From an uncultured Candidatus Berkelbacteria bacterium (GTDB lineage: Bacteria > Patescibacteriota > UBA1384 > XYA2-FULL-43-10 > CAINNR01): a stretch of DNA of 64,000 nucleotides. Both the position numbers and the translations under genes were made by a program. Shown here piece by piece: positions 1-64,000 of this stretch (the first letter of the stretch is position 1; each line of letters begins with the position of its first letter). The DNA is taken from contig CAINNR010000032.1 in the NCBI GenBank assembly GCA_903851235.1, positions 25-64,024 on the forward strand. Reading direction: 5' to 3'. The notes under the pieces were generated by a model. The model was not told the DNA's origin, ran no database searches, and was given only the letters and a program-made list of their open reading frames with translations.

Positions 1-2121
1 AGCGGTTCCGCTTGCTCCCTCAGTTGTTCCACCGGAGCAGAATCCACCTATACAAAGCGGATTGTGAAAACAAAATGACCCAATGCAAATAGTTGGAGGA
101 ATCGGTTTACAACTGTCACCAGTGCAAGCTTTGCAATTATCACCGACACAAATTTTACAGATGTTTGGGTCAGTGCATTTGCAAGCTTCACCAATGCAAA
201 CACATTTATCGCCGGTGCATTGGCAAGCGTCTCCGACGCAAGGCTTGCAGGCATCACCAGAGCAAGGTTTGCAACTTTCACCGGTGCAAATTTGGCAACT
301 ATCCGGATTACTGCAAGCGCACTCCGGTCCGCTGCATTGGCATTTATCACCAGTGCAGGCGCAATCACTACCAATACAAACCGGTGAACAACTTGAGCCG
401 GTGCAAACCGGTGGTGTTGGCGGCGTTATCGGTGGGACAACCGGTGGTGTTGGCGGACAGGCTGAACAGCCCAAAGTACCACAATGATTCAAACAATATG
501 CTGGTGGAAAAACCCAGGCAACGGTCACCGTGGCTGAAACGCTTTTACCACAGGAACTGGCAGTTACGGTGTATATTCCGGGCAACGCCGGAGCAACAAA
601 CCTGGCAGTGTCATTACCATTATCAACAATCGTTCCACCAGAAGCCGACCAAGCAATTGTCGCATTTGTAATTCTTGTTCCGTCATTGGCGTACAATTTA
701 GCGGAAAAAGTTGTGCCGGAGTTTGGCGTTAGATAAATACTGGAGGGTGAAATTGTTAAATGATTGGCGCTGGCACAAACATCCGGTGGGGTTGGTGGAA
801 CAACCGGTGGGGTTGGTGGTGTGACCGGACATGCGGAACAACTGCCGCCACAGTCTACACCGGTCTCGCTACCATTTTGAATCCTATCAGAACAGGTTGG
901 AGGCGTTGGTGGACAAGCCGGACAACTTCCGCCACAATCAACACCGGTCTCAGAACCATTCTGGATCCCATCACTACAAGTTGGCGGCGTTGGTGGACAA
1001 GCCGGACAACTTCCGCCACAGTCAACACCGGTCTCAGAACCATTCTGGATCCCATCACTACAAGTTGGCGGCGTTGGTGGACAAGCCGGACAACTTCCGC
1101 CACAATCGACTCCAGTTTCATCTTGGTTTTGAATCCCGTCAGAACAGGTGGCAGGTGGAGAATTGTTTGTGGTGTAGTAAACTGTGTAACTGAGTATTGC
1201 GGGGCTTGCGATACCGTCAGCAGTGCTCAAAGTTGAACGCACTTGTAGATATCGATGGCTAGCATCAGCATTTAAACTACTCAAATCTAGTGCGGTACCG
1301 GAATAATCTTGCGGCCCAGTCCATGAAGACCAATTTGTATTTCCGTCGCCACTTCGAAACTCATAAGTGTTGGTGGTGTTGGCGTTACCACTGTTTTGGT
1401 TATGGTCTATTTCATATGGTGAAAAGTTGTCCCAAGAAGTCAGGTCTACAGTTCCATCAATTTGTGTTGGGGCAGAGACGTGGGTACCGATTGTGCCACC
1501 TGAAGCCTGAATTTCAAAAAGTTGATCCATATAATTATATGAATCACCAAAAACAGTGCCGGTAAATCTTAAATATCGTGCGTTAACTGCTGCAAAATCA
1601 AATGTCCACCAAGGAGGTGAGACAATACCAGATCCACCGGCTTGACCACGCTCTGTATAAACGACACCGTCTTCAGAAGTGTAATCATATAATTGTCCTG
1701 ATGTGACATTTATATAATTTTTTATTTCGCTTATTTGGAAGACCTGACCAAGGTCCATTGTCCATGTTATTGTTCCTGAATGAACTGGGCCAATGCCATA
1801 TGGTGTCGAGACGTCTCCATCAATTGCCAGTTCAGGGTTTGGCCAATCGCCAACAAGTCTTGAGGGGTCTTGTTGATATATCGACCATAGGTCAATGTGT
1901 GTGGCAACGGGATCAATTGTAATAGTTCCATTATTAGTTATCACGTCGCTTTTAGTACCTGCATCCCAATCGGCCTGAGTAGTAAGTGTCGTTGAGTTTG
2001 AGGCTGCTTTTATTTCTTTGTTTGGATTAATCCGATTGTATGAAACAAAATAAAAAAGTGCCAAAAAAACAACAACCACAAAAACTACCAACACGTTTTT
2101 TGAAAGTAAAGCCCTCTTCAT
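1..2121 (-). CDS. Secreted/cell-surface protein, 5'-partial (continues past the left edge). It has an N-terminal signal/TM segment, an F5/8 type C (discoidin)-like domain, four 28-aa CGGSCxxC repeats and a long Cys-rich tail.
   Basis: My own minus-strand translation from ATG at 2121 (MKRALLSKNVLVVFVVVVFLALFYF...) stays open to position 1 with no stops. The track misses it because it runs off the edge. The motif '...DGDVSTPYGIG...ITWTMDLGQVFQISEIK...ARYLRFTGT' resembles discoidin domains. The unit TCSDGIQNGSETGVDCGGSCPACPPTPP repeats four times, followed by a CxxC-rich tail. Confidence 0.75.
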   Translation of the reverse strand, partial: MKRALLSKNVLVVFVVVVFLALFYFVSYNRINPNKEIKAASNSTTLTTQADWDAGTKSDVITNNGTITIDPVATHIDLWSIYQQDPSRLVGDWPNPELAIDGDVSTPYGIGPVHSGTITWTMDLGQVFQISEIKNYINVTSGQLYDYTSEDGVVYTERGQAGGSGIVSPPWWTFDFAAVNARYLRFTGTVFGDSYNYMDQLFEIQASGGTIGTHVSAPTQIDGTVDLTSWDNFSPYEIDHNQNSGNANTTNTYEFRSGDGNTNWSSWTGPQDYSGTALDLSSLNADASHRYLQVRSTLSTADGIASPAILSYTVYYTTNNSPPATCSDGIQNQDETGVDCGGSCPACPPTPPTCSDGIQNGSETGVDCGGSCPACPPTPPTCSDGIQNGSETGVDCGGSCPACPPTPPTCSDRIQNGSETGVDCGGSCSACPVTPPTPPVVPPTPPDVCASANHLTISPSSIYLTPNSGTTFSAKLYANDGTRITNATIAWSASGGTIVDNGNDTARFVAPALPGIYTVTASSCGKSVSATVTVAWVFPPAYCLNHCGTLGCSACPPTPPVVPPITPPTPPVCTGSSCSPVCIGSDCACTGDKCQCSGPECACSNPDSCQICTGESCKPCSGDACKPCVGDACQCTGDKCVCIGEACKCTDPNICKICVGDNCKACTGDSCKPIPPTICIGSFCFHNPLCIGGFCSGGTTEGASGTA
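812..1147. repeat. Four tandem copies of an 84-bp coding repeat; the two central copies are near-identical.
   Basis: ccggacaacttccgccaca...ggatcccatcactacaagttggcggcgttggtggacaag recurs with an 84-nt period at ~896, 980 and 1064, with a diverged copy at ~812. It encodes the 28-aa repeat of the minus-strand protein. Confidence 0.8.
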
Positions 2122-2224
2122 AATCAATTTTTTATTACTAATATAAGTATAACAAAATTCAAGATCAACCGCTACTTTGTAAAAATAGAATTAAAAAAGG
2201 GCTCTCTCGTGAGAGCCCAAATGT

Positions 2225-3223
2225 TCAACCGATCACCCTGATCGGTACTACTCCCTGTGGAGCGAATGGTAGCTCCTTAACAGGGATTATTGTGTAGAGC
2301 CAAGGGCCGGGACCCGCCACAAGTTGGATGGTTGGGGTGGCGGTTACGATTGTTTCGACCTGACCGACTCGCAACTTTACTCCGGGTCGAACGGTCTGCC
2401 TAACATCACCGTCGACCAAGAGTTGTTTTTTCCCAAAACGTGACATTTTGGACGTTTCCTTCAATTCCGCCTGAGTCTTCTCGGCCTTGGCAGAAGAGAT
2501 TGTCCATGTCCCGTTTTCGTTCGTTGCGATGACAGTGCCTTGCCCCGCCGGGATGGCGGTACCGAGCATGGAAAACACAGGAGTCTGTTGGCTTGGAGTC
2601 CAGACCTGTACGGTGCCATTACTGGCAGTCACAGCCCAGCTCTGGTACAAGTACTTGTCTCTAGGCGCGAATTCCAGCTCTAACCGATTCTCGAACCGTC
2701 CGCTGGTGGCAAGTGACCGCCACATGCGTTTTGGCGACCAGATGTCGTTCGCACGGCCGGCGACTTCGGCGTAGGGAATTACCACTTGACGCCATTCGTC
2801 TTTGTTGTCGGCGCCGAAAGTGGAATCCATACTGTGATCGGTGTTATCGCCACGGACGATGAGACCGTCGTGGCGAACCTCGGCAACGCGTTTGACTGCC
2901 CAGCCGAGAGTCTGCCCTCGGAGGGCAACCAGGTCGTTGACCCGAAGTTGCTTCGCCGGATCGGTGAGCCGTTCCATGTGGAAGTTGCCACCGATCAGTG
3001 GCAGTGTTGGCTGCATCGACGGTCCAAAGACGGGGTGGTAACCCCAGATCATCGGGATCGTTGCAAACAACCCGAGGGCAACCATTCCTCCCAGGATCAG
3101 GAATGCCAGCCACATTACGATGCGGCCGACGATGTGGGCCGACAAGTCGGCCTGCCACCATGGAACCGTCGTTCGGACAGGTCGACGCAGAACTTCGGTT
3201 CCGGCGTGTGCAAAGATAGCCAT
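2225..3223 (-). CDS. Signal peptidase I (S26 family)-like membrane protein with a long C-terminal extension. Strongly GC-rich compared with its surroundings.
   Basis: 332-aa ORF. The motifs 'GPSMQPTL' (catalytic Ser box) and 'DGLIVRGDNTDHSMDS' are typical of LepB-like peptidases, and there is a TM helix near the N-terminus. GC is visibly higher than in the flanking DNA. Confidence 0.65.
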   Translation of the reverse strand: MAIFAHAGTEVLRRPVRTTVPWWQADLSAHIVGRIVMWLAFLILGGMVALGLFATIPMIWGYHPVFGPSMQPTLPLIGGNFHMERLTDPAKQLRVNDLVALRGQTLGWAVKRVAEVRHDGLIVRGDNTDHSMDSTFGADNKDEWRQVVIPYAEVAGRANDIWSPKRMWRSLATSGRFENRLELEFAPRDKYLYQSWAVTASNGTVQVWTPSQQTPVFSMLGTAIPAGQGTVIATNENGTWTISSAKAEKTQAELKETSKMSRFGKKQLLVDGDVRQTVRPGVKLRVGQVETIVTATPTIQLVAGPGPWLYTIIPVKELPFAPQGVVPIRVIG

Positions 3224-3308
3224 CAGAAACAGCCTCCGTGCCCGTGTTGGGCGGGTTTTGTGTTTGGAAAAGTGCGGTTTTGATAACGCCTGCGCATTTG
3301 CGCGGGTG

Positions 3309-3356
3309 CTACCTAACCCAAGGATTTTCGGTTTTTAGGCTGAAAACTGCTTGGAT
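3309..3356. repeat. Direct repeat copy 1 (48 bp, identical to 4170-4217).
   Basis: ctacctaacccaaggattttcggtttttaggctgaaaactgcttggat. It is followed by a second, diverged similar block (...tagcatacttttaaaaaaaagtcaatgagt). Confidence 0.85.
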
Positions 3357-3404
3357 TAAGTACAAATCGTTACGCTTGCATTATAGCATACTTTTAAAAA
3401 AAAG

Positions 3405-3947
3405 TCAATGAGTTTTCTCTTGAATTTTCTTCACCATCTTAATACTGTAGTCTCTGAAATCATTTTTTAAATAAAAGTTGATGGCATTTTTATTAAATGC
3501 GTGGACGAGAACAATTAAATTATTAATTCCTTTTTTCTTTGCCCAATTCTGAGTATTTTCTATTAACATTGTCCCAACGCCCTGGCGGGAAAAATCTTTC
3601 GAAACCGACATTTCTTCAACTGAAACACGATTATAGGGGTGAGTCCAATCGTCTCCGTCATCTTTTTCTATAATTGCATAAAGTATGCCGACAACTTTTT
3701 CATCAATTTCGGCAACTAAAAGAAGAGCGTTTTTGTCCTCTGTAATATTTAGAAATGTTCCTTTTGGAAGTGTTGGGATTGGCGGATTTTTGTAATCATT
3801 GGAAATGTTTTTGCTGTAAAGCTTATAATTTTGTTGATATAAAAAATCAACAGATTGAAAATCTGTTTCAACTGCTTTTCTGATTTTGATATTTTCTATT
3901 GTCATTTTATTGTATTGTTCTGCCGGTGGACGCTTTAAGGCGTCCAC
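3405..3947 (-). CDS. GNAT family N-acetyltransferase.
   Basis: 'RQGVGTMLIENTQNWAKKKG' matches the acetyl-CoA binding motif A. The first 14 annotated codons overlap a perfect hairpin, so the true start may be the internal Met at ~3905 (MTIENIK...). Confidence 0.7.
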   Translation of the reverse strand: MDALKRPPAEQYNKMTIENIKIRKAVETDFQSVDFLYQQNYKLYSKNISNDYKNPPIPTLPKGTFLNITEDKNALLLVAEIDEKVVGILYAIIEKDDGDDWTHPYNRVSVEEMSVSKDFSRQGVGTMLIENTQNWAKKKGINNLIVLVHAFNKNAINFYLKNDFRDYSIKMVKKIQEKTH

Positions 3948-4169
3948 CGGCAGACTGATGTTCTCCGCCTCTACTTCTTGAACTTTTCCGGTTTGTAGCT
4001 CTCCTTCGTCGGGCCGGGCTTATTCCCGGGACCCCTCGGCACCTTGGTCTGGTGCTTGTCGCGGGTGCTTTTGGGGTTGCCTGTCGACTGCTTCTTCCGA
4101 TCGTGAGTCATGTTCGACACAACCTTTCTTGACGTCTGCGACAGGTCGGTTGGTGCTCGGAAGCGATCC

Positions 4170-4217
4170 TACCTAACCCAAGGATTTTCGGTTTTTAGGC
4201 TGAAAACTGCTTGGATC
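4170..4217. repeat. Direct repeat copy 2 (48 bp, identical to 3309-3356).
   Basis: Same 48-mer, followed by a diverged similar block (...tagcacacttcttgcaaaaagtcaatgagt). GC-rich DNA abuts the left side of both copies. Confidence 0.85.
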
Positions 4218-4493
4218 AGGCTTAAATCATTAACTCCTCCAGTATAGCACACTTCTTGCAAAAAGTCAATGAGTCTGTATATATTTTTATCGCTCTGACA
4301 TTTTTTCTATTACTATTATATCAAATCCCCTACAGATTATCCCTTTGATCCATTAGTAAATAGTAATAGAGCAAAGGAGTAAATCGTAAAGCGGGCAAAA
4401 ATTATAAAAAAAATGAAAAAAACGGGAATTACCGAGTCAAGTAGTTAGAACAGGTAACTTTAGTCGGGGTGTTGCATGATTCATAAGTTCTCC

Positions 4494-4527
4494 GGGGATT
4501 CGAGACGATCGACTCCCCTTTTTTTAT
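4494..4527 (+). terminator. Putative intrinsic terminator (hairpin plus T-run) in a non-coding stretch upstream of yebC.
   Basis: ggggattcgagacgatcgactcccc followed by ttttttt. No upstream ORF was identified. Confidence 0.3.
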
Positions 4528-4601
4528 TGCCAAAAACAACGGAATGAGATAAATTTAAATTAGGTTCCCGCCTTCGCGGGAATGACAGTTAAGGAGAAAC
4601 C

Positions 4602-5321
4602 ATGTCAGGACATTCAAAGTGGGCGACAACTAAACATAAAAAGGCGATTATTGATGCCAAGAGGTCGGCTTCTTTTACCAAATTGGCGAACATCGTCACT
4701 ATCGCCGCTAGAAACGGTGGTGATCCGATTTTAAATTTTGCGTTGCGGTTGGCGATTGATCGGGCAAAAGCCGCTTCAATGCCGAAGGAAAATATTGACA
4801 GGGCGATCAAACGAGGAACCGGCGAAATTGCTGGTATGGCGATCGAAGAGATTATTTATGAAGGTTACGGTCCAGGTGGTGTGGCAATATTGGTTCAGTG
4901 TTTAAGCGATAATCGCCAACGAACGGTCGGAAATGTTCGAGCGGCATTCAGCAAATTTGGCGGATCTTTAGCCGAGGCCGGTAGTGTTGCCTATCTGTTT
5001 GAGAAAAAAGGCCAAATTCTTATCAATCAATCGGAAAATAGTTTATCGGCTGATCAGTTAGAGGAGTTAACTATCGAATCTGCTGCTGATGATTTTCAAA
5101 TAGAAGACGAAAACATCATCATTTATACTTCCGTTTCCGATTTACAATCCGTTTCAAAATTTCTGACCGATGCCGGCGCAAAAATATCATCATCGGAACT
5201 AACTTATTTGCCAAAAACAACTGTTACGGTTCCGGAGGACAAATTAGTGTCATTGGGAAAACTTCTTGATCTACTTGAGGCTGACGATGATGTGACTAAT
5301 GTTTATTCGAATATCGAATAA
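4602..5321 (+). CDS. yebC: YebC/PmpR family DNA-binding transcriptional regulator.
   Basis: 'MSGHSKWATTKHKKAIIDAKR...' is the conserved family N-terminus. RBS aaGGAGaaacc precedes the ATG. Length 239 aa. Confidence 0.9.
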   Translation: MSGHSKWATTKHKKAIIDAKRSASFTKLANIVTIAARNGGDPILNFALRLAIDRAKAASMPKENIDRAIKRGTGEIAGMAIEEIIYEGYGPGGVAILVQCLSDNRQRTVGNVRAAFSKFGGSLAEAGSVAYLFEKKGQILINQSENSLSADQLEELTIESAADDFQIEDENIIIYTSVSDLQSVSKFLTDAGAKISSSELTYLPKTTVTVPEDKLVSLGKLLDLLEADDDVTNVYSNIE

Positions 5322-5363
5322 TTTTTTAGCTCAAAAGATAAATTTGAACTTTAATTTACAGTT

Positions 5364-5855
5364 ATGAAAATTCTTGGCATTGACCCTGGTACGGCGATTG
5401 TTGGTTGGGGAATGATTGAAACTAGCGGCCGGAAGATCGGGAATACAGTTGTTCCGAAGGTTTTGAGTTGTGGAGTTATCACAACCAAATCGGGAACTCC
5501 TGACGCCGATCGGCTGGAGATTATTTTTGATTCCATTTCTGATATAATAAAAGGCGGGAAGCCAGATTCTGTCGCCGTCGAGCAATTATTCTTTTTTAAG
5601 AATCAGAAAACCATTATGACGGTTTCTCAAAGTCGAGGCGCGATTATCCTGGCGGTCAGAAAATCCAGGACGCCGATGTTTGAATTTACGCCGCTTCAAG
5701 TCAAACAAGCGGTTTGCGGTTATGGGCGGGCCGACAAAAATCAAGTTCAGGAGATGGTGAAGGCATTATTACATTTAAAAGAAATTCCCAAACCGGATGA
5801 CGCCGCCGATGCATTGGCAATAGCGCTGTGCTGTGCACAAACAGGAAAATTTTAG
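5364..5855 (+). CDS. ruvC: Holliday junction resolvase RuvC.
   Basis: 'MKILGIDPGTAIVGWG' carries the catalytic Asp motif. Length 163 aa. Confidence 0.9.
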   Translation: MKILGIDPGTAIVGWGMIETSGRKIGNTVVPKVLSCGVITTKSGTPDADRLEIIFDSISDIIKGGKPDSVAVEQLFFFKNQKTIMTVSQSRGAIILAVRKSRTPMFEFTPLQVKQAVCGYGRADKNQVQEMVKALLHLKEIPKPDDAADALAIALCCAQTGKF

Positions 5856-5880
5856 ATATTAATTTCTATTTCTAAACTGT

Positions 5881-6936
5881 TTGGAAGAAAAATATATTCT
5901 AATTTTTATAGTCATGTCTCTAATCGATATCAACAAGCGGATGCAAGAAGAGAGCGGTTTTATTCCGCCGATTTTGCGTCAAAATATTATTACTGGAGAC
6001 TGGATTGTTATTGCCCCCGGCCGTTCTCGCCGGCCGGATGATTTTATCCATCCGAAAATGGAAGCGACAAAATCTAGCGGTAAGTGCCCGTTTTGTGTCG
6101 GCTCCAAGGGTTATAAGGAAAATGAAATAGTTGTAAACCATGGAGATATTTACGTTATTGAAAATAAATTTCCGGCTTTTTACGAAAAACGTTCGGCAAC
6201 CAGAAGTTATTATCCCGAAGACGCTTTCTATCGCGAACGTCCATCAGTTGGTCAACATGAGGTTGTAATCATCAAAGATCACGACACCGGTCTAACGAAG
6301 CTCTCAAAGAGCTTGACTTCGGAAATGTTTTGGATTATTCTAGAGCGGTACCGGAAAATGAAAGAGGACGACCAGGTTGTCTCGATTACGGCGATTTACA
6401 ATCACGGTCCGGAGGCTGGAGCTTCGATTGATCATCCACATGCACAGATTTTCGCTTCGGGGATCGTTGCCAATACAGTCAATCGAGAAATGGATGGTGC
6501 TGAAAGATATTTCGGCATCAATGGTGTTTGTGTTTACTGCGACATAATCAAACATGAACGGAGTGAAAAATCGCGAATAGTCTATCAAAATGATTATTTT
6601 CTAGCTTTTGCGCCTTTTGCTTCGCGTTATCCGTTCGAGACGTGGGTCATTCCCAAGCGTCACCAGAGCCAATTTGAAAACTCATCGCGGAATGAAATTG
6701 ATGAATTTGCCGATGCGGCGACCGAAGTCTTGCACCGATTGGAAAAAGTCTTACCTGGGTTGTCGCTTAACATGTATGTTCGAACTTTGCCGGTCATAAT
6801 GAACGACTGTGGCTATTATCACTGGTATTTGGAAATTGCGCCGCGCCTGACAACTTTTGGCGGTTTTGAAATGGGTTCGGGTGTTATTATCAACATTGTT
6901 CCGCCGGAAAAAGCGGCCGAATATTTAAAAAAATAA
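5881..6936 (+). CDS. galT: Galactose-1-phosphate uridylyltransferase-like (GalT/HIT superfamily).
   Basis: Zinc-site 'CPFCVG' and the HIT-like 'HPHAQIFA' motif. The start could be ATG at ~5911. Confidence 0.75.
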   Translation: MEEKYILIFIVMSLIDINKRMQEESGFIPPILRQNIITGDWIVIAPGRSRRPDDFIHPKMEATKSSGKCPFCVGSKGYKENEIVVNHGDIYVIENKFPAFYEKRSATRSYYPEDAFYRERPSVGQHEVVIIKDHDTGLTKLSKSLTSEMFWIILERYRKMKEDDQVVSITAIYNHGPEAGASIDHPHAQIFASGIVANTVNREMDGAERYFGINGVCVYCDIIKHERSEKSRIVYQNDYFLAFAPFASRYPFETWVIPKRHQSQFENSSRNEIDEFADAATEVLHRLEKVLPGLSLNMYVRTLPVIMNDCGYYHWYLEIAPRLTTFGGFEMGSGVIINIVPPEKAAEYLKK

Positions 6937-6939
6937 ATC

Positions 6940-8214
6940 ATGAAAATACTACAACTTCTATGCGTTCCTCTTTACGGGACCGGAAGTGGAACTTACGTTA
7001 GAAAGCTCTCTGAACGTTTGGTAAAAAGCGGCCACCAAGTCGCAATCGTCACTCCGGATAATCGCGAACTTAAAAAAATAAAGATCTATGAAGTAAAATT
7101 GCCTTTTATGGCGACTTTTCTCGGTCAACCGGAACATCCTGAGGCGAAGCTTTACTCCAAGCTTTCCGGCGAAGAGCTTAATGATGTCCAAACGGCTTTC
7201 GAGTCATCAATTATCAAAGCGGTTGAGGATTTCAGGCCCGATGTTATCCATGTTCATCATGCTGCCAATTTGAGTTGGATCGCAAATTATCTAAAATCGG
7301 TTTATCAAATTCATTATATTATTACCTCTCATAACACTGATGTGATTAATGCAATTCTTGACAAAAGATATATACCGATGACCCAAGACGCTCTAAATCG
7401 GGCAGATGTAATTACGGCGGTTTCAAAAAACACTAAAGATCGGTTGTTGAAAATCTTTGGCAAAGGATTGCCAAAGATGAAATCAAAAACCAAGGTAATC
7501 TCTTGCGGTGTCGACACGAAATTTTATCCATCAAGAGGCAGCGTTGATTTGGCGAATGAAAAATTCAATCTGAAAGGAAAAAAAGTTATTCTTTATTCCG
7601 GCCGAGTAAATATCGTGAAAGGCGTCGGCATATTAATAAAAACGGCAAAATTGTTTCCGGAGATAGCCTTTGTTATTATGGGCAACGGTGAAGATTTGGA
7701 TCAACTAAAACAGTTGGTCAAAGAAATTGGCGTCAAGAATATTATTTTTACCGGTTATCTTGGCCCTGACGATCAAAATTTGATGTGCCAATTATACCGT
7801 CGAGCTGATATTGTCGCCGTTCCATCAATTATTGTTGAAGGTGTTCCACTCTCGGCGCTTGAAGCGATGTCCTCCGGCGCTTTGGTAATTGCCAGTAATA
7901 TCGGCGGAATCCCGACAGCTATCTCCAATTTAAAAAACGGAATTCTGGTTAAACCTAAAAGTGTTAGCGCCTTGGCCGAAGCGATAAAATTCGCATATAA
8001 CAATCCGAGAAAAGTTAAAAAAATGGTTTTGAAAGCTAGAAATGATGTCAAAACAAAGTTTGATTGGAAGGTAATTTCTAAAAAATTTGAACACGCATAT
8101 AATGTTGCTTTCCAGAGAGGATTAAAGAATCGCCTGACAAAGAAACCGTCATTTGTCAGCGAAGAGGAGTATATGGAAAGCAAGGAGTACGCAAAACAAA
8201 AAATTAAACTCTAG
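6940..8214 (+). CDS. Glycosyltransferase family 4 (group 1).
   Basis: C-terminal 'EGVPLSALEAMSSGALVIASNIGGIP' is a typical GT4 EX7E region. Confidence 0.8.
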   Translation: MKILQLLCVPLYGTGSGTYVRKLSERLVKSGHQVAIVTPDNRELKKIKIYEVKLPFMATFLGQPEHPEAKLYSKLSGEELNDVQTAFESSIIKAVEDFRPDVIHVHHAANLSWIANYLKSVYQIHYIITSHNTDVINAILDKRYIPMTQDALNRADVITAVSKNTKDRLLKIFGKGLPKMKSKTKVISCGVDTKFYPSRGSVDLANEKFNLKGKKVILYSGRVNIVKGVGILIKTAKLFPEIAFVIMGNGEDLDQLKQLVKEIGVKNIIFTGYLGPDDQNLMCQLYRRADIVAVPSIIVEGVPLSALEAMSSGALVIASNIGGIPTAISNLKNGILVKPKSVSALAEAIKFAYNNPRKVKKMVLKARNDVKTKFDWKVISKKFEHAYNVAFQRGLKNRLTKKPSFVSEEEYMESKEYAKQKIKL

Positions 8215-8223
8215 GAGGATTGA

Positions 8224-9096
8224 ATGCCGGAACAAATATCTCCCGGTGAAATTGGCCTTTGTCCGCACGGCAGATTGCCGGGGATTTGCAAGGAATGTCT
8301 GGCGACTGACGAAGGAAAAAATCAGCAAACGGAGATTAGAGAATTGGCGAAGGCAATCGGCTCTGAAAAAGCAAAGGAACTCTGGAAAAGTTTGGAAGAT
8401 GAAGGTAAGGATCCTAAAGAATATATTTATGATATGGCTATGGTTTTGGGTGCCGGCTTTCGCGAAGCCAATGAACACCTGAATAAGGAATTTCGCATGA
8501 GATTGATTGCCGCCGCTCAAATGTATATTGAGGGCCGAGTCAGAGTCATTTGTTTAACCGGTGGCATGGGGAGTGAAAAATGGCAACATCTCGGTGCCTT
8601 GTCCGAAGTAGCAAAAAAATACTTAGTTACAAAATTCGGAATTCCAGCGGAAGATATTATCCTCGAAAACAGGTCTGATGCGACTCATGGAAATTTAGCT
8701 CTCGGTCTCCGAGAAGTCTACAAAGAAGATATTCCGGTTGGCAAATTTGCCATTATCTCGACCAATTATCACCTAAATCGTGCCAGAGAAATGGCCAAAG
8801 CAATGGGAATTAAAACCGATTTAGTGCCAGCCGAATCGCAACTCTTGCATCGCAGTCCGCATTACCGCAAGTTTGTTGAGAATTGGTTAGTGAAGGCGCA
8901 AAATGCCGGTATGGAAGAAAATGAGGTTGATAAACTTCAAGACGAAGAGTATTGGGCTGAGCGCAGAGCGGTTTTTGAAACTCCGCTTGATCAGGAACCG
9001 CCACATGTCGATGTTTCGGCAACGATTGCCAAAACGGCGACAAAATTGTCGCAAGCCGGCGGTGAAACCAAAGGAATCCAAACTGATGCGTTTTGA
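8224..9096 (+). CDS. DUF218/YdcF-like (SanA/ElyC family) protein with an N-terminal CxxC...CxxC ribbon.
   Basis: 'ICLTGGMGSEKW' and 'STNYHLNRAREMAKAMG' match the DUF218 pattern. N-terminal CPHG...CKEC. Confidence 0.6.
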   Translation: MPEQISPGEIGLCPHGRLPGICKECLATDEGKNQQTEIRELAKAIGSEKAKELWKSLEDEGKDPKEYIYDMAMVLGAGFREANEHLNKEFRMRLIAAAQMYIEGRVRVICLTGGMGSEKWQHLGALSEVAKKYLVTKFGIPAEDIILENRSDATHGNLALGLREVYKEDIPVGKFAIISTNYHLNRAREMAKAMGIKTDLVPAESQLLHRSPHYRKFVENWLVKAQNAGMEENEVDKLQDEEYWAERRAVFETPLDQEPPHVDVSATIAKTATKLSQAGGETKGIQTDAF

Positions 9097-9163
9097 ATTA
9101 TTTGATTTCTATTTTGGAAAAGTATATTTTATAATAAATAAGAATTAATTTTTGGAGGCGAAA

Positions 9164-9493
9164 ATGAGCGAGCTTGAAGGAGATTTTAAATCTGAGGAAG
9201 AGCGACAAGCGGCACGGGATATGGAGATCAAAAAAAGAGAAGCACAAGCAGGAAGGATGAATCGGAGAAATCTTCGCCACATGGAGCATTTTATCGACAG
9301 AGAAGTAATAGAGAACAACATACCCGGGGTGGCAAATGCGACGGAATCTGACGCGGCTCGTCAAATAGGCACAGAGTTAAAGGAGGTCAACGATCTGAAA
9401 ATTGATAATACTGAAGTTGATGTAGCTCGTCAAGATGCAATAGCTGAAGAAAGGCTGAGAAAAGAAAGAGTTGGATTCGATCCAAGCAAATAG
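9164..9493 (+). CDS. Hypothetical highly charged protein.
   Basis: ATG preceded by tttttGGAGGcgaaa. The track start at 9152 is a TTG upstream of this SD. Confidence 0.45.
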   Translation: MSELEGDFKSEEERQAARDMEIKKREAQAGRMNRRNLRHMEHFIDREVIENNIPGVANATESDAARQIGTELKEVNDLKIDNTEVDVARQDAIAEERLRKERVGFDPSK

Positions 9494-9513
9494 TATCTTA
9501 TCGGATCAATCCA

Positions 9514-10326
9514 TTAATTCTTTGGGATTGAATCTTCCGAGAACCAAATTTCGTGATTTTTATCAAAGTAGAACTCTTTTACTGCCGGTTCGGCGTTGTT
9601 TTTGACGTACTCCGGGTCAACGTCAAATATCTTATTTTTCTCTCTCACTACTTTATTCCAGTATATTCGGTTTTTAATTTTTCCCCTGTCAGATGAATTA
9701 GTTGTTTGGGCTTTGTGCATCGTAAATTGCGACAGAGCAATATTTTTGCAACAAAATTTGAAGCCGGCGCTTTGCGCTCGTAACCACAAATCCCAATCCT
9801 CACCGATTTTTATATTTTCATCATAACCACCGAGTTTATCAAAAACGTATTTATAGTAGGCGGATGATCCGGCGTGGGCGATATAGTTAATATATTTTAG
9901 CATTACGGGATCATATGGCTGAAAATGCCGGAGTGTTCTTTCGCCGGTTTCGGGGTAAAATCTCTCTAAATTGGCGTAAAAAATATCGGCTTTGTTTTTT
10001 TCAAGTTCCGCCACACTGACCTCGGCCCGATTTGGGAAATTCGGATCGTCGGCATCAACGGGAAAAATTATTTCGCCACTGGCAACCCGTGTTCCTAAAT
10101 TTCTCGCTGCTGCGACGCCGGATTTATTTTCCGGGCTTTTGAGAGTGATTAAATTCGGATGACTCCCCACCATCGTTTTTAGAATCTCTGGAGTCCTGTC
10201 ACTACTGTGATCATCAACAACAATTACTTCAAGATTCTGATAATTTTGATTTAGAATTGAATTAATGGTATTCTCAAGGAAATACTCACCATCTTTTACT
10301 GCCAGAACGAATGAAACTTTTTTCAT
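9514..10326 (-). CDS. Glycosyltransferase family 2.
   Basis: 'VIVVDDHSSDRTPEIL' and 'DADD' (the DxD motif). Confidence 0.8.
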   Translation of the reverse strand: MKKVSFVLAVKDGEYFLENTINSILNQNYQNLEVIVVDDHSSDRTPEILKTMVGSHPNLITLKSPENKSGVAAARNLGTRVASGEIIFPVDADDPNFPNRAEVSVAELEKNKADIFYANLERFYPETGERTLRHFQPYDPVMLKYINYIAHAGSSAYYKYVFDKLGGYDENIKIGEDWDLWLRAQSAGFKFCCKNIALSQFTMHKAQTTNSSDRGKIKNRIYWNKVVREKNKIFDVDPEYVKNNAEPAVKEFYFDKNHEIWFSEDSIPKN

Positions 10327-10417
10327 TTCACTTCCTTTCTACTCGGCTTTTTGATATTATTTAGTAAGTCAAACCTAATTTTAGCAGGGATTCGTAATTT
10401 ATGAAATGAGGTGTCTG

Positions 10418-11182
10418 ATGTCAGAGCCGAAAATTAGCTATATTATTGCCACTCGCGACAGGGCTGATTTGATTGGGGAAACCATCTTATCTTTAATTCA
10501 ACAGGACGAAGCTGATTGGGAAGCGATCATTGTTGACGATCATGGAACCGACAAGACGGAGGAGATAATCAAGAATTTTCATGATCAAAGGTTAGTCTAT
10601 CTCAAACTCGGTGATTCAAATGGTAGGGGTGCCAGTTGCGCCAGAAATTTGGCGGCGATTTGGGCCAAAGCTCCTATTATTGCGATTACTGATTCTGATG
10701 ATATTTTATATCCGAACCGAACTTCAGAGACGCTAAAAGCCTTTAGGGACAACCCTGAGATTGAGGTTTTTTATTCAGATTTTGATATCTGGGATGTTGC
10801 AAGTGGTGAAGTTCGAAGCCGCAAAACTCCGGTTTCGGATTATTCATTTGAAAAAATGAAAGCTGATCATTTTATTCCGCACATTACGGTTGCAATGAAA
10901 AAACAGCTTTTACTTGATAACCCTTATAACCAATACTTTCGGATGGCCGAAGATTACGACATTTTGTCACGACTAGCTGTTCAAGGAAGAAAATTTTATT
11001 TTTGCAAGAAAAAGTTGATGAAATATCGCCTCGGAATAAACAATATGTCGATTGGTAAGGAAAGAAAAACCATTGTCGATCTATACGGACAAATGGCAAA
11101 AATGGCTCGAGGCTTTATTCCATTTGGTTTGGAAGTGGCAAAACAAATTCAAGAATTTGAAAATCAAAGGAGCAAAAAATGA
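10418..11182 (+). CDS. Glycosyltransferase family 2.
   Basis: 'IIVDDHGTDKTEEI' and 'ITDSDD'. Start moved to the ATG that follows the GAGGTG SD (MSEPKISY...). Confidence 0.8.
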   Translation: MSEPKISYIIATRDRADLIGETILSLIQQDEADWEAIIVDDHGTDKTEEIIKNFHDQRLVYLKLGDSNGRGASCARNLAAIWAKAPIIAITDSDDILYPNRTSETLKAFRDNPEIEVFYSDFDIWDVASGEVRSRKTPVSDYSFEKMKADHFIPHITVAMKKQLLLDNPYNQYFRMAEDYDILSRLAVQGRKFYFCKKKLMKYRLGINNMSIGKERKTIVDLYGQMAKMARGFIPFGLEVAKQIQEFENQRSKK

Positions 11183-12219
11183 AAATTGCAATTGTTGGTG
11201 CCATCGATACTCCAATCACTAAAGATTCTACCGCCGGTACTGAGGTTTGGACCTATAATCTGGCGGAAAAATTAATCGAACTCGGGCATTCTGTCACCTT
11301 ATTTGCAAATGGTGGAAGCGTTTTTTCCGGAAAGTTGGTTAATATTGTTGAGGAGCAAGAATTGGTAAACGGTGATTCAACAAAAAAGATCTCTCCCGCC
11401 AAGTTTTCGATGTACAGTGTTAAAGAGATGGTCGAAGTAGTAAAAAAGCAAGCAGATTTTGACGTTATCCATATAAGCGTCTACAGCTTTCATTATCTAT
11501 TACCACTAGTTGATCTGATTGAAAAACCGATAGTAATGACAATCCATGGCACCTCTTTTCAGGATTCGGAGATCGGCCAGGTGTTTAAGTTATATCCAAA
11601 AGTCAATTATGTTTTTATCGCTAAACAATACGAAAAGAAATGGCCTCATCCGGAAAAGTATCAAGTTATATATAACGGTATCGAAGTTGAAAAATTTGAT
11701 TTTAGCGACAAAAAATCGGACTACTTTTTTTGGATGAGCCGAATTTCTCCGGAGAAAGGTGTCGATGACGCAATTGATTTTGCGAAAAAAACCGGCGAAA
11801 AATTAATCATCGCCGGGCCGATTCGTGATCAGGGTTATTTTGACAAAACCGTCAAATCGTATCTTTCGGAAAAAATTAAATATGTCGGTGAATTGGATTT
11901 TGCCGCCAAAAACAAGTATTACAAAAATGCCCGCGCGTTTCTAATGCCGATAAAATGGGAGGAACCGTTTGGTATGGTGGTTGTTGAGGCTTTGGCTTGC
12001 GGTACGCCGGTTATTGCCTATAATCGCGGGGCGATGCCAGAATTAATTGACAATGGCGTCAATGGTTTTTTAGTCGATGATGTCGTTGGCATGATTGAAG
12101 CCGAAAAACAATTAGCTAAAATAGATAGCCAATCATGTAAAAAAAGCGCGGAAAATTTTAGCCTTAAAAGAATGGTTGGGCAGTATGTTAAATATTATGA
12201 TGAAATTATTATAGCTTAG
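11179..12219 (+). CDS. Glycosyltransferase family 4.
   Basis: 'EPFGMVVVEALACGTPVIAYNRGAMPELI'. Confidence 0.85.
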   Translation: MKIAIVGAIDTPITKDSTAGTEVWTYNLAEKLIELGHSVTLFANGGSVFSGKLVNIVEEQELVNGDSTKKISPAKFSMYSVKEMVEVVKKQADFDVIHISVYSFHYLLPLVDLIEKPIVMTIHGTSFQDSEIGQVFKLYPKVNYVFIAKQYEKKWPHPEKYQVIYNGIEVEKFDFSDKKSDYFFWMSRISPEKGVDDAIDFAKKTGEKLIIAGPIRDQGYFDKTVKSYLSEKIKYVGELDFAAKNKYYKNARAFLMPIKWEEPFGMVVVEALACGTPVIAYNRGAMPELIDNGVNGFLVDDVVGMIEAEKQLAKIDSQSCKKSAENFSLKRMVGQYVKYYDEIIIA

Positions 12220-12257
12220 GGAAGTCAGAACAGCTTATTTTTAATTCGGGAGAAATA

Positions 12258-13364
12258 ATGAATAAAGAAAAATTACGAATTGCCCAACTTGGCAGTATTT
12301 GGGAGACCACACCTCCGCCACTTTATGGTGGAACCGAAAGAGTTGTCTATAATTTGACTGAAGGATTGGTTGATCGCGGTCACGAAGTGACTCTTTTTGC
12401 CACCGGTGACTCAAAAACTCGCGCCCGTTTAATCTCTGTCACACCGGAAGCGTTGTATCGCCGAGGAATTTCTTGGGGCAATGCGCTTTATCCACTAATG
12501 AACATTTTTAACGCTTTCAATATGAGTGATCAATTTGATCTGATTCATATTCATCTGAATATGCCAACGGATTTTATTGCTCTGGCCTTTGCTAAATTAA
12601 TAAAAATTCCGACGGTTGTAACCATTCATTTTCGTCTGCCGGATAAAATCGAAGATATAACTGATCGCTATGTTGCACTGGAAAAATTTTCTAGTTTGAA
12701 TTATGTCTCAATTAGCAATAATCAACGAACGAACAAAAAACTGCATTATGCGAAAACCGTATATAACGGAATTGATTTCTCCATCTACAAATTTGATCCC
12801 AAGGGCGGAGTCGATCTCGGTTGGATTGGTCGATTTTCGCCGGACAAAGGTGCCAAACAAGCTATTGAGGTTGCAAATCGATTGGACCAACAACTGGTTT
12901 TGGCCGGCAAACTGGATGCCAATGACAAGAATAACCAACAATACTTTAAAGACGAAATCGAACCGAATTTAAAGAAAACCTTAAAAAATTATTACATCGG
13001 CGAGATTAACGATAAACAAAAATCAAATTTCTTTGGTAAAATGCGTTGTTTATTAAACCCAACAAATTGGCGAGAACCATTCGGTTTAGTTGTAGTTGAA
13101 GCCAACGCTTGCGGGACTCCGGTTGTTGCTTTTGATAATGGCGCAATGCGAGAGATTATCAAAGACGGAGTCAACGGTTTTGTTGTCAAGGCCGGAGATG
13201 TAAACGCAATGGCTAAACGTGCGAAAGAAATATATGATATGTCTGACGAAAAATATCAAGCGTTTCGAAAAACTTCTTGGGAATTCTCAAAGAAGAATTT
13301 TTCGTCTGAAAAGATGGTGGAAAATTATGAGAAATTATACCAGAGAATATTAAAAAATATTTAA
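12258..13364 (+). CDS. Glycosyltransferase family 4.
   Basis: 'EPFGLVVVEANACGTPVVAFDNGAMREII'. Confidence 0.85.
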   Translation: MNKEKLRIAQLGSIWETTPPPLYGGTERVVYNLTEGLVDRGHEVTLFATGDSKTRARLISVTPEALYRRGISWGNALYPLMNIFNAFNMSDQFDLIHIHLNMPTDFIALAFAKLIKIPTVVTIHFRLPDKIEDITDRYVALEKFSSLNYVSISNNQRTNKKLHYAKTVYNGIDFSIYKFDPKGGVDLGWIGRFSPDKGAKQAIEVANRLDQQLVLAGKLDANDKNNQQYFKDEIEPNLKKTLKNYYIGEINDKQKSNFFGKMRCLLNPTNWREPFGLVVVEANACGTPVVAFDNGAMREIIKDGVNGFVVKAGDVNAMAKRAKEIYDMSDEKYQAFRKTSWEFSKKNFSSEKMVENYEKLYQRILKNI

Positions 13365-14329
13365 TGATAAATTATCAAAAAGAATCAGAATTGCTGGCAA
13401 AAAAATTGAACTTTATTCCAAAAGAGGTATTTAGAAATGTTCCTGAATTCGGTTATTTTATTACCAAAGGTACGATTGGAAAAGCTGATGTAGTATTGCG
13501 TCTTTCGCCAAAAATCGACAAGGAAAAGAAAATTAAAGCTTTGAGAGAAAAATTAGCAAATGATATTGCAGGAGATCAACTGGTTGCTAAAATTATTGAT
13601 TTTGGCGAAACTAATGTTTTTACTTGGTCAATTAGAAAGTTTTATCCGGAAAAAACTTTAGCCGTTGATTCAAGTTCCGGGGAATTATTTCACAACAGCG
13701 ATATTATACGAGATGAATTCTTAAAAAAATCCGAAGAAATTATCTTTGCAATAACTGAAAATATTAAACATTTAGAAGACTCTGATTGGTCGGAACTCAA
13801 CTTTAAGAAGCTAAAGTCAAGGAAATTTCCGTTTGCGCTAAATATGGTTAATCAAGAATTGATTGAAAAATCAACAGCCGTAAATTTTAATCAACTTGGG
13901 AAATTCTTTTCGAGCAATAAAAAAATATATTTTAATAAAAAAGAGCTTGTTCCTTGTGTCGGCGATCTGTCACCGGCAAATATACTAATTGGAAAATCGA
14001 ACAAGGTTCTATTTTATGATCTCGAATATTTTTCTATCGAACAAAAAACGATTGATATCGCCTATCTTTGGAATTATCTTTGGCGATATCCCGAGTGGCA
14101 AAAGAAAATAGTTAAATTATTAATCACCAATGATGACGATCAGCTAAAATTTCGTTTCAGCTTAATTCGAGTGATTTTGGGAATTTATAATGAAGGTTTA
14201 TCAACTTATTCAAAAAGTCCAAACAAAGATGTTTTAGTAAAAAAAATCAATCTGTATAAAAAACATATTTGCGCCAGATATCTTACTGCTGCTGGGCAGT
14301 CGTTTGATGCAATTATGAAGGTTAAATAA
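13364..14329 (+). CDS. Kinase-like fold protein (APH/choline-kinase-like phosphotransferase) inside the glycan cluster.
   Basis: 'VGDLSPANILIGKSNKVLFYDLEYF' resembles the HGDxxxxN...D catalytic/Mg loops of the APH family. Confidence 0.5.
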   Translation: MINYQKESELLAKKLNFIPKEVFRNVPEFGYFITKGTIGKADVVLRLSPKIDKEKKIKALREKLANDIAGDQLVAKIIDFGETNVFTWSIRKFYPEKTLAVDSSSGELFHNSDIIRDEFLKKSEEIIFAITENIKHLEDSDWSELNFKKLKSRKFPFALNMVNQELIEKSTAVNFNQLGKFFSSNKKIYFNKKELVPCVGDLSPANILIGKSNKVLFYDLEYFSIEQKTIDIAYLWNYLWRYPEWQKKIVKLLITNDDDQLKFRFSLIRVILGIYNEGLSTYSKSPNKDVLVKKINLYKKHICARYLTAAGQSFDAIMKVK

Positions 14330-14339
14330 TTGGAGAAAT

Positions 14340-15716
14340 ATGGCCAGAATTTTGCAATCAATTTTTAAAACCTATGATATTAGAGGGATATACCCCGAGG
14401 AAATTAATGTTTCTGCAATCGAAAAGATTGCCGCGTCTCAAGTTGAATTTCTAAAAGCAAAATCAATTGTTTTGGGCTTTGACGCAAGAAAATCCTCGCC
14501 CGAATTTCATCGTGCGGCAAAAGAAATTTTTGTTTCCCTTGGTATAAAAGTTTTTGACGTCGGGATGGTTCCGATTGAGGTTCTGTACTTTGCTTGCGGA
14601 GATTTTAAGGCCGATGGCGGCTTTTACATTTCTGCGTCTCACAATCCAAGGGAGTATAATGGAGTCAAATTAATTCGCGAAGAAGCGAAGCCATTGACCT
14701 CCGGTTCCGGCTTAGAAGAAGTAATGAAGATTGCTTTGGGACTTACTAAAATAATTCCGGCAAAAAATCCTGGCCTGATTATTACTACTGATCCATGGGT
14801 TGATTATCTAAGAAAGATTTTTTCTGTTGTAGGAGCGGAAAAAATAAAACCGATAAAAATTATCTGTGATGCCTCGAATGGCGTCTCCGGTTTGGCGTTG
14901 GAAAAAATTGTTGAAAAATTACCGATTGAAATAATCAAATTGAATTTTGCTCCCGATGGTGATTTTCCGAATCATCAACCTAACCCCTTGGTTGCGGCAT
15001 ACCGGCAGCAAATTGTCGCGGAATGCCAAAAAAATAAAGATGTCTCTTTAGCGGCGATTTTTGATGGTGATGGTGACCGAGTTGCTTTCCTGGACGAAGC
15101 CGGTGAATTTATTGACACTGATTTTTCCAGCGCTCTGATAACAAAAATTCTTCTTGGAAAAAATCCCGGTGATTCAATAGTTTTTGATTTACGGCGAGGT
15201 TGGGCGATAAAAGATCAAGCGGAAATTTTAGGTTCAAGATATTACCCGACAAAATCTGGTTACCCGTTTATCAAAGAGAAAATGAGGCAAGAAAATGCTG
15301 TTTTTGCTGGCGAAGCGTCGGCACATTATTTTTATCGCGATTTTTTCTTTTCCGATTCCGGGATCATCACATTACTTTTAGTCGTTAAATTTTTATCGGA
15401 AAATAATTTGAAAATGTCTGAGGCGATTGAAGAATATCGGCAGGCTTATTTCATGTTTGAGGAAACCAATTTTAAAGTCAAAAATAGCGATGAAATTGTG
15501 GAAAAATTAAAAAAAGAATTTTCTGATGGTAAAATCAATTTGCTTGATGGCTTGTCAATTGATTACGCTGATTGGCATTTTAATCTTCGGACTTCAAATA
15601 CTCAACCATTGATTCGTTTAAATGTTGAAGGAAAAAATCAGGAGTTAATTGAAGAAATGCGCGATAAAATAATTAATATTATTAATAGTTTCGGCGGGAT
15701 TGAAGTTGAGGAATAG
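14340..15716 (+). CDS. Phosphoglucomutase/phosphomannomutase (alpha-D-phosphohexomutase).
   Basis: 'SASHNPREYNGVKL' is the phosphoserine active-site loop. Length 458 aa. Confidence 0.88.
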   Translation: MARILQSIFKTYDIRGIYPEEINVSAIEKIAASQVEFLKAKSIVLGFDARKSSPEFHRAAKEIFVSLGIKVFDVGMVPIEVLYFACGDFKADGGFYISASHNPREYNGVKLIREEAKPLTSGSGLEEVMKIALGLTKIIPAKNPGLIITTDPWVDYLRKIFSVVGAEKIKPIKIICDASNGVSGLALEKIVEKLPIEIIKLNFAPDGDFPNHQPNPLVAAYRQQIVAECQKNKDVSLAAIFDGDGDRVAFLDEAGEFIDTDFSSALITKILLGKNPGDSIVFDLRRGWAIKDQAEILGSRYYPTKSGYPFIKEKMRQENAVFAGEASAHYFYRDFFFSDSGIITLLLVVKFLSENNLKMSEAIEEYRQAYFMFEETNFKVKNSDEIVEKLKKEFSDGKINLLDGLSIDYADWHFNLRTSNTQPLIRLNVEGKNQELIEEMRDKIINIINSFGGIEVEE

Positions 15717-15725
15717 AAAAATATT

Positions 15726-16295
15726 ATGATCTCATATTTAAAGGGAGGAATAATAATTTCACGGCCGGGTTTTATCATTATCGATGTTGCCGGTGTCGGT
15801 TATAAAGTTGCGGTTTCGCCGCAAGTTGATTTTTTGGAAAGTATGAAAAAGTATGAGCTTTTCATACATCATCATATAAAAGAGGACGCCAGTGATCTCT
15901 ACGGGTTTTTAAAGTTTGAGGAATTGGAATTGTTTGAAAAATTATTATCAGTCAATGGTGTCGGACCGAAAGTGGCGATGACAATTGTTTCGATCGCTCC
16001 GGCGGAAAAAATAATCGATGCAATTATCTCCGAGGATTCAAACTTCTTTCAATCGGCGCCGGGAGTTGGGAAAAAAGTCGCAATAAAAATTATTCTTGAT
16101 TTAAAATCCAAGATTTCAAATTTAAAATATAGCGGAAACATCGGCGGCGGTCAGCATCAAGATATTTATGATGGTTTGGAAATGCTTGGCTACAAGAAAC
16201 AGGAGATTGATAAAATTATTGGTAAGTTGCCGGCAGAATTGAAGTCATCGGAAGAAAAAATCAGATGGTGCCTTAGAAATTTATCCAAAGTGTAA
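15726..16295 (+). CDS. ruvA: Holliday junction branch-migration protein RuvA.
   Basis: N-terminal 'GVGYKV' OB-fold and helix-hairpin-helix 'VNGVGPKVAMTIV'. Confidence 0.88.
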   Translation: MISYLKGGIIISRPGFIIIDVAGVGYKVAVSPQVDFLESMKKYELFIHHHIKEDASDLYGFLKFEELELFEKLLSVNGVGPKVAMTIVSIAPAEKIIDAIISEDSNFFQSAPGVGKKVAIKIILDLKSKISNLKYSGNIGGGQHQDIYDGLEMLGYKKQEIDKIIGKLPAELKSSEEKIRWCLRNLSKV

Positions 16296-16324
16296 AATTA
16301 TTTTTTATTTTTTGATTTATTGTT

Positions 16325-17353
16325 ATGTCAGAAGCAGACCAAAATATAATAAATACAACCGTTGTTGAGGAAGATTTTGACCTTGATAATTCTTTGCGGC
16401 CAAAAAAACTTTCTGACTATGTCGGTCAAGTTGCGATTAAAGAAAATCTTGATATTTTTATTTCTGCGGCCAAAAAAAGAGACGAAGCGGTTGAACATAT
16501 ACTGTTATATGGACCGCCGGGTTTAGGCAAGACAACTCTGGCTCATATTATCGCTAATGAAATGGGAGCTAATATTCGTGTCACCTCTGGAACAGCAATT
16601 GAGCGCGCCGGTGATTTGGCATCAATTTTGACCTCTTTGCAAGATGGCGACATTCTATTTGTTGATGAAATTCATCGTCTAAATCGTAACATCGAAGAGG
16701 TTTTGTATCCGGCGATGGAAGATTTTGCCATCGATATGATTTTGGGCAAGGGCCCATCGGCAAAAACCTTGCGTTTAGATGTGCCAAGATTTACGCTCAT
16801 CGGCGCAACGACGAAAATTGGCGCGCTTTCTTCACCGCTCCGCGACCGTTTCGGTAATATTTTTCGTTTGGAATTTTACACTGATGAAGAATTGGAGGAA
16901 ATTGTAAAACGTTCGGCGAAAATATTAAATATCAAGCATCGCGGTAATGGCCTGAAGGAGATCTCAAAGAGATCGCGAAAAACTCCGCGTGTCGCCAACC
17001 GAATTTTGAAACGGGTTCGCGACTTTGCCGAAGTAAAACACCAAGGCGAAATTGATGAGGAGATTGCCGAGTTGGCGCTTTCAATGTTGGATATTGATAA
17101 GCTTGGTCTTGATAAAACCGACCGAATGATTCTAGAGATCATTATCGATAAATTTTCTGGCGGACCGGTTGGGCTTGACGCTTTGGCCGCCGCCGCGTCT
17201 GAGGATCGGGATACTATCGAAGACGTAATTGAGCCGTATTTGATGCGCTTGGGCTTTATTGACCGGACCCCTCGTGGCCGAATTGCGACGCCGGGAGCGT
17301 ATGAGCATCTGGGCAGGATTAAAGAATCAGATGAAAAACAGAAACTCCTATAG
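16325..17353 (+). CDS. ruvB: Holliday junction branch-migration ATPase RuvB.
   Basis: Walker A '[14 protein letters not shown]' and 'LFVDEIHRL'. Confidence 0.92.
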
Positions 17354-17372
17354 AAAAATCAATACCTAATAA

Positions 17373-17963
17373 ATGATAAAAACTTTTATGTCAAAAAAAA
17401 TTTTGCTTCATACTTGTTGTGTTTCTTGCCTGTCAATTGTCCATAAAAAATTGCTGGATAATGATTTTTCGCCAGTGATTTTTTATTATAATCCATCAAT
17501 TCAGGGCAAAATTGAATATCTCAATCGGTTGAAGGACGTGACTGAATATTGTCAAAAAAATAGTTTGGAAATAATTGTCCCGGAGTACAATGAAGAGGAA
17601 TTTTTTAAGCCGCTTCGCCCTTGGCAGGACAAAAATTCACTGAAATATATTAACGACAACAACCGCTTTCGGCGCAAACGTTGCGAATTTTGTTATCAAT
17701 TAAAAATCTATCGCACCGCTTCCGAAGCAAAGAAAACCAGAGTCAATTTCTTCTCAACAACGCTTTTGGCTTCACCGTATCAAGATCACGAATTCATTGA
17801 TTACATCTCCAGCCAAATTGCCAAAGAAAATGACTTAGAATTTATTTATGAGGATTTTCGAAAAGGTTACTGGCAGGGTCGAAATTTTTCCCGCTCTCAC
17901 AAATATATTATCCCGACTTATTGCGGTTGCACTTTTAGCCAAACAGAAAGGATGCTAGAATAA
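17373..17963 (+). CDS. queH: Epoxyqueuosine reductase QueH (DUF208).
   Basis: 'LLHTCCVSCLS' matches the Cys-cluster start of QueH. It sits near queA. Confidence 0.7.
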   Translation: MIKTFMSKKILLHTCCVSCLSIVHKKLLDNDFSPVIFYYNPSIQGKIEYLNRLKDVTEYCQKNSLEIIVPEYNEEEFFKPLRPWQDKNSLKYINDNNRFRRKRCEFCYQLKIYRTASEAKKTRVNFFSTTLLASPYQDHEFIDYISSQIAKENDLEFIYEDFRKGYWQGRNFSRSHKYIIPTYCGCTFSQTERMLE

Positions 17964-17967
17964 AATT

Positions 17968-18174
17968 ATGATATTTTTATTAGTTTGTTATTTTGTTTTC
18001 CTTGTCGGCTTTATAATTTTTAGCGCTTCCGGGCTTTATCACCTTTGGCGTTTTGGTTATGTTGGCGATCTGACAAAACCGGTAATGGTGGTATATATTA
18101 TTGTCGCAATTTTTATTATCGTTTTGACTTTATTCGCCATCAGCCTCAGATCTTGGCCGGCCACGATTTCATAA
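17968..18174 (+). CDS. Small two-TM membrane protein.
   Basis: 68-aa hydrophobic ORF tightly packed between queH and the next gene. Confidence 0.45.
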   Translation: MIFLLVCYFVFLVGFIIFSASGLYHLWRFGYVGDLTKPVMVVYIIVAIFIIVLTLFAISLRSWPATIS

Positions 18175-18207
18175 TGATGATTTTCATTAAATATTAAAAT
18201 TATATTT

Positions 18208-19098
18208 ATGCCAATTTCCGGAAAGTATTTTCCATCACAATTAAGTGGAGAGCGAGTATTTCTTTTGATCCGACGTCATTGGATTGTTTTTGCGGCAATG
18301 AGTTTGTTGTTAGCCGTACTTATTGTGCCGGTAATAATGTTGTTGATATATTGGAGCGCCAACCCCGATACTTTTTCCGGTTCGCTGGGAAACTTTTTAA
18401 TAATTCTTTCCAGTATGTACACGCTTGCGGTTATCGGTCTTATGCTTTACGGTTTTGTTAATTACTATCTTGATATTTATATCGTTACCAACAAAAGAAT
18501 CGTTGATATCAAACAAAACGGCTTTTTCAAGCGAGAAATCGCAGAGTTGCATCTTCATCAAATTCAAGATGTTGAAGCCAGGGTTGATGGATTTTTGCAA
18601 ACGGTGATCCATTTTGGCGATATTTACATTCAGACTGCCGGCGAACGGGAGAACTTTATTTTTGCCGATGTTCCTCATCCGTACACTCTGGCAAAAGAGA
18701 TTATAGAGTTGCATGAAGCGGCAATTGAGGCTGAATACGAGCCGCAAATGCCGGATGATGAAATCAAAGCTGATGATTACCGGCCGGAGGATTATTCATC
18801 GGGTAAGACAACTACCGATCAAGCCGAGGAACAAAGATTCCAACAAATTCAGAGCCAAGATAATCAGATTGAGGACTCCGGTGGTGCAATTAAGGAACTT
18901 GAGGAGAGTTATTCGCCAAAGGATGCGAAAGATTTTGAGCAACAGGTCTCCAAATCTTCAGCAACTTCCGCTTCCGATCAAACCCAACCAGAAGTTGAAC
19001 TTGGTTTCGGCTCGCATGACAGCGGCAATCAACAAAAAAATCCAACCGGTGAGTTATCTGAGGGTCAGGAGGTAAACTTAAACGATGATCACAACTAA
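18208..19098 (+). CDS. Membrane protein with a bacterial PH (YdbT/DUF304-like) domain and an acidic low-complexity C-terminal tail.
   Basis: Two TM helices, then 'YYLDIYIVTNKRIVDIKQNGFFKREI...IYIQTAG'. Confidence 0.6.
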   Translation: MPISGKYFPSQLSGERVFLLIRRHWIVFAAMSLLLAVLIVPVIMLLIYWSANPDTFSGSLGNFLIILSSMYTLAVIGLMLYGFVNYYLDIYIVTNKRIVDIKQNGFFKREIAELHLHQIQDVEARVDGFLQTVIHFGDIYIQTAGERENFIFADVPHPYTLAKEIIELHEAAIEAEYEPQMPDDEIKADDYRPEDYSSGKTTTDQAEEQRFQQIQSQDNQIEDSGGAIKELEESYSPKDAKDFEQQVSKSSATSASDQTQPEVELGFGSHDSGNQQKNPTGELSEGQEVNLNDDHN

Positions 19099-20134
19099 GG
19101 AGTTTGATTATAATATACCGGCAAATCTGATTGCCGCTTGTCCGGTTAGTCCGCGAGATTCTTCGCGGCTTTTGGTTTTTGAAACCCAAAAAAATACAGT
19201 TTCTGACCAAATTTTTTATAACATCGGAAATTATCTAAAATCTGGTGATCTTCTAATTTTGAACAACTCTAAAGTAATGCCGGCGCGAATAATCGGTAGG
19301 AGACAGACCACCGGGGAAGTTGAAATATTATTGCTGAAAAAAATTGGAAAATATTGGGATGTGTTGATTGGCGGGAAAATTAAGATTAAGGAAAAAATAT
19401 TTTTTGCCGCTGGTCTTGAAGCCTGTGTTATCGCGAAAGATGGGAAGAATGGGCTACTAAAATTTAATTTTTCGGGCGCAAAATTTTGGCAAAAAGTAAA
19501 TAAGATTGGTAAAATGCCGATTCCGCCATATATCAAAAATTCCAAATTGTCAGAGACTGATTTTAGAAGAGAATATCAAACGGTATATGCGAAAACCTTT
19601 GGCTCGGCGGCGGCACCGACTGCCGGCTTGCACTTCACTTTGAGGTTAATCAAAGAATTAAAATCAGCCGGAATCGGATTTGCTTCTGTTGATTTGCATG
19701 TCGGCATCGGAACATTTGCGCCGATAAATGACGAAGAGATTAGAAATAAGAAATTGCATATGGAAAGTTTTTCGATTCCCGCAGTGACTATTAAAAAAAT
19801 TGTTGAGACAAAGAAGACTGGTGGTAGAATTATCGCAGTTGGGACAACCACAGTTCGAGCCCTCGAGTCGGTTGCCAAGAAGATTTTGTCAGCTGAAAAA
19901 ATAGTCTCTGGTTCAACCGACATATTTATTCAACCTGGGGATAATTTTAAAATTGTTGATGGCTTAATTACAAATTTTCACTTGCCAAAATCGAGTTTAA
20001 TGATGCTAGTGGCGGCTTTTTTGCAGCATCGTGGAATCGATAATGGTCGAAAAAAACTTTTGGAGCTCTACAATATCGCCATTAATAAAGAGTATCGTTT
20101 CTACTCGTTCGGCGATGCGATGTTAATAATTTAA
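19085..20134 (+). CDS. queA: S-adenosylmethionine:tRNA ribosyltransferase-isomerase QueA.
   Basis: 349 aa. 'TAGLHFT' and 'GTTTVRALES' motifs. Confidence 0.88.
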   Translation: MITTKEFDYNIPANLIAACPVSPRDSSRLLVFETQKNTVSDQIFYNIGNYLKSGDLLILNNSKVMPARIIGRRQTTGEVEILLLKKIGKYWDVLIGGKIKIKEKIFFAAGLEACVIAKDGKNGLLKFNFSGAKFWQKVNKIGKMPIPPYIKNSKLSETDFRREYQTVYAKTFGSAAAPTAGLHFTLRLIKELKSAGIGFASVDLHVGIGTFAPINDEEIRNKKLHMESFSIPAVTIKKIVETKKTGGRIIAVGTTTVRALESVAKKILSAEKIVSGSTDIFIQPGDNFKIVDGLITNFHLPKSSLMMLVAAFLQHRGIDNGRKKLLELYNIAINKEYRFYSFGDAMLII

Positions 20135-20159
20135 CGACTTGACAGAAAAATCCCTGGAA

Positions 20160-20300
20160 TATAAACTAATAAAGTAAAAACTTTTGGGGAAAAGCTCGAA
20201 GGTTTTTTGTTTTTTAAACCGAAGGGGAAATTACACTGTGTATGGAGCTTAAAGTTCCCGAAGGCCTCGGGACCACCTAGCTTCACCACAGTGTTTTTTT
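20160..20300 (+). ncRNA. Candidate small RNA.
   Basis: A TTGACA...TATAAA-like promoter sits at ~20139-20165. The non-coding transcript ends in a long-stem hairpin (cactgtg...cacagtg) followed by ttttttt. Nothing matched SRP, 6S or RNase P by eye. Confidence 0.3.
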
Positions 20301-20415
20301 CTTGTCTCCACATCTTGCCGGTTGTTCAAAGTAATGTTAGAATTATCTCATCCTCCGGGCTAGCAAATAGCAGTCCGAATTTCCTGGTTGCAATTATTAT
20401 CTAACTGACACTTAG

Positions 20416-20826
20416 ATGGATTTTATTAGCAATTCTCCTGCGGAAACGGAGAAGCTGGCCAAAAAGTTTATCAAAAATTTTCCCGACACAGTTTTAGTTG
20501 GGCTTTCTGGTGATCTCGGCTCCGGCAAGACTGCTTTTGTTAAAGGTTTGTCTAAAGCTTTGGGAATCAAAAAAAATGTTACAAGTCCGACTTTTGTTAT
20601 TGAGAAGATTTATCAGGGCAAAAGTCGTCAGCTAATCCATATCGATGCTTATCGCTTATCAACAGAAAGCGATTTGCAAACTATCGGTTTTTATGAGTTT
20701 ATTCATAACCCCAAAAACATCATTGTCATCGAGTGGCCGGAGAAAGTTTTCAGCAAAATCCCAGAAAGAATGAGGATAATTAAATTTAGTTATGTTGACG
20801 AAAACAAACGAAAAATCAACTGGTAA
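20416..20826 (+). CDS. tsaE: tRNA t6A37 biosynthesis ATPase TsaE.
   Basis: P-loop 'GDLGSGKTAFVKGL'. Length 136 aa. Confidence 0.85.
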   Translation: MDFISNSPAETEKLAKKFIKNFPDTVLVGLSGDLGSGKTAFVKGLSKALGIKKNVTSPTFVIEKIYQGKSRQLIHIDAYRLSTESDLQTIGFYEFIHNPKNIIVIEWPEKVFSKIPERMRIIKFSYVDENKRKINW

Positions 20827-21193
20827 TTCGCTATTTATCAATACCGCTGACGAACAAACAAGGGTCGTCATTTTTTCAGATGGAAAAGCAATCGCCGAAA
20901 AATCTTGGAACGGTCGTTTTGAGCTTTCTGACAGACTTTTAATTGAAATCAATCAATTGGTCAAAAAAAATACTATCGAAATTGATTCGATCAGAGTTTT
21001 CCCCGGCCCCGGATCTTACACTGGTTTGCGGATTGGGGTTACTGTGGCGAATTTTCTTGCCTGGTCTTACCGGGTTCCAATTTTCCCGGCCGATGACAGT
21101 GGTAATATCACCAGTAAACAAAAAGATTTTATTTTGCCGATTTATTTAAACGACGCTCAGATCACTAAGTCAAGATCGAAAATTAAAATATAG
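20792..21193 (+). CDS. tsaB: tRNA t6A37 biosynthesis protein TsaB. The start is uncertain and probably lies downstream of 20792.
   Basis: 'VFPGPGSYTGLRIGVTVANFLAWSYRVPIF' is typical of TsaB/YeaZ. Confidence 0.8.
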   Translation: MLTKTNEKSTGNSLFINTADEQTRVVIFSDGKAIAEKSWNGRFELSDRLLIEINQLVKKNTIEIDSIRVFPGPGSYTGLRIGVTVANFLAWSYRVPIFPADDSGNITSKQKDFILPIYLNDAQITKSRSKIKI

Positions 21194-21255
21194 TACTGGA
21201 CATCTTATTTCGATCTTTGATACAATACAACCACGAAGGATAATTTATTTTTTTT

Positions 21256-22611
21256 ATGTCAAAAATACTTCTCGAAAACCCGGGACAAAAACCAAAACAA
21301 AAATTCAAAAAGAAACTTTGGATTTGGTTTTCGATAATTTTGGTTATCATTTTGGCGATTGTCGGCGGATATTACTACTACGGTGATAAAATTTTTACCA
21401 AAAATTCAACTGCCGGTTCGCCAATTTTGAAAAAAGCTGCTGATGGCAACAGCATTTCACTTTCGCAGGAGGATGATTCGCGAATTAACATTTTGTTCTT
21501 GGGCTACCAGGGTGCCGGTTCACAGGGCGCGTTTTTAACCGACACGATTCAGGTCGCTTCGATCGATCCGATCAACAAAACCTACACCATGATTTCAATT
21601 CCCCGCGATTTGTATGTTAAAATCTCCTCGCCTTCGTACGCTGGAAAAATCAATGGTGTTTATGAACAGGGTGCGCCGATCGGTAACTCGAAATATGATG
21701 GAGCGGCGTTAATCAAGCAGGAAGTCGGAACAATTATCGATGTCCCGATTCACTACTACGTCGGTGTCAGTTTAAATGGTTTTGTTCAAGAGGTTAACAA
21801 CATTGGCGGACTTGATCTTAACGTTGCCAAGCGGTTGGTAGATTACAATTATCCGGCAACGATGTATGACACCGGTCCGGTAAAAACCGTTACTTTCAGC
21901 GCCGGTATGCAACACATGGATGGAGCGACGGCTTTGGAATATGCTCGCAGTCGCGAATCAACCTCGGACTTTGACCGTTCCGGCCGCCAGCAAATTGTGA
22001 TTTCCGCCTTTGTCAAAAAATTATTGTCACTTGGGACTCTGAGTAACCCAGCTAAAATCGCCGGATTGGTTAATATTGCCAGTTCGAGCATTAAAACCGA
22101 TCTTAGCTTATCGGAAATTGACGATGTTGCGACAATTATCAAACAAATCGATACAACAAAAACCACCGACGCCGTAATCGACAATTCGGCAACTGGTCCG
22201 CTTTACGGCGCAACGATTGATGGTCAAGATTGTTTGACGGCAAAAGGTGGCAATTGGACCCAAGTTCAGGAGTTTGCCCATCAATATCTACCAGATCCGT
22301 TTATCACCAAAGAAGCGGCACAAATCGAACTTAAAAACGCTGCCGGCAAAACCGTCAGTGGTAACAATGTTTCAAAATTCTTAAAAAGTTATGGCTACAA
22401 CATCATTGACACAGTAGTTGCACCGGAAACACAAACAAAAACTATCATCTATGATTACTCTGGTGGCAAAAAAAAATATACTTTGCAATTCCTGGCAAGT
22501 CGTCTGAACGCCAAGGTTATCGGCAAATCAAAGCCGGCGGGATCAACTCTTGACCTTGAGATAATTATCGGGCAAGATAAAAAAGATGCCTATGCGAACA
22601 CTTCGAACTAA
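21256..22611 (+). CDS. LytR-CpsA-Psr (LCP) family cell-envelope glycopolymer ligase.
   Basis: N-terminal TM segment. 'NILFLGYQGAGSQGAFLTDTIQVASIDPINKTYTMISIPRDLYV' is the LCP core. Confidence 0.8.
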   Translation: MSKILLENPGQKPKQKFKKKLWIWFSIILVIILAIVGGYYYYGDKIFTKNSTAGSPILKKAADGNSISLSQEDDSRINILFLGYQGAGSQGAFLTDTIQVASIDPINKTYTMISIPRDLYVKISSPSYAGKINGVYEQGAPIGNSKYDGAALIKQEVGTIIDVPIHYYVGVSLNGFVQEVNNIGGLDLNVAKRLVDYNYPATMYDTGPVKTVTFSAGMQHMDGATALEYARSRESTSDFDRSGRQQIVISAFVKKLLSLGTLSNPAKIAGLVNIASSSIKTDLSLSEIDDVATIIKQIDTTKTTDAVIDNSATGPLYGATIDGQDCLTAKGGNWTQVQEFAHQYLPDPFITKEAAQIELKNAAGKTVSGNNVSKFLKSYGYNIIDTVVAPETQTKTIIYDYSGGKKKYTLQFLASRLNAKVIGKSKPAGSTLDLEIIIGQDKKDAYANTSN

Positions 22612-23161
22612 CAACTTGTATTCTTCAATTGTTTTGGTTTTTTTAATTTTATGGGGCACGGCCTCATTTTTTGTTTTTTCAACTTTTTTGAATCTCGGCT
22701 GGGTATTGTTGGCGGTCGGGCTAATTGCAGCCTATTGTGCTGTTACAGAACAAGCCGGATATTTTGTCCTTATTTTGATTACTTTTTATAACTCATATTT
22801 TCTTTATGGGCTGCAATCTGCGACCGAGCTCCCTCTTTGGCTCTTGCTTCTAATTTTGGCCTCTGTCTTGGGATTTACTTTTTTTCTGCTTAAGCAACAG
22901 TTTGTTTCTGACAACGAAAACTCTTTTCTAGTATTGATTTTCTTTCTAATTTCGATGATGGAAATTTATCTATCTCTAAGCTATTGGTTAATAAATCCAC
23001 TAACAAAAAGTTTAATAATGGGAGTTTTTTCCTACCTTTTTGCTGGTTACTTGGCCAATACTCACTCCGACGGTGTTGTCGATAAGAAATTCTATCGATA
23101 CATTTATTTAGCAATTATTGTTCTGGCAGCCTTATTTTTTACCGTCTCCTGGGGACAGTAA
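22586..23161 (+). CDS. Polytopic membrane protein, hypothetical.
   Basis: Entirely hydrophobic 190-aa ORF overlapping the LCP stop. Confidence 0.5.
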   Translation: MPMRTLRTNNLYSSIVLVFLILWGTASFFVFSTFLNLGWVLLAVGLIAAYCAVTEQAGYFVLILITFYNSYFLYGLQSATELPLWLLLLILASVLGFTFFLLKQQFVSDNENSFLVLIFFLISMMEIYLSLSYWLINPLTKSLIMGVFSYLFAGYLANTHSDGVVDKKFYRYIYLAIIVLAALFFTVSWGQ

Positions 23162-23240
23162 TCTGATACTTTCTTATCTCCTGTTTGTTTGGGTTGCATT
23201 TCTACATCTTTTTAGATAAGATTTATATGAGGAAAAAAAT

Positions 23241-24278
23241 ATGGAAAAAATCAAAAAAATGTTTCTAATGGTTTGGAAGTTTTTCATTAAAATCGGTTTT
23301 AGTATTTGGAAGTTTTGTCTGAAAGTCGTTGATGTAATTAAAAAAATCAGAAATGGTCAGGCGTTGGAACTCCACCCTTTGGTTGGTATCTGGGCAAACA
23401 GAGTTTTTTATGCAATTTTTGTTTTATCACTTCTTGTTTTCGCTTTTGGAACTGCGATTGGAATTGGAATTTATAAATACAAAACAAACGATCAGGTTAC
23501 TAGGATAGTGGCAAAAGTCATTCCCTATCCGGCAGCGATTGTTCAGGGCAGAATTGTCACCATGGATAGTTACTATAAGAATTATCAGTATATCAGTAAA
23601 TTTTACTCATCAACCCAGCAAACCGGTGTTGATTACGGCACGGTAAAATCGCAAATAATGGATCAATTGGTTGATAATGAAATAATGGAAAGCCAAGCAA
23701 AAAAATTTGGCGTAACTGTGTCTAACGCCGATATCACCAACGCTTATAGTGATGTTGTGGCGCAAAACGGCGGAGAAGATGAGGTGAAGAAGGTTCTAAA
23801 TGATCTATATGGCTTAAATGTTGCCGATTTCAAGCAGTTAATCGCCGATCAGATTTTGCAACAGAAGTTGCAAGATGCAGTGCCGGTCCAAATTGATGCC
23901 AGCCACATTCTAATTCGAGTCGATCAAAATGCCGATGCGCCAACGGTTGCGGCGGCGAAAGCGAAAATCGATAAAGTTGCCGCCGATCTTAAGGCTGGAG
24001 CTAACTTTGCTGCCGAAGCTAAACAGTATAGCGAAGACACCGGTTCGGCGACTTCGGGTGGTGAGCTGGGATACTTTTCTCGCGGCCAAATGGATAGTGA
24101 TTTTGAAAAGGTTGCATTTACAACTCCCGTCGGACAAATTTCCGCGCCATTTCGGACACAATTCGGTTGGCATATACTAAAGGTCAATGCCAAAAAGGGT
24201 CAAGTTGACGCCAGTTTCACTGATTGGTTGGCTGGCCTGCGCAAAGACAGTCTGATCATCCGAATGTTCAAATCATAA
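23241..24278 (+). CDS. Peptidyl-prolyl cis-trans isomerase, PpiC/parvulin type (PrsA/SurA-like), membrane-anchored.
   Basis: 'ASHILIRV...GGELGYFSRGQM...FGWHILKV' is the parvulin domain. Confidence 0.8.
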   Translation: MEKIKKMFLMVWKFFIKIGFSIWKFCLKVVDVIKKIRNGQALELHPLVGIWANRVFYAIFVLSLLVFAFGTAIGIGIYKYKTNDQVTRIVAKVIPYPAAIVQGRIVTMDSYYKNYQYISKFYSSTQQTGVDYGTVKSQIMDQLVDNEIMESQAKKFGVTVSNADITNAYSDVVAQNGGEDEVKKVLNDLYGLNVADFKQLIADQILQQKLQDAVPVQIDASHILIRVDQNADAPTVAAAKAKIDKVAADLKAGANFAAEAKQYSEDTGSATSGGELGYFSRGQMDSDFEKVAFTTPVGQISAPFRTQFGWHILKVNAKKGQVDASFTDWLAGLRKDSLIIRMFKS

Positions 24279-24402
24279 TTTCCATATCAAATAGTTTTTT
24301 AAAAAAAACGGTGGCAATCATCTTCCCGCCGTTTTTTTCTTTATTTGATTGCAGCAAGTAATTATGATATATATTATTTAGCAAACAACTCCTCTGAAAG
24401 AG

Positions 24403-24765
24403 GTGCTGACGATGCAAAAAGGACCACTGATTGTTATTGCTATTATGTTTTTTTGGCTGAGTTGTGCGTTGGCGGTGGACCATTTTGTTAGAGTTCCGGG
24501 GTTTGATCCCGCGACGCGTTATTGGTTGGGGCTGATTACTGTAATAATCCAGCCGGTAATTGGTTTGATCGCTTTGGTAATCGGAGTGTTACAAGAGAAT
24601 GGGGAATATGCAGAAGTTGTTTCATGGACGATTCCAAGTTGCTTTTTAGTTGGATTATTCTTGACACCGTCAGCGCTAGATGTCAGGTTTGTCGAATTAC
24701 TTGTTGTCTACGCATCAGTTATCGCATTAGGATCATATCTGGCAAGACGTAAAACTGGCAGGTAA
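24403..24765 (+). CDS. Small membrane protein, hypothetical.
   Basis: 120-aa hydrophobic ORF with an upstream terminator and promoter-like sequence. Confidence 0.45.
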   Translation: MLTMQKGPLIVIAIMFFWLSCALAVDHFVRVPGFDPATRYWLGLITVIIQPVIGLIALVIGVLQENGEYAEVVSWTIPSCFLVGLFLTPSALDVRFVELLVVYASVIALGSYLARRKTGR

Positions 24766-25019
24766 CTGATTGTTCTCTGCCGTAGCCCTGACCTCCTCGC
24801 CCTTTGCCGGGCGAGATTTTTTTATCTGGCTTGGGCTTGCCAACTCTTTTAAAATACATCCGAGAGAAAAAATTATCTCTGGGAAAAGTTTATTGGAAAA
24901 AATCCAAATGAATAAAACCGGGGATAAAAACAGCGGCAAGAAATGCCGCCGATAAAACAGTTGGGACTTAATAAATTGGTCTTGCTTTTTCCCCCATCAT
25001 CAACTATTATATAACAGAA

Positions 25020-25481
25020 ATGAAAAAATCCGAGAATAAGAAATATCAAGAGTTGGAGACGAAAATCGCCGAATTGACTGCCGGCTGGCAGCGAACTCAG
25101 GCCGATTTTTTGAACTTTAAAAAACAAACTGCCGACGAGAGAATTCGATTAATAAAATCTGCCGGCGCCGATTTGGTTGATCAGCTTTTACCGGTTTTGG
25201 ATCACTTTCAATTAGCGGCGAGACATTTGCCCAAAGAGTTGGAAAATGATAACTGGGCAATCGGTATTAAACAAATTGAAAAACAGTTTGAAAATATTTT
25301 GTTCGAAAACGGTTTGGAACGGATTATCTCGATTGACCGGGAATTTGATCCCGAGTTTCATGAGGCGGTGGAGGAAGTTGAGTCAGAAAAACCGTCAGGG
25401 ACTATCGTTGATGAGATTCTTTCCGGTTATAAATTTTCCGCTGTTGTAATCCGCCCGGCTAAAGTCAAAGTTGCAAAATAA
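25020..25481 (+). CDS. grpE: Nucleotide exchange factor GrpE.
   Basis: Coiled-coil N-terminus plus the C-terminal 'FDPEFHEAV...G...V.RPA.V.V' GrpE beta-domain. Confidence 0.85.
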   Translation: MKKSENKKYQELETKIAELTAGWQRTQADFLNFKKQTADERIRLIKSAGADLVDQLLPVLDHFQLAARHLPKELENDNWAIGIKQIEKQFENILFENGLERIISIDREFDPEFHEAVEEVESEKPSGTIVDEILSGYKFSAVVIRPAKVKVAK

Positions 25482-25597
25482 CAATTTAGTTAATCTCTTC
25501 AAATATTTTCATTGCAAATAAAAAATAGCGGATTACGGTTGCTGCCATGTTTTGGATTGATGGTGGGGCAGTTATTAAATTCTAATTTTGAATAAAG

Positions 25598-25631
25598 AAA
25601 AAAAATCGGCTCTGACGGCCGATTTTTTCTT
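25598..25631. terminator. Bidirectional intrinsic terminator between grpE and ppdK.
   Basis: aaaaaaaa-tcggc-tctgac-gccga-tttttt. Confidence 0.6.
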
Positions 25632-25659
25632 ATTAACATCATTATTTAAACAAATCATT

Positions 25660-28344
25660 TTATTTCGAAGTATATTCTTTACTATCCCGCTCCTCAATCA
25701 CCGCTTGGGCAGCGGCCAGGCAAGCGATCGGTACTCTAAATGGTGAGCAGGAAACATAATCCATTCCGGCTCGGTGGCAGAATTTGACCGAGTCCGGATC
25801 GCCACCATGTTCGCCGCAAATACCGATTTTCAATTTCGCTTTTACCGATCGACCCTTTTTAATACCGATTTTCACCAATTGACCGACGCCGTCTTGATCC
25901 AAAGTTTGGAACGGATCGGAGGCGAAGATTCTTTTCTCCAAGTAGACTTTGATAAATTTGCCGGCGTCGTCACGGGAGAAACCCATAGTCATTTGGGTCA
26001 GATCATTGGTACCAAAGGAGAAGAACTCGGCGGCTTCGGCGATCTTGTCGGCGGTAATTGCTGCTCGTGGCACTTCAATCATCGTACCAACCAGATATTT
26101 AATTTTTAGGCCGTAAGCTTTCATTGTCTCGTTGGCGACTCGGTCAATTATTTCACGCTGATCACGAAATTCGGCAACATCGCCAACCAATGGCACCATA
26201 ATCTCCGGCACGATTTTAATACCCTTCTTCTTCGCCAGTTCACAAGCGGCGGAAATTATTGCCTTTGTTTGCATTTCGGTTATTTCAGGATAAGTGATTC
26301 CCAGACGGCAACCGCGATGGCCGAGCATCGGATTAAATTCGTGCAAATCTTCGGTTTTCTGCCAGATGGTTTTGGCATCAATACCAATTTTCTGTGACAG
26401 CTCCTTGGCTTCTTCTTTGGTTTTTGGCAAAAATTCATGAAGCGGTGGATCAAGCAGACGAACGGTGACGGCGAAACCTTTCATTTCTTCAAATAATCCG
26501 AGAAAATCGGCTTTCTGAAACGGCAAAAGTTTTTCCAGCGCCGCTTGGCGATCAGCAAGGTCCTCAACCAAAATCATCTTTTGCATCAATGGTAATCTGG
26601 CGGCGTCAAAGAACATGTGCTCGGTGCGACAAAGTCCGATTCCTTCAGCGCCGAATTCGGCGGCAGTTTTAGCGTCGCGCGGAATGTCGGCGTTGGAGCG
26701 GACTCTAAGGCGTCGTGTCTTGTTGACCCAGCCCATCAAAGTGCCAAAATCTCCGGAGAGTTTGGCTTCAATCGTTGGAACTTGACCCAAAATGACTTCA
26801 CCGGTCGAGCCGTTGATTGAAATCCAATCACCGGCTTTGACGGTTTTGCCAGCGACAACCATTTTGCCGTTTTTTTCGTCAACCTTAATGTCTTCGCAGC
26901 CGGCGACGCAACACTTGCCCATGCCGCGAGCGACAACGGCGGCGTGCGAGGTCATCCCACCCCTGCCGGTCAGTATTCCTTGGGCAACTTCCATGCCGGA
27001 AATGTCGTCCGGACAGGTTTCGGTCCGGACCAAAATCAGTTTTTCCTTTTCCTTTTTGACCGCGTCTTCGGAGCTAAAAACTACTCGACCGACAGCGGCA
27101 CCGGGAGAAGCCGGCAGTCCGCTGGCAACAACGTCATATTTTACCTTGGCGTCGAAAACCGGATGCAATAGTTGATTCAAACTTTCTGCTTCAACGCGCA
27201 TGATTGCCTGATCAATCGTAATCATCTTTTCGCCTACCATATCAACGGCGATTTTAACCGCCGCCTCGGCCGTTCGCTTGCCGGTTCGGGTTTGTAACAT
27301 ATATAATTTGCCCTGCTCGATGGTAAATTCAAAATCCTGAATATCTTTGTAGTGTTGCTCCAAATTATCAGTGATTGATTTTAATTCGGCGAAAGCTTTC
27401 GGCAGGTCTTTTTTCAACTCCAAAATCGGTTTCGGCGTTCGAATTCCGGCAACGACATCTTCGCCTTGAGCGTTGGTCAAATATTCACCGTAAAATTCCC
27501 TGGCTCCGGTTGATGGATTTCTGGTAAAGCCGACACCGGTGGCGCAATCATTGCCCATATTGCCAAAAACCATCGCTTGAACATTTACCGCCGTTCCCAG
27601 ATCATCGGCAATCTTATTCATCCGTCGATAGGTGAAAGCTCGCGGATTATTCCAGCTTTTAAACACTGCATCCCTTGCCATATCCAATTGGACCCCAGGG
27701 TCTGTTGGGAATTCACGGCCGGTACGCTTTTTAACTAGCTCTTTGTACCTGCGAATTACGATATCCAAGTCATCTTCGCGAAGCTCGGTATCCAATTTAA
27801 TTTTCGCGCTGTCTTTTACATGATCCAAAATTTCCTCAAACAAAGCTTTTTCAACTTCTAAAACAACGTCGGAGAACATTTGAATAAATCGGCGATAAGC
27901 GTCCAGGGCGAAACGACGATTTCCGGATTTTTCCGCCAATGCCCTGACTGTTTCCTCATTTAATCCCAAGTTCAAAATTGTGTCCATCATTCCCGGCATC
28001 GAAAATTTTGCCCCGGAACGAACTGAAACCAAAAGCGGATTTTCCGCATCGCCGAACTTCTTATCGACAGCTTTTTCCATTTTAGCAATCGCCTTTTTGT
28101 ATTCGCTGTCAAAACCTGTTGGCATTTTGCCCTTGTTATCGGAGAAATAATTGCAAACTTTAGTCGTGATTGTAAAACCCGGAGGAACCGGAACGCCTAA
28201 ATTATCCATCTCCGCTAAGTTAGCACCCTTGCCACCCAGAAGATCCTTCATTTTGCCGTTTCCCTCGGCTTTTTTGCCACCGAAAGAGTAAACCATTTTT
28301 TTTCTATCCGTTGCCATTTTTCTCCTATAAAATAAAAATCCCAA
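25660..28344 (-). CDS. ppdK: Pyruvate, phosphate dikinase.
   Basis: 894 aa. Phosphohistidine loop 'GGMTSHAAVVARGMG' plus PEP-utilising and ATP-grasp regions. Confidence 0.93.
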   Translation of the reverse strand: MGFLFYRRKMATDRKKMVYSFGGKKAEGNGKMKDLLGGKGANLAEMDNLGVPVPPGFTITTKVCNYFSDNKGKMPTGFDSEYKKAIAKMEKAVDKKFGDAENPLLVSVRSGAKFSMPGMMDTILNLGLNEETVRALAEKSGNRRFALDAYRRFIQMFSDVVLEVEKALFEEILDHVKDSAKIKLDTELREDDLDIVIRRYKELVKKRTGREFPTDPGVQLDMARDAVFKSWNNPRAFTYRRMNKIADDLGTAVNVQAMVFGNMGNDCATGVGFTRNPSTGAREFYGEYLTNAQGEDVVAGIRTPKPILELKKDLPKAFAELKSITDNLEQHYKDIQDFEFTIEQGKLYMLQTRTGKRTAEAAVKIAVDMVGEKMITIDQAIMRVEAESLNQLLHPVFDAKVKYDVVASGLPASPGAAVGRVVFSSEDAVKKEKEKLILVRTETCPDDISGMEVAQGILTGRGGMTSHAAVVARGMGKCCVAGCEDIKVDEKNGKMVVAGKTVKAGDWISINGSTGEVILGQVPTIEAKLSGDFGTLMGWVNKTRRLRVRSNADIPRDAKTAAEFGAEGIGLCRTEHMFFDAARLPLMQKMILVEDLADRQAALEKLLPFQKADFLGLFEEMKGFAVTVRLLDPPLHEFLPKTKEEAKELSQKIGIDAKTIWQKTEDLHEFNPMLGHRGCRLGITYPEITEMQTKAIISAACELAKKKGIKIVPEIMVPLVGDVAEFRDQREIIDRVANETMKAYGLKIKYLVGTMIEVPRAAITADKIAEAAEFFSFGTNDLTQMTMGFSRDDAGKFIKVYLEKRIFASDPFQTLDQDGVGQLVKIGIKKGRSVKAKLKIGICGEHGGDPDSVKFCHRAGMDYVSCSPFRVPIACLAAAQAVIEERDSKEYTSK

Positions 28345-28725
28345 TTTTCAAGGTTCAATTTTCAGGAAGTTCCCAATGATTAAATTGCTAAAGACAAAAA
28401 ATTGAAGATTTTAAATTGAAAATTTGTTGATTAATTATTTCCAATTTAGCAAAAAATTTGATATAAATCAAATAAGACCAATACCTAGGGGGCAATTAGA
28501 TGATAAAGGCAAGCGTTCGCAGGATGATATTAAGGGCGATAAGGGCGACAACGCCAGCTGTTTGTTCATCAGCCGTGACAACTCGAAGTTTCCCAGCTTC
28601 CGATTTGAAAACACTGCCACTAAGTCCGCGGTTGGTTGTTGATGCAAGAGTTGCATTCTCAACGAAATCAGGACAGAACACTGAGGTCGCAACGTAGCGG
28701 CCTCATTTTTTTTCCAAAAAAACCC

Positions 28726-28754
28726 TTGACAAGGATAAAAGTATTTGCTATGAT
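28726..28754 (+). promoter_or_regulatory. Perfect-consensus sigma70 promoter driving a structured leader plus the tRNA cluster.
   Basis: TTGACA, 17 nt, TATGAT. Confidence 0.65.
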
Positions 28755-28759
28755 TTATT

Positions 28760-28974
28760 TTGTCGTTTTTAAACGGGAAGGTTGCCAGCGTTTCCTCGGT
28801 AGTGGCTAGACCTCTGGCTACTTGTGACTCTCTTGATTGGGGCAAAGAGTGTCGCCTGCTGTTCCCACCGAGATGTACCTGGCAACTTTCCCGTCCAGCC
28901 AGCTTTGCGTCGCGACCTGCGATCTCTCCCCCCCCCACAGGGGTCGCAGTGTCGCGACGCTTGATCTGTCAGTT
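28760..28974 (+). ncRNA. GC-rich structured RNA (about 215 nt) between the promoter and tRNA-Lys. Function unknown; possibly a precursor leader or a novel ncRNA.
   Basis: Includes a ~20-bp hairpin gcgtcgcgacctgcgatc-[C-rich loop]-ggtcgcagtgtcgcgacgc ending 15 nt before the tRNA. Confidence 0.35.
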
Positions 28975-29050
28975 GAACTCGTAGCTCAGATGGTAGAGCA
29001 GGGGATTCTTAATCCCAAGGTCGAGGGTTCGACCCCCTCCGAGTTTGCCA
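28975..29050 (+). tRNA. tRNA-Lys (anticodon CTT).
   Basis: Manual cloverleaf: acceptor gaactcg/cgagttt, anticodon loop ttCTTaa, T-arm gaggg-ttcgacc-ccctc, encoded CCA. Confidence 0.8.
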
Positions 29051-29255
29051 TCTTAGGGGCAGCCATACATGGTTTGCCCTTTTTTATAACAAGAAAAACC
29101 CATGTCCGTGGGAATGGGGTAAATGATATAGATGCGGCGTAGGCGTAAGTCCGGTTTATCTTATTGCAATAATTTTCCTCAAAACGGAAAATTTCCATTG
29201 CCATATTGACAAATTAATAGTAATTTGCTATACTGTCTTGACAGTGAATGGTGGT

Positions 29256-29340
29256 GCCGGAGTGGCGGAATGGCAGACGCAGGGGACTTAAAATCCCCCG
29301 TCCTCTGGGCGTGAGGGTTCGAGTCCCTCCTCCGGTACCA
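29256..29340 (+). tRNA. tRNA-Leu (anticodon TAA), with a long variable arm.
   Basis: Anticodon loop ctTAAaa, long variable arm, T-arm gaggg-ttcgagt-ccctc, CCA. Confidence 0.8.
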
Positions 29341-29350
29341 ACTTCGTGGT

Positions 29351-29426
29351 GCGCCTGTAGCTCAGCTGGTAGAGCAGCGGACTTTTAATCCGTTGGTCGC
29401 TGGTTCGAATCCAGCCAGGTGCACCA
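29351..29426 (+). tRNA. tRNA-Lys (anticodon TTT).
   Basis: Anticodon loop ctTTTaa, T-arm gctgg-ttcgaat-ccagc, CCA. Confidence 0.8.
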
Positions 29427-29430
29427 AAGC

Positions 29431-29506
29431 GTGCTTGTAGCTCAGTGGATAGAGCAGCGGCCTTCTAAGCCGTTGGTCGGCGGTTCGAATCCGCCCGAGC
29501 ACGCCA
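29431..29506 (+). tRNA. tRNA-Arg (anticodon TCT).
   Basis: Anticodon loop ctTCTaa, T-arm ggcgg-ttcgaat-ccgcc, CCA. Confidence 0.8.
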
Positions 29507-29591
29507 GCACTTATCCTTTTTTCCCAGCCGGACGACCAGAGAGTTGTCCGGTTTTTATTATTGTGCAATAATTATTTTGGAGGTGAACCAA

Positions 29592-29987
29592 GTGGACGAA
29601 CATCCGTGTTACGCTGTAGCTAACGAATGGAGTAGTGCTTGGTTAAATGTTTTTACCGAACAGTTTGAGGAAATTGCAGCGGATATCAAGGGAAGATTCA
29701 GTGTCCGTTATGATGCCAGAATTTGGATGACAACATACGGCAATATCCACGCAGTTAGTTTTGGAGTTAATGTTGAGCGGATTCCAAAAAGCAATTGGTT
29801 TTCCATGCTATGGTCGAGTATAAGCTGTTATGATGTAGAGTTTGTGCGAATTCTACCGCTTTACTCTTCGGATGATTGTTTGACCTTGGCTGTGGTTTGT
29901 AAAAACCCAATAATCTTCGCTTCTATCAGGTCTCACTTCCAAACTCTGGCCGAATCCAAGGGTGTTCGGCTCAACTATCTGTTTTAA
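29592..29987 (+). CDS. Hypothetical protein, GC-richer than the host DNA.
   Basis: GTG start (VDEHPCYAVANEW...) after GGAGGTGAacca. It lies directly downstream of the tRNA cluster. Confidence 0.45.
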   Translation: MDEHPCYAVANEWSSAWLNVFTEQFEEIAADIKGRFSVRYDARIWMTTYGNIHAVSFGVNVERIPKSNWFSMLWSSISCYDVEFVRILPLYSSDDCLTLAVVCKNPIIFASIRSHFQTLAESKGVRLNYLF

Positions 29988-30082
29988 TCGATCCGTCAAT
30001 CGCCACTGATTTGCCGGTTTTCTTTTTGTCGAAAATTTGGTACTATAATACATAGTATATATCAGCACTTGTCTGGGAGGTG

Positions 30083-30424
30083 ATGGCTGTGAGCAAACTG
30101 CTCGGTCCGGACGATTGTGATTGCCTATGTCAGGGAGATACTCCGATCAAAATGGTTCAGGCTGTAGTCTGTTGTAGACGATGTCAAATTTGTGGAAGAA
30201 ATATCTGCACTGGCGCTTTCACACAGCACAAAGAACAATGCGGCGTATCGTCTGCAGAGAGGGAACAGGTGAATCTTCGTGATCGACGTCATTGCGGTGC
30301 CCATGTTGACGGCTTTGACCCGGATCCGTTGGCATTTTTAGCTGGTGTTAATGTTGATGAGTTGACCGGTAAAAAAGTTCGACTTCTTCGGCGATTAGTC
30401 AGAATTTTATTTGGAGGCAAATGA
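30083..30424 (+). CDS. Small Cys-rich (putative zinc-binding) protein, GC-rich.
   Basis: CDCLC...CCRRCQICGRNIC... SD GGGAGGTG precedes the ATG. Terminator at 30431-30458. Confidence 0.5.
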   Translation: MAVSKLLGPDDCDCLCQGDTPIKMVQAVVCCRRCQICGRNICTGAFTQHKEQCGVSSAEREQVNLRDRRHCGAHVDGFDPDPLAFLAGVNVDELTGKKVRLLRRLVRILFGGK

Positions 30425-30694
30425 ATCCGTCCGCAGCCTGATTGGTTGCGGCTTTTTTATCCCAAAATGGAAATTATCCTTTACCAGAATATACATTTTA
30501 CTTACAGATAAGAATTTTGGCAAAAAACTCTTGACAAAATGTAAAGTTTCCTTTACATTTTATATAGGAGCTGGAAACTATCATCGCTGGGTCACCACAT
30601 TCCGCTTTGATTGTCTGGCTCCAATAAATACTATTTAACAAATAAAAAGTAGCTCCCGAAATAAAATCGGGACGACAAAGAAATAAGGAGAATC

Positions 30695-32641
30695 ATGGGA
30701 AAGATTATCGGGATTGATCTTGGAACGACTAATTCGGCGGTTGCGGTAATGGAAGCCGGTGAAGCAAAAATTATTTCGACCTCAGAGGGTGGCAGAACTT
30801 GTCCGTCAGTTGTCGCCGAAAATAAAAAAGGCGAACGGCTGGTTGGTCAGTTGGCGAAACGTCAAGCGGTAACCAATTCGGAAAACACAATTTTTTCCGT
30901 TAAGCGTTTCATTGGTCGCAAATTTGATGATAAGGAATCACAGGACGATTTGAAAAAAATGCCGTATAAAACGATGAAAGCCGCCGACGGTTCGATTCGA
31001 GTCGTAATGAACGGCAAAGAGTATTCTCCTCAGGAGATTTCCGCCTTTATTTTGCAAAAATTAAAAACCGATGCCGAAACTTATCTTGGCGAAAAGGTTA
31101 CCGAGGCGGTTATTACCGTGCCGGCATATTTTAATGACTCGCAACGTCAGGCGACCACCGATGCCGGTAAAATTGCCGGGCTCGACGTAAAACGAATTAT
31201 TAACGAACCGACTGCCGCTGCGCTAGCTTACGGCCTGGAAAAGAATAAAAGTGAGAAAATCGCCGTTTACGATTTGGGTGGTGGAACTTTTGACATCACA
31301 ATTCTGGAGTTAGGCGACGGAGTTTTTGAGGTTAAATCAACCAATGGTGACACTCATTTGGGTGGTGATGATTTTGATCAGACAATCATGGATTACATCA
31401 TCGACGAATTTAAAAAGGATCAGGGTGTCGATTTGCATAATGATAAAGCGGCGATTCAGCGAGTTAAGGAAGCGGCGGAAAAAGCCAAGATCGAACTTTC
31501 CTCTTCAAACGAAACTGAGATCAACTTACCGTTCGTTACCGCTGACGCAAACGGTCCGAAACATCTGCAACTAAATCTCACACGCTCAAAACTTGAACAG
31601 TTGGTGGGAAATTTAATTGAAAAATCTTTGGTCCCATGCGAAAAGGTACTGTCGGACGCCAAACTTACGATTAAAGACATCGACGAAGTAGTTTTGGTTG
31701 GCGGTCAGACTCGAATGCCGGCGGTTCGTGCCGCTGTCAAAAAGTTTTTTGACAAGGAACCAAATCACTCGGTTAATCCGGACGAAGCGGTGGCTCTTGG
31801 CGCCGCGATTCAGGCCGGCGTGCTTGGTGGTGAAGTCAAGGACCTTCTGTTGTTGGATGTTACGCCGCTGTCGCTTGGAATTGAAACTTTAGGTGGTGTT
31901 AGCACCAAGTTAATCGAGCGAAATACAACAATCCCAACATCGAAATCGCAGGTTTTTTCAACCGCGGCCGATAATCAAACTCAAGTCGATATTCACGTTT
32001 TGCAGGGAGAGCGCGAAATGGCGGCTGATAGTAAAACCCTTGGCCGATTCATCTTAGACGGCATTCCACCGGCAGCGCGCGGTATTCCGCAAATTGAGGT
32101 TACTTTTGATATTGATGCCAACGGAATTGTCAATGTTTCCGCCAAAGACAAGGCGACCGGCAAAGAGCAAAAAATTACCATTACGGCGTCGTCCGGTTTG
32201 TCGAAAGAGGAAATTGAAAAGATGACGAAAGATGCTGAAGCTCACGCCGATGAAGATAAGAAAAAACGCGAGTTGATTGAGGCAAAAAACATGGCTGAAA
32301 GTTTAGTATATACTGCCGAAAAGACGATCAAGGATGCCGGTGACAAAGCCGATTCGAACAAAAAATCGGAAGTTGAAGAAAAAGTTAAAGCTTTGAAAGA
32401 TGTGATGAACGAGGAAAATGCAGAGGTGATCAAAAATGCGACTGAAGCATTATCAGCCTCACTTCAGGAGTTGGGTGCATCGATGTACAAACAGGCCGAA
32501 GCGGAACAACAAACATCCGCAGCCGGCGAAAAATCATCCGAAGAAACTTCAAACCAATCATCGAAGGGAAAGTCGACCGAGGAAACACCAGCAGAAAATA
32601 CAGACGAAAATGAAGCAAATAACTCCAATGGGACCAACTAG
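30695..32641 (+). CDS. dnaK: Molecular chaperone DnaK (Hsp70).
   Basis: 648 aa. '[14 protein letters not shown]' and 'DLGGGTFD' signatures. Confidence 0.95.
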
Positions 32642-32700
32642 ACTGATTGAAATTTGCACCCAATAAAATTAATTGCTAGAATTATCTTATAAGGAGGGAA

Positions 32701-33366
32701 GTGTTGGATTTTTTCCGAAAACCGATTTTTCTGATAATTCTGGCCGCGGCCTTAATCGCCGCCGGTGTTTGGGCGTACATTTCCAACCGTGGAAGTCAAA
32801 CCACTTCCACTACAACCACTACAACCACAACGACTTCAACGACAACCGAGACGATAAGCAATTTAACCAACGCTGATGCCTCAACTTTGGCTGACGGCAT
32901 TGCCGCTCAGTTGGCATTGGCCGACGCCAAAGCGGCAGAAGTTGACAAGAAACTTCAACTAGCGGCGATCGAGGTCGATCTGCCGGCGACGATGGATCAA
33001 AATTCCGGCAGCACATACTATATATACACCTCAACCAGTGATACGCTGAACAATTGGGTAATTGCAATTTCCAATTCCGATAATAAGTTTGTTCGTTCCA
33101 GGACGGTCAAAGCCGATTATATGGGCAGTCTGACATCAATCAATCGAAGCTTTGTAAAAAACAATTTTGTCGCTGCCCTGCAAATTGCGGAAAAAAACGC
33201 TGGCAAAGATTTCCGTCAAGGAAACACAATCACCGGTGTAAAATTAACTCTGAAAAATGCCGATCCGAAAGGCTGGCTTTACTGGTTCGTCGATTATTCG
33301 ACATCAACTAATCAAAAAGAGATCCAAATCGACGCTTCAACCGGTGCAGTTGTTCCAGCCAGTTAA
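32701..33366 (+). CDS. Membrane-anchored or secreted protein with a poly-Thr linker, hypothetical.
   Basis: N-terminal TM segment, then a TTSTTTTTTTTTSTTTE linker and a globular domain. It sits between dnaK and the J-protein. Confidence 0.5.
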   Translation: MLDFFRKPIFLIILAAALIAAGVWAYISNRGSQTTSTTTTTTTTTSTTTETISNLTNADASTLADGIAAQLALADAKAAEVDKKLQLAAIEVDLPATMDQNSGSTYYIYTSTSDTLNNWVIAISNSDNKFVRSRTVKADYMGSLTSINRSFVKNNFVAALQIAEKNAGKDFRQGNTITGVKLTLKNADPKGWLYWFVDYSTSTNQKEIQIDASTGAVVPAS

Positions 33367-33412
33367 TTACTCTAGTTAAATATTTTGAGACAACAGCTCA
33401 AAGGCTGTTTTT

Positions 33413-34039
33413 ATGATGGCAAGCGATTATTACAAAATTCTAGGCGTTTCTAAAACCGCCGGCATAGATGAAATTAAAAAAGCTTACAGAAAGCTGGCTT
33501 TGCAGTACCATCCCGATCGTGGCGGTGACGAAGCGACAGCGGAAAAATTTAAAGAAGTGTCCGAAGCCTATCAAGTGCTCTCGGATCCTGAGAAGCGTTC
33601 ACAGTATGATCAATTCGGCCGAACGGATTTTTCCGCCGCTGGAAATCAGGCTGGTTTTGGCGGATTTCAAGGTGGATTTGAAAATATGGATTTCGATTTT
33701 GGCGGTTTTGGCGGATTGGGTGACATCTTCGAAAACTTTTTTGGTCAAGCGTTTTCACAAGTTCAGGCGGAGATTAAAATTACTCCGGCTCAAGCGGTTA
33801 TTGGCGACAAATTGGAGGCCAATATCGGTGGCGAAAAAATAAAATTTGATATTCCGGCTGGTGTTCAAGACGGTCAAGCATTTCGATTTCCCGGCCGTGG
33901 TAGAGCTCATAACAACGGACGTGGCGATCTTATCCTCACTGTTCGGATCGAAATGCCCCGGCACATTTCAAAGGAACAGCGGGAGCTTTGGCAGAAACTT
34001 CGTGAATCGGAAAGCAAAAAACACAGTTGGTGGAATTAA
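33413..34039 (+). CDS. J-domain co-chaperone (a DnaJ/CbpA-like protein without the zinc-finger domain).
   Basis: '[36 protein letters not shown]' (HPD motif) and a G/F-rich region. No CxxCxGxG repeats. Confidence 0.8.
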
Positions 34040-34094
34040 AATTATTAATTAAATCAATCAAAAAAGGACGGCTGAAATTGCCGCCCTGTGTGTT

Positions 34095-34595
34095 TTAATA
34101 AAAACGTATCAAGCGTTCAGCCCTGTAGTTCGGACCATGAACTTCGACTCCAATGCTGACAAACTCGTGCGCAGTCTGAGCAATGAAATTGCCATCCTGT
34201 TGCATCCAGAGTCCGACTATCTCGTCAATTGCAATTTGCTGCTGTTCAACCCCGGGATAATATTGGCTATTTGGATTGCCGACAATCCGGTCTTGCCAAC
34301 AGCGGATGGTTTCAGGTTTGTCGGGATACAGATGAACTAGAAAGATTCCCGAATCCAAAATTTCGGCGACTGCTTCTTTCATATCAGCGACTCCGGGGCA
34401 TGGATGAAGCTGATCTAAAAATGGAGATCGGAAATATCCTATACCGCCGCCTTCAAACTCTTCGAGAAAGGTTGTTTTGCATTTATGCTCTCGGCCACAA
34501 AGTTGGCAAACAAACTCTCCAATGTGCTCTTGTTTCATCCAAATATGATTTGCTCCCCGCCACCTCCAACCGCAACAGTCGCAGTGATTCCACAT
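34095..34595 (-). CDS. Hypothetical protein with an N-terminal CxxC...CxxC ribbon; GC-richer than its neighbours.
   Basis: 166-aa ORF with no recognisable family. Confidence 0.4.
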   Translation of the reverse strand: MWNHCDCCGWRWRGANHIWMKQEHIGEFVCQLCGREHKCKTTFLEEFEGGGIGYFRSPFLDQLHPCPGVADMKEAVAEILDSGIFLVHLYPDKPETIRCWQDRIVGNPNSQYYPGVEQQQIAIDEIVGLWMQQDGNFIAQTAHEFVSIGVEVHGPNYRAERLIRFY

Positions 34596-34663
34596 TGTTA
34601 CCCCTCCTGTGTTGTTTTGTGTCGGACAGGGGAATCATATCAAAAAAATATTTTTTTTTAAAA

Positions 34664-34693
34664 TCAAAAAAAGACGGCCAGTGGTCGGCCGTC
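34664..34693 (-). terminator. Intrinsic terminator of the 34692-35453 gene.
   Basis: gacggccgaccactggccgtc followed by tttttttt on the minus strand. Confidence 0.6.
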
Positions 34694-35453
34694 ATCGGTT
34701 GATGATTTCTTGGTGAGGAATGCGTGATTCGGCGATCACCGCTCCGGTCATTGTCGTCTGATCGGTATTTTCTGCGATCAGAACTTCTGCACTTTGTTGT
34801 AATTGATCTGCAACCGAAAGGTCTTTGCCGATTCGGTCGTTTGAGCAGTGGAAAGTTTTTGCCCAGTCATCAGCTTGTTGCTGGAGTATGATCAGCTGAT
34901 TTTCCAAATGTTCCATTGTTTTTTGTGACCGTTGAATTTCTGTATCAATTGATGGAATTCTAGACATCAACAGAGAGTTTCTTGACCTGTCACAGACTTT
35001 TCGGTCAAGATTCAAGTTGCCAATTGCTTTTTTCAACTTTCTGATGGATTTTTCTGTCTCTCGGATTTGTTCCATTAGACTTCTGTCCATTGGGTTTTTA
35101 TATCTCTGATTCCACGAATGCAACTTCCACTGGAACAGTCGCCAGCAGATTCGCGGGCTGAAGCGGAGGAGTTGGCGAAACAGCGGAACAAGAACAAAGT
35201 CGTAGAGCACGATCTGAATCATTCCGGGAAGTAATATTAACCACATGAAAGTGATAGGTCCTGGGCCGGGATCAGCCGAAAAGTCTGCAAGTCCATTCTT
35301 GCCCCATGGACTCTCCCCCTCTTTGGTCTCATCATATCGAAAATACCATGCGGCAATTGTTGTAATCAGAGACCAAATACCCAGTACACACATCCACCAA
35401 CTCATCAACATCACCTCTCTTACTGAGATACTTGAACCACTAAATATTATCAC
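34692..35453 (-). CDS. Membrane-anchored coiled-coil protein, hypothetical (paralog A).
   Basis: It shares an 'ILLPGMIQIVLYDFVLVPLFRQLLRFSPRICWR' block and about 100 bp of near-identical DNA with the next gene. Confidence 0.55.
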   Translation of the reverse strand: MIIFSGSSISVREVMLMSWWMCVLGIWSLITTIAAWYFRYDETKEGESPWGKNGLADFSADPGPGPITFMWLILLPGMIQIVLYDFVLVPLFRQLLRFSPRICWRLFQWKLHSWNQRYKNPMDRSLMEQIRETEKSIRKLKKAIGNLNLDRKVCDRSRNSLLMSRIPSIDTEIQRSQKTMEHLENQLIILQQQADDWAKTFHCSNDRIGKDLSVADQLQQSAEVLIAENTDQTTMTGAVIAESRIPHQEIINR

Positions 35454-35542
35454 GATTTTATTTTTTTGTCAAGATTTTCATTCACGATAATTAATTACCA
35501 ATAAAAAAAAGACGGCCAGCTTCGGCCGTCATTTGATAGTTG

Positions 35543-36235
35543 CTAGTGTTGTTCACCGCAAACTTTCGCTCTTGCCGCCTTTGTGGCGGTAAGTTTGTCA
35601 TCGATTTCTCGTGCAACTTCATCTGATATTTCCAAGAGTTCGTCAGCATTCAAAACGTCGTTCATGATTAAATCGCTGGGCCGAAAAAGTTCGAGGTGTT
35701 CAAGTTTTGCCGCTTCAATTTTTTGTAATTGAAGCTGTTGATCGGCAATTCTCTGGCGAAGATGTTTAATATCAGCTTCAACTTTTTCTAGCAATGCCTT
35801 GCGGGGAGTCTTCAAGCCTTCCAGAATCGCTCGATCAACCATAAGTGCTTTGATCCTGCTCTCCATTTTTGTGATTAGAGACTGAATTGATCTGGTGCAC
35901 TCATCGAATGAATCGGTTGAAACCTTGTTTTTTGCTCTAACGCGCCGTCCACCACGCCAAAGCTGAAACTTCCGCCAGCAGATTCGTGGGCTGAAGCGGA
36001 GGAGTTGGCGAAACAGCGGAGCAAGAACAAAGTCGTACAGCGCGATCTGGATAATTCCAGGAAAGATTATTAGCCAAAGGAAGCCTAACAACACGTCATA
36101 ATCAGGTGAAAAATCTATAAGGCCGCCATTGCCCCATATATTGCCTTTCTCTCTGACCGAAATATGCCGAAGCCACCATGCGGCAGCTGTCGCAACCAGC
36201 AACCAAATGGCTAATCCTGGCATCCACCAGACCAT
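35543..36235 (-). CDS. Membrane-anchored coiled-coil protein, hypothetical (paralog B).
   Basis: 'IIFPGIIQIALYDFVLAPLFRQLLRFSPRICWR'. Its own terminator at 35503-35530 resembles the paralog A terminator. Confidence 0.55.
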   Translation of the reverse strand: MVWWMPGLAIWLLVATAAAWWLRHISVREKGNIWGNGGLIDFSPDYDVLLGFLWLIIFPGIIQIALYDFVLAPLFRQLLRFSPRICWRKFQLWRGGRRVRAKNKVSTDSFDECTRSIQSLITKMESRIKALMVDRAILEGLKTPRKALLEKVEADIKHLRQRIADQQLQLQKIEAAKLEHLELFRPSDLIMNDVLNADELLEISDEVAREIDDKLTATKAARAKVCGEQH

Positions 36236-36328
36236 TACTACATCACCTCTCTCACTGAGATACTTAAGCCACTAAATATTAGCACGATTTTATTTTCTCG
36301 TCAAGATTTCTTTATCAAATTCTTGAAT

Positions 36329-37237
36329 TTAAATTTTTTCAATCACCCGCATTTTGGCACTACGGGAACGGGGATTCTCTCTAACATCATCATCAGTCGC
36401 TATGAGAGGTTTTTTTGTGAGTACTTTAAACTCCTCCGGATGCGCGTTTTCCAAATTACGAAAAGTGTGTTTGACAATTCTGTCTTCAAGTGAGTGGAAG
36501 GAGATAATTATCAGTCGGCCATTTTTGTTCAACGATTCAACTGCTGCTGGGATAAACTGTTCCAAAACTTGAAGCTCATTATTAACCTCAATCCGCAAAG
36601 CTTGAAAAACTCGCGTCGCAAAGTGAATGCGCGAGCCGAAGCGGTATTTCGGCGGTGTCGCAGCTTTAATAATTTCAACCAGTTTGGCCGTTGTTTTAAT
36701 TGCTGTTTTTTTTCGCTCCTCTATTATCTTTTTGGCGATCTGTCGCGAGTATTTTTCCTCACCGAATTTATAAAAAATATCGGCCAGCTTTTTTTCATCA
36801 TAATAATTTACAATTTCACCGGCAGTTTCTTCGGCATTTTGGTTCATCCGCATATCAAGCGAAGCGTCGGATTGAAAGGAGAATCCTCGCTCGGGATTAT
36901 CAAGTTGATAGCTGGAAACGCCAAGATCAAGCAAAATACCGTCAATTTTGTCAATTTTTTTGCTCGCCAATATTTCCGCTAAATTTGAATAGTTGTCGTG
37001 AACAAAAATTATTTTATCAGCGATTTTTTTCAGATTTTTTTTGGCGGCAATAATCGCTTCCAAATCTTGGTCAATTCCGATTATTTGACATTTGAAATTA
37101 GAAATTTGACATTTTCGAAGCAACGCTTCGCTGTGTCCGCCGCCACCCAAAGTGCCATCGACAAAAATGCCATTATTTTTTAATGGCATATACTCCAAAA
37201 CCTTGTTTAGTAGTACCGGTTGGTGATTAAATTCCAT
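36329..37237 (-). CDS. rsmH: 16S rRNA (cytosine1402-N4)-methyltransferase RsmH (MraW).
   Basis: 'PVLLNKVLEYMPLKNNGIFVDGTLGGGGHSEALL' is the canonical RsmH N-terminus. Confidence 0.9.
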   Translation of the reverse strand: MEFNHQPVLLNKVLEYMPLKNNGIFVDGTLGGGGHSEALLRKCQISNFKCQIIGIDQDLEAIIAAKKNLKKIADKIIFVHDNYSNLAEILASKKIDKIDGILLDLGVSSYQLDNPERGFSFQSDASLDMRMNQNAEETAGEIVNYYDEKKLADIFYKFGEEKYSRQIAKKIIEERKKTAIKTTAKLVEIIKAATPPKYRFGSRIHFATRVFQALRIEVNNELQVLEQFIPAAVESLNKNGRLIIISFHSLEDRIVKHTFRNLENAHPEEFKVLTKKPLIATDDDVRENPRSRSAKMRVIEKI

Positions 37238-37337
37238 AGTTTTAAATTAGCAGAAAAAGCCGAGATTTGATAGTGGATGGACCGGCAGTGCAGAGACTTG
37301 AATTTATTAACCAAAAATGATAAAGTATTTGTGTTAC

Positions 37338-37413
37338 GGGGTCGTAGTGTAGTGGTTATCACGTCTCCCTGTCACGGAGAAGATCGCCGGTTCGAGTCCG
37401 GTCGACCCCGCCA
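37338..37413 (+). tRNA. tRNA-Asp (anticodon GTC). It marks the left boundary of the cassette array.
   Basis: Acceptor ggggtcg/cgacccc, anticodon stem-loop tctcc-ctGTCac-ggaga, T-arm ccggt-tcgagtc-cggt, discriminator g, CCA. A TTGAAT-17-TAAAGT promoter lies upstream. Confidence 0.85.
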
Positions 37414-37476
37414 TTAAAATTAGTCGCTATCAGAGCGTCTTTTTTTGTATCAGGCAGACCGGATGCAGAACTTTTG
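37411..37476 (+). repeat. Boundary element E0: the tRNA-Asp 3' end, its downstream hairpin, T-tract and the right inverted repeat. This is the template that every later boundary element copies.
   Basis: ccattaaaattagtcgctatcagagcgtctttttttgtatcaggcagaccggatgcagaacttttg. Confidence 0.75.
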
Positions 37477-37525
37477 TATTTCTGAATACTAATCAGGTTT
37501 CATTTTATTGCATTGATCTCTAAGT

Positions 37526-38245
37526 TTGGATATTATTGAGGTTATGATAGATGGAATAAAACAGAAATTACTAGATATAAGCCAACCTTGCCCAGAGCGA
37601 GACCGCGTTTTTGTTCTGAAATATTTGGGTACCAACAAAGAATATCTGAACATACCGGCGCCAGCCAGAGATAAAATTATTTCAAAGGTTATTGTCGAAA
37701 CTTCCGATCTTCCGCCAGAAAAGATTATCGAAATTCTAGATGAATTATTTAGTTCCGGGATTTATGACTACATAAATTTTGCGGGAAAATTTCTTTCAAA
37801 AAATAAAACCATTCGCAATTTTATCTCCCTTGATCAGCTTGAAAGTTGGATTGCGCAAACAAAGGGTTGGGCCGAGTGTGATAGTATATGTCAGTCTATG
37901 TTTGGCGGGGTTGAAGTATTAGACCGTTGGAAAGAATGGGCGAGAGCTATCAAAGAGTTTTCCAGTAGCGACAATATTCAAATTCGCAGAGCAAGTCTAG
38001 TTCTGCAAACTCGACCAGCCAGAGAAGTTACTGACTTAAATTTCAGACGGTTGGCATTTATAACCATTGAAAAATTGATGGATGAAAGGGATATTTTAAT
38101 TACTAAAGCAATATCCTGGCTCTTACGAGACCTTTCTATCAAAAACAAAACTGAAGTTAGAAAATTTTTGAAAACAAATCAATCAGTTCTTCCAGCGATT
38201 GCATACCGAGAAACAATGAAGAAGATTGAAACGGGGAAAAAGTAG
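37526..38245 (+). CDS. Cassette 1: DNA alkylation repair enzyme-like (AlkD/AlkC HEAT-like repeat family). Tentative.
   Basis: 239-aa all-helical ORF. Its length and the C-terminal 'ISWLLRDLS...REAMK'-like pattern fit pfam DNA_alkylation. Confidence 0.45.
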   Translation: MDIIEVMIDGIKQKLLDISQPCPERDRVFVLKYLGTNKEYLNIPAPARDKIISKVIVETSDLPPEKIIEILDELFSSGIYDYINFAGKFLSKNKTIRNFISLDQLESWIAQTKGWAECDSICQSMFGGVEVLDRWKEWARAIKEFSSSDNIQIRRASLVLQTRPAREVTDLNFRRLAFITIEKLMDERDILITKAISWLLRDLSIKNKTEVRKFLKTNQSVLPAIAYRETMKKIETGKK

Positions 38246-38273
38246 CGATAACAAAAAACGGCTAGCAATTGAT

Positions 38274-38370
38274 CAAAAAAGTTCTAACATCGTTCGCTAT
38301 TTCCCGCCAGCAAACCGAATGATGTTAGAACTATTCGGTTTAATCGCTCTAGAAGCGATTTTTTTGTTGT
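38274..38370 (+). repeat. Boundary element E1: perfect 11-bp inverted repeats, a tRNA-3' mimic and a terminator.
   Basis: caaaaaaGTTCTAACATC-gttcgctatttcccgcca-...GATGTTAGAAC, then aatcgctctagaagcgattttttt. Confidence 0.8.
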
Positions 38371-38426
38371 GCGCCAGGGCTGAAATAAACTAACTAAACA
38401 TAGAGTTTCAAACAGTCATCGACATA

Positions 38427-38455
38427 TTGACATTTATTAATTAATATGATATTAT
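38427..38455 (+). promoter_or_regulatory. Consensus promoter of cassette 2; leaderless mRNA.
   Basis: TTGACA, 17 nt, TATTAT, with the ATG at 38463 seven nt after the -10. Confidence 0.6.
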
Positions 38456-38462
38456 GCTCATA

Positions 38463-38723
38463 ATGACCACTCAGAAGGAGACTGACATGACACTGCTTGA
38501 GTTCGTGAAGATGTTGGGGACGATCATGATCCGTGCGATCTTTGACGTTGTCCGGCCTCTCTCGCCGATCATCGGCGCGTTGGCCTTGATTGGGTTCGTC
38601 GTCGAGATCGTCCGGCACCATAGTACATCGTGGGAGCTTGCGCTGTCAGCGTTAGCCCTTGGCGCCATGGCTTACCTGACGCGGCGGCCTGAGCTGCGCG
38701 GGTACACAATGTTCCCGAATTGA
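38463..38723 (+). CDS. Cassette 2: small GC-rich membrane protein, hypothetical.
   Basis: MTTQKETDMTLLEF..., two predicted TM helices. Terminator at 38782-38826. Confidence 0.5.
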   Translation: MTTQKETDMTLLEFVKMLGTIMIRAIFDVVRPLSPIIGALALIGFVVEIVRHHSTSWELALSALALGAMAYLTRRPELRGYTMFPN

Positions 38724-38830
38724 CCGCGCCCCCGCTAGGGCAGGTCACAAACCCATCCCCAATACTCTTCAGTTGCGGGGAAGGACCAGAGCAATCAAAA
38801 CATTGATTTTTCTGGTCCTTTTTTAAATCA

Positions 38831-38931
38831 CAATAGTTCTAACGTCATTCGCTATCTCCCGCCATTTAAATTAGTCGCTCTTATAGCGTCTATTTTTTGT
38901 TACGGCAGACCGAATGTAGAACTTTTTATTG
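38831..38931 (+). repeat. Boundary element E2.
   Basis: caatagttctaac...cgctatctcccgccattt...agtcgctcttatagcgtctattttttgttacggcagaccgaatgtagaacttttt. Confidence 0.8.
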
Positions 38932-38982
38932 AGTGTTAACTTTCGAATTAGAATTTTTAACGGTGATGTATCTGAAATCCAG

Positions 38983-39011
38983 TTGACAAACATATTAAAA
39001 GTTGATTATAT
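38983..39011 (+). promoter_or_regulatory. Consensus promoter of cassette 3; leaderless mRNA.
   Basis: TTGACA, 17 nt, TTATAT, with the ATG six nt downstream. Confidence 0.55.
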
Positions 39012-39017
39012 AAGCGT

Positions 39018-39710
39018 ATGCAAGAAAAAGTCTCCAAAATAAAAAAATATTACGACAATCCTGATCAATATCTGGCGGAACATAAGGATTTTTTTTCTAT
39101 CCATAATCCCGAAAAAGATGTGGATTTTTTAATAAAAGTATTGGAAATTGAAAAAAGCGATAATATTCTTGACATAACTTGCGGTCAGGGACGACACACG
39201 ACTGAACTAGCAAAAAGAGGTTATACAGTAAGTGGTGTTGATTTTTCTTCTTCTCTTATTGACGAAGCAAAACAAATAGCTATCGATGCTAATATTAAAT
39301 CACAGTATTATATCCAGAATATCGAGTCACTTAAGTTACCATCAAAGTTTGATATGGCATATTGGTTTTTCTCTGATTTTGCCAACATTGACCTTGCATC
39401 GGCAATAAAATCTATTTCTAATCAGCTCAATCCCGGCGCTAGAGTCCTATTCGATTCAGATAGTCTTTTCCGAATTGTAAGTCATTTGCAAAATAATCCG
39501 GACTCTCCATACAAATTTGACCCAAAGTTACTTCAGTTAATAGACAATTCTCTCGGTCTTAGCATCCCTTATCCAACTTTCCTTATGTGGCAAGATTGGT
39601 TGAACAAAAATGAACTTGAGATTATTAATGTTTGGGGAAATTACGATCTCTCATCTTATGATATTAAAAGTCCTCGTCTGATCATTTTAGCTAATAAAAA
39701 AGCTGCTTAA
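39018..39710 (+). CDS. Cassette 3: class I SAM-dependent methyltransferase.
   Basis: Motif I 'ILDITCGQGRHTTELAKRGYTVSGVDFS'. Confidence 0.75.
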   Translation: MQEKVSKIKKYYDNPDQYLAEHKDFFSIHNPEKDVDFLIKVLEIEKSDNILDITCGQGRHTTELAKRGYTVSGVDFSSSLIDEAKQIAIDANIKSQYYIQNIESLKLPSKFDMAYWFFSDFANIDLASAIKSISNQLNPGARVLFDSDSLFRIVSHLQNNPDSPYKFDPKLLQLIDNSLGLSIPYPTFLMWQDWLNKNELEIINVWGNYDLSSYDIKSPRLIILANKKAA

Positions 39711-39744
39711 GTCAGAATCGACCTAAACAGCTTGTAGTTCTCCG

Positions 39745-41175
39745 CTATGCCGAGGTGGCATGGGAATTGATCGTGTCATAGAGATTGTCGACCTTGCACT
39801 TGAAGAGGCCGGGGTCCTCTGTTAGTATCCACATCAGCTCAAGTACAGAGTCATGGATCTCCTCGCACTTGAAATGAGGCGAACGCAGGTCTCTCGTGGT
39901 CTGATAGTTCTCTCCTCGACAGTTGCCGGCACAGATATACCTGATATCGCAAGCCGCGCATTTTGGATTCATACTATCGATGTTCAGACTGCGAAGATCC
40001 GTCAGAATGGGGGATCCCTTCCAGATCTCAGCCAAACTATCGGTTTTCAGATTGCCCAGGCAGAAATCGGGGACCGCAGTATCGGCGCATGGGTACAGTG
40101 TGCCGTCCGGTTTAACGTAAACCGCTCGATTCGTACCGATTCCACAGCCGAAGCTTTTGACGCCTCCTGCGATTCCCATCACTTGGTTTGCGAAGGTCGA
40201 GTACATCATCAACTGCTGAAGTCGCTGATCATCTCGTATTGCTTCGAAAACCTTCCGGTAGAAATCCGCCAAAGGGACAGCAACGAGTTGTTGCTTCGTT
40301 TCGGCGCTGTTGCCTCGGCCTACATTCATCATGTTTAAACAGTTAAGGCCTTGGACTCCAAGAGAATCGACCAACTTGAGTGTTGGTCGGACCTCATCGA
40401 TATTGCCTGCGTGAATAAACATGTTGACGGCAACTGAGATCCCTGCGTCGCACAGTGCCTTGATGTTGTTGACTGTTGTAGTGAATGTTCCCTCTCCACG
40501 GATGTATTCGTGGCTCTCAGCCCGACATCCGTCAAGGGAAATCGACATTTTCAGCCGGGGATATTTCGCCAGTTGTTTGATATCTGCTGGCGCCAACAGA
40601 GTCGCATTGGTGTTCACTTGAGCGAAATAGCCATGGTTGTGAACATATTCAATCAGATCCATGGCATCGGGGCGGGTAAACAGCTCACCGCCGGTTAGGG
40701 CAACGCGCGATATGCCGTTTTCCCAGGGCATACTCGAAAGTTGATCGATAACTGCTTTGATTTCGACAGAAGTCATCTCGCCGGGGATCTTCTCTTTGGC
40801 CATGGCATAACACATTGCGCATTCCATGTTGCAGAGTTGAGTTGTGGCGATAACCAAGACATTTTCGACTTCATTGACTTGGAAATCCGGCTTATTCTCT
40901 TCGACATCAACCTTCTCACCATCTACTACCAGCACTCCAGCGGAGTGCAGCAGATCGATAGTTTCAGCGACGATGTCGCCAGCCTCCTCTGCTGAGAGTC
41001 CCAATTGGGTTCTGATCTTAGTGACAGCCACATCAGAGTTTCCACAAGCCAACGACTCAAGGATGAGGGCAATCTCCGCCGTTGCAGAGAACCAGTAGGG
41101 TGCTGAGGGAAAGATCACGACTGCTGATTCTTCCCTGAAATAGACCGATGGTTTTTCGGTGAATGCCAACTGCAT
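39745..41175 (-). CDS. Cassette 4: radical SAM enzyme with a C-terminal SPASM domain and a ~110-aa N-terminal extension (a possible RiPP recognition element). Likely a peptide-modifying maturase. GC-rich.
   Basis: 'CNMECAMC' (CxxxCxxC) and C-terminal 'CAACDIRYICAGNCRGENY'. RBS GGGAGA lies before ATG at 41175. Confidence 0.8.
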   Translation of the reverse strand: MQLAFTEKPSVYFREESAVVIFPSAPYWFSATAEIALILESLACGNSDVAVTKIRTQLGLSAEEAGDIVAETIDLLHSAGVLVVDGEKVDVEENKPDFQVNEVENVLVIATTQLCNMECAMCYAMAKEKIPGEMTSVEIKAVIDQLSSMPWENGISRVALTGGELFTRPDAMDLIEYVHNHGYFAQVNTNATLLAPADIKQLAKYPRLKMSISLDGCRAESHEYIRGEGTFTTTVNNIKALCDAGISVAVNMFIHAGNIDEVRPTLKLVDSLGVQGLNCLNMMNVGRGNSAETKQQLVAVPLADFYRKVFEAIRDDQRLQQLMMYSTFANQVMGIAGGVKSFGCGIGTNRAVYVKPDGTLYPCADTAVPDFCLGNLKTDSLAEIWKGSPILTDLRSLNIDSMNPKCAACDIRYICAGNCRGENYQTTRDLRSPHFKCEEIHDSVLELMWILTEDPGLFKCKVDNLYDTINSHATSA

Positions 41176-41198
41176 TTCGGTCTCCCTTCAAAAAAGAT

Positions 41199-41226
41199 CA
41201 GTGAGGCGCGCTCGCGCGCCTCACTG
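41199..41226 (-). terminator. Attenuator/terminator hairpin between the precursor peptide gene and the maturase.
   Basis: Perfect 12-bp stem cagtgaggcgcg-cgag-cgcgcctcactg followed by a U-tract on the minus strand. Confidence 0.6.
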
Positions 41227-41239
41227 TTGTTACGTGGAG

Positions 41240-41332
41240 CTACTGGCCCCGGTAGTACATCGTCCCTTGTGACTCCTTAGTCAAGACGACGATACGACGA
41301 TTGCCACGGTTCAAAATCCGAAACTTCCGCAT
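41240..41332 (-). CDS. 30-aa candidate RiPP precursor peptide (MRKFRILNRGNRRIVVLTKESQGTMYYRGQ). It is not in the supplied ORF track.
   Basis: A strong SD (AGGAGGagcgtcATG) and a TTGACA promoter on the minus strand at ~41408. It lies directly upstream of the radical-SAM/SPASM gene and is separated from it by an attenuator hairpin. Confidence 0.55.
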   Translation of the reverse strand: MRKFRILNRGNRRIVVLTKESQGTMYYRGQ

Positions 41333-41478
41333 GACGCTCCTCCTGTCAGATGGTGTAAGCTGTCGAAACAGCTTCACTATTATTATTAACATACTTTTTT
41401 TACTTTTGTCAACAGCATCGAGTAAATCTGATAACTTTATGAGGATATTTTTATTAATTTTTATGCTAAAATTTGATT

Positions 41479-42153
41479 ATGAATTGGAAAATTTATAAAA
41501 CACAACATTATACTTTTCACTACTTCTCAGGAACTTTGGCAGAAAAGGAAATTGAGAAAATAGCGGATGAACAGGAAGCGTTTTATCGTCATATTTTGTC
41601 GTAACTAAATTTGAAAAATGAGCGTACCATAAACTATTTTTTATATCCAGCGAATCAACTAAAGGGTGAAATAATGGGCGATGATGGTAATGGCAATACT
41701 AATCGAGAAAAATTTGAAGTCTACGCTGTCTACAATGAAAATATAAAATGTATTGGTGCGCATGAAGATACTCATCTCCTATCTCTTCCATTGGGATTGG
41801 CAACTAAACTATTTCGAGAAGGCCTGGCAGAGTTTATGAGTAAAGAATGACATGGAAAAACTCATGATTTTTGGGCTAAAAAATTTCTGAGTGAAAAAAA
41901 GATTCCTGGACTAGCGAAAATTTTAGATGATAAAGAGGGGGATAAAATCAGCGACTTAATTTCTTATCCTTGCGCCGGCTCTTTTTACATATTTTTAATA
42001 TCTAAAATTGGTAAAGGTATTTTTTTAAAACTTTATGGAGCCCTAGACCGAAATATAAATGTTGAAATAAACTTAGTAACAATTAAAGATATCACAAGTA
42101 AATCTTTAGACCAGTGGCAAAAAGAATGGGCAGAAAAAGTGTTGTACCAGTAA
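41479..42153 (+). pseudogene. Cassette 5: decayed gene. One continuous frame is interrupted by TAA (41602-41604) and TGA (41848-41850).
   Basis: My translation reads MNWKIYKTQHYTFHYFSGTLAEKEIEKIADEQEAFYRHILS*LNLKNERTINYF...AEFMSKE*HGKTHDFWAKKF...KVLYQ* in a single frame. No boundary element separates it from cassette 4. Confidence 0.5.
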
Positions 42154-42200
42154 AATATCTGCCTCTTGTTCATCAACTAGTCCAACCTTAGGGAGCCATA

Positions 42201-42297
42201 CAAAAAGTTCTAACTTCCCCCGCTGTGTTCCGCCATTGAAAAAGTCTCTCTGGAAGAGATTATTTTTGTATACGGCAGACTGGATATAGAACTTTTG
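42201..42297 (+). repeat. Boundary element E5.
   Basis: caaaaagttctaacttcccccgctgtgttccgccattgaaaaagtctctctggaagagattatttttgtatacggcagactggatatagaacttttg. Confidence 0.8.
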
Positions 42298-42414
42298 TTT
42301 TTAAACGTAAAACTTCGGATTGGATTTGAAACGAAATGTATGGGCTATTGTCCAAGAGGTCGTCATCATGTACAGATGTTTGACAAAACTGTTGATTGCC
42401 AATAGACTTAGACT

Positions 42415-42756
42415 ATGAAAACAATCGAAGACAAAATAAGTATCAAAGATTTGCAGGAGATGGCAGAAAAGATGTTCGGCAATTTGGTTAAAGCGGTAAT
42501 TGACATAGAGAAAGAGGCGATGGTCGTTGACGCCGAGCTTTATTCAGACGAGGAAGCGGTTCTAATTGAAAACGGATCAAAACAAAAAGATCTTTGGGGA
42601 ATAAATATCTATCCAAATTTACCCAAAGCCGACCAAATTGAATTTGATTCAATGATTAATTTGCGACCAAAACAGAACAACAGAAGCCGGAGTGTTGATG
42701 ATCCAAAAATCAGAGAAATAATACTAAAAATTTGTGATAAATTAATCAAACAATGA
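42415..42756 (+). CDS. Cassette 6a: hypothetical protein, first gene of a two-gene cassette; leaderless.
   Basis: 113 aa. TTGACA-17-TAGACT promoter with the ATG six nt after the -10. Confidence 0.5.
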   Translation: MKTIEDKISIKDLQEMAEKMFGNLVKAVIDIEKEAMVVDAELYSDEEAVLIENGSKQKDLWGINIYPNLPKADQIEFDSMINLRPKQNNRSRSVDDPKIREIILKICDKLIKQ

Positions 42757-43082
42757 CATATGAACATCAAAATTTGGCCGAAGGCAAGTGGAATAAAATT
42801 CCATTTTTTGAGCAGATGGCTAATATCGGAAGTGAGGTTTTTCGCACAATCAGTTGGAAGAAAAAAAACATTGATTATTCAAATAAAGCTTTTGACAGAA
42901 CTCTCGAACTACTGGATATGACGATTGAAGATTCTAAAAATCGAGGACGACTAAAAGAATTAGTTCGTTTGCGTGAAGTCCTGACCGATTATTTTGTCTT
43001 TGACAATGAGTACAAATCAAATGATGAATTATGGCAGAAGTATTTTTACGCGTTCAATTATGTCGCTAGAATAAATTGTTAG
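42753..43082 (+). CDS. Cassette 6b: hypothetical protein, start overlapping 6a (ATGA).
   Basis: 109 aa, translationally coupled to 6a. Confidence 0.5.
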   Translation: MTYEHQNLAEGKWNKIPFFEQMANIGSEVFRTISWKKKNIDYSNKAFDRTLELLDMTIEDSKNRGRLKELVRLREVLTDYFVFDNEYKSNDELWQKYFYAFNYVARINC

Positions 43083-43083
43083 A

Positions 43084-43150
43084 CAAAAAGTTCTAAATTT
43101 AATCGGCGCTCTAAATCTCCGCCAATGAAAAAGTTAGTCCAGTGCTAGTT
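43084..43150 (+). repeat. Degenerate boundary element E6 (left half only).
   Basis: aaaaagttctaaatt...cgctctaaatctccgccaatgaaaaagttagtccagtgctagttttttt. Confidence 0.5.
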
Positions 43151-43216
43151 TTTTTGCGTACTAAAATAGTATATTCTAATTATCTTTTAGCAAATTGTCC
43201 CTGTCCAAAGTGGTAT

Positions 43217-43888
43217 TGTAGATATATGAAATTATTTTTATCACTAGCTCTGATTGCTTTGCTAACAATAGCTGTCTATTTTTGTTTAACCAAAAAACCT
43301 AGCGATAAAAAATACAATAATATATCCAGAAAAAAAGCTATTATGATATCCGCAACAATATGCATTATTCTGGTTGGAACACTGGCTTATTTAATGTATA
43401 AATCGGCGACAGCTCCAGATATGCAATGTACTACAGTTCACACAACTTCACTGATGCCACCAAAGTCTCTGGCTAGTGCTATGGATTATTACCTTCAGGG
43501 CAATTATGATTATGAAACCGGAAATTGTCAGAAAGCGATTGTTAATTTTAATGCCTCAATTCAACTTGATCCGAATTATCCACAAGCATATAACAACCGG
43601 GCATACACTTTTATGCGAATGCAAAATTATAAAGACGCATTATCAGATCTAGACAAAGCCATTGCCCTCAATCCAAATTATATCAACGCCTTAATGAACA
43701 GGGGCGACATTCACAATTATTACTATGCGATTGATCGCAAAAGCTCGACTGAGGACTACGAAAAAGTAATTTCCCTGGGCGGTGAAAAAGATACAAGCGT
43801 GTGTGGACATCTACTTTTGGCGAAACATGATGGCTGGAATTTGGGCACTCTTTTAGCTCTTCACCAAACTTTGTACAGTTGCAATTAA
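43217..43888 (+). CDS. Cassette 7: membrane-anchored TPR-repeat protein.
   Basis: N-terminal TM (MKLFLSLALIALLTIAVYF), then tandem TPRs (AIVNFNASIQLDPNYPQAYNNRAYTFMRMQNYKDALSDLDKAIALNPNYINALMNRG). Confidence 0.65.
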   Translation, partial: CRYMKLFLSLALIALLTIAVYFCLTKKPSDKKYNNISRKKAIMISATICIILVGTLAYLMYKSATAPDMQCTTVHTTSLMPPKSLASAMDYYLQGNYDYETGNCQKAIVNFNASIQLDPNYPQAYNNRAYTFMRMQNYKDALSDLDKAIALNPNYINALMNRGDIHNYYYAIDRKSSTEDYEKVISLGGEKDTSVCGHLLLAKHDGWNLGTLLALHQTLYSCN

Positions 43889-43911
43889 CTTGTGCACTCA
43901 TCATAAAATAA

Positions 43912-44060
43912 ACTGGTTCTGACATCATCCGCTATACCTCGCCATTTTGCCCGGGTCTAGCGGAGGGCGTTAGAACCGGAGGAATAATCGCTTTCAGAGC
44001 GGTTATTTTTGTTTTTACAAGTACAAAATTATTTCACAAAATAGATGTTAGAACTAAAAA
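43912..44060 (+). repeat. Boundary element E7: an extended form with two right-IR copies.
   Basis: ggttctgacatcatccgctatacctcgccatttt...gcgttagaacc...aatcgctttcagagcggttattttt...atagatgttagaact. Confidence 0.7.
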
Positions 44061-44094
44061 AGTGTTTCCGAGCTCTTGAATCATTGCGCGGCTG

Positions 44095-44123
44095 TTGACA
44101 TGTGAATGTATTTATGATAAACT
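44095..44123 (+). promoter_or_regulatory. Promoter of cassette 8.
   Basis: TTGACA, 17 nt, TAAACT. Confidence 0.45.
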
Positions 44124-44161
44124 AATTGAAGTTTTCACCAACCCAGAAAGAGTGATGCCAC

Positions 44162-44503
44162 ATGATGTTGCTCCAGATTGTCGGCATGCCAAAGGACGCA
44201 CCCGAACTGGATTGCCTGAGGAAGAGGATAGCTGAGACAATGGCCCCTGTTCTTGAACAGGATCTGCTGGTTACCTTCGTGTGCGACATGGAACCAGTTG
44301 AGGTATGCGCTGGACTGTTGTTCAGACTGGAGCCATTTGGTGAAATGACACAAAAGCTCGAGCAAGATGCTGCCGGTCTGTCGGAGCCTCTTGGTGAGCT
44401 TATCCAGGGGTATGCCAAGCAACATGGACATCAGTTCTGTTGTCCGTTCGAGATCACATATGTTCATCCCAAGACTCAGTATGTTTTGGGGGTGAATGGG
44501 TGA
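44162..44503 (+). CDS. Cassette 8: GC-rich hypothetical protein (a weak MIF/tautomerase-like N-terminal pattern).
   Basis: 113 aa. GC content clearly above the host. A terminator gcccc-ttgatc-ggggc-ctttttt follows. Confidence 0.45.
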   Translation: MMLLQIVGMPKDAPELDCLRKRIAETMAPVLEQDLLVTFVCDMEPVEVCAGLLFRLEPFGEMTQKLEQDAAGLSEPLGELIQGYAKQHGHQFCCPFEITYVHPKTQYVLGVNG

Positions 44504-44574
44504 CCAGTCACCAATTCTGCTTCTTTCACACTCGCCCCTTGATCGGGGCCTTTTTTAATTCAAATTTCCATTAC

Positions 44575-44672
44575 CAGAGTTCTATCATTGTTCGCTATTT
44601 CTCGCCATTGAAAATAGTCGCTTCCAGAGCGTCTGTTTTGCATCCGGCAGACCGGACGTAGAGCTTTTTTTA
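44575..44672 (+). repeat. Boundary element E8.
   Basis: cagagttctatcattgttcgctatttctcgccattgaaaatagtcgcttccagagcgtctgttttgcatccggcagaccggacgtagagcttttttt. Confidence 0.8.
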
Positions 44673-44709
44673 AATGTAAAGCTTCGAATTAGAATTTTTC
44701 ACAGCAGTA

Positions 44710-44738
44710 TTGACTTTTGAGTCTGAATATGATATTAT
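44710..44738 (+). promoter_or_regulatory. Promoter of cassette 9, followed by a ~185-nt structured leader.
   Basis: TTGACT, 17 nt, TATTAT. The leader contains several hairpins and a strong SD (aaGGAGGcgtttaggATG). Confidence 0.5.
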
Positions 44739-44929
44739 ATAGTAATCTCAGAATAAGCTGATGGGTATCGAATTTCTGGCGTAAATTAAGACAAATATAG
44801 GCACGAGAGTCTTTAAAACTTGTTTTTTAGAGATTCTCCCGCCTGTATAGGCGGCTATCACATAGCTGGGGTACTTTCATCCTCTACCCCTGAAGCCTAG
44901 AGCTTAAAGCTACAAAGGAGGCGTTTAGG

Positions 44930-45460
44930 ATGAACGCCAGCAAAGTGATTAGAATGCAGTTGACCAAAAGAAGGCTTCCGGCCGTGTGGGAGCGCGGCGG
45001 TTACACTGGCATCAGTATTGACAGTGAGCCAGTGGGTATTGGGATCGTCTGGGCTAACCCGGATGGTATGCCCTATCGCCCATATTTCATTCAGGACACC
45101 GAACCGAACGACCAGCAGGCATTGGTTCCTGTCGAGAACGGGAGCTGGATGGTCGTTGCGAGACAGTGGCATCCTGGTAGATTCAACTATGAGGTCTGCC
45201 AGGTTACCGATGTTCGCACCGATCCAGACTCGTACGGCTTGTCTTTGAGTGAAGTGTTTCAGATGACCGATGGTGAGCCAGACTATCAGTGGCGTCATGA
45301 ATGGCTCAGCTGTTGGTCTCAACAGAAGTCGCACGGCCACCCTCAATCCGTGATCTCAGCCGTACCCATCACACTGAAGGCGGCTATCGACGCCGCCCTG
45401 GCCAAATGCCAGTGCCCGGGTTGCAGGGAAGCACACTATGTGCTGCCTCGCAAGAAGTAG
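44930..45460 (+). CDS. Cassette 9: GC-rich hypothetical protein.
   Basis: 176 aa with a strong SD and no family recognised. Confidence 0.55.
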   Translation: MNASKVIRMQLTKRRLPAVWERGGYTGISIDSEPVGIGIVWANPDGMPYRPYFIQDTEPNDQQALVPVENGSWMVVARQWHPGRFNYEVCQVTDVRTDPDSYGLSLSEVFQMTDGEPDYQWRHEWLSCWSQQKSHGHPQSVISAVPITLKAAIDAALAKCQCPGCREAHYVLPRKK

Positions 45461-45498
45461 CAACAACAAGGAGGACGGACATCAGTTGTTCGTCTTCC

Positions 45499-45549
45499 CC
45501 CTCAACACATTAAGTGTTCTGATGAGTCGTTGAAATTACGACGAAAGGG
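45499..45549 (+). ncRNA. Hammerhead ribozyme (type III, open helix III), copy 1.
   Basis: CCCU-C|AACAC-auuaa-GUGUU-CUGAUGA-G-UCG-uugaaauua-CGA-C-GAAA-GGG. All core nucleotides are present. Helix I is a 5-bp hairpin, helix II is 4 bp closed by the conserved G10.1-C11.1 pair, and helix III is CCCU/AGGG. The predicted cleavage is after C at 45503. Confidence 0.75.
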
Positions 45550-45554
45550 ATAAA

Positions 45555-45653
45555 CAAAATAGTTCTAACTCCCTTCGCTATGCTCCGCCATTAAAAATAG
45601 TCGCTCTAGAAGCGATTATTTTTCTATGTGATAGACAGGATGTAAAACTTTTG
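45555..45653 (+). repeat. Boundary element E9.
   Basis: caaaatagttctaactcccttcgctatgctccgccattaaaaatagtcgctctagaagcgattatttttctatgtgatagacaggatgtaaaacttttg. Confidence 0.8.
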
Positions 45654-45685
45654 TATTCTTAAGCAATTAAAATATAATGTAACTA

Positions 45686-45714
45686 TTGACATTTTATAAC
45701 TTTCTTGCTATAAC
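45686..45714 (+). promoter_or_regulatory. Promoter of cassette 10.
   Basis: aactaTTGACA, 17 nt, TATAAC. An SD (AGGGAGG) then precedes the GTG start. Confidence 0.5.
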
Positions 45715-45750
45715 TATTATACATTCTGAGAATACAAGGGAGGTCATCAC

Positions 45751-46077
45751 GTGACCAGTCAGGAAATACGAGATGCATTGACCGGCGTCGTCGCGGGCAC
45801 CAAGCTACGCCTTACCTTCAACGCTGGGAGTGGCAAGAAGGGCTTTCTCGATGGTGAGACCAAGGCGGCAGTCTGCTACTTCGTAATGATGAAGGACGCG
45901 AACATCATCTTTCCGGACGAGATGGACTGGGCCGTGATGTACGCCGTCGGGTTGTCAGGGTATTGGGATCACGATTCGAACCGCATTGTCGAGGTTCTGA
46001 TCCCAGAGGGTTTCAATCTCGACTGGTTCTCCCAGCGTCTCGAAGGCGGGTTGGAGAAGCTCGAAGTCATCGGATGA
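45751..46077 (+). CDS. Cassette 10: GC-rich hypothetical protein.
   Basis: 108 aa, GTG start. The terminator caccacctagc...ggctggtggtttttgtttt (46104-46140) belongs to the same family as the one after cassette 16. Confidence 0.5.
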   Translation: MTSQEIRDALTGVVAGTKLRLTFNAGSGKKGFLDGETKAAVCYFVMMKDANIIFPDEMDWAVMYAVGLSGYWDHDSNRIVEVLIPEGFNLDWFSQRLEGGLEKLEVIG

Positions 46078-46160
46078 GTTACTCCGACGACAGGTGTAAA
46101 GATCACCACCTAGCTGTAACAGGCTGGTGGTTTTTGTTTTAGACAGCGAAATTCTTGAAA

Positions 46161-46232
46161 CAAAATGTTCCAACTTCCTCTGCTGTCTACTGCCAATAAA
46201 TTAGTCTCTGATAGAGAGTCTTTTTTTGTGTA
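46161..46232 (+). repeat. Degenerate boundary element E10.
   Basis: aaatgttccaacttcctctgctgtctactgccaataaattagtctctgatagagagtctttttttgtgtact. Confidence 0.5.
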
Positions 46233-46283
46233 CTATTGGTTCCACTTGGTCTATAAATCGACTTTGTATGGTAGAATGAAGCC

Positions 46284-46745
46284 ATGAGAATGATAATTAT
46301 ATATCAATCATTTCACCACAAGAACACAGAAAAAGTGGTAAATGCAGTAGCCCCAATTCTTAATTGTGAAGCAATCCCGCTCTCAAAAGCGAAACCTGAA
46401 ATATTAGCCGATTATGACGTTATAGGTTTTGCCAGCGGAGTTTATTATGCAAAGCCGCATGTTGGATTCGAGAAGCTAATTGCCAAAAACAACTTTCAAG
46501 GGAAAATGTGTTTTATCATCGCTACAAGCGGTGGACCTGATACTTTCTATAATAAATTCCATGACAATTTTAGAAAAACTTTTACAGACGCTGGATTTGA
46601 GATAATCGACTTTTTTCAATGCCTCGGTTTTGATACCTATCCTGCGATTTCAAAGCCTTTTGGTGGTTTTGCCAAAGGACACCCCAATAAAGACGACCTT
46701 GAAACGGCGAGATTATGGGCAAAAAAACTAATTGACAAGATATAG
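46284..46745 (+). CDS. Cassette 11: flavodoxin-like fold protein (flavodoxin/NAD(P)H-FMN reductase-like); leaderless.
   Basis: 'MRMIIIYQSFHHKNTEKVVNAVA...DVIGFASGVYYAKP'. A -10 TAGAAT sits six nt before the ATG. Confidence 0.6.
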   Translation: MRMIIIYQSFHHKNTEKVVNAVAPILNCEAIPLSKAKPEILADYDVIGFASGVYYAKPHVGFEKLIAKNNFQGKMCFIIATSGGPDTFYNKFHDNFRKTFTDAGFEIIDFFQCLGFDTYPAISKPFGGFAKGHPNKDDLETARLWAKKLIDKI

Positions 46746-46837
46746 AGCTGCAACTTATATCAGGACTACGGAATTGTTTTGAAATCAAATTAATCAGAAC
46801 GTTCAAAGAAGGTCTTGGCTCCATATTGTTGATAATC

Positions 46838-46905
46838 CAGTTCTAACATTGTTTGCTGTTCCCCGTCAACGAAAACAGTCGCTACCAGAGCGACTGTTTT
46901 TAATT
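46838..46905 (+). repeat. Boundary element E11 (left IR, mimic, perfect 7-bp terminator hairpin).
   Basis: ccagttctaacattgtttgctgttccccgtcaacgaaaacAGTCGCTaccagAGCGACTgtttttaatt. Confidence 0.7.
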
Positions 46906-46956
46906 TAAGCCGGGAAATTTTTACTAAAAAACGCAAAAGATCTTGCCACTTTACTT

Positions 46957-47328
46957 CTACTTCTTCGCCTTTGACTGGTTGTTGCTTATGGCTGCGCGAA
47001 CAAGAGCCGCAATCTTTCCTTCTTGTACCTGATCACTTTCAGAAAAATCAATAGCCCGCCACTTATTACCAGCCAGTCCGGCGTTGAAGAGTTTGTCAGT
47101 ATCACTAATTGCCGCACCGTCCGGAAAAACAAGCTTCACTTTATTTTTAAAAATATTTCCGACACAAATAATCCCGCCCAACGACCAGATTGGTGACCCC
47201 ATCCATTTCCAGTCTTCAATAATTTTAGGGTCAACAGTGAGAATAATCTTGCGAAGTTTAGCCAGTGTGGCGCCGCGCCAGTCGTGATTCTTTGCGATCA
47301 AATTGTCAATTTCTTCACTTGGATTCAT
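46957..47328 (-). CDS. Cassette 12 (reverse orientation): DUF1801 (YdhG-like) domain protein.
   Basis: The start is set at the Met preceded by GGAGGcggcc (MNPSEEIDNLIAKNHDW...). The track's 47370 start is 14 codons further up. Size and 'W..GSPIW' pattern fit DUF1801. Confidence 0.55.
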   Translation of the reverse strand: MNPSEEIDNLIAKNHDWRGATLAKLRKIILTVDPKIIEDWKWMGSPIWSLGGIICVGNIFKNKVKLVFPDGAAISDTDKLFNAGLAGNKWRAIDFSESDQVQEGKIAALVRAAISNNQSKAKK

Positions 47329-47452
47329 GGCCGCCTCCATATGTTTCCATGTTGTTTGGGTTAAATTCATTCATCTTACTCCTCGTATTAATCTATCTTA
47401 AAACTATCACATTTGATATTTAGGCACAAGCTTCTATTAAACTATTATTAAA

Positions 47453-47540
47453 ACAAAAAGTTCTAACATCCTCCACTATCTGACACCGAATGCCCGAGTC
47501 TAGTGGAGTATATAAATGCTACGAGCGGATATCTTTGTTT
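47453..47540 (+). repeat. Boundary element E12 (partly degenerate).
   Basis: caaaaagttctaacatcctccactatctgacaccgaatgcccgagtctagtggag...cggatatctttgttttt. Confidence 0.6.
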
Positions 47541-47609
47541 TTAAGACGCAATATAATTTCAGAAATTTGTAGGTTAAAACTAAAAATGTTGGCACTTTAC
47601 TCGAAACCC

Positions 47610-47638
47610 TTGACATTATGTAAATAATTTAGTATAGT
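47610..47638 (+). promoter_or_regulatory. Consensus promoter of cassette 14.
   Basis: TTGACA, 17 nt, TATAGT. The leader has an SD (cGGAGGcacaagATG). Confidence 0.6.
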
Positions 47639-47679
47639 TTTTCGTACAAGGTTGTTAATACCGTCTTCGGAGGCACAAG

Positions 47680-47913
47680 ATGACACTCGGACTCATACTG
47701 CTGGTCGCTGGAGTTATTGCATTTTTGGTAGGATTTGCCATTGCAGCGAACAACATGGCTTCAGTCGCCAAGAACCCTGACGACATGCTTGACAGCCAGA
47801 ACAACCCGTTCGTGAAGCATCTTGGCGCCATGGTAGTCATGGCCTTCGGTGGTGGTAGCGCGCTCATCGGCCTTGTCCTAATCGTCATTGCGCTGGTCGG
47901 CAAACACGCGTAG
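47680..47913 (+). CDS. Cassette 14: small GC-rich two-TM membrane protein.
   Basis: 77 aa, MTLGLILLVAGVIAFLVGFAIAA... Confidence 0.55.
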   Translation: MTLGLILLVAGVIAFLVGFAIAANNMASVAKNPDDMLDSQNNPFVKHLGAMVVMAFGGGSALIGLVLIVIALVGKHA

Positions 47914-47966
47914 TAAGCACAACAACAGAGGGGATTCACTAAGAGGGTACGAAGTTGTACTCTCCC

Positions 47967-48017
47967 CCCTCAACATTAAATTGTTCTGATGAGTCGTTGA
48001 AAATTACGACGAAAGGG
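47967..48017 (+). ncRNA. Hammerhead ribozyme (type III), copy 2.
   Basis: CCCU-C|AACA-uuaaau-UGUU-CUGAUGA-G-UCG-uugaaaauua-CGA-C-GAAA-GGG. Helix I is 4 bp; in copy 1 a compensatory change makes it 5 bp. Confidence 0.75.
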
Positions 48018-48021
48018 ATAA

Positions 48022-48112
48022 ACAAATAGTTCTATCATCCTCCATTACCTCTTACCATGAAAAAGTAGCCTTGGAAGCTATTTTTTTGTATATGGCAGAC
48101 CGAATGTAGAAC
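48022..48112 (+). repeat. Boundary element E14.
   Basis: caaatagttctatcatcctccattacctcttaccatgaaaaagtagccttggaagctatttttttgtatatggcagaccgaatgtagaacg. Confidence 0.8.
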
Positions 48113-48136
48113 GTCTGTCCTTCTAGGCTCACAACT

Positions 48137-48165
48137 ATTGACACACTTGGCACTTTTTGTTATAG
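48137..48165 (+). promoter_or_regulatory. Perfect-consensus promoter of cassette 15, duplicated at 62890-62918.
   Basis: aactaTTGACA-cacttggcactttttgt-TATAGT-gatttgcgaagac. The 46-bp segment 48133-48178 is almost identical to 62886-62931. Confidence 0.7.
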
Positions 48166-48196
48166 TGATTTGCGAAGACAGAATCCTGAAAGGATG

Positions 48197-48712
48197 TGTT
48201 TGTTTATGTCCTGCGGATGTCCGAGACCGTTGCTACTAGATGTTGATCTGCCGTTTCTGATCGAGACCGTCTTACCCCACGTGCTGGCCGAGGTTGCCAG
48301 AGTCAGCGACATGCGAGATCGAGAGGGTGGCATGTTCGTGTTGATGCGAGCCGTCACCGGCGAGATCATCGTCGGCCCGAAGCAGGTCGGCCAGATTAAC
48401 AACGGTAAGGAAGATAAGTACGCCGAGTTCGCTCAGGAGAAACCGGTTCGGCTCCTCGAACACCCAGATCACTGTCTGAGCTGGGAGAGTCGAGATCCGG
48501 ACAACAACAAGTGGGGTGGCGCCGTCAATGATGGCCTCTTCGTCTGGTCCTTCTCCGGACTCTCGGAGGAACAGGACGAAGCGCTCGTGCTGATGGCATC
48601 CCATCTCTGCGGCCGCATTCGCAACGGCGACCCCAAGGCAATGGCAGAGATTTCCAATAACAGAATCATCATCGACAATCCCTACCTCTTCTGGTGTCCT
48701 CGGGAGAGTTAG
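48197..48712 (+). CDS. Cassette 15: GC-rich hypothetical protein.
   Basis: About 170 aa (MCLFMSCGCPRPLLLDV...). The start is ambiguous between ATGs at 48197 and 48209; the track uses TTG at 48170. Confidence 0.5.
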   Translation, partial: CLFMSCGCPRPLLLDVDLPFLIETVLPHVLAEVARVSDMRDREGGMFVLMRAVTGEIIVGPKQVGQINNGKEDKYAEFAQEKPVRLLEHPDHCLSWESRDPDNNKWGGAVNDGLFVWSFSGLSEEQDEALVLMASHLCGRIRNGDPKAMAEISNNRIIIDNPYLFWCPRES

Positions 48713-48762
48713 AGTGTCGGCGACACGGGGACTTACCCAAATGGGCACGACCTGTGCCCATT

Positions 48763-48813
48763 CCCTCAACATTAAATTGTTCTGATGAGTCGTTGAAAAT
48801 TACGACGAAAGGG
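48763..48813 (+). ncRNA. Hammerhead ribozyme (type III), copy 3.
   Basis: CCCU-C|AACA-uuaaau-UGUU-CUGAUGA-G-UCG-uugaaaauua-CGA-C-GAAA-GGG. It is preceded by the terminator-like hairpin gggcac-gacct-gtgccc. Confidence 0.75.
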
Positions 48814-48818
48814 ATGAG

Positions 48819-48918
48819 CAAATTGTTCTAGCTTACTACGCTATCTTCCGCCAATAAAAATAGTCGTTCTACGAGAGGTTATTTTTTTGTATATTGCGGA
48901 CCGGATGCAGAACTTTTG
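48819..48918 (+). repeat. Boundary element E15.
   Basis: caaattgttctagcttactacgctatcttccgccaataaaaatagtcgttctacgagaggttatttttttgtatattgcggaccggatgcagaacttttg. Confidence 0.8.
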
Positions 48919-48950
48919 TCTTTATTGACCATTGAAACATCACAAATCTA

Positions 48951-48979
48951 TTGACATTATATGATATACGTGATATATT
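48951..48979 (+). promoter_or_regulatory. Consensus promoter of cassette 16.
   Basis: tctaTTGACA, 17 nt, TATATT. The leader has an SD (taGGAGtctgcaATG). Confidence 0.55.
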
Positions 48980-49048
48980 ACCGAAGTAATATCGGGAACG
49001 GTAGACGTCTGGTATAACATCAAGTAAATTCTCTGATAGGAGTCTGCA

Positions 49049-49282
49049 ATGGCCACGCCTAAGAAAATCGCCATGCTTCTCTTCGGAGCAGGGTACCGTT
49101 TGTCCTTGACAGATGGGCACTACCGCTTCAGCGACAGATCAGGCAAGACGCTGCTTCAGCGCGACCAACCACCATCACGCTTTGATTTCGAAGTTCTTCA
49201 ATTTGCTAAGGGATCTGGGATTATCATCTCGAGCAATACCGATGTTGCCGAAGTAGCACGAGAACTAGCACAGATGGAGTAG
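49049..49282 (+). CDS. Cassette 16: GC-rich hypothetical protein.
   Basis: 77 aa. Terminator cccaccacctagccatatcaggctggtggtttttgtttt at 49295-49333. Confidence 0.5.
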   Translation: MATPKKIAMLLFGAGYRLSLTDGHYRFSDRSGKTLLQRDQPPSRFDFEVLQFAKGSGIIISSNTDVAEVARELAQME

Positions 49283-49354
49283 CGCGACTTGCGACCCACC
49301 ACCTAGCCATATCAGGCTGGTGGTTTTTGTTTTATCGGCCAAAATTATCGAGGC

Positions 49355-49400
49355 AAAAAAATTCTAACTTCCTAGTTGATCTCCGACAATGAAAAATCGC
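49355..49400 (+). repeat. Degenerate boundary element E16 (left half).
   Basis: aaaaaaattctaacttcctagttgatctccgacaatgaaaaat. Confidence 0.45.
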
Positions 49401-49823
49401 GTGCCTGTTGAAATACCAGTTTTTTCATTCTTGTGGCATTTATGGAAATCTGGTTATGAAGGACAAACCTTTATTGTTTTATCCAAAAAACTTCTGAAAT
49501 ATAAAAAAATATATTCAATCTTTGTAAAAATTAATCCTAACCCTTCAAAGGCTGGCGGACATCATTTGCTTAATTTAGCCCTTTGTTAATTAAAGCTTTT
49601 TCAAGGCCAGTGATTTTATAATGGAAAAGTATCAATTTGACAACTATTTCAACCGGTTGTAACATATGAAGTATAATAAGGAAAAATAAACAATACACGA
49701 CTCTCTTTCTTAATTTCTATATTACTAAATACGCCAGAGTTAAGCTGTTGTTTGACCAGTTATTTGCTCCAAAAATACAGTGATTGAGAAAGAAAATATT
49801 ATGATAACAAGGGGAGGTTAAAA

Positions 49824-50090
49824 ATGGGCTGGATTGTATTTATTTTGGTTGGTGCTTTAATCGGCTGGTTAGCCAGTCTTGTTATGAGTACTGACAAGCA
49901 GCAAGGTTCCCTGGCGAATATTGCCATTGGTATTGTTGGTTCACTGCTCGGCAGTTGGTTGTTCGGTTCGGTGCTAGGTATCGGTGGTGCCGTGGTCGCC
50001 GGAACGCTTAGTGTCTGGGGCATTATTTGGGGGGTTTTTGGAGCAGTTGTTCTGATTGCACTTTTGAAAGTGCTGAAGATTTTAAAATAA
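49824..50090 (+). CDS. Cassette 17a: GlsB/YeaQ/YmgE family stress-response membrane protein (transglycosylase-associated protein).
   Basis: '[21 protein letters not shown]...[16 protein letters not shown]' is the family signature. SD GGGGAGG. Confidence 0.75.
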
Positions 50091-50105
50091 TAAAAGGAGG
50101 CAATA

Positions 50106-50534
50106 ATGCCTGTTAACGTTCAAAAGGAAACTACTAAAACCAGTAGTGGACCGGTTTCCGATCAGGTTAGCCAAACATCAACTGCTGCTCAAGTACCAAC
50201 CAGTGGCGAAGTAATAGCTGCAAAGCAAGAAGCGGAGTCAGATAGGGGAAACGCCTGGGTCTGGTACATCGTTGGGGTTATTGATCTGTTGCTTTTGCTA
50301 AGAATAGTCTTCTACCTGGCCGGCGCCGAGTCAGTTGGGTTTGCCAATCTGCTCTACGGTATTACCGGTCCTTTAGTTGCACCCTTCCGTGGGATCTTCC
50401 CCAACCCCGACGCCGCGGGATCTTATTTCGATATGGCCGCTCTTGCTGCCATCGTCATTTTTGCCTTGCTTGGTTGGATAGTATCACGGCTGATAGATTT
50501 AGCCACCAGACCAGCGAATAGCAAGAAAATCTAG
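50106..50534 (+). CDS. Cassette 17b: YggT-like membrane protein with a Thr/Ser/Gln-rich N-terminus.
   Basis: 'LLLLLRIVFYLAG...LLYGITGPLVAPFRGIFPNPDAAGSYFDMAALAAIVIFALL' resembles YggT/Ycf19. Confidence 0.5.
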   Translation: MPVNVQKETTKTSSGPVSDQVSQTSTAAQVPTSGEVIAAKQEAESDRGNAWVWYIVGVIDLLLLLRIVFYLAGAESVGFANLLYGITGPLVAPFRGIFPNPDAAGSYFDMAALAAIVIFALLGWIVSRLIDLATRPANSKKI

Positions 50535-50552
50535 TATCTAGTTTTGAGCTAA

Positions 50553-50650
50553 AAATCATCTCTAACATCGTTTTCTGCCCCCAGACATTAAAAATAGTCG
50601 CTCTGAAAGCGTCTATTTTTAATACTCCAGACCGGATGCAAAACTATAGA
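50553..50650 (+). repeat. Boundary element E18.
   Basis: catctctaacatcgttttctgcccccagacattaaaaatagtcgctctgaaagcgtctatttttaatactccagaccggatgcaaaactatag. Confidence 0.75.
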
Positions 50651-50813
50651 ATATTCTAATTGTATTTGCTAGGATGAAATTATATTGCTTATTAAGTCTT
50701 AATTGATGACTTCTTGGGGTAAATTTTACAAATTTATCATTAAAGTATATACTCAAAAGCAAAGAAGTGGGGGGGCAGATCAAGGCTCCGATTTTTAATT
50801 ATGAAGGGAGATT

Positions 50814-52088
50814 ATGAATCGATCGATCTCAGTAATTGGCTTGGGATATGTTGGCTTACCGCTTGCAATCTTGGCGGATCAGAAAAACTATCATGTAATA
50901 GGCATTGATACTGATCCTAAAAAGATTGCATTGCTAAACAAAAAACTATCACCTTTCCATGATAAAAAAATATCCAAGGATTTAAAAACTAGCGGTATCA
51001 TTGCCAGCCAAGATTATAATAATATCCAAAAATCTTCGATTATAATAATATGTGTTCCCACTCCGGTGAATGATGATCATACTCCAAACCTTAGCCCGGT
51101 TATAAATGCCTGCAAATCACTAGCTCCTTTTTTGCAAAAAGGCCAATTAATCATCCTTGAATCAACTGTTAATCCCGGCGTATCAGAAGATATCGTTCTG
51201 CCAATCTTAGAAAAAATATCAGGATTAAAGTGCGGGCCGGATTTTTCACTGGCTCACTGTCCAGAGAGAATCAACCCAGGTGATAAGAAATGGACTGTTG
51301 AGAATATTCCTAGAGTTATCGGCGCAACGGATGAAACCGGGTTGAAAAGAGCAGCTGAATTCTATCGCTCAATCATCAAAGGTGAAATAAAAGAAATGAA
51401 AACTATCAAAGAAGCAGAGGCTGTAAAAGTGGTTGAAAATTCATTTCGTGATATAAATATTGCTTTCGTCAATGAGCTCGCGATGTCTTTTGACAACCTG
51501 GGTATTGATGTCGTTAATGTCATCAACGGTGCCGCTACCAAACCCTTCGCCTTTATGGCCCACTACCCCGGTTGTGGAGTCGGTGGACATTGTATTCCGG
51601 TTGATCCATACTATCTTATTGAGTACGCTAGAAAGCATGGCTTTCAAAACGACTTTTTGTTGATGGCTCGTAATGTAAATAACAAAATGCCAAAATATAC
51701 TGCTGACAAAGTTTCTGATGAATTAAACCAAAAGAAGATAGCAATCAATGGCACCAAAGTCGCCGTATTGGGTTTGTCGTATAAATCAAATGTTGGTGAT
51801 GATCGGGAAAGTCCGTCATACAAAATCATACAAAATCTCGAAAAACTTGGCGCTGAAGTTGCCAGTTTCGACTCATATATTCCAGACAAATCCAGCGCTA
51901 GCACTCTGGAAGACGCTATCAACGGGGCCAAAGCGGTTGTAATTGCGACCTGCCATAAGGAATTTAGGAAGTTGACGCCAGAATATCTACGATCGTCTGG
52001 AATTGAAGTTGTAGTTGATGGGCGGAATTGCTTAAGTAAGGAGATTTTTTCCAGCTCTGGAATTATATATAAAGGTATTGGGCAGTAA
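50814..52088 (+). CDS. Nucleotide-sugar dehydrogenase (UDP-glucose/GDP-mannose dehydrogenase family).
   Basis: 'ISVIGLGYVGLPLAILADQ' Rossmann N-terminus and the catalytic-Cys region 'GGHCIPVDPYYL'. Confidence 0.85.
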   Translation: MNRSISVIGLGYVGLPLAILADQKNYHVIGIDTDPKKIALLNKKLSPFHDKKISKDLKTSGIIASQDYNNIQKSSIIIICVPTPVNDDHTPNLSPVINACKSLAPFLQKGQLIILESTVNPGVSEDIVLPILEKISGLKCGPDFSLAHCPERINPGDKKWTVENIPRVIGATDETGLKRAAEFYRSIIKGEIKEMKTIKEAEAVKVVENSFRDINIAFVNELAMSFDNLGIDVVNVINGAATKPFAFMAHYPGCGVGGHCIPVDPYYLIEYARKHGFQNDFLLMARNVNNKMPKYTADKVSDELNQKKIAINGTKVAVLGLSYKSNVGDDRESPSYKIIQNLEKLGAEVASFDSYIPDKSSASTLEDAINGAKAVVIATCHKEFRKLTPEYLRSSGIEVVVDGRNCLSKEIFSSSGIIYKGIGQ

Positions 52089-52091
52089 ATA

Positions 52092-53486
52092 ATGAATCTT
52101 TTATTCTCCAAAATTTCTCAGATATTAGACAAATTAATACGAAAAGAGGAAAAGCTCCGGCTTATTCCGCATTTTATTGTTATCTGTATTTTTACATTTC
52201 TAATTGCTAAAGTAGTTTTCAGGTCACCTACTTCCAATACAATATTATTTACTTATGGGATCACGGTCACATCAATATTATTTATGACTTTTACCGTCGC
52301 ATTTATCTTCTACAGGGATCCTTATGAAAAAGCTATGAAGGAAGCTAAAAAACTTTCCAAAATGGCGGACCCATTGGTTAGTTGCATGGTTGCAGTATTT
52401 AATGAAGAAAAAATTATTGAACAATGTGTTTTGTCAATTGTAAATCAAACATATCAGAATAAGGAAGTCATCTTCGTAAATGATAAAAGTACTGATAAAA
52501 CCGGCAAAATTCTCGATCGACTTGAAAAAAAATACAACTTCCGAACAATCCATCTGAAACAGAATCTTGGCAAGAAAGGTGCGCTTGCTCGCGCATGTCA
52601 TGAAGCAAAAGGCGATATACTGGCTTTTTCCGATAGTGATTCAATATGGGCCCCTGATGCGATAGAAAAAATTGTACCAATTTTTAAACACGACTCAAAA
52701 GTGGGGGCAGTTAGCGGTCATACACTGGCATTAAATGCCACTAAAAATCTACTCACAAGAGTCCAAGATTCCTGGTACGAAGGTCAATACTCCATCAGGA
52801 AAGCGTTTGAAAGTGTTTTCGGATGTGTAACTTGTGTTTCAGGTCCCCTAGCCGTTTTTCGTAGAGAAAGTATTTATAATTATATACCGGCATGGGAACA
52901 TGATAAGTTTTTGGGTCAACCATTTCGCTTTGCTACCGATCGAACTCTGACCGGCTTTGTCCTGGGTAGTAAATATATTAGTAAACGCATAAAGAAGAAA
53001 TACGCTACATCACCATTTATGAGCATTGATTATCCAGCGCAGGATTGGAAGATAGTATATTGCAAAGCTGCGCATGCCTGGACAGAAGTACCTGATACTT
53101 TTCGTGGGGTGATAAAACAACAAACGCGTTGGAAGAAGAGTTTTATCCGAAACATTTTTTTCACAGGCCGTTTCTATTGGCATAAACCACTTTTGCCTAC
53201 TCTGGTATATTACTTGCATATTGTCTTTGTTGTACTGGGCCCATTCGTTGTTTTTCGTCATCTAATTTACTTACCACTAAATGGAAATCTGTATTCAATG
53301 TTTCTCTACTTGGCTGGTATCTGTTTTATCGGTTTAATGTTCGGATTGGCAATAAAGCTTGAAGATCCAAAATCTCACCGTTGGATTTATCGACCGCTTA
53401 TGAGTCTGTTTTCAACACTGGTTTTGTCATGGCTTATTTTTTATTCAGCCTTAACTATCCGCAAGATGTTTTGGTCAAGGAATTAG
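52092..53486 (+). CDS. Processive family-2 glycosyltransferase (cellulose/chitin/hyaluronan-synthase-like), membrane-embedded.
   Basis: 'VAVFNEEKIIEQCVLSIVNQTY', 'VNDKSTD', 'FSDSDS', 'QQTRWKKSF' (QxxRW motif). Flanking TM helices. Confidence 0.8.
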   Translation: MNLLFSKISQILDKLIRKEEKLRLIPHFIVICIFTFLIAKVVFRSPTSNTILFTYGITVTSILFMTFTVAFIFYRDPYEKAMKEAKKLSKMADPLVSCMVAVFNEEKIIEQCVLSIVNQTYQNKEVIFVNDKSTDKTGKILDRLEKKYNFRTIHLKQNLGKKGALARACHEAKGDILAFSDSDSIWAPDAIEKIVPIFKHDSKVGAVSGHTLALNATKNLLTRVQDSWYEGQYSIRKAFESVFGCVTCVSGPLAVFRRESIYNYIPAWEHDKFLGQPFRFATDRTLTGFVLGSKYISKRIKKKYATSPFMSIDYPAQDWKIVYCKAAHAWTEVPDTFRGVIKQQTRWKKSFIRNIFFTGRFYWHKPLLPTLVYYLHIVFVVLGPFVVFRHLIYLPLNGNLYSMFLYLAGICFIGLMFGLAIKLEDPKSHRWIYRPLMSLFSTLVLSWLIFYSALTIRKMFWSRN

Positions 53487-53487
53487 T

Positions 53488-56400
53488 GTGAAAATCTTAC
53501 ACTTGAGAAAATTGGAAAAAAAAGCGAAGAAAATTAATAAAAGCAGCGCCAAAAAAGTAAGGCGTTTCTTTCGGAGACCTTCAACTCGCTGGATTGAAGT
53601 TGGAGTTTTTATTTTGTTGCTGCTTATATTCATCATAAAAACCACAAACTACATACATTGGGATGTCTTGAGTCCAGCACATGTTGCAGACTCGATTAAG
53701 AAAACTTTTGTACTAACAAAAAGAGATATTGCTGAGTTAAAATACTTCAAAAAATGTCCGGAAGGAGAGATTAAGGTCGATATCGGTATGAGCTATCTAT
53801 GTAGAGGTGAAACTAGCCCCGGCGTAGACCAAAAGATATATGATACATATCCAATCCACGGTAATGGCCGTGAGATAATTTATCCTTCGCTCGATGATGG
53901 CGATATTCAATCAGCTAATGACTTTGTAAACAACAAAATTGATATCAGTCGATATGATACGGTGTCATTGCCAGATGACCCTCAGTGGGATGAAGACCCA
54001 TATAATGATCGTTATTGGCGTATGAACTATTACAGTTTACGTCCAGTACTGGATCTGCTCTATGCCAGTAGAACAACCCACGACCCAAAGTACAACGATA
54101 AACTAATTACGACAGTTAATAGTTTTGTCACCACCGGCATAAACCGGCCTGACAGCTGGGATGATGCCCATGCAGTTGCTTTCCGGACAATGGCTCTTAC
54201 GGATATTTGGTGGAAAATGCGTGAGGAGCGAATACTTTCTATCGACGAAAGTAACAAGCTGCTAACTGCCCTCGAACAGCATGGTGAATATTTAGCGGAT
54301 CGTAATCATTATGACCCGGGGCAAAACCATGGGACAAACGAAGCAGCGGCGTTATACCTTCTGGCAAATAGTTTTCCTGATCTTCCCGGCTCATCAGGCT
54401 GGCTTAGCGTATCACAAGACAGGATCAATACCAGCATGGATAATCTTATCGATCAAGATGGTGCTTTAACTGAGAACTCTCCTTATTATCATTTCTACAC
54501 ATTACAAAAGTACTGGGATATTTACCAATATTCCAATCAACAGCGGCAGTATTTTAATCCAGAGTTTAAAAATAAACTCTACCAGATGATCTCTTATGCT
54601 ACGTATATCTTACAGCCTGATGACAGCCCCCCTCTCTTAGGGGCTTCACTGCAAACAATAATCAATAAGCATGCTGAATATGGTGAAATGGCTGCGATAG
54701 ATCCGCAATTTTTATATGTTCTTACTCAGGGCAAAAAAGGCAAAAAACCGAAGAATCTTAACAAATTCTATTCTGACACCGGTCAAACCATTATGCGTTC
54801 TGGCTGGGGTATGGGTGATGAGTTTATTAACCAGACTCAACTAATTTATGATGTAGGAGCTTATCGCACGGATCACAGCGATTACGACGCATTGAGTTTT
54901 TCTTTGTACTCAAACGGGATAACGCTTCTGCCTGATTCTGGTTTGTGTACATATGCCCCGGGACCTTACCGTGATTATTTTCATGGTACCGCCGCCCATA
55001 ATACCGTAGTAGTGGATGACAAAGACCAGGCAACGGGTTCAGCTTCGGCTGGTGATTTTGTGACGAATAAAGATTATACCCTGCAGACTGCTCAGCATCA
55101 GCTATATGCGGGCGTAACCCATGAACGCAGCATAATCATGCTGGATAAGTCACACAGCTTGATTATTGATAAGCTGATTTCGGAACAGGTTCATAATTAC
55201 AAGCAAATGTTTCATCTATTTCCAGGTGCTGTCTTTAGTAAAGATGGTTTAACCGTTAAGGGAGTGGGGGATAACCCAGAACAATCCATAACCGTCCAAC
55301 AGTTAAAGACAGATGGTATTACAGAGTCAGATTCTATCAATCAGACTTCTCCACCAGCTGGCATATGCTCAGAGGAGTACAATAGATACGTCCCGTGCGA
55401 ATCGGTTGCCTATAGCCAAAATGGAAAAGATGCTTATTTTGTGACTTTGCTAACCATCGGTAGTGGGGACCCGCAATTCCATGCAACATTAAGTGCAGAC
55501 CAATCAGAAATCACTATTGATCAAAACCACAAACATCTCAATTTCAAAGTCGGCCAGACTGAACAAAAAGCTGAAGTAATAAGGGCAACTGACCCTAAAG
55601 CCCCCGACTTCGCAAAAAACTCTGTGGCGGGATTTGACGACCTAAATAACTGGACTAGCGATCTTGGCACTCTCTCAAAAGATTCAACCTCTGGGGCGGT
55701 GTCTCTTCAACTAGCCGGTACAACAAAAGATCAAACAATGGAGAATAATAAGGTAAATATTGATTTATCTCACGCAAACATGGCGGTGCAAATGCGCATC
55801 ACGAATAGAGTAAACGTAAAAGATTTTGAACTGTCTCTATCTAATAATCACTGGTCAACTTTTGCCACAAACAATATTGATTATGCCTACGGTGCTGATT
55901 ATTATGGAGAATGGATCAACATTTCTCTCGGCAAAGGTACAGAAAGAGACAGGAATGGTCATTGGTCAATAAGTGGCCAATTCGATTGGGGCAAAATCGA
56001 TGGAGTGCGTCTAAAAATCACGGGGAAAGAAAATAGCAACAGTACCGTAGAGTTGGGATCTCTCTACACCACTCCAGAGCAGCAGCAGGGTGGAGTGGTT
56101 ATTGTCTTTGACGATGGTTACGATTCTGTTTTACCGGCAGCTGATTATCTCCGCCAACTGAATCTCAAAGCGAACATCGCTGTAATTGCCAAAGATGTTG
56201 TGACGCCCACGAGAGGATATCTTGGGTTAAATGACCTCAAGAATCTTCAGAATCAATTTGGCTGGAACATTGCAAGCCACTCCTATGATCACGTTGATGC
56301 CGTTCAAGCATATTTTCAGACGGGCGAACTGGATCAATACCAAGCAGATATTCTTGCTGGGGCAAAGTTTCTTTCAGATAATAAAATCGATAGTGCTCCC

Positions 56401-56919
56401 AATTGGTTTATATACCCTCACGGAACCACCAACAGTGCATTAAAAGCTGTAGTAAGTAAATACTACAAGTTTGCCAGAGTTACGACTAATGAGCCCGAGG
56501 TTTATCCTTTCGGTGACCCTTATCTTGTCAAAACTATGTCTGTGCAAAATAATTCGGATGGCTCTGAAGATATAGCTGATCAAAAGGTTGCAACAACGCC
56601 TGATGATGTTGCAAAAGCTGTTAGCGATGCTAAAAACTTTAAGACCACTTTATTCCTAACTTTCCACCGTATCCACTCTAAGCCATCAGACAGGCCAGGT
56701 TATGAGCTGACCGATTTTAAAAAAATCGCCGATAACCTTAAGCAGCAAAATATTTCAGTTTTAACACTTAGTGATCTAGACAAGCAAAATGGTGTTCCGC
56801 TTGATAATAAGATTATTTTTGGCGATAATAAACCTGCACAGTTGTCAATAGAGGTACAAGTTACATCAGACAGCATATTTAAAAGAATTAAAAGCTTATT
56901 CTCATGGCTAAAAATATAA
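53488..56919 (+). CDS. Large membrane-anchored fusion protein: a heparinase II/III-like (polysaccharide lyase or epimerase fold) domain plus a C-terminal NodB-type polysaccharide deacetylase.
   Basis: 1143 aa. N-terminal TM; 'DDAHAVAFRTMALTDIWW'; 'NHGTNEAAALYLLANSF'; C-terminal 'VVIVFDDGYDSVLPAADYL...IASHSYDHVD' (NodB motifs 1-3). Confidence 0.65.
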   Translation: MKILHLRKLEKKAKKINKSSAKKVRRFFRRPSTRWIEVGVFILLLLIFIIKTTNYIHWDVLSPAHVADSIKKTFVLTKRDIAELKYFKKCPEGEIKVDIGMSYLCRGETSPGVDQKIYDTYPIHGNGREIIYPSLDDGDIQSANDFVNNKIDISRYDTVSLPDDPQWDEDPYNDRYWRMNYYSLRPVLDLLYASRTTHDPKYNDKLITTVNSFVTTGINRPDSWDDAHAVAFRTMALTDIWWKMREERILSIDESNKLLTALEQHGEYLADRNHYDPGQNHGTNEAAALYLLANSFPDLPGSSGWLSVSQDRINTSMDNLIDQDGALTENSPYYHFYTLQKYWDIYQYSNQQRQYFNPEFKNKLYQMISYATYILQPDDSPPLLGASLQTIINKHAEYGEMAAIDPQFLYVLTQGKKGKKPKNLNKFYSDTGQTIMRSGWGMGDEFINQTQLIYDVGAYRTDHSDYDALSFSLYSNGITLLPDSGLCTYAPGPYRDYFHGTAAHNTVVVDDKDQATGSASAGDFVTNKDYTLQTAQHQLYAGVTHERSIIMLDKSHSLIIDKLISEQVHNYKQMFHLFPGAVFSKDGLTVKGVGDNPEQSITVQQLKTDGITESDSINQTSPPAGICSEEYNRYVPCESVAYSQNGKDAYFVTLLTIGSGDPQFHATLSADQSEITIDQNHKHLNFKVGQTEQKAEVIRATDPKAPDFAKNSVAGFDDLNNWTSDLGTLSKDSTSGAVSLQLAGTTKDQTMENNKVNIDLSHANMAVQMRITNRVNVKDFELSLSNNHWSTFATNNIDYAYGADYYGEWINISLGKGTERDRNGHWSISGQFDWGKIDGVRLKITGKENSNSTVELGSLYTTPEQQQGGVVIVFDDGYDSVLPAADYLRQLNLKANIAVIAKDVVTPTRGYLGLNDLKNLQNQFGWNIASHSYDHVDAVQAYFQTGELDQYQADILAGAKFLSDNKIDSAPNWFIYPHGTTNSALKAVVSKYYKFARVTTNEPEVYPFGDPYLVKTMSVQNNSDGSEDIADQKVATTPDDVAKAVSDAKNFKTTLFLTFHRIHSKPSDRPGYELTDFKKIADNLKQQNISVLTLSDLDKQNGVPLDNKIIFGDNKPAQLSIEVQVTSDSIFKRIKSLFSWLKI

Positions 56920-57731
56920 AAATATCGGCAATAGTTTTATTAATAATTATTGCGACCGTGGCCATAGGCAGCCTCTATTATTATCTGCATCGGACGAAAC
57001 AGGTTGATAAGAATAGTCAGACCCTGTTTCTTGATAAACTTGATGGATCTGACCGCCTAGTCACCAACGAGTATGTGTATTGGAATCCTAACTCAACTTG
57101 TCCGTATAAATCAGATAAGTGGGATATGACAAGCGGCACACTGCTGATCAAAAATGGAGTTGGTTATTCAGGGCTGCCTAACAAAGAGAGCCGATCTGTA
57201 TGTGAATCAAATAATCAAACAAATTCTTATACTTTTAGGCTTAATACCAAAGATGCTAGCTTCACTAACACAGTTACATCTCTAGATTACGAAATGCTCA
57301 AACATGGTGATGCTTCCAGTAATACCGAAAATTCCTATGACGGTTTACATATTTGGGTTCGATACCAAAGCCAATATGCGCTCTATGCAGTATCAATTAG
57401 TCGATGGGATGGTAACTTAGCGATTAAAAAGAAGGTACCCGTAGAGATAGCTCACTGCAGCGATCCATCAAATGAAGGCTGCTATTATGATCTTGTTAGT
57501 CAAGTCAATCGACCCGATCTTACAAAATCTGCTGTATGGCATCATGCAGACATCACCACTGAGGATAGATCGGATGGCAAACTTCAGATTAAATTAGTTA
57601 TAGATGGTCAGACCGCTCTTGAAGCAACCGATGGTGGTGAACATGATTCTGTTTATCACACTGGTGCAGTTGGTGTACGCGGAGACAACACAGAATTTTA
57701 CTTTAAAAATTTTTTGGTTAAAAAAACCTAA
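56904..57731 (+). CDS. Membrane-anchored secreted protein, hypothetical (a possible concanavalin/LamG-like carbohydrate-binding or lyase fold).
   Basis: N-terminal TM; a beta-rich sequence; its start overlaps the upstream gene. Confidence 0.45.
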   Translation: MAKNIKISAIVLLIIIATVAIGSLYYYLHRTKQVDKNSQTLFLDKLDGSDRLVTNEYVYWNPNSTCPYKSDKWDMTSGTLLIKNGVGYSGLPNKESRSVCESNNQTNSYTFRLNTKDASFTNTVTSLDYEMLKHGDASSNTENSYDGLHIWVRYQSQYALYAVSISRWDGNLAIKKKVPVEIAHCSDPSNEGCYYDLVSQVNRPDLTKSAVWHHADITTEDRSDGKLQIKLVIDGQTALEATDGGEHDSVYHTGAVGVRGDNTEFYFKNFLVKKT

Positions 57732-57857
57732 AGAGCCAGATATCGATCTCAACAACGGCAAAAATTGGGCACTTAATTTAAAAGTTACAGATGTTGGCAA
57801 TGGTTTTGCTGGGCTCCAGTAATTAAACTATTAATTCTTCTGACCGGAAGATCAGAA

Positions 57858-57925
57858 AAGGTCTAAACTTCAATCGCTATGCTCCTCCATAATATAAAAT
57901 AGCCGTTTGGGCTTTTTTGTTTAGT
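57858..57925 (+). repeat. Boundary element E22 (degenerate right half).
   Basis: ggtctaaacttcaatcgctatgctcctccataatataaaatagccgtttgggcttttttgtttag. Confidence 0.6.
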
Positions 57926-57981
57926 TTCAGTTTTGTCCTGTGCTACAATGTAATTAAGAATAACTATTATCGGAGGGCGGA

Positions 57982-60516
57982 ATGTCTATGTTTTGGTTTG
58001 TGTTGCCGATTTTTGCTCTACTAGTAGCTATAGTCCGCAAGGATTTGCGCTTCCAAATGTTTTTGGCCGCCGTACTTTCAATTCCGATATTGATAATTAA
58101 ACCCCTAACCGATCCGAATTTTTTGCAAATAATAGCCGGTCTCGATCTAATAATTTTCTTTGCTGCTAGATTAATTATTGTTGCCTCATTTGCAGCCCTG
58201 GCGGCTGCGGTTTATGAACTATTTTTTCATAATAAAATTTCTCCTGTCCCGCACTCACAACGACCACGACTGCTCTGGTTGCTGAGTGGTCTTTTGTTCT
58301 TGGCTATATTGCTACTTTTGGGTCAAAGCTTTATTGTCGCTATTTTGGCGGCACTTTTGGTTGATCTGATAATAGTGATAATACTGCGCCCCGGTTTGAT
58401 TTGGGATGTCATCTTCTCCGGATTTTTCATGGGGTTTTTATATCTTTTTATTTATTTAATTGCATTTCGCGGTTTCCCCGGCGGACTAAATAATATTTGG
58501 TTTACGGATAGACTTTCCGGTCTAACGCTTTGGTCGCTGCCGGTTGAGGAGCTTCTGGCTGTGGTTTTGTTTGGTGCACTCGTTGGTCCGCTCTACACTG
58601 CAATTAAAACTTTAAAACTGCCAACTAAAATTATCCCATCAGAAGTCTCCGAAAAGAAGCTTGCAAATCCTAAAGTTATTTTTGGTTGGTTGATAATAGT
58701 TTTTTCTTTGCTTGCAATTTTGTTTGGGGCTTATTATTTTGTGATTCCACCGAAGGTCTCTACTTCAACGCCAAAAAATAGTACTTCCAGTGTTGGTTTG
58801 GTTGATGACATCGGTCTTAAATTCAACAAACCAATAAATCGTGATGTCATAAATTTTTCAATTCTACCAGACGTTTCCGGAGTCTGGCATTTTTCCAACG
58901 GAACATTGGCTAATCATTTATTTAGCCAAGCAAATTTTACGCCGGACAAACCACTTGCGGCAGAACAAGAATATACGATTAAAGTCACTAATATCCGTAA
59001 TTTAATCAATACTTCTTCCGGTGCCGATTTTCAATTTTCTTTCCGAACTGAGAGTTTGCCGAAAATCGATCATGCATCAATTGCCGATGGACAAACTGGT
59101 GTGATGCTAAATGATCCGATTAATATTTATTTGAGTCAGAAAAATAATAAAGTCGTAGATTTTAATTTCAAATTTGATCCAGCCGTTGATTTTACACCGT
59201 CAATTTCGGCTGATGGAATGCAGTATACTCTAAAATTAAACCAGCCGCTGACTCAAGGCGCAGTTTACAAATTAACGACGCTTGGTTGGATTTTGCCTGG
59301 TGCTGGAAATCCGGCCCCAGACGCTAATTGGCAAATGGCTTTTACCACAAAAGAGCCGCCAGCGCTTGCCAGTTACACCCCTCAAGGCAGTGGAATTTTG
59401 ACTGACAGTGGAAATATCACTTTGAATTTTGTTCAACCAATGGTTCAAGATGATGTATTGGGTCATATTTCAATTACTCCGGAGATAAAAGGCAGTTGGA
59501 AATGGCAGACTTCGACGAAACTGGTTTACAGCATCAACCAAAAATTATCGTTTGCTACCGGATACACAATTTTAATTGCTAAAGGTGTCCACGATCAATC
59601 GGGCGGTTTTATTGATAATGATATCAAAGCCACTTTTACTACTATCGGGAGTGTTCAAGTCAGTATTTTTTCGCCGAAAAACGCTGGTAGTAATGTCGCT
59701 ACCGATGCAAAAATATCAATTACTTTTGATCAGGCAGTTGACCACGGTTCAGCCGAGCGTGCTTTTTCAGTTTCACCGACTCTAAGTGGCAATTTTTCTT
59801 GGAGCGGTAATAAGATGATTTTTTCTCCCGATGGATTAAAGAAAGATTCGACTTACAATATCAATCTCGCGGCCGGCATCAAAAGTATCTCCGGTCTTGA
59901 TTCGAACAAAATCTTTTCCGCCAGTTTTTCCACTATTACCAGTTCTATTATTCTAAATATTGGAATTGATTATCAGGACCAGGCGCTTTCCTGCGAAGCG
60001 GCGTCGCTGAAAATGGCACTGAACTACCGTGGTGTCGGCGTGACTGAAAACGATATCATGGCTCGAATCGGTTACGACCCAACAATCCGAAATGGCAACA
60101 TTTGGGGTAATCCGAATAATGCTTTTGTCGGCAGTATTAACGGTCGGCAAGATACTACCGGCTATGGTGTTTACTGGCAGCCGATTGCCAGGGCTGCAAA
60201 TGTTTGGCGATCGGCAATTGCTTTTTCCGGCTGGTCGCCAAGCCAAATTGCCGGAGCGATCGCCGACAATAATCCGGTTATTTTGTGGGGAACTTACGGC
60301 AACGCTTCGCGTGATGATTGGCAAACGCCGGACGGCCAGCATATTCTCGCTTGGAAGGGAGAACATGCCAGAACAATTATCGGTTTTTTGGGCACAGCTG
60401 ACAACCCTACTAGCTTTGTTATCAATGATCCTGTCGCCGGACGAATAACCTGGACCGCTGCCCAACTTGCCGGTAACATGTCAGCTTTCGCTGGTAGCGG
60501 AGTCGTAGTTTATTGA
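57982..60516 (+). CDS. Large membrane protein: an N-terminal polytopic domain, bacterial Ig-like repeats and a C-terminal C39-like (Peptidase_C39_2) domain.
   Basis: 844 aa. Repeated Big-like '...S.S..I.I.F...V' segments. The C-terminal 'YQDQALSCEAASLKMALNYRGVGVTENDIMARIGYD' carries a catalytic Cys context. An extended -10 (TGcTACAAT) lies upstream. Confidence 0.6.
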   Translation: MSMFWFVLPIFALLVAIVRKDLRFQMFLAAVLSIPILIIKPLTDPNFLQIIAGLDLIIFFAARLIIVASFAALAAAVYELFFHNKISPVPHSQRPRLLWLLSGLLFLAILLLLGQSFIVAILAALLVDLIIVIILRPGLIWDVIFSGFFMGFLYLFIYLIAFRGFPGGLNNIWFTDRLSGLTLWSLPVEELLAVVLFGALVGPLYTAIKTLKLPTKIIPSEVSEKKLANPKVIFGWLIIVFSLLAILFGAYYFVIPPKVSTSTPKNSTSSVGLVDDIGLKFNKPINRDVINFSILPDVSGVWHFSNGTLANHLFSQANFTPDKPLAAEQEYTIKVTNIRNLINTSSGADFQFSFRTESLPKIDHASIADGQTGVMLNDPINIYLSQKNNKVVDFNFKFDPAVDFTPSISADGMQYTLKLNQPLTQGAVYKLTTLGWILPGAGNPAPDANWQMAFTTKEPPALASYTPQGSGILTDSGNITLNFVQPMVQDDVLGHISITPEIKGSWKWQTSTKLVYSINQKLSFATGYTILIAKGVHDQSGGFIDNDIKATFTTIGSVQVSIFSPKNAGSNVATDAKISITFDQAVDHGSAERAFSVSPTLSGNFSWSGNKMIFSPDGLKKDSTYNINLAAGIKSISGLDSNKIFSASFSTITSSIILNIGIDYQDQALSCEAASLKMALNYRGVGVTENDIMARIGYDPTIRNGNIWGNPNNAFVGSINGRQDTTGYGVYWQPIARAANVWRSAIAFSGWSPSQIAGAIADNNPVILWGTYGNASRDDWQTPDGQHILAWKGEHARTIIGFLGTADNPTSFVINDPVAGRITWTAAQLAGNMSAFAGSGVVVY

Positions 60517-61400
60517 CACCAATATTAATTTATAGTACAGTAAGGATTAAGCAAATCAATCAAAAAAAACAAATGGATAATAACGATAATTCTATTGGGA
60601 GAGAAGAAATCAAAACTTTTGGCGATTATTATTACCGGCCAAAAGCTAAACGCAATTCCTGGTTGAAAATTACCGGGCTGATTTTGCTTGTCGCAATTTT
60701 TCTTGGCGCTGGTTACTATGGGTATCGTCGTTGGCGTTCAAATAGATTAACAGAGAATAACTCCATTGTCGATGTTCCGGTGATAGAAAAGCCAGCCATT
60801 GTCTCGCCGTCAAATCCGGTTATCACACCAGCGGCAATTCCGGCTTCCGGTATGCTTATCGTACCATTTACGACTCAAGCGCCGTTTGCCAATTGGGATG
60901 CCACACACGAGGAGGCTTGTGAAGAAGCCAGTTTAATTATGCTTCATCATTATCAAAACGGAACTGCGATTGACTCCCCAACTTCGGCCGACAAAGAGAT
61001 TTTGGATTTAATCAGTTGGGAAACCGATAATGGTTATGGTGTTGATGTTACACTTGAACAACTTTCTGATATTGCCAGACGGTATTATGGTATGAGCAGT
61101 GGCCGAATTATTACCGATGTTACTACCGACACGATCAAAAAGGAGATCTCGGCCGGTCATCCGATAATTATACCGGCTGCGGGAAAAATCCTGCCGAATC
61201 CGAATTTCCGCGATGGCGGTCCAAACTATCACATGCTGGTTATAATCGGATATAATCAAACAGACTTTATCACCAACGATCCCGGTACCAGAAATGGCCA
61301 AAATTTTCACTATACTTACGATGGTCTCTTAAATGCTGTCCATGATTGGAACCCTGACAATATTCTTAACGGTCCAAAAGAACTCCTAGTTTTTGACTGA
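60513..61400 (+). CDS. Membrane-anchored C39-like peptidase domain protein.
   Basis: 'FTTQAPFANWDATHEEACEEASLIMLHHY' (Cys) ... 'HMLVIIGYN...DP' (His). The start may be ATG at 60573. Confidence 0.6.
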   Translation: MTPILIYSTVRIKQINQKKQMDNNDNSIGREEIKTFGDYYYRPKAKRNSWLKITGLILLVAIFLGAGYYGYRRWRSNRLTENNSIVDVPVIEKPAIVSPSNPVITPAAIPASGMLIVPFTTQAPFANWDATHEEACEEASLIMLHHYQNGTAIDSPTSADKEILDLISWETDNGYGVDVTLEQLSDIARRYYGMSSGRIITDVTTDTIKKEISAGHPIIIPAAGKILPNPNFRDGGPNYHMLVIIGYNQTDFITNDPGTRNGQNFHYTYDGLLNAVHDWNPDNILNGPKELLVFD

Positions 61401-61576
61401 AAATAGTATAATTGGTTATTTTTCGCAATAGTTTTAACTAAAGATTGTGATCAGTGCCCATTTAGAATTATATTAAGGCAAAGTTAGTTTGGAGATTGTT
61501 CGCCACTCCTCATCCCTAGAACATTAATATATTCTCTGCTCGGCGAGAATTGAAAAATATCTGCTACAATTAAACA

Positions 61577-62098
61577 ATGAAGAAAAAACTGCCACATAAA
61601 TTGGATGTCGGTTGCGCTTTCAGAAAACCTAAAGGTTATTGGGGAATCGATAAAGTCAAAGTTAAAGACGTTGATCAGTTTATTGACTTGTCCAAATTTC
61701 CTTGGCCGCTACCGGATAACCATTTTGAGGAAATCAGGGTTTGGCATATTTTACAATTTCTTCCGGATACGGTAAAAACAATGGAGGAAATTTGGCGGAT
61801 CGCTAAATCGGGGGCAAAAATAACGATTGGCGTTCCATATTATATGTCTGCATTGGCTTTTGGTGATCCAGCACACATTCGATATTTTACCGAAGAAACT
61901 TTCAAATTTTTTACCGATGATTCCTGGTATATTTCAAATCACAGCGCATATACTGTTGCAAAATTCAAAATTATCAAACAGAAATTGCGTACCACCGGCC
62001 GTTTACGCCGATTTTTACCTTTTAAGAGGTTCTTACGTTTTTTTGTTTGGAATTTGGTTGATGAACTGGTTATTGAGATGGAAGTAGAGAAACATTGA
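61577..62098 (+). CDS. Class I SAM-dependent methyltransferase-like protein.
   Basis: 'LDVGCAFRKPKGYWGIDK' (motif I) and 'GAKITIGVP'. Confidence 0.55.
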   Translation: MKKKLPHKLDVGCAFRKPKGYWGIDKVKVKDVDQFIDLSKFPWPLPDNHFEEIRVWHILQFLPDTVKTMEEIWRIAKSGAKITIGVPYYMSALAFGDPAHIRYFTEETFKFFTDDSWYISNHSAYTVAKFKIIKQKLRTTGRLRRFLPFKRFLRFFVWNLVDELVIEMEVEKH

Positions 62099-62117
62099 CG
62101 ATATAATAAGTTTTAAT

Positions 62118-62200
62118 TTTGTTCCGCTCTGCCCCATCAATAAAAAAGTAGCTCTGGTAGCTATTTTTTCTTTACAGCAGACAGGGTATAGAACTTTTGT
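62118..62200 (+). repeat. Boundary element E25.
   Basis: tttgttccgctctgccccatcaataaaaaagtagctctggtagctattttttctttacagcagacagggtatagaacttttg. Confidence 0.75.
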
Positions 62201-62231
62201 CTTCCTAGGTTGTTGAAGCGTAGCGAAACTA

Positions 62232-62260
62232 TTGACAAAAAATATATATTATGTTAGCAT
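62232..62260 (+). promoter_or_regulatory. Promoter of cassette 26.
   Basis: aactaTTGACA, 17 nt, TAGCAT. The leader has an SD (gAGAAGGAGcgatcgacgATG). Confidence 0.5.
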
Positions 62261-62294
62261 TTGGATATCCCGCCGTGAGAAGGAGCGATCGACG

Positions 62295-62708
62295 ATGCTG
62301 ACCAAGAAAGCAGTTGTATCAGCAGTAGTTTTACCGTTTCTTTCGATTGTACTGTCTCTGATTGTGGAATTTCTCGCCTGGTTCGTTTGGAGAGTTCTTC
62401 TTTCTAGGCCATTTGAATTTCTTTCTGTTTGGAAATGGTTCTACATCGACACACTAATCGTTTGTTTAAGTTTTGAAATTCTTCTTGTCGCAGCCTGTTA
62501 TATTACCTTCACCATCTACGCTAAGAAGTGGGATGTCAGTTACAAAGAAGCTGAAAAAGCTTTCTTGAAATATAATATCATTCAGAATTGTCCAGCAGAA
62601 GAAGGAATAAAATCATGGAAGGAATGGACAGCTGAAGACTACCATCTCCAAATGACCATCAGAGGAGTTGCGGAGGCGATGGTTGATCGAATTTTTGGGA
62701 ACCTTTGA
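62295..62708 (+). CDS. Cassette 26: membrane protein, hypothetical.
   Basis: The ATG after the SD gives MLTKKAVVSAVVLPFLSIVLSL... The track's 62232 start would overlap the promoter. Terminator at 62727-62757. Confidence 0.5.
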   Translation: MLTKKAVVSAVVLPFLSIVLSLIVEFLAWFVWRVLLSRPFEFLSVWKWFYIDTLIVCLSFEILLVAACYITFTIYAKKWDVSYKEAEKAFLKYNIIQNCPAEEGIKSWKEWTAEDYHLQMTIRGVAEAMVDRIFGNL

Positions 62709-62794
62709 TTTGACTCACAGAAACGTATACTGCCTTGCTTAAGGCAGTATTTTTTTGTCGGGGAACCTACCAATTAACCCGGTTATAAGCTTCC

Positions 62795-62873
62795 CCTACT
62801 GCGCTTTGCTATTGAATTTTATTTTCTTCTAGAGCGTCTTTTTTTGTGTCTGGCAGACTGGATGCAAAACTTT
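62795..62873 (+). repeat. Boundary element E26.
   Basis: ctactgcgctttgctattgaattttattttcttctagagcgtctttttttgtgtctggcagactggatgcaaaacttttt. Confidence 0.7.
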
Positions 62874-62889
62874 TTCTTTTCCTAAACTA

Positions 62890-62918
62890 TTGACATGCTA
62901 GGCACTTTTTGTTATAGT
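62890..62918 (+). promoter_or_regulatory. Second copy of the perfect-consensus promoter (see 48137-48165).
   Basis: aactaTTGACA-tgctaggcactttttgt-TATAGT-gatttgcgaagac. Confidence 0.7.
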
Positions 62919-63016
62919 GATTTGCGAAGACGAACACCAACACGGGAGGCTTGAAAATGCCATTGGCAAAAGGACTTATAACTAAGCGTGGTGGCTCGCC
63001 GGTATCAGTATAAGAA

Positions 63017-63229
63017 GTGATCGATGCCTTAAGAGAGGCATACGACATTGAATCCGTTGAACTTCTCCCTTCGGGAGCGACACTTGTCACGACATCTGTC
63101 GGTAGCATTGTTGCCCATACAGCCGTCGTTATGGTGCCTCAAGAGCCAGGATGGCTGGCACACGCTGAACCCTGCGTCTTGGAAAGGGATATGAGATTCT
63201 TGGCCTTCATAGATGAGGTTGGGCGATAA
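63017..63229 (+). CDS. Cassette 27: GC-rich hypothetical protein, preceded by an 18-codon uORF (62957-63013).
   Basis: 70 aa. An SD (GGGAGG) serves the uORF MPLAKGLITKRGGSPVSV*, whose stop sits 3 nt before the GTG/ATG of the main ORF. Terminator gggccgtcag-taat-ctgacggcc-tttttt at 63241-63269. Confidence 0.45.
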   Translation: MIDALREAYDIESVELLPSGATLVTTSVGSIVAHTAVVMVPQEPGWLAHAEPCVLERDMRFLAFIDEVGR

Positions 63230-63445
63230 CAGTACCCGATATGTGCATCAGGGCCGTCAGTAATCTGACGGCCTTTTTTAATTACCAGTAAACCCCGCAC
63301 GAAAGCGTGCGTCGCGGCCGTAAGTTTAGTCGCTGAAGTGCGGGGATGAATGGCGTATTGAACGCAAGCTTGTCTTGCGCGTGGCGGAGCCAAGAAAACC
63401 CGGAATTAACGAAGTGGTTTCCGGGGAGGACGTCATTTAATTTTA

Positions 63446-63548
63446 AAAAGTCGGATATAAAAGTTCTCATTTCTTTCCTTTGACCTGTTAACCAAATAAT
63501 CTTATAGAAGAGACTATTTTTCTGGCAAAGCGGATATAAAACTTTTTG
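63446..63548 (+). repeat. Boundary element E27.
   Basis: aaaagttctcatttctttcctttgacctgttaaccaaataatcttatagaagagactatttttctggcaaagcggatataaaactttttg. Confidence 0.65.
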
Positions 63549-63671
63549 CCTTCCCAAACTATCGAAATATAATCTTGAGGTGATATTGACATTTATATAA
63601 ATTTGTGATACGGTGGCATCAGCATGCAGTCGTTGATATCAGAAGGCAGGATAAAGGGAGGCGACTAGCGG

Positions 63672-63992
63672 ATGGAGGATCTCTTGGGCAAACACATCTT
63701 TACCATAAGGGAGCGTACCAAGCCCGGGACCGGCCATTTCGGCCAATTCAGTCCGACCAGGCAGTATGAATATGCTGTTGTCAGGTGCCTGGTCACCAGT
63801 CAAAATGGCGATCAGGTGGGACTCTTGGCAGATGGGAACAATAACCCCGAGTTGGACAACAAAACTGGTTGGAGATTAACATCTGGCCTCATCCTCATGC
63901 CCGGAACAAACACTATCCGGGTTGAGGAAGTTCACGGCTCTGACGGCCTGGGTCTGATTGGTATTTGGAAGGAGCGCGGCGCTACCGACTGA
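63672..63992 (+). CDS. Cassette 28: GC-rich hypothetical protein.
   Basis: 106 aa. SD GGGAGGcgactagcggATG. It ends with TGA at the window edge. Confidence 0.5.
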   Translation: MEDLLGKHIFTIRERTKPGTGHFGQFSPTRQYEYAVVRCLVTSQNGDQVGLLADGNNNPELDNKTGWRLTSGLILMPGTNTIRVEEVHGSDGLGLIGIWKERGATD

Positions 63993-64000
63993 ACCAGTGC

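Follow-up and report, generated by a model that had tools for sequence, protein, structure and literature searches.

Does a block of four closely spaced genes in a Candidatus Berkelbacteria bacterium encode a complete route to a cell-surface polysaccharide, to what kind of polymer would this route lead, and is the block a mobile cassette? The original prediction was that of a self-contained synthase-dependent system for a uronic-acid or amino-sugar polymer, with the logic of PNAG, hyaluronan or heparosan, carried as a mobile cassette between two repeat elements (E18 and E22) in a reduced-genome organism. Our answer is that the four genes most probably build an acidic amino-sugar polymer destined for the cell surface, pass it out of the cell, de-acetylate it and trim it, and that this polymer probably differs from those named and the mobility of the block is doubtful. 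The features are collected in Table 1; "the window" denotes the whole stretch of DNA that was analysed, i.e., 64,000 nucleotides. The reduced-genome host is supported by its DnaK, which is 80-93% identical to proteins of Berkelbacteria and Patescibacteria (89% to Berkelbacteria).

Table 1. Features of the four-gene operon and its surroundings (positions of the window; aa, amino acid residues).
Feature	Positions	Strand	Basis or remark
Source stretch (the window)	contig CAINNR010000032.1, 25 to 64,024	forward	GCA_903851235.1, uncultured Candidatus Berkelbacteria bacterium, 64,000 nucleotides
Upstream array element E18	50551..50671	+	nhmmer 74.5 bits
Promoter-like site TTTACA-17-TATACT	50725..50753	+	upstream of operon; 10/12 consensus positions (consensus scan; putative function)
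RBS-like GAAGGGAG	directly before ATG of dehydrogenase gene	+	sequence inspection
Nucleotide-sugar 6-dehydrogenase, 424 aa	50814..52088	+	UDP-N-acetylhexosamine clade by model ranking
Integral-membrane GT2 synthase, 464 aa, HAS/chitin-synthase-like	52092..53486	+	Pfam, motifs, hydropathy
Membrane-anchored fusion, 1143 aa, N-in/C-out	53488..56919	+	K/R-rich N-terminal tail, TM aa 33-55 (hydropathy)
PL12-like (heparinase III-like) module	53824..55587	+	alpha/alpha toroid aa ~113-412, beta-sandwich aa ~426-700
Intermediate beta-sandwich domain, aa ~720-863	55645..56076	+	probably carbohydrate-binding
CE4/NodB deacetylase barrel, aa ~869-1100	56092..56787	+	FDD875-876G, H931-S-Y-D-H935, Y976-P-H978, F-H1060-R
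Membrane-anchored concanavalin-like protein, 275 aa	56904..57731	+	TM helix aa ~3-29; overlaps fusion gene by 16 nt
Downstream partial array element E22	57854..57974	+	nhmmer 43.2 bits

The region 50814-57731 contains four intact open reading frames that are translationally coupled, with intergenic gaps of 3, 1 and -16 nt, so that the tight coupling claimed for them holds. They are accompanied by a promoter-like site on the 5' side and by a terminator, and from this arrangement follows that the block is probably one transcription unit for a synthase-dependent cell-surface polysaccharide system. All domains assigned to the dehydrogenase, the GT2 and the fusion exceed their Pfam cut-offs, and the earlier assignments were in this respect correct. 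Neither a Wzx/Wzy or ABC exporter nor a sugar transporter or downstream catabolic genes were found in the four-gene block.

Consider the dehydrogenase, which had been placed in the UDP-glucose dehydrogenase family. Its three UDPG_MGDP_dh Pfam domains, a GxGxxG motif at residues 9-14, the catalytic-cysteine motif GGHC260 and a score of 413 bits against the subfamily model TIGR03026 (cut-off 190) leave the family intact, but not the substrate that its name suggests. The models of UDP-ManNAc dehydrogenase (312 and 239 bits) and of TviB (245 bits) outscore those of UDP-glucose dehydrogenases (192, 144 and 73 bits), and among structures in the PDB the best matches are 4r16 (264 bits) and Cap5O (233 bits), while UDP-glucose dehydrogenases reach at most 141 bits. 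The same ranking, with UDP-HexNAc above UDP-glucose, is found for all nine operon-linked orthologues tested. Judged by these rankings, the enzyme is of the UDP-N-acetylhexosamine type (WecC/Cap5O/TviB-like) and not of the UDP-glucose type. WecC, Cap5O and TviB/WbpA are its best-scoring relatives and share the GGHC motif and all three domains, but the operon enzyme stays below every equivalog cut-off (312.5 versus 750 and 238.9 versus 459 for UDP-ManNAc dehydrogenase, 245.2 versus 592 for TviB), which makes UDP-ManNAc, UDP-GlcNAc and UDP-GalNAc indistinguishable as substrate. No 2-epimerase is encoded in the block or elsewhere within the window, and because the block lacks this enzyme UDP-GlcNAc is the simplest candidate.

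The second gene encodes, as predicted, a membrane GT2 with all motifs of a processive synthase. Glycos_transf_2 is matched with 115 bits and Chitin_synth_2 with 62 bits (cut-off 27), and the motifs are D131/D135, D181-S-D183 within FSDSDS, T282-D283-R284 and Q343-Q-T-R346-W347; these D, DSD, TDR and QQxRW motifs are invariant in six orthologues. Hydropathy gives TM-like segments at residues 24-42, 51-73, 370-395, 403-421 and 436-456, i.e., two on the N-terminal and about three on the C-terminal side of the catalytic domain, and the C-terminal region aligns with the membrane region of CvHAS; to judge from the sequence, these flanking helices could form a translocation channel. Among solved integral-membrane synthases in the PDB, class I hyaluronan synthases (HAS) are the sole match, also over the QQxRWxKS stretch, and the two have in common the DxD, xDR, QQxRWxKS and C-terminal W..R motifs (here W461-x-R463), but differ in that HAS has GDDR where the operon GT2 has ATDR. 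Membership of the PNAG (PgaC/IcaA) equivalog TIGR03937 was rejected at 150 bits versus a cut-off of 422, with only residues 51-271 covered, and membership of the NodC equivalog at 135 bits versus 550. The match to heparosan synthases is confined to the GT domain, of which it covers only the N-terminal half. There is no small membrane open reading frame between or after the operon genes that could be a PgaD/IcaD partner.

The third gene product is a membrane-anchored protein in which a heparinase II/III-like domain is joined to a NodB-type deacetylase, a prediction now supported by the Pfam domains Hepar_II_III_N, Hepar_II_III_C and Polysacc_deac_1, by fold matches and by the TM segment. The K/R-rich N-terminus in front of this segment, together with two conserved Cys pairs, is in keeping with a position of the large domain outside the membrane. 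For residues ~110-700 the best match in both sequence and fold is PL12, with its (alpha/alpha) toroid and antiparallel beta-sandwich, at an identity of 17-20%. Residues N280, Y334 and H463 align to Asn240, Tyr294 and His424 of 4MMH, where Tyr294 and His424 are catalytic and Asn240 is neutralising (PMC12088678). They are conserved in 46/46 (N280), 45/46 (Y334) and 45/46 (H463) homologues. Equivalog membership with HepC was rejected, since the two NCBIfam models give 102 bits versus a cut-off of 700 and 76 versus 600. The intermediate beta-sandwich and the CE4 barrel constitute a two-domain unit; searched as single domains, the former has no match in PDB or Pfam and the latter weak matches only. 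Motifs 1, 2 and 5 of CE4 enzymes (catalytic base, Asp-His-His metal triad and catalytic acid) are present, with fold and residues conserved, while the motif-3 RxPY position is, in the sequence alignment, occupied by a family-conserved W973-F-I-Y976-P977-H978-G without Arg. The objection that both domains might lack their catalytic residues falls away, as these are kept in 41-46 of 46 homologues.

The fourth protein, which has no Pfam match, had been described as secreted, beta-rich and lectin-like, and its structural model (pLDDT 91) agrees: a TM helix is followed by a concanavalin-like (DUF1080/LamG-type) beta-sandwich, predicted to be extracytoplasmic, with the jelly-roll fold of the Concanavalin A-like lectin/glucanase superfamily. 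In fold comparison a CBM and a lectin-like protein rank highest, but enzymes (GH16, PL7, PL14) also have the ConA-like fold, so that the protein may do more than bind. A PL7-like catalytic reading was rejected, as the tyrosine of YFKNF is not conserved. In certain relatives the enzyme itself carries a ConA-like LamG_3 domain as a C-terminal fusion (P0017, aa 1248-1429). Neither BLASTP nor hhalign matched the fourth protein to the C-terminal LamG_3 of 1441-aa relatives or to the LamG_3 protein encoded downstream in Gaiellaceae, and what ties it to the other ConA-like partners is therefore its position, its class of fold and the architecture of the fusions, and nothing more.

How far does this gene arrangement extend beyond Berkelbacteria? 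About 70 loci were found to carry the operon, with GC contents of 0.29-0.73 and from Actinomycetota as well as Patescibacteria, so that the block is not unique to the Berkelbacteria contig and its genes do occur together in other genomes. The fusion protein falls into 289 clusters at 90% identity, and its C-terminal half, at E values no worse than 1e-30, into 61 clusters at 50% identity; a scan of genome contigs with a single protein query gave two loci, in Micropruina and Nostocoides, and a search of viral contigs for relatives of the fusion protein was negative. The GT2 gene adjoins the fusion gene in 51/53 testable non-redundant loci, CE4 is part of the fusion in 57/64, and a same-strand open reading frame of ~300 aa lies downstream in 41/50, where 19 of the 39 scanned match ConA-superfamily Pfam models. 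GT2, fusion and ConA-like gene are the conserved core of the operon family. Of 40 testable loci, 24 have a dehydrogenase of the same type upstream and 16 have no dehydrogenase nearby, which means that the uronic acid may be optional or supplied from another source. The open-access literature yielded no description of the operon, nor of a PL12-like and a CE4 domain on one membrane-anchored protein in a characterised exopolysaccharide system, and no biochemistry for members of the family, which is apparently a conserved, uncharacterised one of Actinomycetota and Patescibacteria.

From the observed domains, folds, conserved residues, gene coupling and synteny we infer substrates, a polymer chemistry and a direction for each activity as follows. 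In the cytoplasm, the dehydrogenase would convert a UDP-N-acetylhexosamine into its uronic acid by oxidation at C6. The HAS-like GT2 would polymerise UDP-sugars and extrude the chain, as it grows, through a membrane channel formed by the synthase itself, making a separate exporter unnecessary. Outside the membrane, the CE4 domain of the anchored fusion would strip some N-acetyl groups from the chain, while the heparinase-III-like domain would cut beside uronic acids by beta-elimination, so that polymer is released, sized or cleared. The anchored concanavalin-like protein may bind the acidic polymer for retention at the surface or presentation to the enzyme. The product is then likely to be a partly de-N-acetylated polymer with N-acetylhexosaminuronic acid. 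The part of the original prediction that concerned a self-contained system for an acidic or amino-sugar polymer is in line with the HAS-like GT2, the absent exporter, the extracytoplasmic modifying enzymes and the conserved synteny.

The polymers originally proposed as models are disfavoured. That the product is hyaluronan- or heparosan-like (GlcA-GlcNAc) or PNAG could be argued from the closeness of the GT2 to class I hyaluronan synthases, from its partial matches to PgaC/IcaA and NodC, and from the cleavage of heparan sulfate by the enzyme that, among those characterised, is nearest to the lyase domain. A hyaluronan synthase would, however, be linked to a UDP-glucose dehydrogenase that supplies GlcA, and the dehydrogenase here, like its operon-linked orthologues, ranks with the UDP-HexNAc enzymes; a dehydrogenase of this type makes the GlcA polymers hyaluronan and heparosan, as well as PNAG, which has no uronic acid, less likely than a HexNAc-uronic-acid polymer. 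Heparosan synthases are, moreover, soluble, dependent on ABC transporters and similar to only half of the GT domain, and for PNAG the equivalog cut-offs are far from reached, the PgaD/IcaD partner is absent and the polymer would offer the lyase no uronic acid. Taken together, these polymers are quite improbable products. A different question is what the heparinase-III-like domain does to the preferred acidic polymer. Its fold is also that of human dermatan-sulfate epimerase, so that it may either cleave or epimerise, and the domain might then be a polymer-level C5-epimerase that converts hexuronic residues of the nascent chain while CE4 de-N-acetylates, in parallel with the maturation of heparan sulfate; this reading of the fold comparison we consider unlikely.

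Two further readings do without a surface polymer of the cell's own making. In one, the NodB-family deacetylase encoded beside a GT2 with a partial NodC match would, by Nod-factor logic (NodC plus NodB), yield short, diffusible and partly deacetylated oligosaccharide signals. NodB is cytoplasmic, but the deacetylase here is extracytoplasmic and membrane-anchored, the NodC cut-off is missed, the operon has no acyltransferase or exporter, and the lyase domain, the CBM-like domain and the lectin-like partner all point to a polymer, so that signals of this kind are very improbable. In the other, the fusion and the lectin-like protein would degrade glycosaminoglycan-like polymers from a host or the environment and the GT2 would be their neighbour by coincidence. 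CPR bacteria rely on host-derived material and the characterised PL12 enzymes are catabolic, but the persistence of the GT2 beside the fusion over so wide a range of GC, the overlapping or almost abutting genes, and a block without sugar transporter or downstream catabolic genes make such a coincidence scarcely credible.

The synthesis, export and trimming of an acidic polymer by one operon has parallels in known systems. Like streptococcal hasAB, the operon combines a synthase with a precursor dehydrogenase, here encoded directly upstream, and one membrane-embedded GT2 is predicted both to polymerise and to translocate; HasB, however, belongs to the UDP-glucose type and the dehydrogenase here to the UDP-HexNAc type, and has operons lack the attached lyase/deacetylase and the lectin-like gene. 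PgaB (PNAG) and PelA (Pel) are bifunctional extracytoplasmic modification enzymes of synthase-dependent systems, but their cleaving domain is a glycoside hydrolase (GH153 or GH166) where the fusion has a PL12-like lyase fold, an N-terminal TM anchor, one more beta-sandwich and, as a protein of its own, a ConA-like partner, and the present operon is without PgaD/IcaD and c-di-GMP receptor. Heparinase III (Pedobacter HepC 4mmh, Bacteroides BT4657), the best match with aligned Asn, Tyr and His, differs by the low identity of the fusion's domain and by the latter's membrane anchor, CE4 partner and biosynthetic context. Alginate is a synthase-dependent acidic polymer, which the lyase AlgL of its biosynthetic operon trims or clears, in likeness to the role proposed here; AlgL is, however, a soluble periplasmic PL5 enzyme, and alginate is modified by O-acetylation and epimerisation, not N-deacetylation, in a Gram-negative envelope-spanning machine.

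If the proposed scheme is right, the family represents a route, widespread and as yet unstudied, by which an acidic amino-sugar polymer with part of its N-acetyl groups removed is made. CPR bacteria are ultra-small, poor in biosynthetic genes and attached to other cells in their way of life, and a self-contained operon for a surface polymer is a concrete candidate for the means by which they attach or are protected. The GT2 is 56-71% identical to its orthologues, Gaiellaceae included, and since this range spans the CPR and Actinomycetota versions the family should be easy to test in a culturable actinobacterium, with a definite product to search for; its enzymes could also serve as tools to make or cut hexosaminuronic polymers.

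Is the operon, finally, a mobile cassette? One may envisage that an undescribed synthase-dependent, GAG-like N-acetylhexosaminuronic polymer system, matured by one lyase/epimerase plus N-deacetylase, has been captured and moved in CPR bacteria as a whole 7-kb operon that forms one cassette of a tRNA-anchored integron-like array, with ~100-nt hairpins as recombination sites, but this we regard as improbable. Integron arrays and tandem islands at tRNA genes do resemble what is seen here, namely an array whose 16 related ~100-nt elements all point the same way, start at the 3' end of a tRNA-Asp and have short gene sets between them; they differ in that the present array is without integrase in the window, its elements carry a terminator, and those that flank the operon are the most decayed. 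No recombinase or integrase was found among the open reading frames scanned around tRNA-Asp or in the array within the window. The block has a GC3 of 0.32-0.38, versus 0.32-0.49 for core genes, and a codon-usage distance that is only slightly higher; such host-like composition gives no signal of recent acquisition. In other genomes the operon sits among housekeeping genes, the element motif of the Berkelbacteria array is absent from the first 11 relative loci fetched, and the repeats around a tRNA-Thr-adjacent operon copy (L040) show no att-like duplication. Exact look-up of the Berkelbacteria fusion protein matched no contig, and all contigs matched by the fourth protein in the same way were short and carried the same neighbours, hence no presence/absence polymorphism by which to test mobility.

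The claim that E18 and E22 bound the operon survives in part. E18 is a member of a real repeat family. It has a 3' box CCAGACCGGATGCAAAAC, a terminator hairpin (50590-50620) and a box that resembles, in degenerate form, the 3' end of tRNA-Asp, although in its predicted fold the central hairpin alone is left and the outer pairing is lost. E22 is partial: in the alignment of copies its 5' box is recognisable, as is a terminator hairpin plus T-run (57896-57918), but there is no 3' box, and the fold z-score is only -1.15. The family profile finds 16 copies, all on the plus strand between 37396 and 62892, starting at the tRNA-Asp 3' end, with none inside 50672-57853. Its 16-nt core motif occurs 8 times versus 0.00 expected by chance, and the full copies form imperfect ~100-nt hairpins, with a terminator in the elements and often a promoter after them.

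The polysaccharide operon consists of four intact plus-strand reading frames of 424, 464, 1143 and 275 aa, which are separated by 3 nt, by 1 nt and then by an overlap of 16 nt. In Pfam, the first of them has the complete set of three UDP-glucose/GDP-mannose dehydrogenase domains, the second has Glycos_transf_2, Glyco_tranf_2_3 and Chitin_synth_2, the third has Hepar_II_III_N, Hepar_II_III_C and Polysacc_deac_1, and the fourth has no match. The GT2, Hepar_II_III and Polysacc_deac_1 domains that the original prediction expected from such a search are thus recovered, and its coordinates, domain assignments, motifs and membrane anchors were all right, as judged from the reading frames, Pfam, hydropathy and an orthologue alignment.

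Coordinates of the operon and of other features (nt in the window unless a locus or aa is stated)
Feature	Position	Strand	Remark
Four-gene operon	50814-57731	+	
Promoter-like TTTACA-17-TATACT	50725-50753	+	sequence scan
Hairpin and T-run	57896-57918		3' of last operon gene
tRNA-Asp(gtc)	37338-37413		array starts at tRNA 3' end
Repeat array	37338-62892		
Array element E18	50551-50671		flanks operon
Array element E22	57854-57974		flanks operon
Hammerhead match, type III (RF00008)	45496-45552	+	
Hammerhead match, type III (RF00008)	47964-48020	+	
Hammerhead match, type III (RF00008)	48760-48816	+	
Big_5/C39 interval	57982-61400		next inter-element interval
Radical SAM/SPASM gene	39745-41175	-	476 aa
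Tandem coding repeats	812-1147		three, 84-nt spacing
Direct-repeat pair	35130-35477, 35963-36309		
Direct-repeat pair	3309-3413, 4169-4274		
Paralogous-looking ORFs	34692-35453, 35543-36235		adjacent
tRNA-Thr(tgt), locus L040	3074-3148		~200 nt upstream of operon dehydrogenase
Region of four-gene block and small-gene run, locus L009	11653-17375		
Fusion protein, K/R-rich tail	N-terminal		AlphaFold model
Fusion protein, TM helix	aa 33-55		AlphaFold model
Fusion protein, alpha/alpha toroid	aa ~113-412		AlphaFold model
Fusion protein, beta-sandwich paired with toroid	aa ~426-700		AlphaFold model
Fusion protein, further beta-sandwich	aa ~720-863		AlphaFold model
Fusion protein, CE4 barrel	aa ~869-1100		AlphaFold model

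The third gene encodes a fusion protein with 289 cluster-level relatives, and the best 120 of these 289 are all full length with 39-55% identity; for its C-terminal half, clustering at 50% leaves 61 representatives that reach E of 1e-30 or better. For counts of synteny, 92 loci were retrieved and duplicates were removed, and each denominator is the number of loci that could be tested. The GT2 gene lies directly upstream of the fusion gene in 51/53 loci, in 43 of them with at least 50% identity to the GT2 of the window, a dehydrogenase gene occurs within 4.5 kb upstream in 24/40, the CE4 domain is fused in 57/64, and a same-strand reading frame of at least 150 aa follows directly downstream in 41/50. 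When 39 of these downstream frames were scanned, Laminin_G_3 was found in 14, DUF1080 in four and CBM_11 in one, all of them belonging to the ConA-like superfamily, and in some relatives (P0017, aa 1248-1429) the fusion enzyme itself carries Laminin_G_3 at its C-terminus. From this co-occurrence of GT2, dehydrogenase, CE4 and ConA-like genes across loci follows that the block belongs to a conserved family of operons and is no one-off assembly, and that it recurs in other genomes, as a search proposed with the original prediction was meant to reveal. Named sources of relatives are Gaiellaceae, Micropruina, Nostocoides and Rugosimonospora among the Actinomycetota, and Saccharimonadales. At seven loci (L061, L063, L064, L069, L074, L077 and L088) the heparinase-like protein stops at about residue 690, and no CE4 domain was found within 1.7-6 kb downstream; at eight others the GT2 is just ~30% identical to that of the window.

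In the GT2 the motifs D131/D135, DSD181-183, TDR282-284, QQTRW343-347 and the terminal W461-x-R463 are all present and invariant in orthologues, and hydropathy places two membrane segments at the N-terminus and about three at the C-terminus. The only integral-membrane synthases in the PDB that it matches, with the single sequence or with an orthologue profile, are the class I hyaluronan synthases (HAS) Xenopus HAS1 and Chlorella virus HAS; the similarity lies in three stretches, with CxSGPL, xDRxLT and QQxRWxKS among the residues matched. With heparosan and chondroitin synthases the match is confined to the N-terminal half of its GT domain. PgaC/IcaA is a partial match with 150 bits against a cut-off of 422, and NodC a partial match with 135 bits against 550. 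Since the motifs are complete, HAS is matched and both cut-offs are far away, the enzyme is predicted to be a processive synthase of the HAS/chitin-synthase-like kind in a distinct clade, with a product that cannot be read from sequence. Identity to the GT2 of loci with GC of 0.44-0.71, Gaiellaceae included, is 56-71%.

The dehydrogenase scores 413 bits with the nucleotide-sugar dehydrogenase subfamily model TIGR03026 (cut-off 190) and reaches no equivalog cut-off, i.e., no curated score for same-function membership, among the models scored. The archaeal UDP-ManNAc dehydrogenase model gives 312 bits, TviB (UDP-GlcNAc dehydrogenase) 245 and WecC 239, compared with 192, 144 and 73 bits for the UDP-glucose dehydrogenase models AglM, TuaD and Ugd. 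In the PDB, 4r16 (UDP-ManNAc dehydrogenase) gives 264 bits and Cap5O 233, compared with 141 for the best UDP-glucose dehydrogenase, and the ranking of the models is the same for the operon-linked dehydrogenases of nine other loci with GC of 0.35-0.67. The enzyme carries GGHC260IPVDP, invariant among orthologues, a stretch that marks the active site in the HexNAc clade. The original assignment to the UDP-glucose dehydrogenase family holds at the level of the family but probably not of the substrate, for which a UDP-N-acetylhexosamine is a likelier choice than UDP-glucose, and because no UDP-GlcNAc 2-epimerase was found in the window, UDP-GlcNAc would be the simplest candidate.

For the fusion protein, the structure prediction called for at the outset gave a confident alignment-based AlphaFold model (pLDDT 87.7, pTM 0.83) with a fold like that of heparinase III (PL12) and a CE4 barrel. 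The top Foldseek match of the lyase-like part is heparinase III (E 3e-30, TM 0.72), followed by PL39, PL15, PL35, PL17, PL33 and PL21 lyases and human dermatan-sulfate epimerase 1. In a HMMER alignment N280, Y334 and H463 correspond to chain residues 216, 270 and 400 of Pedobacter heparinase III, i.e., to Asn240, the neutraliser, and to Tyr294 and His424, the general base/acid (PMC12088678). The CE4 motifs FDDG, HSYDH and FH align with solved CE4 enzymes, and the canonical motif-3 arginine appears to be absent. Among 46 full-length homologues, N280 and D875 are kept in all 46, Y334, H463 and D876 in 45, H1060 in 44, H931 in 43 and H935 in 41, and since the residues of both parts are conserved, the loss of catalytic residues from both domains, named beforehand as the outcome that would speak against the original prediction, does not occur. 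The cysteine pairs C90/C105 and C627/C637, both conserved in the same alignment, fit a probable extracytoplasmic location. Because the fold is also that of dermatan-sulfate epimerase, the lyase-like domain may be either a lyase or a C5-epimerase.

The fourth protein is modelled (pLDDT 91) with a TM helix that leads into a concanavalin-like beta-sandwich, and it has 43 sequence relatives, 30-63% identical and often with PF06439, one of them from Saccharimonadales. Arg, Lys, His and Asp are prominent among its invariant residues, a composition that is compatible with the binding of an acidic polymer but no proof of it, and the protein could be either a binder or a catalyst.

The most economical model of the operon is a synthase-dependent pathway, in which a precursor would be oxidised in the cytoplasm, the HAS-like GT2 would polymerise and translocate the chain, the anchored fusion protein would partly N-deacetylate it and then trim or release it by beta-elimination, and the anchored lectin-like partner would bind the product. 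PgaB and PelA likewise combine a cleaving domain with a CE4 domain and act next to a GT2 synthase, and a lyase-like domain within a biosynthetic operon has its parallel in AlgL of the alginate operon. The uronic acid that a lyase requires would come from the linked dehydrogenase; it is mainly from this that the product is predicted to be an acidic HexNAc-uronic polymer, an argument of internal consistency. By its parts the operon is of a known kind, a system in which exopolysaccharide production depends on a synthase, and no account of it was found in the open-access literature. New are the PL12-like and CE4 domains on one anchored protein, the ConA-like partner and the HexNAc-type dehydrogenase; the operon merits experiment but will not surprise the specialist.

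Patescibacteria proteins share 80-93% identity with the DnaK of the window, and the closest named ones come from Berkelbacteria, in support of the reduced-genome host that had been proposed. From the tRNA-Asp gene to 62.9 kb there are 16 related elements of ~100 nt in one orientation, each made up of a 5' box like the last bases of the tRNA, a terminator hairpin and a 3' box AGACNGRRTRYARAAC, a motif that occurs 8 times where 0.00 are expected. Full copies fold as imperfect hairpins of ~100 nt. The elements are often followed by a TTGACA-17-TATAGT promoter, and the gene sets between them span 0.5-7 kb, with the operon in the largest interval. The array looks like an integron or like serial integrations at a tRNA site, and anatomically the cassette setting of the operon is real. 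Of the mobile cassette originally proposed, the element-bounded setting stands; mobility is hypothetical. The flanking elements are decayed (E18 has lost its outer pairing and E22 is without the 3' box), the composition of the block is host-like, and no recombinase was seen within the window. In other genomes the operon lies among housekeeping genes. A groundwater contig from the 0.1-um fraction (L040) has the same four-gene block downstream of tRNA-Thr, with no att-like direct repeat or flanking repeats around it. On a CPR-like contig with GC of 0.45 (L009), a series of small genes, all on the same strand, comes after the block; they are separated by repeats of their own, a box like a tRNA T-arm and 3' end, GTTCGAAG...CCCAGCTCAGCCAA, with the terminator AAAGACCCnnGAGGGTCTTTT; this array is analogous in type to that of the window and unrelated in sequence.

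Each of the three hammerhead matches (40.6, 36.1 and 32.4 bits, all below the gathering score of 48.5; E 1.4e-6 to 2.7e-4) ends exactly at the start of an array element, and none adjoins the polysaccharide operon. In the interval after the one that holds the operon, a gene codes for an 844-aa protein in which a multi-TM N-terminus is combined with four Big_5 Ig-like domains and a C39-like peptidase domain; the gene that follows overlaps it and codes for a 295-aa C39-like peptidase. The tandem coding repeats lie near the window start, and the two direct-repeat pairs have spacings of ~830-860 nt and 86-91% identity, one pair spanning the paralogous-looking ORFs. The radical SAM/SPASM gene, on the opposite strand within an otherwise plus-strand cassette array, has a GC3 of 0.57, much higher than elsewhere in the window.

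Follow-up and report, generated by a model that had tools for sequence, protein, structure and literature searches.

The window analysed here is a stretch of 64,000 nucleotides from a contig (CAINNR010000032.1) of an uncultured Candidatus Berkelbacteria bacterium. On its forward strand it carries a pair of neighbouring genes that, as far as their sequences allow us to judge, encode membrane-tethered, apparently active papain-type cysteine peptidases of the CPR/Patescibacteria. Both open reading frames are present as an earlier note had claimed: ORF1 at 57982..60516 (844 aa) and ORF2 at 60513-61400 (295 aa when read from a TTG codon). Upstream of ORF1, on the same strand, consensus matching picks out a putative extended -10 element (TGCTACAAT, 57941-57949) and a putative Shine-Dalgarno sequence (GGAGG, 57972-57976), the latter 5 nt before the ATG; both are consensus matches only.

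ORF1 is composed of a seven-helix membrane bundle, a transmembrane anchor, four Big_5 domains and a Peptidase_C39_2 domain (mean pLDDT of the AF2 model, 83.7). Hydropathy and AF2 helices agree on the N-terminal bundle (aa 1-210, 57982..58611), the second half of which (aa 120-206) is related to Pfam Lycopene_cyc (PF18916). ORF1 itself matches this profile with 21.2 bits (E 4.4e-4), below the gathering cutoff of 27 bits; matches that cover nearly the whole profile occur in 11 of 19 long-form relatives (E<=0.01), and the cutoff is passed by the relatives P0129 (34.1 bits) and P0277 (31.3 bits). Lycopene_cyc comprises CrtYc/CrtYd-type membrane cyclases. Unlike in those cyclases, the domain is here fused or adjacent to a peptidase predicted to be extracellular; no carotenoid genes were found in the window or the related loci, nor was a solved structure found for the comparison. 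The bundle is followed by a Lys-rich loop and an eighth transmembrane helix, TM8 (aa 228-253, 58663..58740, from hydropathy and AF2), which corresponds to the single anchor of short-form relatives, these aligning with ORF1 from about aa 230 onward. The polytopic N-terminus proposed in the earlier note is thus borne out as seven transmembrane helices plus an anchor helix.

Beyond TM8 stands a stalk of four Ig-like beta-sandwich domains (58750..59937; aa 257-345, 348-440, 447-555 and 558-652), recognised by Pfam, Foldseek and the strands of the AF2 model, in which all four sandwiches are seen. That ORF1 contains Ig-like repeats had been correctly noted, but the family is Big_5 (PF13205; E 1.5e-35, 122.5 bits, four stretches, above cutoff) with weak Big_10, and not Big_2 or Big_3, neither of which gave a Pfam match in ORF1 at E<=0.1. 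Foldseek relates the stalk to S-layer proteins and to domains A and B of LdtMt2 from Mycobacterium tuberculosis (4HU2, 8AHO). LdtMt2, like ORF1, consists of a membrane anchor, an Ig-like stalk and a catalytic head; the head of LdtMt2 is wall-acting, and the Ig domains of the two proteins are structurally similar. However, LdtMt2 has two Ig domains, as against four and a 7-TM bundle in ORF1, and its head has the YkuD fold, whereas that of ORF1 has the papain fold.

The C-terminal domain of ORF1 (aa 655-844, 59944..60513) is identified as Peptidase_C39_2 by Pfam (PF13529; aa 665-817, E 1.8e-19, 71.2 bits against a cutoff of 24), phmmer, Foldseek and conservation. Its predicted catalytic residues are Q665 (codon at 59974-59976), C671 (59992-59994, in the context LSCEAASLKM), H795 (60364-60366, in EHARTIIGF) and D816 (60427-60429), each kept in at least 144 of 150 relatives (at least 96%). 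The head aligns with 3ERV, a putative C39-like peptidase of Bacillus anthracis, both in sequence (phmmer 2e-9, with Cys and His aligned) and in structure (Foldseek TM 0.82, rmsd 2.6 A), and has an insert of about 24 residues in common with it. Proteins of the 3ERV/YvpB type are small and secreted and, unlike ORF1, lack the 7-TM bundle and the Big_5 stalk.

For ORF2, the start codon has to be settled before the protein can be described. The NCBI gene call on this contig is the 295-aa form from TTG 60513. This TTG falls within a TTGACA hexamer; close homologues are all 275 aa long, with a start codon equivalent to ATG 60573, and in three related loci (L003, L004 and L005) the call for the small gene begins 45-50 nt past the stop of the large one. 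The true start is therefore most likely ATG 60573, giving a protein of 275 aa (60573..61400), and the start codon in the public record was probably called 20 codons too early. Hence the genes are adjacent, as previously described, but their 4-nt overlap, which depends on the TTG start, is most likely an ORF artefact. In the numbering of the 275-aa form, which is used throughout, a predicted signal-anchor (aa 29-50, 60657-60722) precedes a Peptidase_C39_2 domain (aa 93-275, 60849-61397; Pfam E 1.3e-11, 45.6 bits against a cutoff of 24). The predicted catalytic residues Q102 (60876-60878), C116 (60918-60920, in EEACEEASLIM), H220 (61230-61232, in YHMLVIIGY) and D236 (61278-61280) are each kept in 120 of 120 relatives, and the AF2 model has a pLDDT of 88.3. 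Compared with the 3ERV/YvpB type, ORF2 represents a divergent subtype, marked by 8 residues inserted between Gln and Cys and by the motif HEEACEEAS; no PDB sequence match was found for it.

Within Peptidase_C39_2 (YvpB-like; papain fold, clan CA), ORF1 and ORF2 represent two lineages that diverged long ago. Alignment of the two families with hhalign (97.7% probability, E 2.5e-12) brings the Gln, Cys, His and Asp into register, and the Foldseek neighbours found across the two models (3ERV, cathepsins, staphopain, AvrRpt2) have the papain-like alpha/beta fold. The earlier note had placed a C39_2-type domain at the end of both proteins and had pointed to the Cys motifs and a downstream His; the domains score above the Pfam cutoff, the Cys and His are the catalytic positions conserved among relatives, and the confident AF2 models show papain folds with the Gln/Cys/His/Asp set complete. 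Since these residues are intact and conserved, a catalytic dyad is conserved in both proteins, and each enzyme is predicted to be competent, with Gln as the oxyanion residue and Cys as the nucleophile. Both proteins are also predicted to be anchored in the membrane and to carry their catalytic domain on its outer side, again in line with the earlier note. For ORF1, the pointer to this probable extracytoplasmic topology is the Lys-rich loop ahead of TM8 with the Ig domains behind it; for the ORF2 family, it is a median N-tail of 10 aa and a net charge of +3.9 before the transmembrane segment and +0.8 after it.

Both families are widespread in, and concentrated in, CPR/Patescibacteria: the ORF2 family is present in 329 GTDB species representatives, and the ORF1 family forms 401 clusters at 50% identity (E<=1e-30). 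The large gene lies next to the small one in the window as well as in L003, L004, L005, L008, L012/L014, L018 and L066, which makes at least seven further Patescibacteria contexts for the pair. Wherever gene calls exist the flanking genes are unrelated, and neither the boundary boxes of the window nor its methyltransferase-like gene is present at any of these other loci. In L018, it lies inside a core block of uvrA, bactofilin, a DAGK-like gene, the pair and then infC. Housekeeping genes around family loci comprise uvrA, bactofilin, infC and rplT, with bactofilin in the neighbourhood of L006, L010, L018 and L022 and such a neighbourhood in only about 8-11 of 80 loci. The pair constitutes a chromosomal module conserved within one Patescibacteria clade, and not a mobile cassette. 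Among 80 GTDB loci carrying the small gene, the large gene is nearby in only about 6, and the two proteins therefore lack a universal need of each other.

Gene fusion and fission tie together the membrane bundle, the Ig stalk and the small peptidase. In L012/L013 the 7-TM part stands upstream as a gene of its own, and in L040 a separate 7-TM gene and a Big_5 gene, with no catalytic head in either, still lie upstream of the small peptidase. This association would give the orphan Lycopene_cyc-like domain its first functional context outside carotenoid synthesis. In the relatives P0206, P0260 and P0273, the scaffold is kept while C39_2 is replaced by Peptidase_M14; in P0260 and P0273, the sole NCBIfam match of the M14 head is a weak one to the murein tripeptide amidase MpaA.

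What these enzymes cut has to be approached through their relatives, as our literature and database searches found neither a Peptidase_C39_2 member with characterised biochemistry (3ERV itself counts only as a "putative" peptidase) nor a functional study of these two families, which are highly conserved across CPR classes. The likeliest reading, to which we give an even chance, is that ORF1 and ORF2 hydrolyse peptide bonds of the cell's own wall at two distances from the membrane. ORF2 would be held near the cytoplasmic membrane by its signal-anchor and a linker of about 40 residues, while the ORF1 head would sit at the tip of the four-Ig stalk, rooted in the transmembrane helix and seven-helix bundle. 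The target may be the stem peptides or cross-links of peptidoglycan, cleaved during growth or division, and bundle, stalk and small peptidase might act together within the module, possibly through physical cooperation of the two proteins. Peptidoglycan as the substrate is suggested by the company that the fold keeps. The PDB fold neighbours of ORF2 include the pseudomurein endoisopeptidase PeiR (8Z4N/8Z4H) and the phytochelatin-synthase-like Alr0975 (TM 0.4-0.5), the best among its named viral neighbours are endolysins or lysozymes together with a tape-measure protein, and PHROG gives a weak endolysin-family match (3e-4), the endolysin assignments being annotations. A published listing of endolysin catalytic domains in phages of Gram-positive hosts includes Peptidase_C39_2 (PMC8223927). 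ORF2 and these fold neighbours, PeiR and the C39_2 phage endolysins, have an identity of 16-22% and TM scores of 0.4-0.5, and in contrast to the phage enzymes the window proteins are encoded on the chromosome, anchored in the membrane and conserved widely in CPR, and lie outside any lysis cassette. Identity as a phage endolysin was considered and rejected, ORF1 having no PHROG match and the neighbouring genes being cellular. Finally, ORF2-type sequences from different CPR classes are 45-60% identical, with 26 invariant columns, which suggests one conserved substrate for this type. The LdtMt2-like stalk, the M14 heads with their MpaA match and the loci with bactofilin nearby are further hints at the wall; all of these hints are indirect, drawing on modest fold similarity, HMM matches below threshold and the gene neighbourhood of a minority of loci. 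The CPR/Patescibacteria account for a large part of bacterial diversity, are mostly uncultured and have an envelope biology that is little known; if the two proteins are wall hydrolases, they are candidate core autolysins of these ultra-small cells.

A more elaborate version of own-wall hydrolysis, which we put forward as speculative and rather unlikely, joins the bundle, the Ig stalk and both peptidases into an envelope machine specific to Patescibacteria. The bundle would serve as sensor or binding site for a polyprenyl lipid, for example the undecaprenyl carrier or lipid II, and so couple wall synthesis in the membrane to a controlled cutting of peptidoglycan peptides at two defined heights above it, with bactofilin possibly setting the position. 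Ultra-small bacteria lack many canonical autolysin regulators, and such a machine, if real, would be a previously undescribed control of wall remodelling in them.

It is less probable than wall hydrolysis, by our estimate about one chance in five, that both enzymes are protein-processing peptidases that mature or shed surface or secreted proteins such as pilins, S-layer proteins or adhesin precursors. The classical C39 bacteriocin-processing domains (PF03412) have their clan and their Gln/Cys/His/Asp chemistry in common with the window proteins. Those of ComA and PCAT1 are cytoplasmic, are fused to ABC transporters and cut double-glycine leaders. Within the wider C39 clan, the best-known activity is leader-peptide cleavage (PMC7143001), the fold neighbours staphopain, AvrRpt2 and the cathepsins cut proteins, and weak Peptidase_C39 (PF03412) matches, with no significant stretch, occur in two relatives. 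However, neither ORF1 nor ORF2 matches the PF03412 profile, no ABC transporter is fused to the pair or conserved beside it in the window or in eight related contexts, and no gene with a double-glycine leader is conserved next to it. The catalytic domains are moreover predicted to be extracellular, in contrast to the cytoplasmic C39 domains of ABC exporters, and the swap to an M14/MpaA-like head, like the endolysins among the fold neighbours, points to the cell wall.

Equally doubtful is a host-directed reading, in the spirit of the earlier note's mention of episymbiont surface proteases and adhesins, in which the Ig repeats serve as an adhesin or spacer and the peptidases attack the wall or surface proteins of a host bacterium in episymbiosis. 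The concentration of both families in CPR genomes, the surface-exposed architecture with Ig repeats and the endolysin-like fold are all consistent with it. The very high sequence conservation, on the other hand, spans CPR classes with very different hosts and argues for a conserved housekeeping substrate instead of a role as adhesin or episymbiont surface protein; the loci lie among housekeeping genes, and both proteins are membrane-tethered, so that ORF2, with its short linker, could hardly reach another cell.

We regard it as quite improbable that the papain triad serves another chemistry, be it transpeptidation or peptide ligation, gamma-glutamyl transfer or glycoside cleavage. Papain-fold enzymes do act on proteins, glutathione-like peptides and even glycosides, and a C39-like archaeal protein has been reported to hydrolyse beta-galactoside analogues (PMC13642728); Alr0975, the second-best PDB neighbour of ORF2, is a gamma-glutamylcysteine transpeptidase, and the ORF1 stalk resembles that of a transpeptidase. 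However, the fold similarity is modest, and the M14 swap suggests a hydrolytic peptidase role.

Least likely of all is that the pair and the methyltransferase-like gene that follows it are cargo of a mobile integron-like cassette bounded by tRNA-Asp array repeats; the earlier note had spoken of a cassette between boundary elements. The region does lie within a one-directional array of repeated units beginning at tRNA-Asp, with nine AGAC..GAAC boxes where chance would give 0.09, every one of them on the + strand, and the flanks of the pair in close relatives differ from those in the window and from one another. Yet boundary boxes were found at none of the 11 related loci examined, the flanks of the window pair have no match in any relative among 93 loci, and L018 places the pair in core synteny. 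No recombinase was matched by Pfam among the 26 window ORFs scanned, the GC content of the pair (42.1%) is close to that of the window (41.7%), and the methyltransferase is unlinked to the pair in other loci. Two same-species contigs (L001, L002) have a context identical to that of the window, and a metagenome scan for the array box gave chance matches only. RNAalifold, applied to 10 array units, found a 6-bp intrinsic-terminator hairpin as the only conserved structure; an integron-like recombination site at the cassette ends was rejected on this result and on the lack of the second box in the upstream copy at 57856. The genes can accordingly be annotated as ordinary conserved chromosomal genes and not as mobile cargo.

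Repeat elements do flank the pair on both sides, as had been described, but the upstream copy is only degenerate (57856..57915, +): it has the tRNA-3'-like box, terminator hairpin and T-run, lacks the CAGACCGGATGCAGAAC box, and sits at the 3' end of an upstream polysaccharide operon. No box occurs between 50644 and 62179. The small class-I methyltransferase-like gene (61577-62098, +, 173 aa) stands up as an annotation through PHROG (phrog_6636, 2e-10), although its Pfam score of 17.9 bits stays below the cutoff of 21.2. A putative extended -10 element (TGCTACAAT, 61562-61570, +) lies 6 nt before its ATG, and none of the relatives with gene calls examined has a methyltransferase adjoining the pair; the gene is best described, as its sequence suggests, as a neighbour with its own probable promoter outside the conserved module. 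Downstream of it lies a complete array unit with tRNA-3'-like box, terminator hairpin and AGACAGGGTATAGAAC box (62102..62205, +), and past this unit a TTGACA promoter-like site is seen at 62232.

The large peptidase gene (ORF1, 57982-60516, 844 aa) and the small one behind it on the same (+) strand (ORF2, 60513-61400, 295 aa if it starts at a TTG codon) both encode a C-terminal Pfam Peptidase_C39_2 domain. In ORF1 the match spans aa 665-817 (E 1.8e-19, 71 bits) and in ORF2 it reaches 45.6 bits (E 1.3e-11), against a cutoff of 24 bits, which bears out the two C39-like peptidase domains proposed in the earlier note. The Ig-like repeats that it assigned to ORF1 are also present, four in number (E 1.5e-35), but in Pfam they belong to Big_5 rather than to Big_2 or Big_3. 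No NCBIfam model matches ORF1 or ORF2. In sequence searches of the PDB, the ORF1 peptidase domain resembles 3ERV, a solved 'putative C39-like peptidase' (E 2e-9), in an alignment that pairs up the Cys and His motifs, and ORF2 has no match. The pair is a new architectural variant inside a known peptidase family.

Conservation of the catalytic residues argues that both domains are active, as had been predicted. In an alignment of 150 ORF1-type C-termini, Q665, C671, H795 and D816 are each kept in at least 144 sequences, while Q102, C116, H220 and D236 of ORF2 (275-aa numbering) are each kept in all of 120 ORF2-type proteins; the Cys-His dyad is thus conserved in both families, within a near-invariant Gln/Cys/His/Asp set. 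A recent tandem duplication of the C39_2 domains is rejected, since BLASTP between the two domains finds no significant similarity. When the two family alignments are compared with hhalign, however, they match with 97.7% probability (E 2.5e-12) and the Gln, Cys, His and Asp positions align. Judged by this profile-profile comparison, the domains represent two old subfamilies related by ancient homology. The ORF2 type carries an 8-residue insert in the Gln-Cys interval, and the ORF1 type an insert of about 24 residues that it has in common with 3ERV.

The overlap described for the two genes is probably an artefact. It hinges on the TTG at 60513, the start of the 295-aa ORF2 in the NCBI call on this contig, which lies 20 codons (60513-60572) upstream of the homologue-supported ATG, whereas close ORF2 homologues are all of 275 aa and start at the equivalent of that ATG, at 60573. 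Gene calls at the related loci L003, L004 and L005 place the small gene 45-50 nt past the stop of the large gene, and a 56-nt spacer between ORF1 and ORF2 is the likely arrangement. Because a TTGACA-17-TACAGT promoter-like match includes the TTG at 60513 in its first half, ORF2 may be transcribed from a promoter of its own. The methyltransferase gene that follows is sub-threshold in Pfam and matches the PHROG methyltransferase phrog_6636 at 2e-10. It is preceded by its own extended -10 element, TGCTACAAT, and so appears to be a separate transcription unit; the distance of only 6 nt between this element and the ATG (61562-61579) suggests that the mRNA has little or no leader. At 57941, upstream of ORF1, the 9-mer TGCTACAAT occurs once more in identical form.

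Hydropathy of ORF1 reveals seven helices followed by an eighth, and the positively charged loops fit an N-out bundle with the eighth helix running in-to-out. Its AF2 model (19 sequences, mean pLDDT 83.7) comprises a helical membrane bundle (aa 1-210), a TM helix (aa 228-253), four beta-sandwich domains (aa 257-652) and, C-terminal to these, an alpha/beta head. Foldseek against the PDB superimposes the head on 3ERV (TM 0.82, rmsd 2.6 A) and relates the repeats to the Ig-like stalk domains A and B of LdtMt2, and also to S-layer proteins. The ORF2 model (58-sequence alignment, mean pLDDT 88.3) has one long N-terminal helix, then a linker and an alpha/beta domain. Across the ORF2 family the N-tail has a median of 10 residues and the net charge drops from +3.9 ahead of the TM helix to +0.8 behind it; by the positive-inside rule, ORF2 would be a signal-anchor protein with its catalytic domain outside.

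The ORF1 bundle matches the Pfam family Lycopene_cyc (PF18916) weakly, at 21.2 bits, below the cutoff. Because 11 of 19 long-form relatives match PF18916 in the same region, and two of the ORF1-related proteins pass the cutoff (P0129, 34.1 bits; P0277, 31.3 bits), we take this similarity to reflect real homology. The 7-TM module has no match in the PDB sequence search or in NCBIfam. The peptidase pair as a whole would gain in interest if the lycopene-cyclase-like bundle coupled membrane lipid sensing to wall cleavage.

The evidence on function is convergent but indirect. On its best reading, both proteins would be cysteine peptidases tethered to the membrane, outside the cytoplasm, where they act on the peptides of the cell's own wall. 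ORF2 would act close to the membrane and ORF1 at the tip of its four-domain stalk, much as LdtMt2, an L,D-transpeptidase, holds its catalytic head in position with an Ig-like stalk. ORF2 finds its closest PDB folds in 3ERV, in Alr0975 (phytochelatin-synthase-like) and in the pseudomurein endoisopeptidase PeiR, with cathepsins, AvrRpt2 and staphopains ranking next, and its best named neighbours among viral models are cyanophage lysozymes/endolysins, the endolysin of Gordonia phage OneUp and a tape-measure protein. The endolysins and PeiR among these point to the wall, as does the listing of Peptidase_C39_2 as an endolysin catalytic domain (PMC8223927). Further pointers are an M14/MpaA-like head swap in relatives, a bactofilin neighbourhood and very high conservation between classes. 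The literature on YvpB/C39_2 peptidases, CPR wall hydrolases and lycopene cyclase domains yielded, as far as searched, no functional study of these proteins and no biochemically characterised family member, which leaves room for three other readings. Both enzymes might process proteins, which we consider unlikely, or attack a host, which we hold to be just as doubtful; that both carry out a non-hydrolytic chemistry is highly improbable. An adhesin role, also raised in the earlier note, is unsupported.

A word-indexed search finds more than 1,200 ORF2 homologues, mostly from Patescibacteria; those with names are called 'C39 family peptidase' or 'YvpB' and the others are unnamed. The family occurs in 329 GTDB species representatives, ranging over Berkelbacteria, Saccharimonadia, Moran-, Kuenen-, Peregrini-, Buchanan- and Uhrbacteria. 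For ORF1, an exhaustive HMMER search at E<=1e-30 yields 401 cluster representatives, among them a few giant proteins that have only the Big_5 repeats in common with ORF1. Most ORF1 relatives are of 620-700 aa and consist of one TM helix, Big_5 and C39_2; the form of 830-875 aa with the 7-TM bundle accounts for about a dozen of the best 150.

Parts of ORF1 also occur in other combinations. Among the four matches listed for the 7-TM alignment is a split form, present in two MAGs of 'bacterium ADurb.Bin400': here the 7-TM module forms a gene of its own (219 aa), which immediately precedes a short-form large gene and the small gene. At locus L040, a 7-TM gene and a TM+Big_5 gene without the catalytic head lie directly 5' of the small peptidase gene. 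Three relatives carry a Peptidase_M14 C-terminus on the 7-TM and Big_5 scaffold; two of the three, P0260 and P0273, match nothing in NCBIfam but the murein tripeptide amidase MpaA, with scores far short of the cutoff (about 1e-7).

Besides the window, the large and small genes lie side by side at L003 (65% identity), L004 (68%), L005 (38%, short form), L008 (on a 440-kb contig), L012/L014, L018 and L066, and wherever gene calls exist the flanking genes are unrelated between loci. Among 80 GTDB loci, about 6 have this adjacency; in the others the small gene occurs by itself. At about 8-11 of these 80 loci it is the C39_2 member of a block that runs from uvrA through bactofilin, a DAGK-like gene and the C39_2 gene to infC-rpmI-rplT, and at L018 this block takes in the whole pair. 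Given these few loci, the bactofilin/DAGK-like context is a hint and not a rule. At L006/L007 (6754-8238, on a Patescibacteria contig of 600-800 kb), genes for an RVT_1 reverse transcriptase and bAvd directly border the small C39_2 gene on its 3' side, a combination characteristic of diversity-generating retroelements.

The earlier note had also described the pair as a cassette between boundary elements. These belong to an array (37338-62931) in which about 15 intergenic units recur, all in one direction, and which starts at tRNA-Asp (37338-37413), each unit being a copy of the tRNA 3' end with its native downstream flank: a tRNA-3'-like box (GTTCTAAC..CGCTAT..CCGCCA), a terminator hairpin with a T-run, and a AGACNGRATRYARAAC / CAGACCGGATGCAGAAC box, often with a TTGACA promoter (AACTATTGACA) 3' of the unit. 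The AGACNGRATRYARAAC box occurs 9 times against 0.09 expected by chance, always on the + strand, from 37456 to 62870, with none between 50644 and 62179. From 37.4 to 50.6 kb the units separate mostly small genes. The pair lies between a degenerate unit without the second box (57856-57915) and a full one (62102-62205).

Neither boundary box is present at 11 related loci, and BLAST of the pair's flanks against 93 loci matches only contigs of the same species. RNAalifold on the array units predicts the terminator hairpin as the only conserved secondary structure; a long outer stem seen by eye, pairing the 5' box with the AGAC..GAAC box, was not predicted. No recombinase was found among the ORFs scanned in the window, and the GC content of the pair (42.1%) is close to that of the window (41.7%). 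The pair is therefore an ordinary chromosomal module that happens to lie within the array region, and neither the cassette claim nor mobility of its genes is supported, though mobility as cassettes is conceivable for the array taken as a whole. The units themselves are repeated terminator(+promoter) intergenic modules, which may have arisen by serial integration at the tRNA or by spread of an expression module. When metagenomes were scanned for the 22-nt box, three chance hits came up, in GC-rich coding DNA and none of them near a tRNA.

Rfam returns only tRNAs at the gathering threshold. At a permissive threshold there are three type III hammerhead ribozyme candidates (RF00008) on the + strand, at 45496-45552, 47964-48020 and 48760-48816, with 40.6, 36.1 and 32.4 bits against a gathering score of 48.5 (E 1.4e-6 to 2.8e-4 in a 3.8-kb search). 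All three have intact CUGAUGA...GAAA cores and are located where a small gene unit ends, directly 5' of a tRNA-3'-like box. Also inside the array, a radical SAM/SPASM maturase-like gene (39745-41175, -) near several small ORFs (41240-43082), one of them DUF5674, may mark a RiPP-type locus.

Directly upstream of the pair, a four-gene surface-polysaccharide operon (50814-57731) encodes a UDP-glucose dehydrogenase, then a GT2 (chitin/hyaluronan-synthase-like) glycosyltransferase, along with a 1143-aa fusion of heparinase II/III and polysaccharide deacetylase and a TM-anchored 275-aa protein without a Pfam match. Farther off, two adjacent paralogous genes without Pfam matches (34692-35453 and 35543-36235, -; region 34692-36309) are each preceded by a 70-nt region that is nearly the same in both (repeats D11 and D13, 86-91% identity). 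An intergenic duplicate of about 105 nt recurs 860 nt apart at 3309-3413 and 4169-4274 (repeats D14 and D20, 79-91% identity). Within the ORF at 760-1236, an 84-nt unit is present in three tandem copies (812-1147, seen as 168-nt repeats of 78-100% identity) and thus would encode a 28-residue protein repeat.
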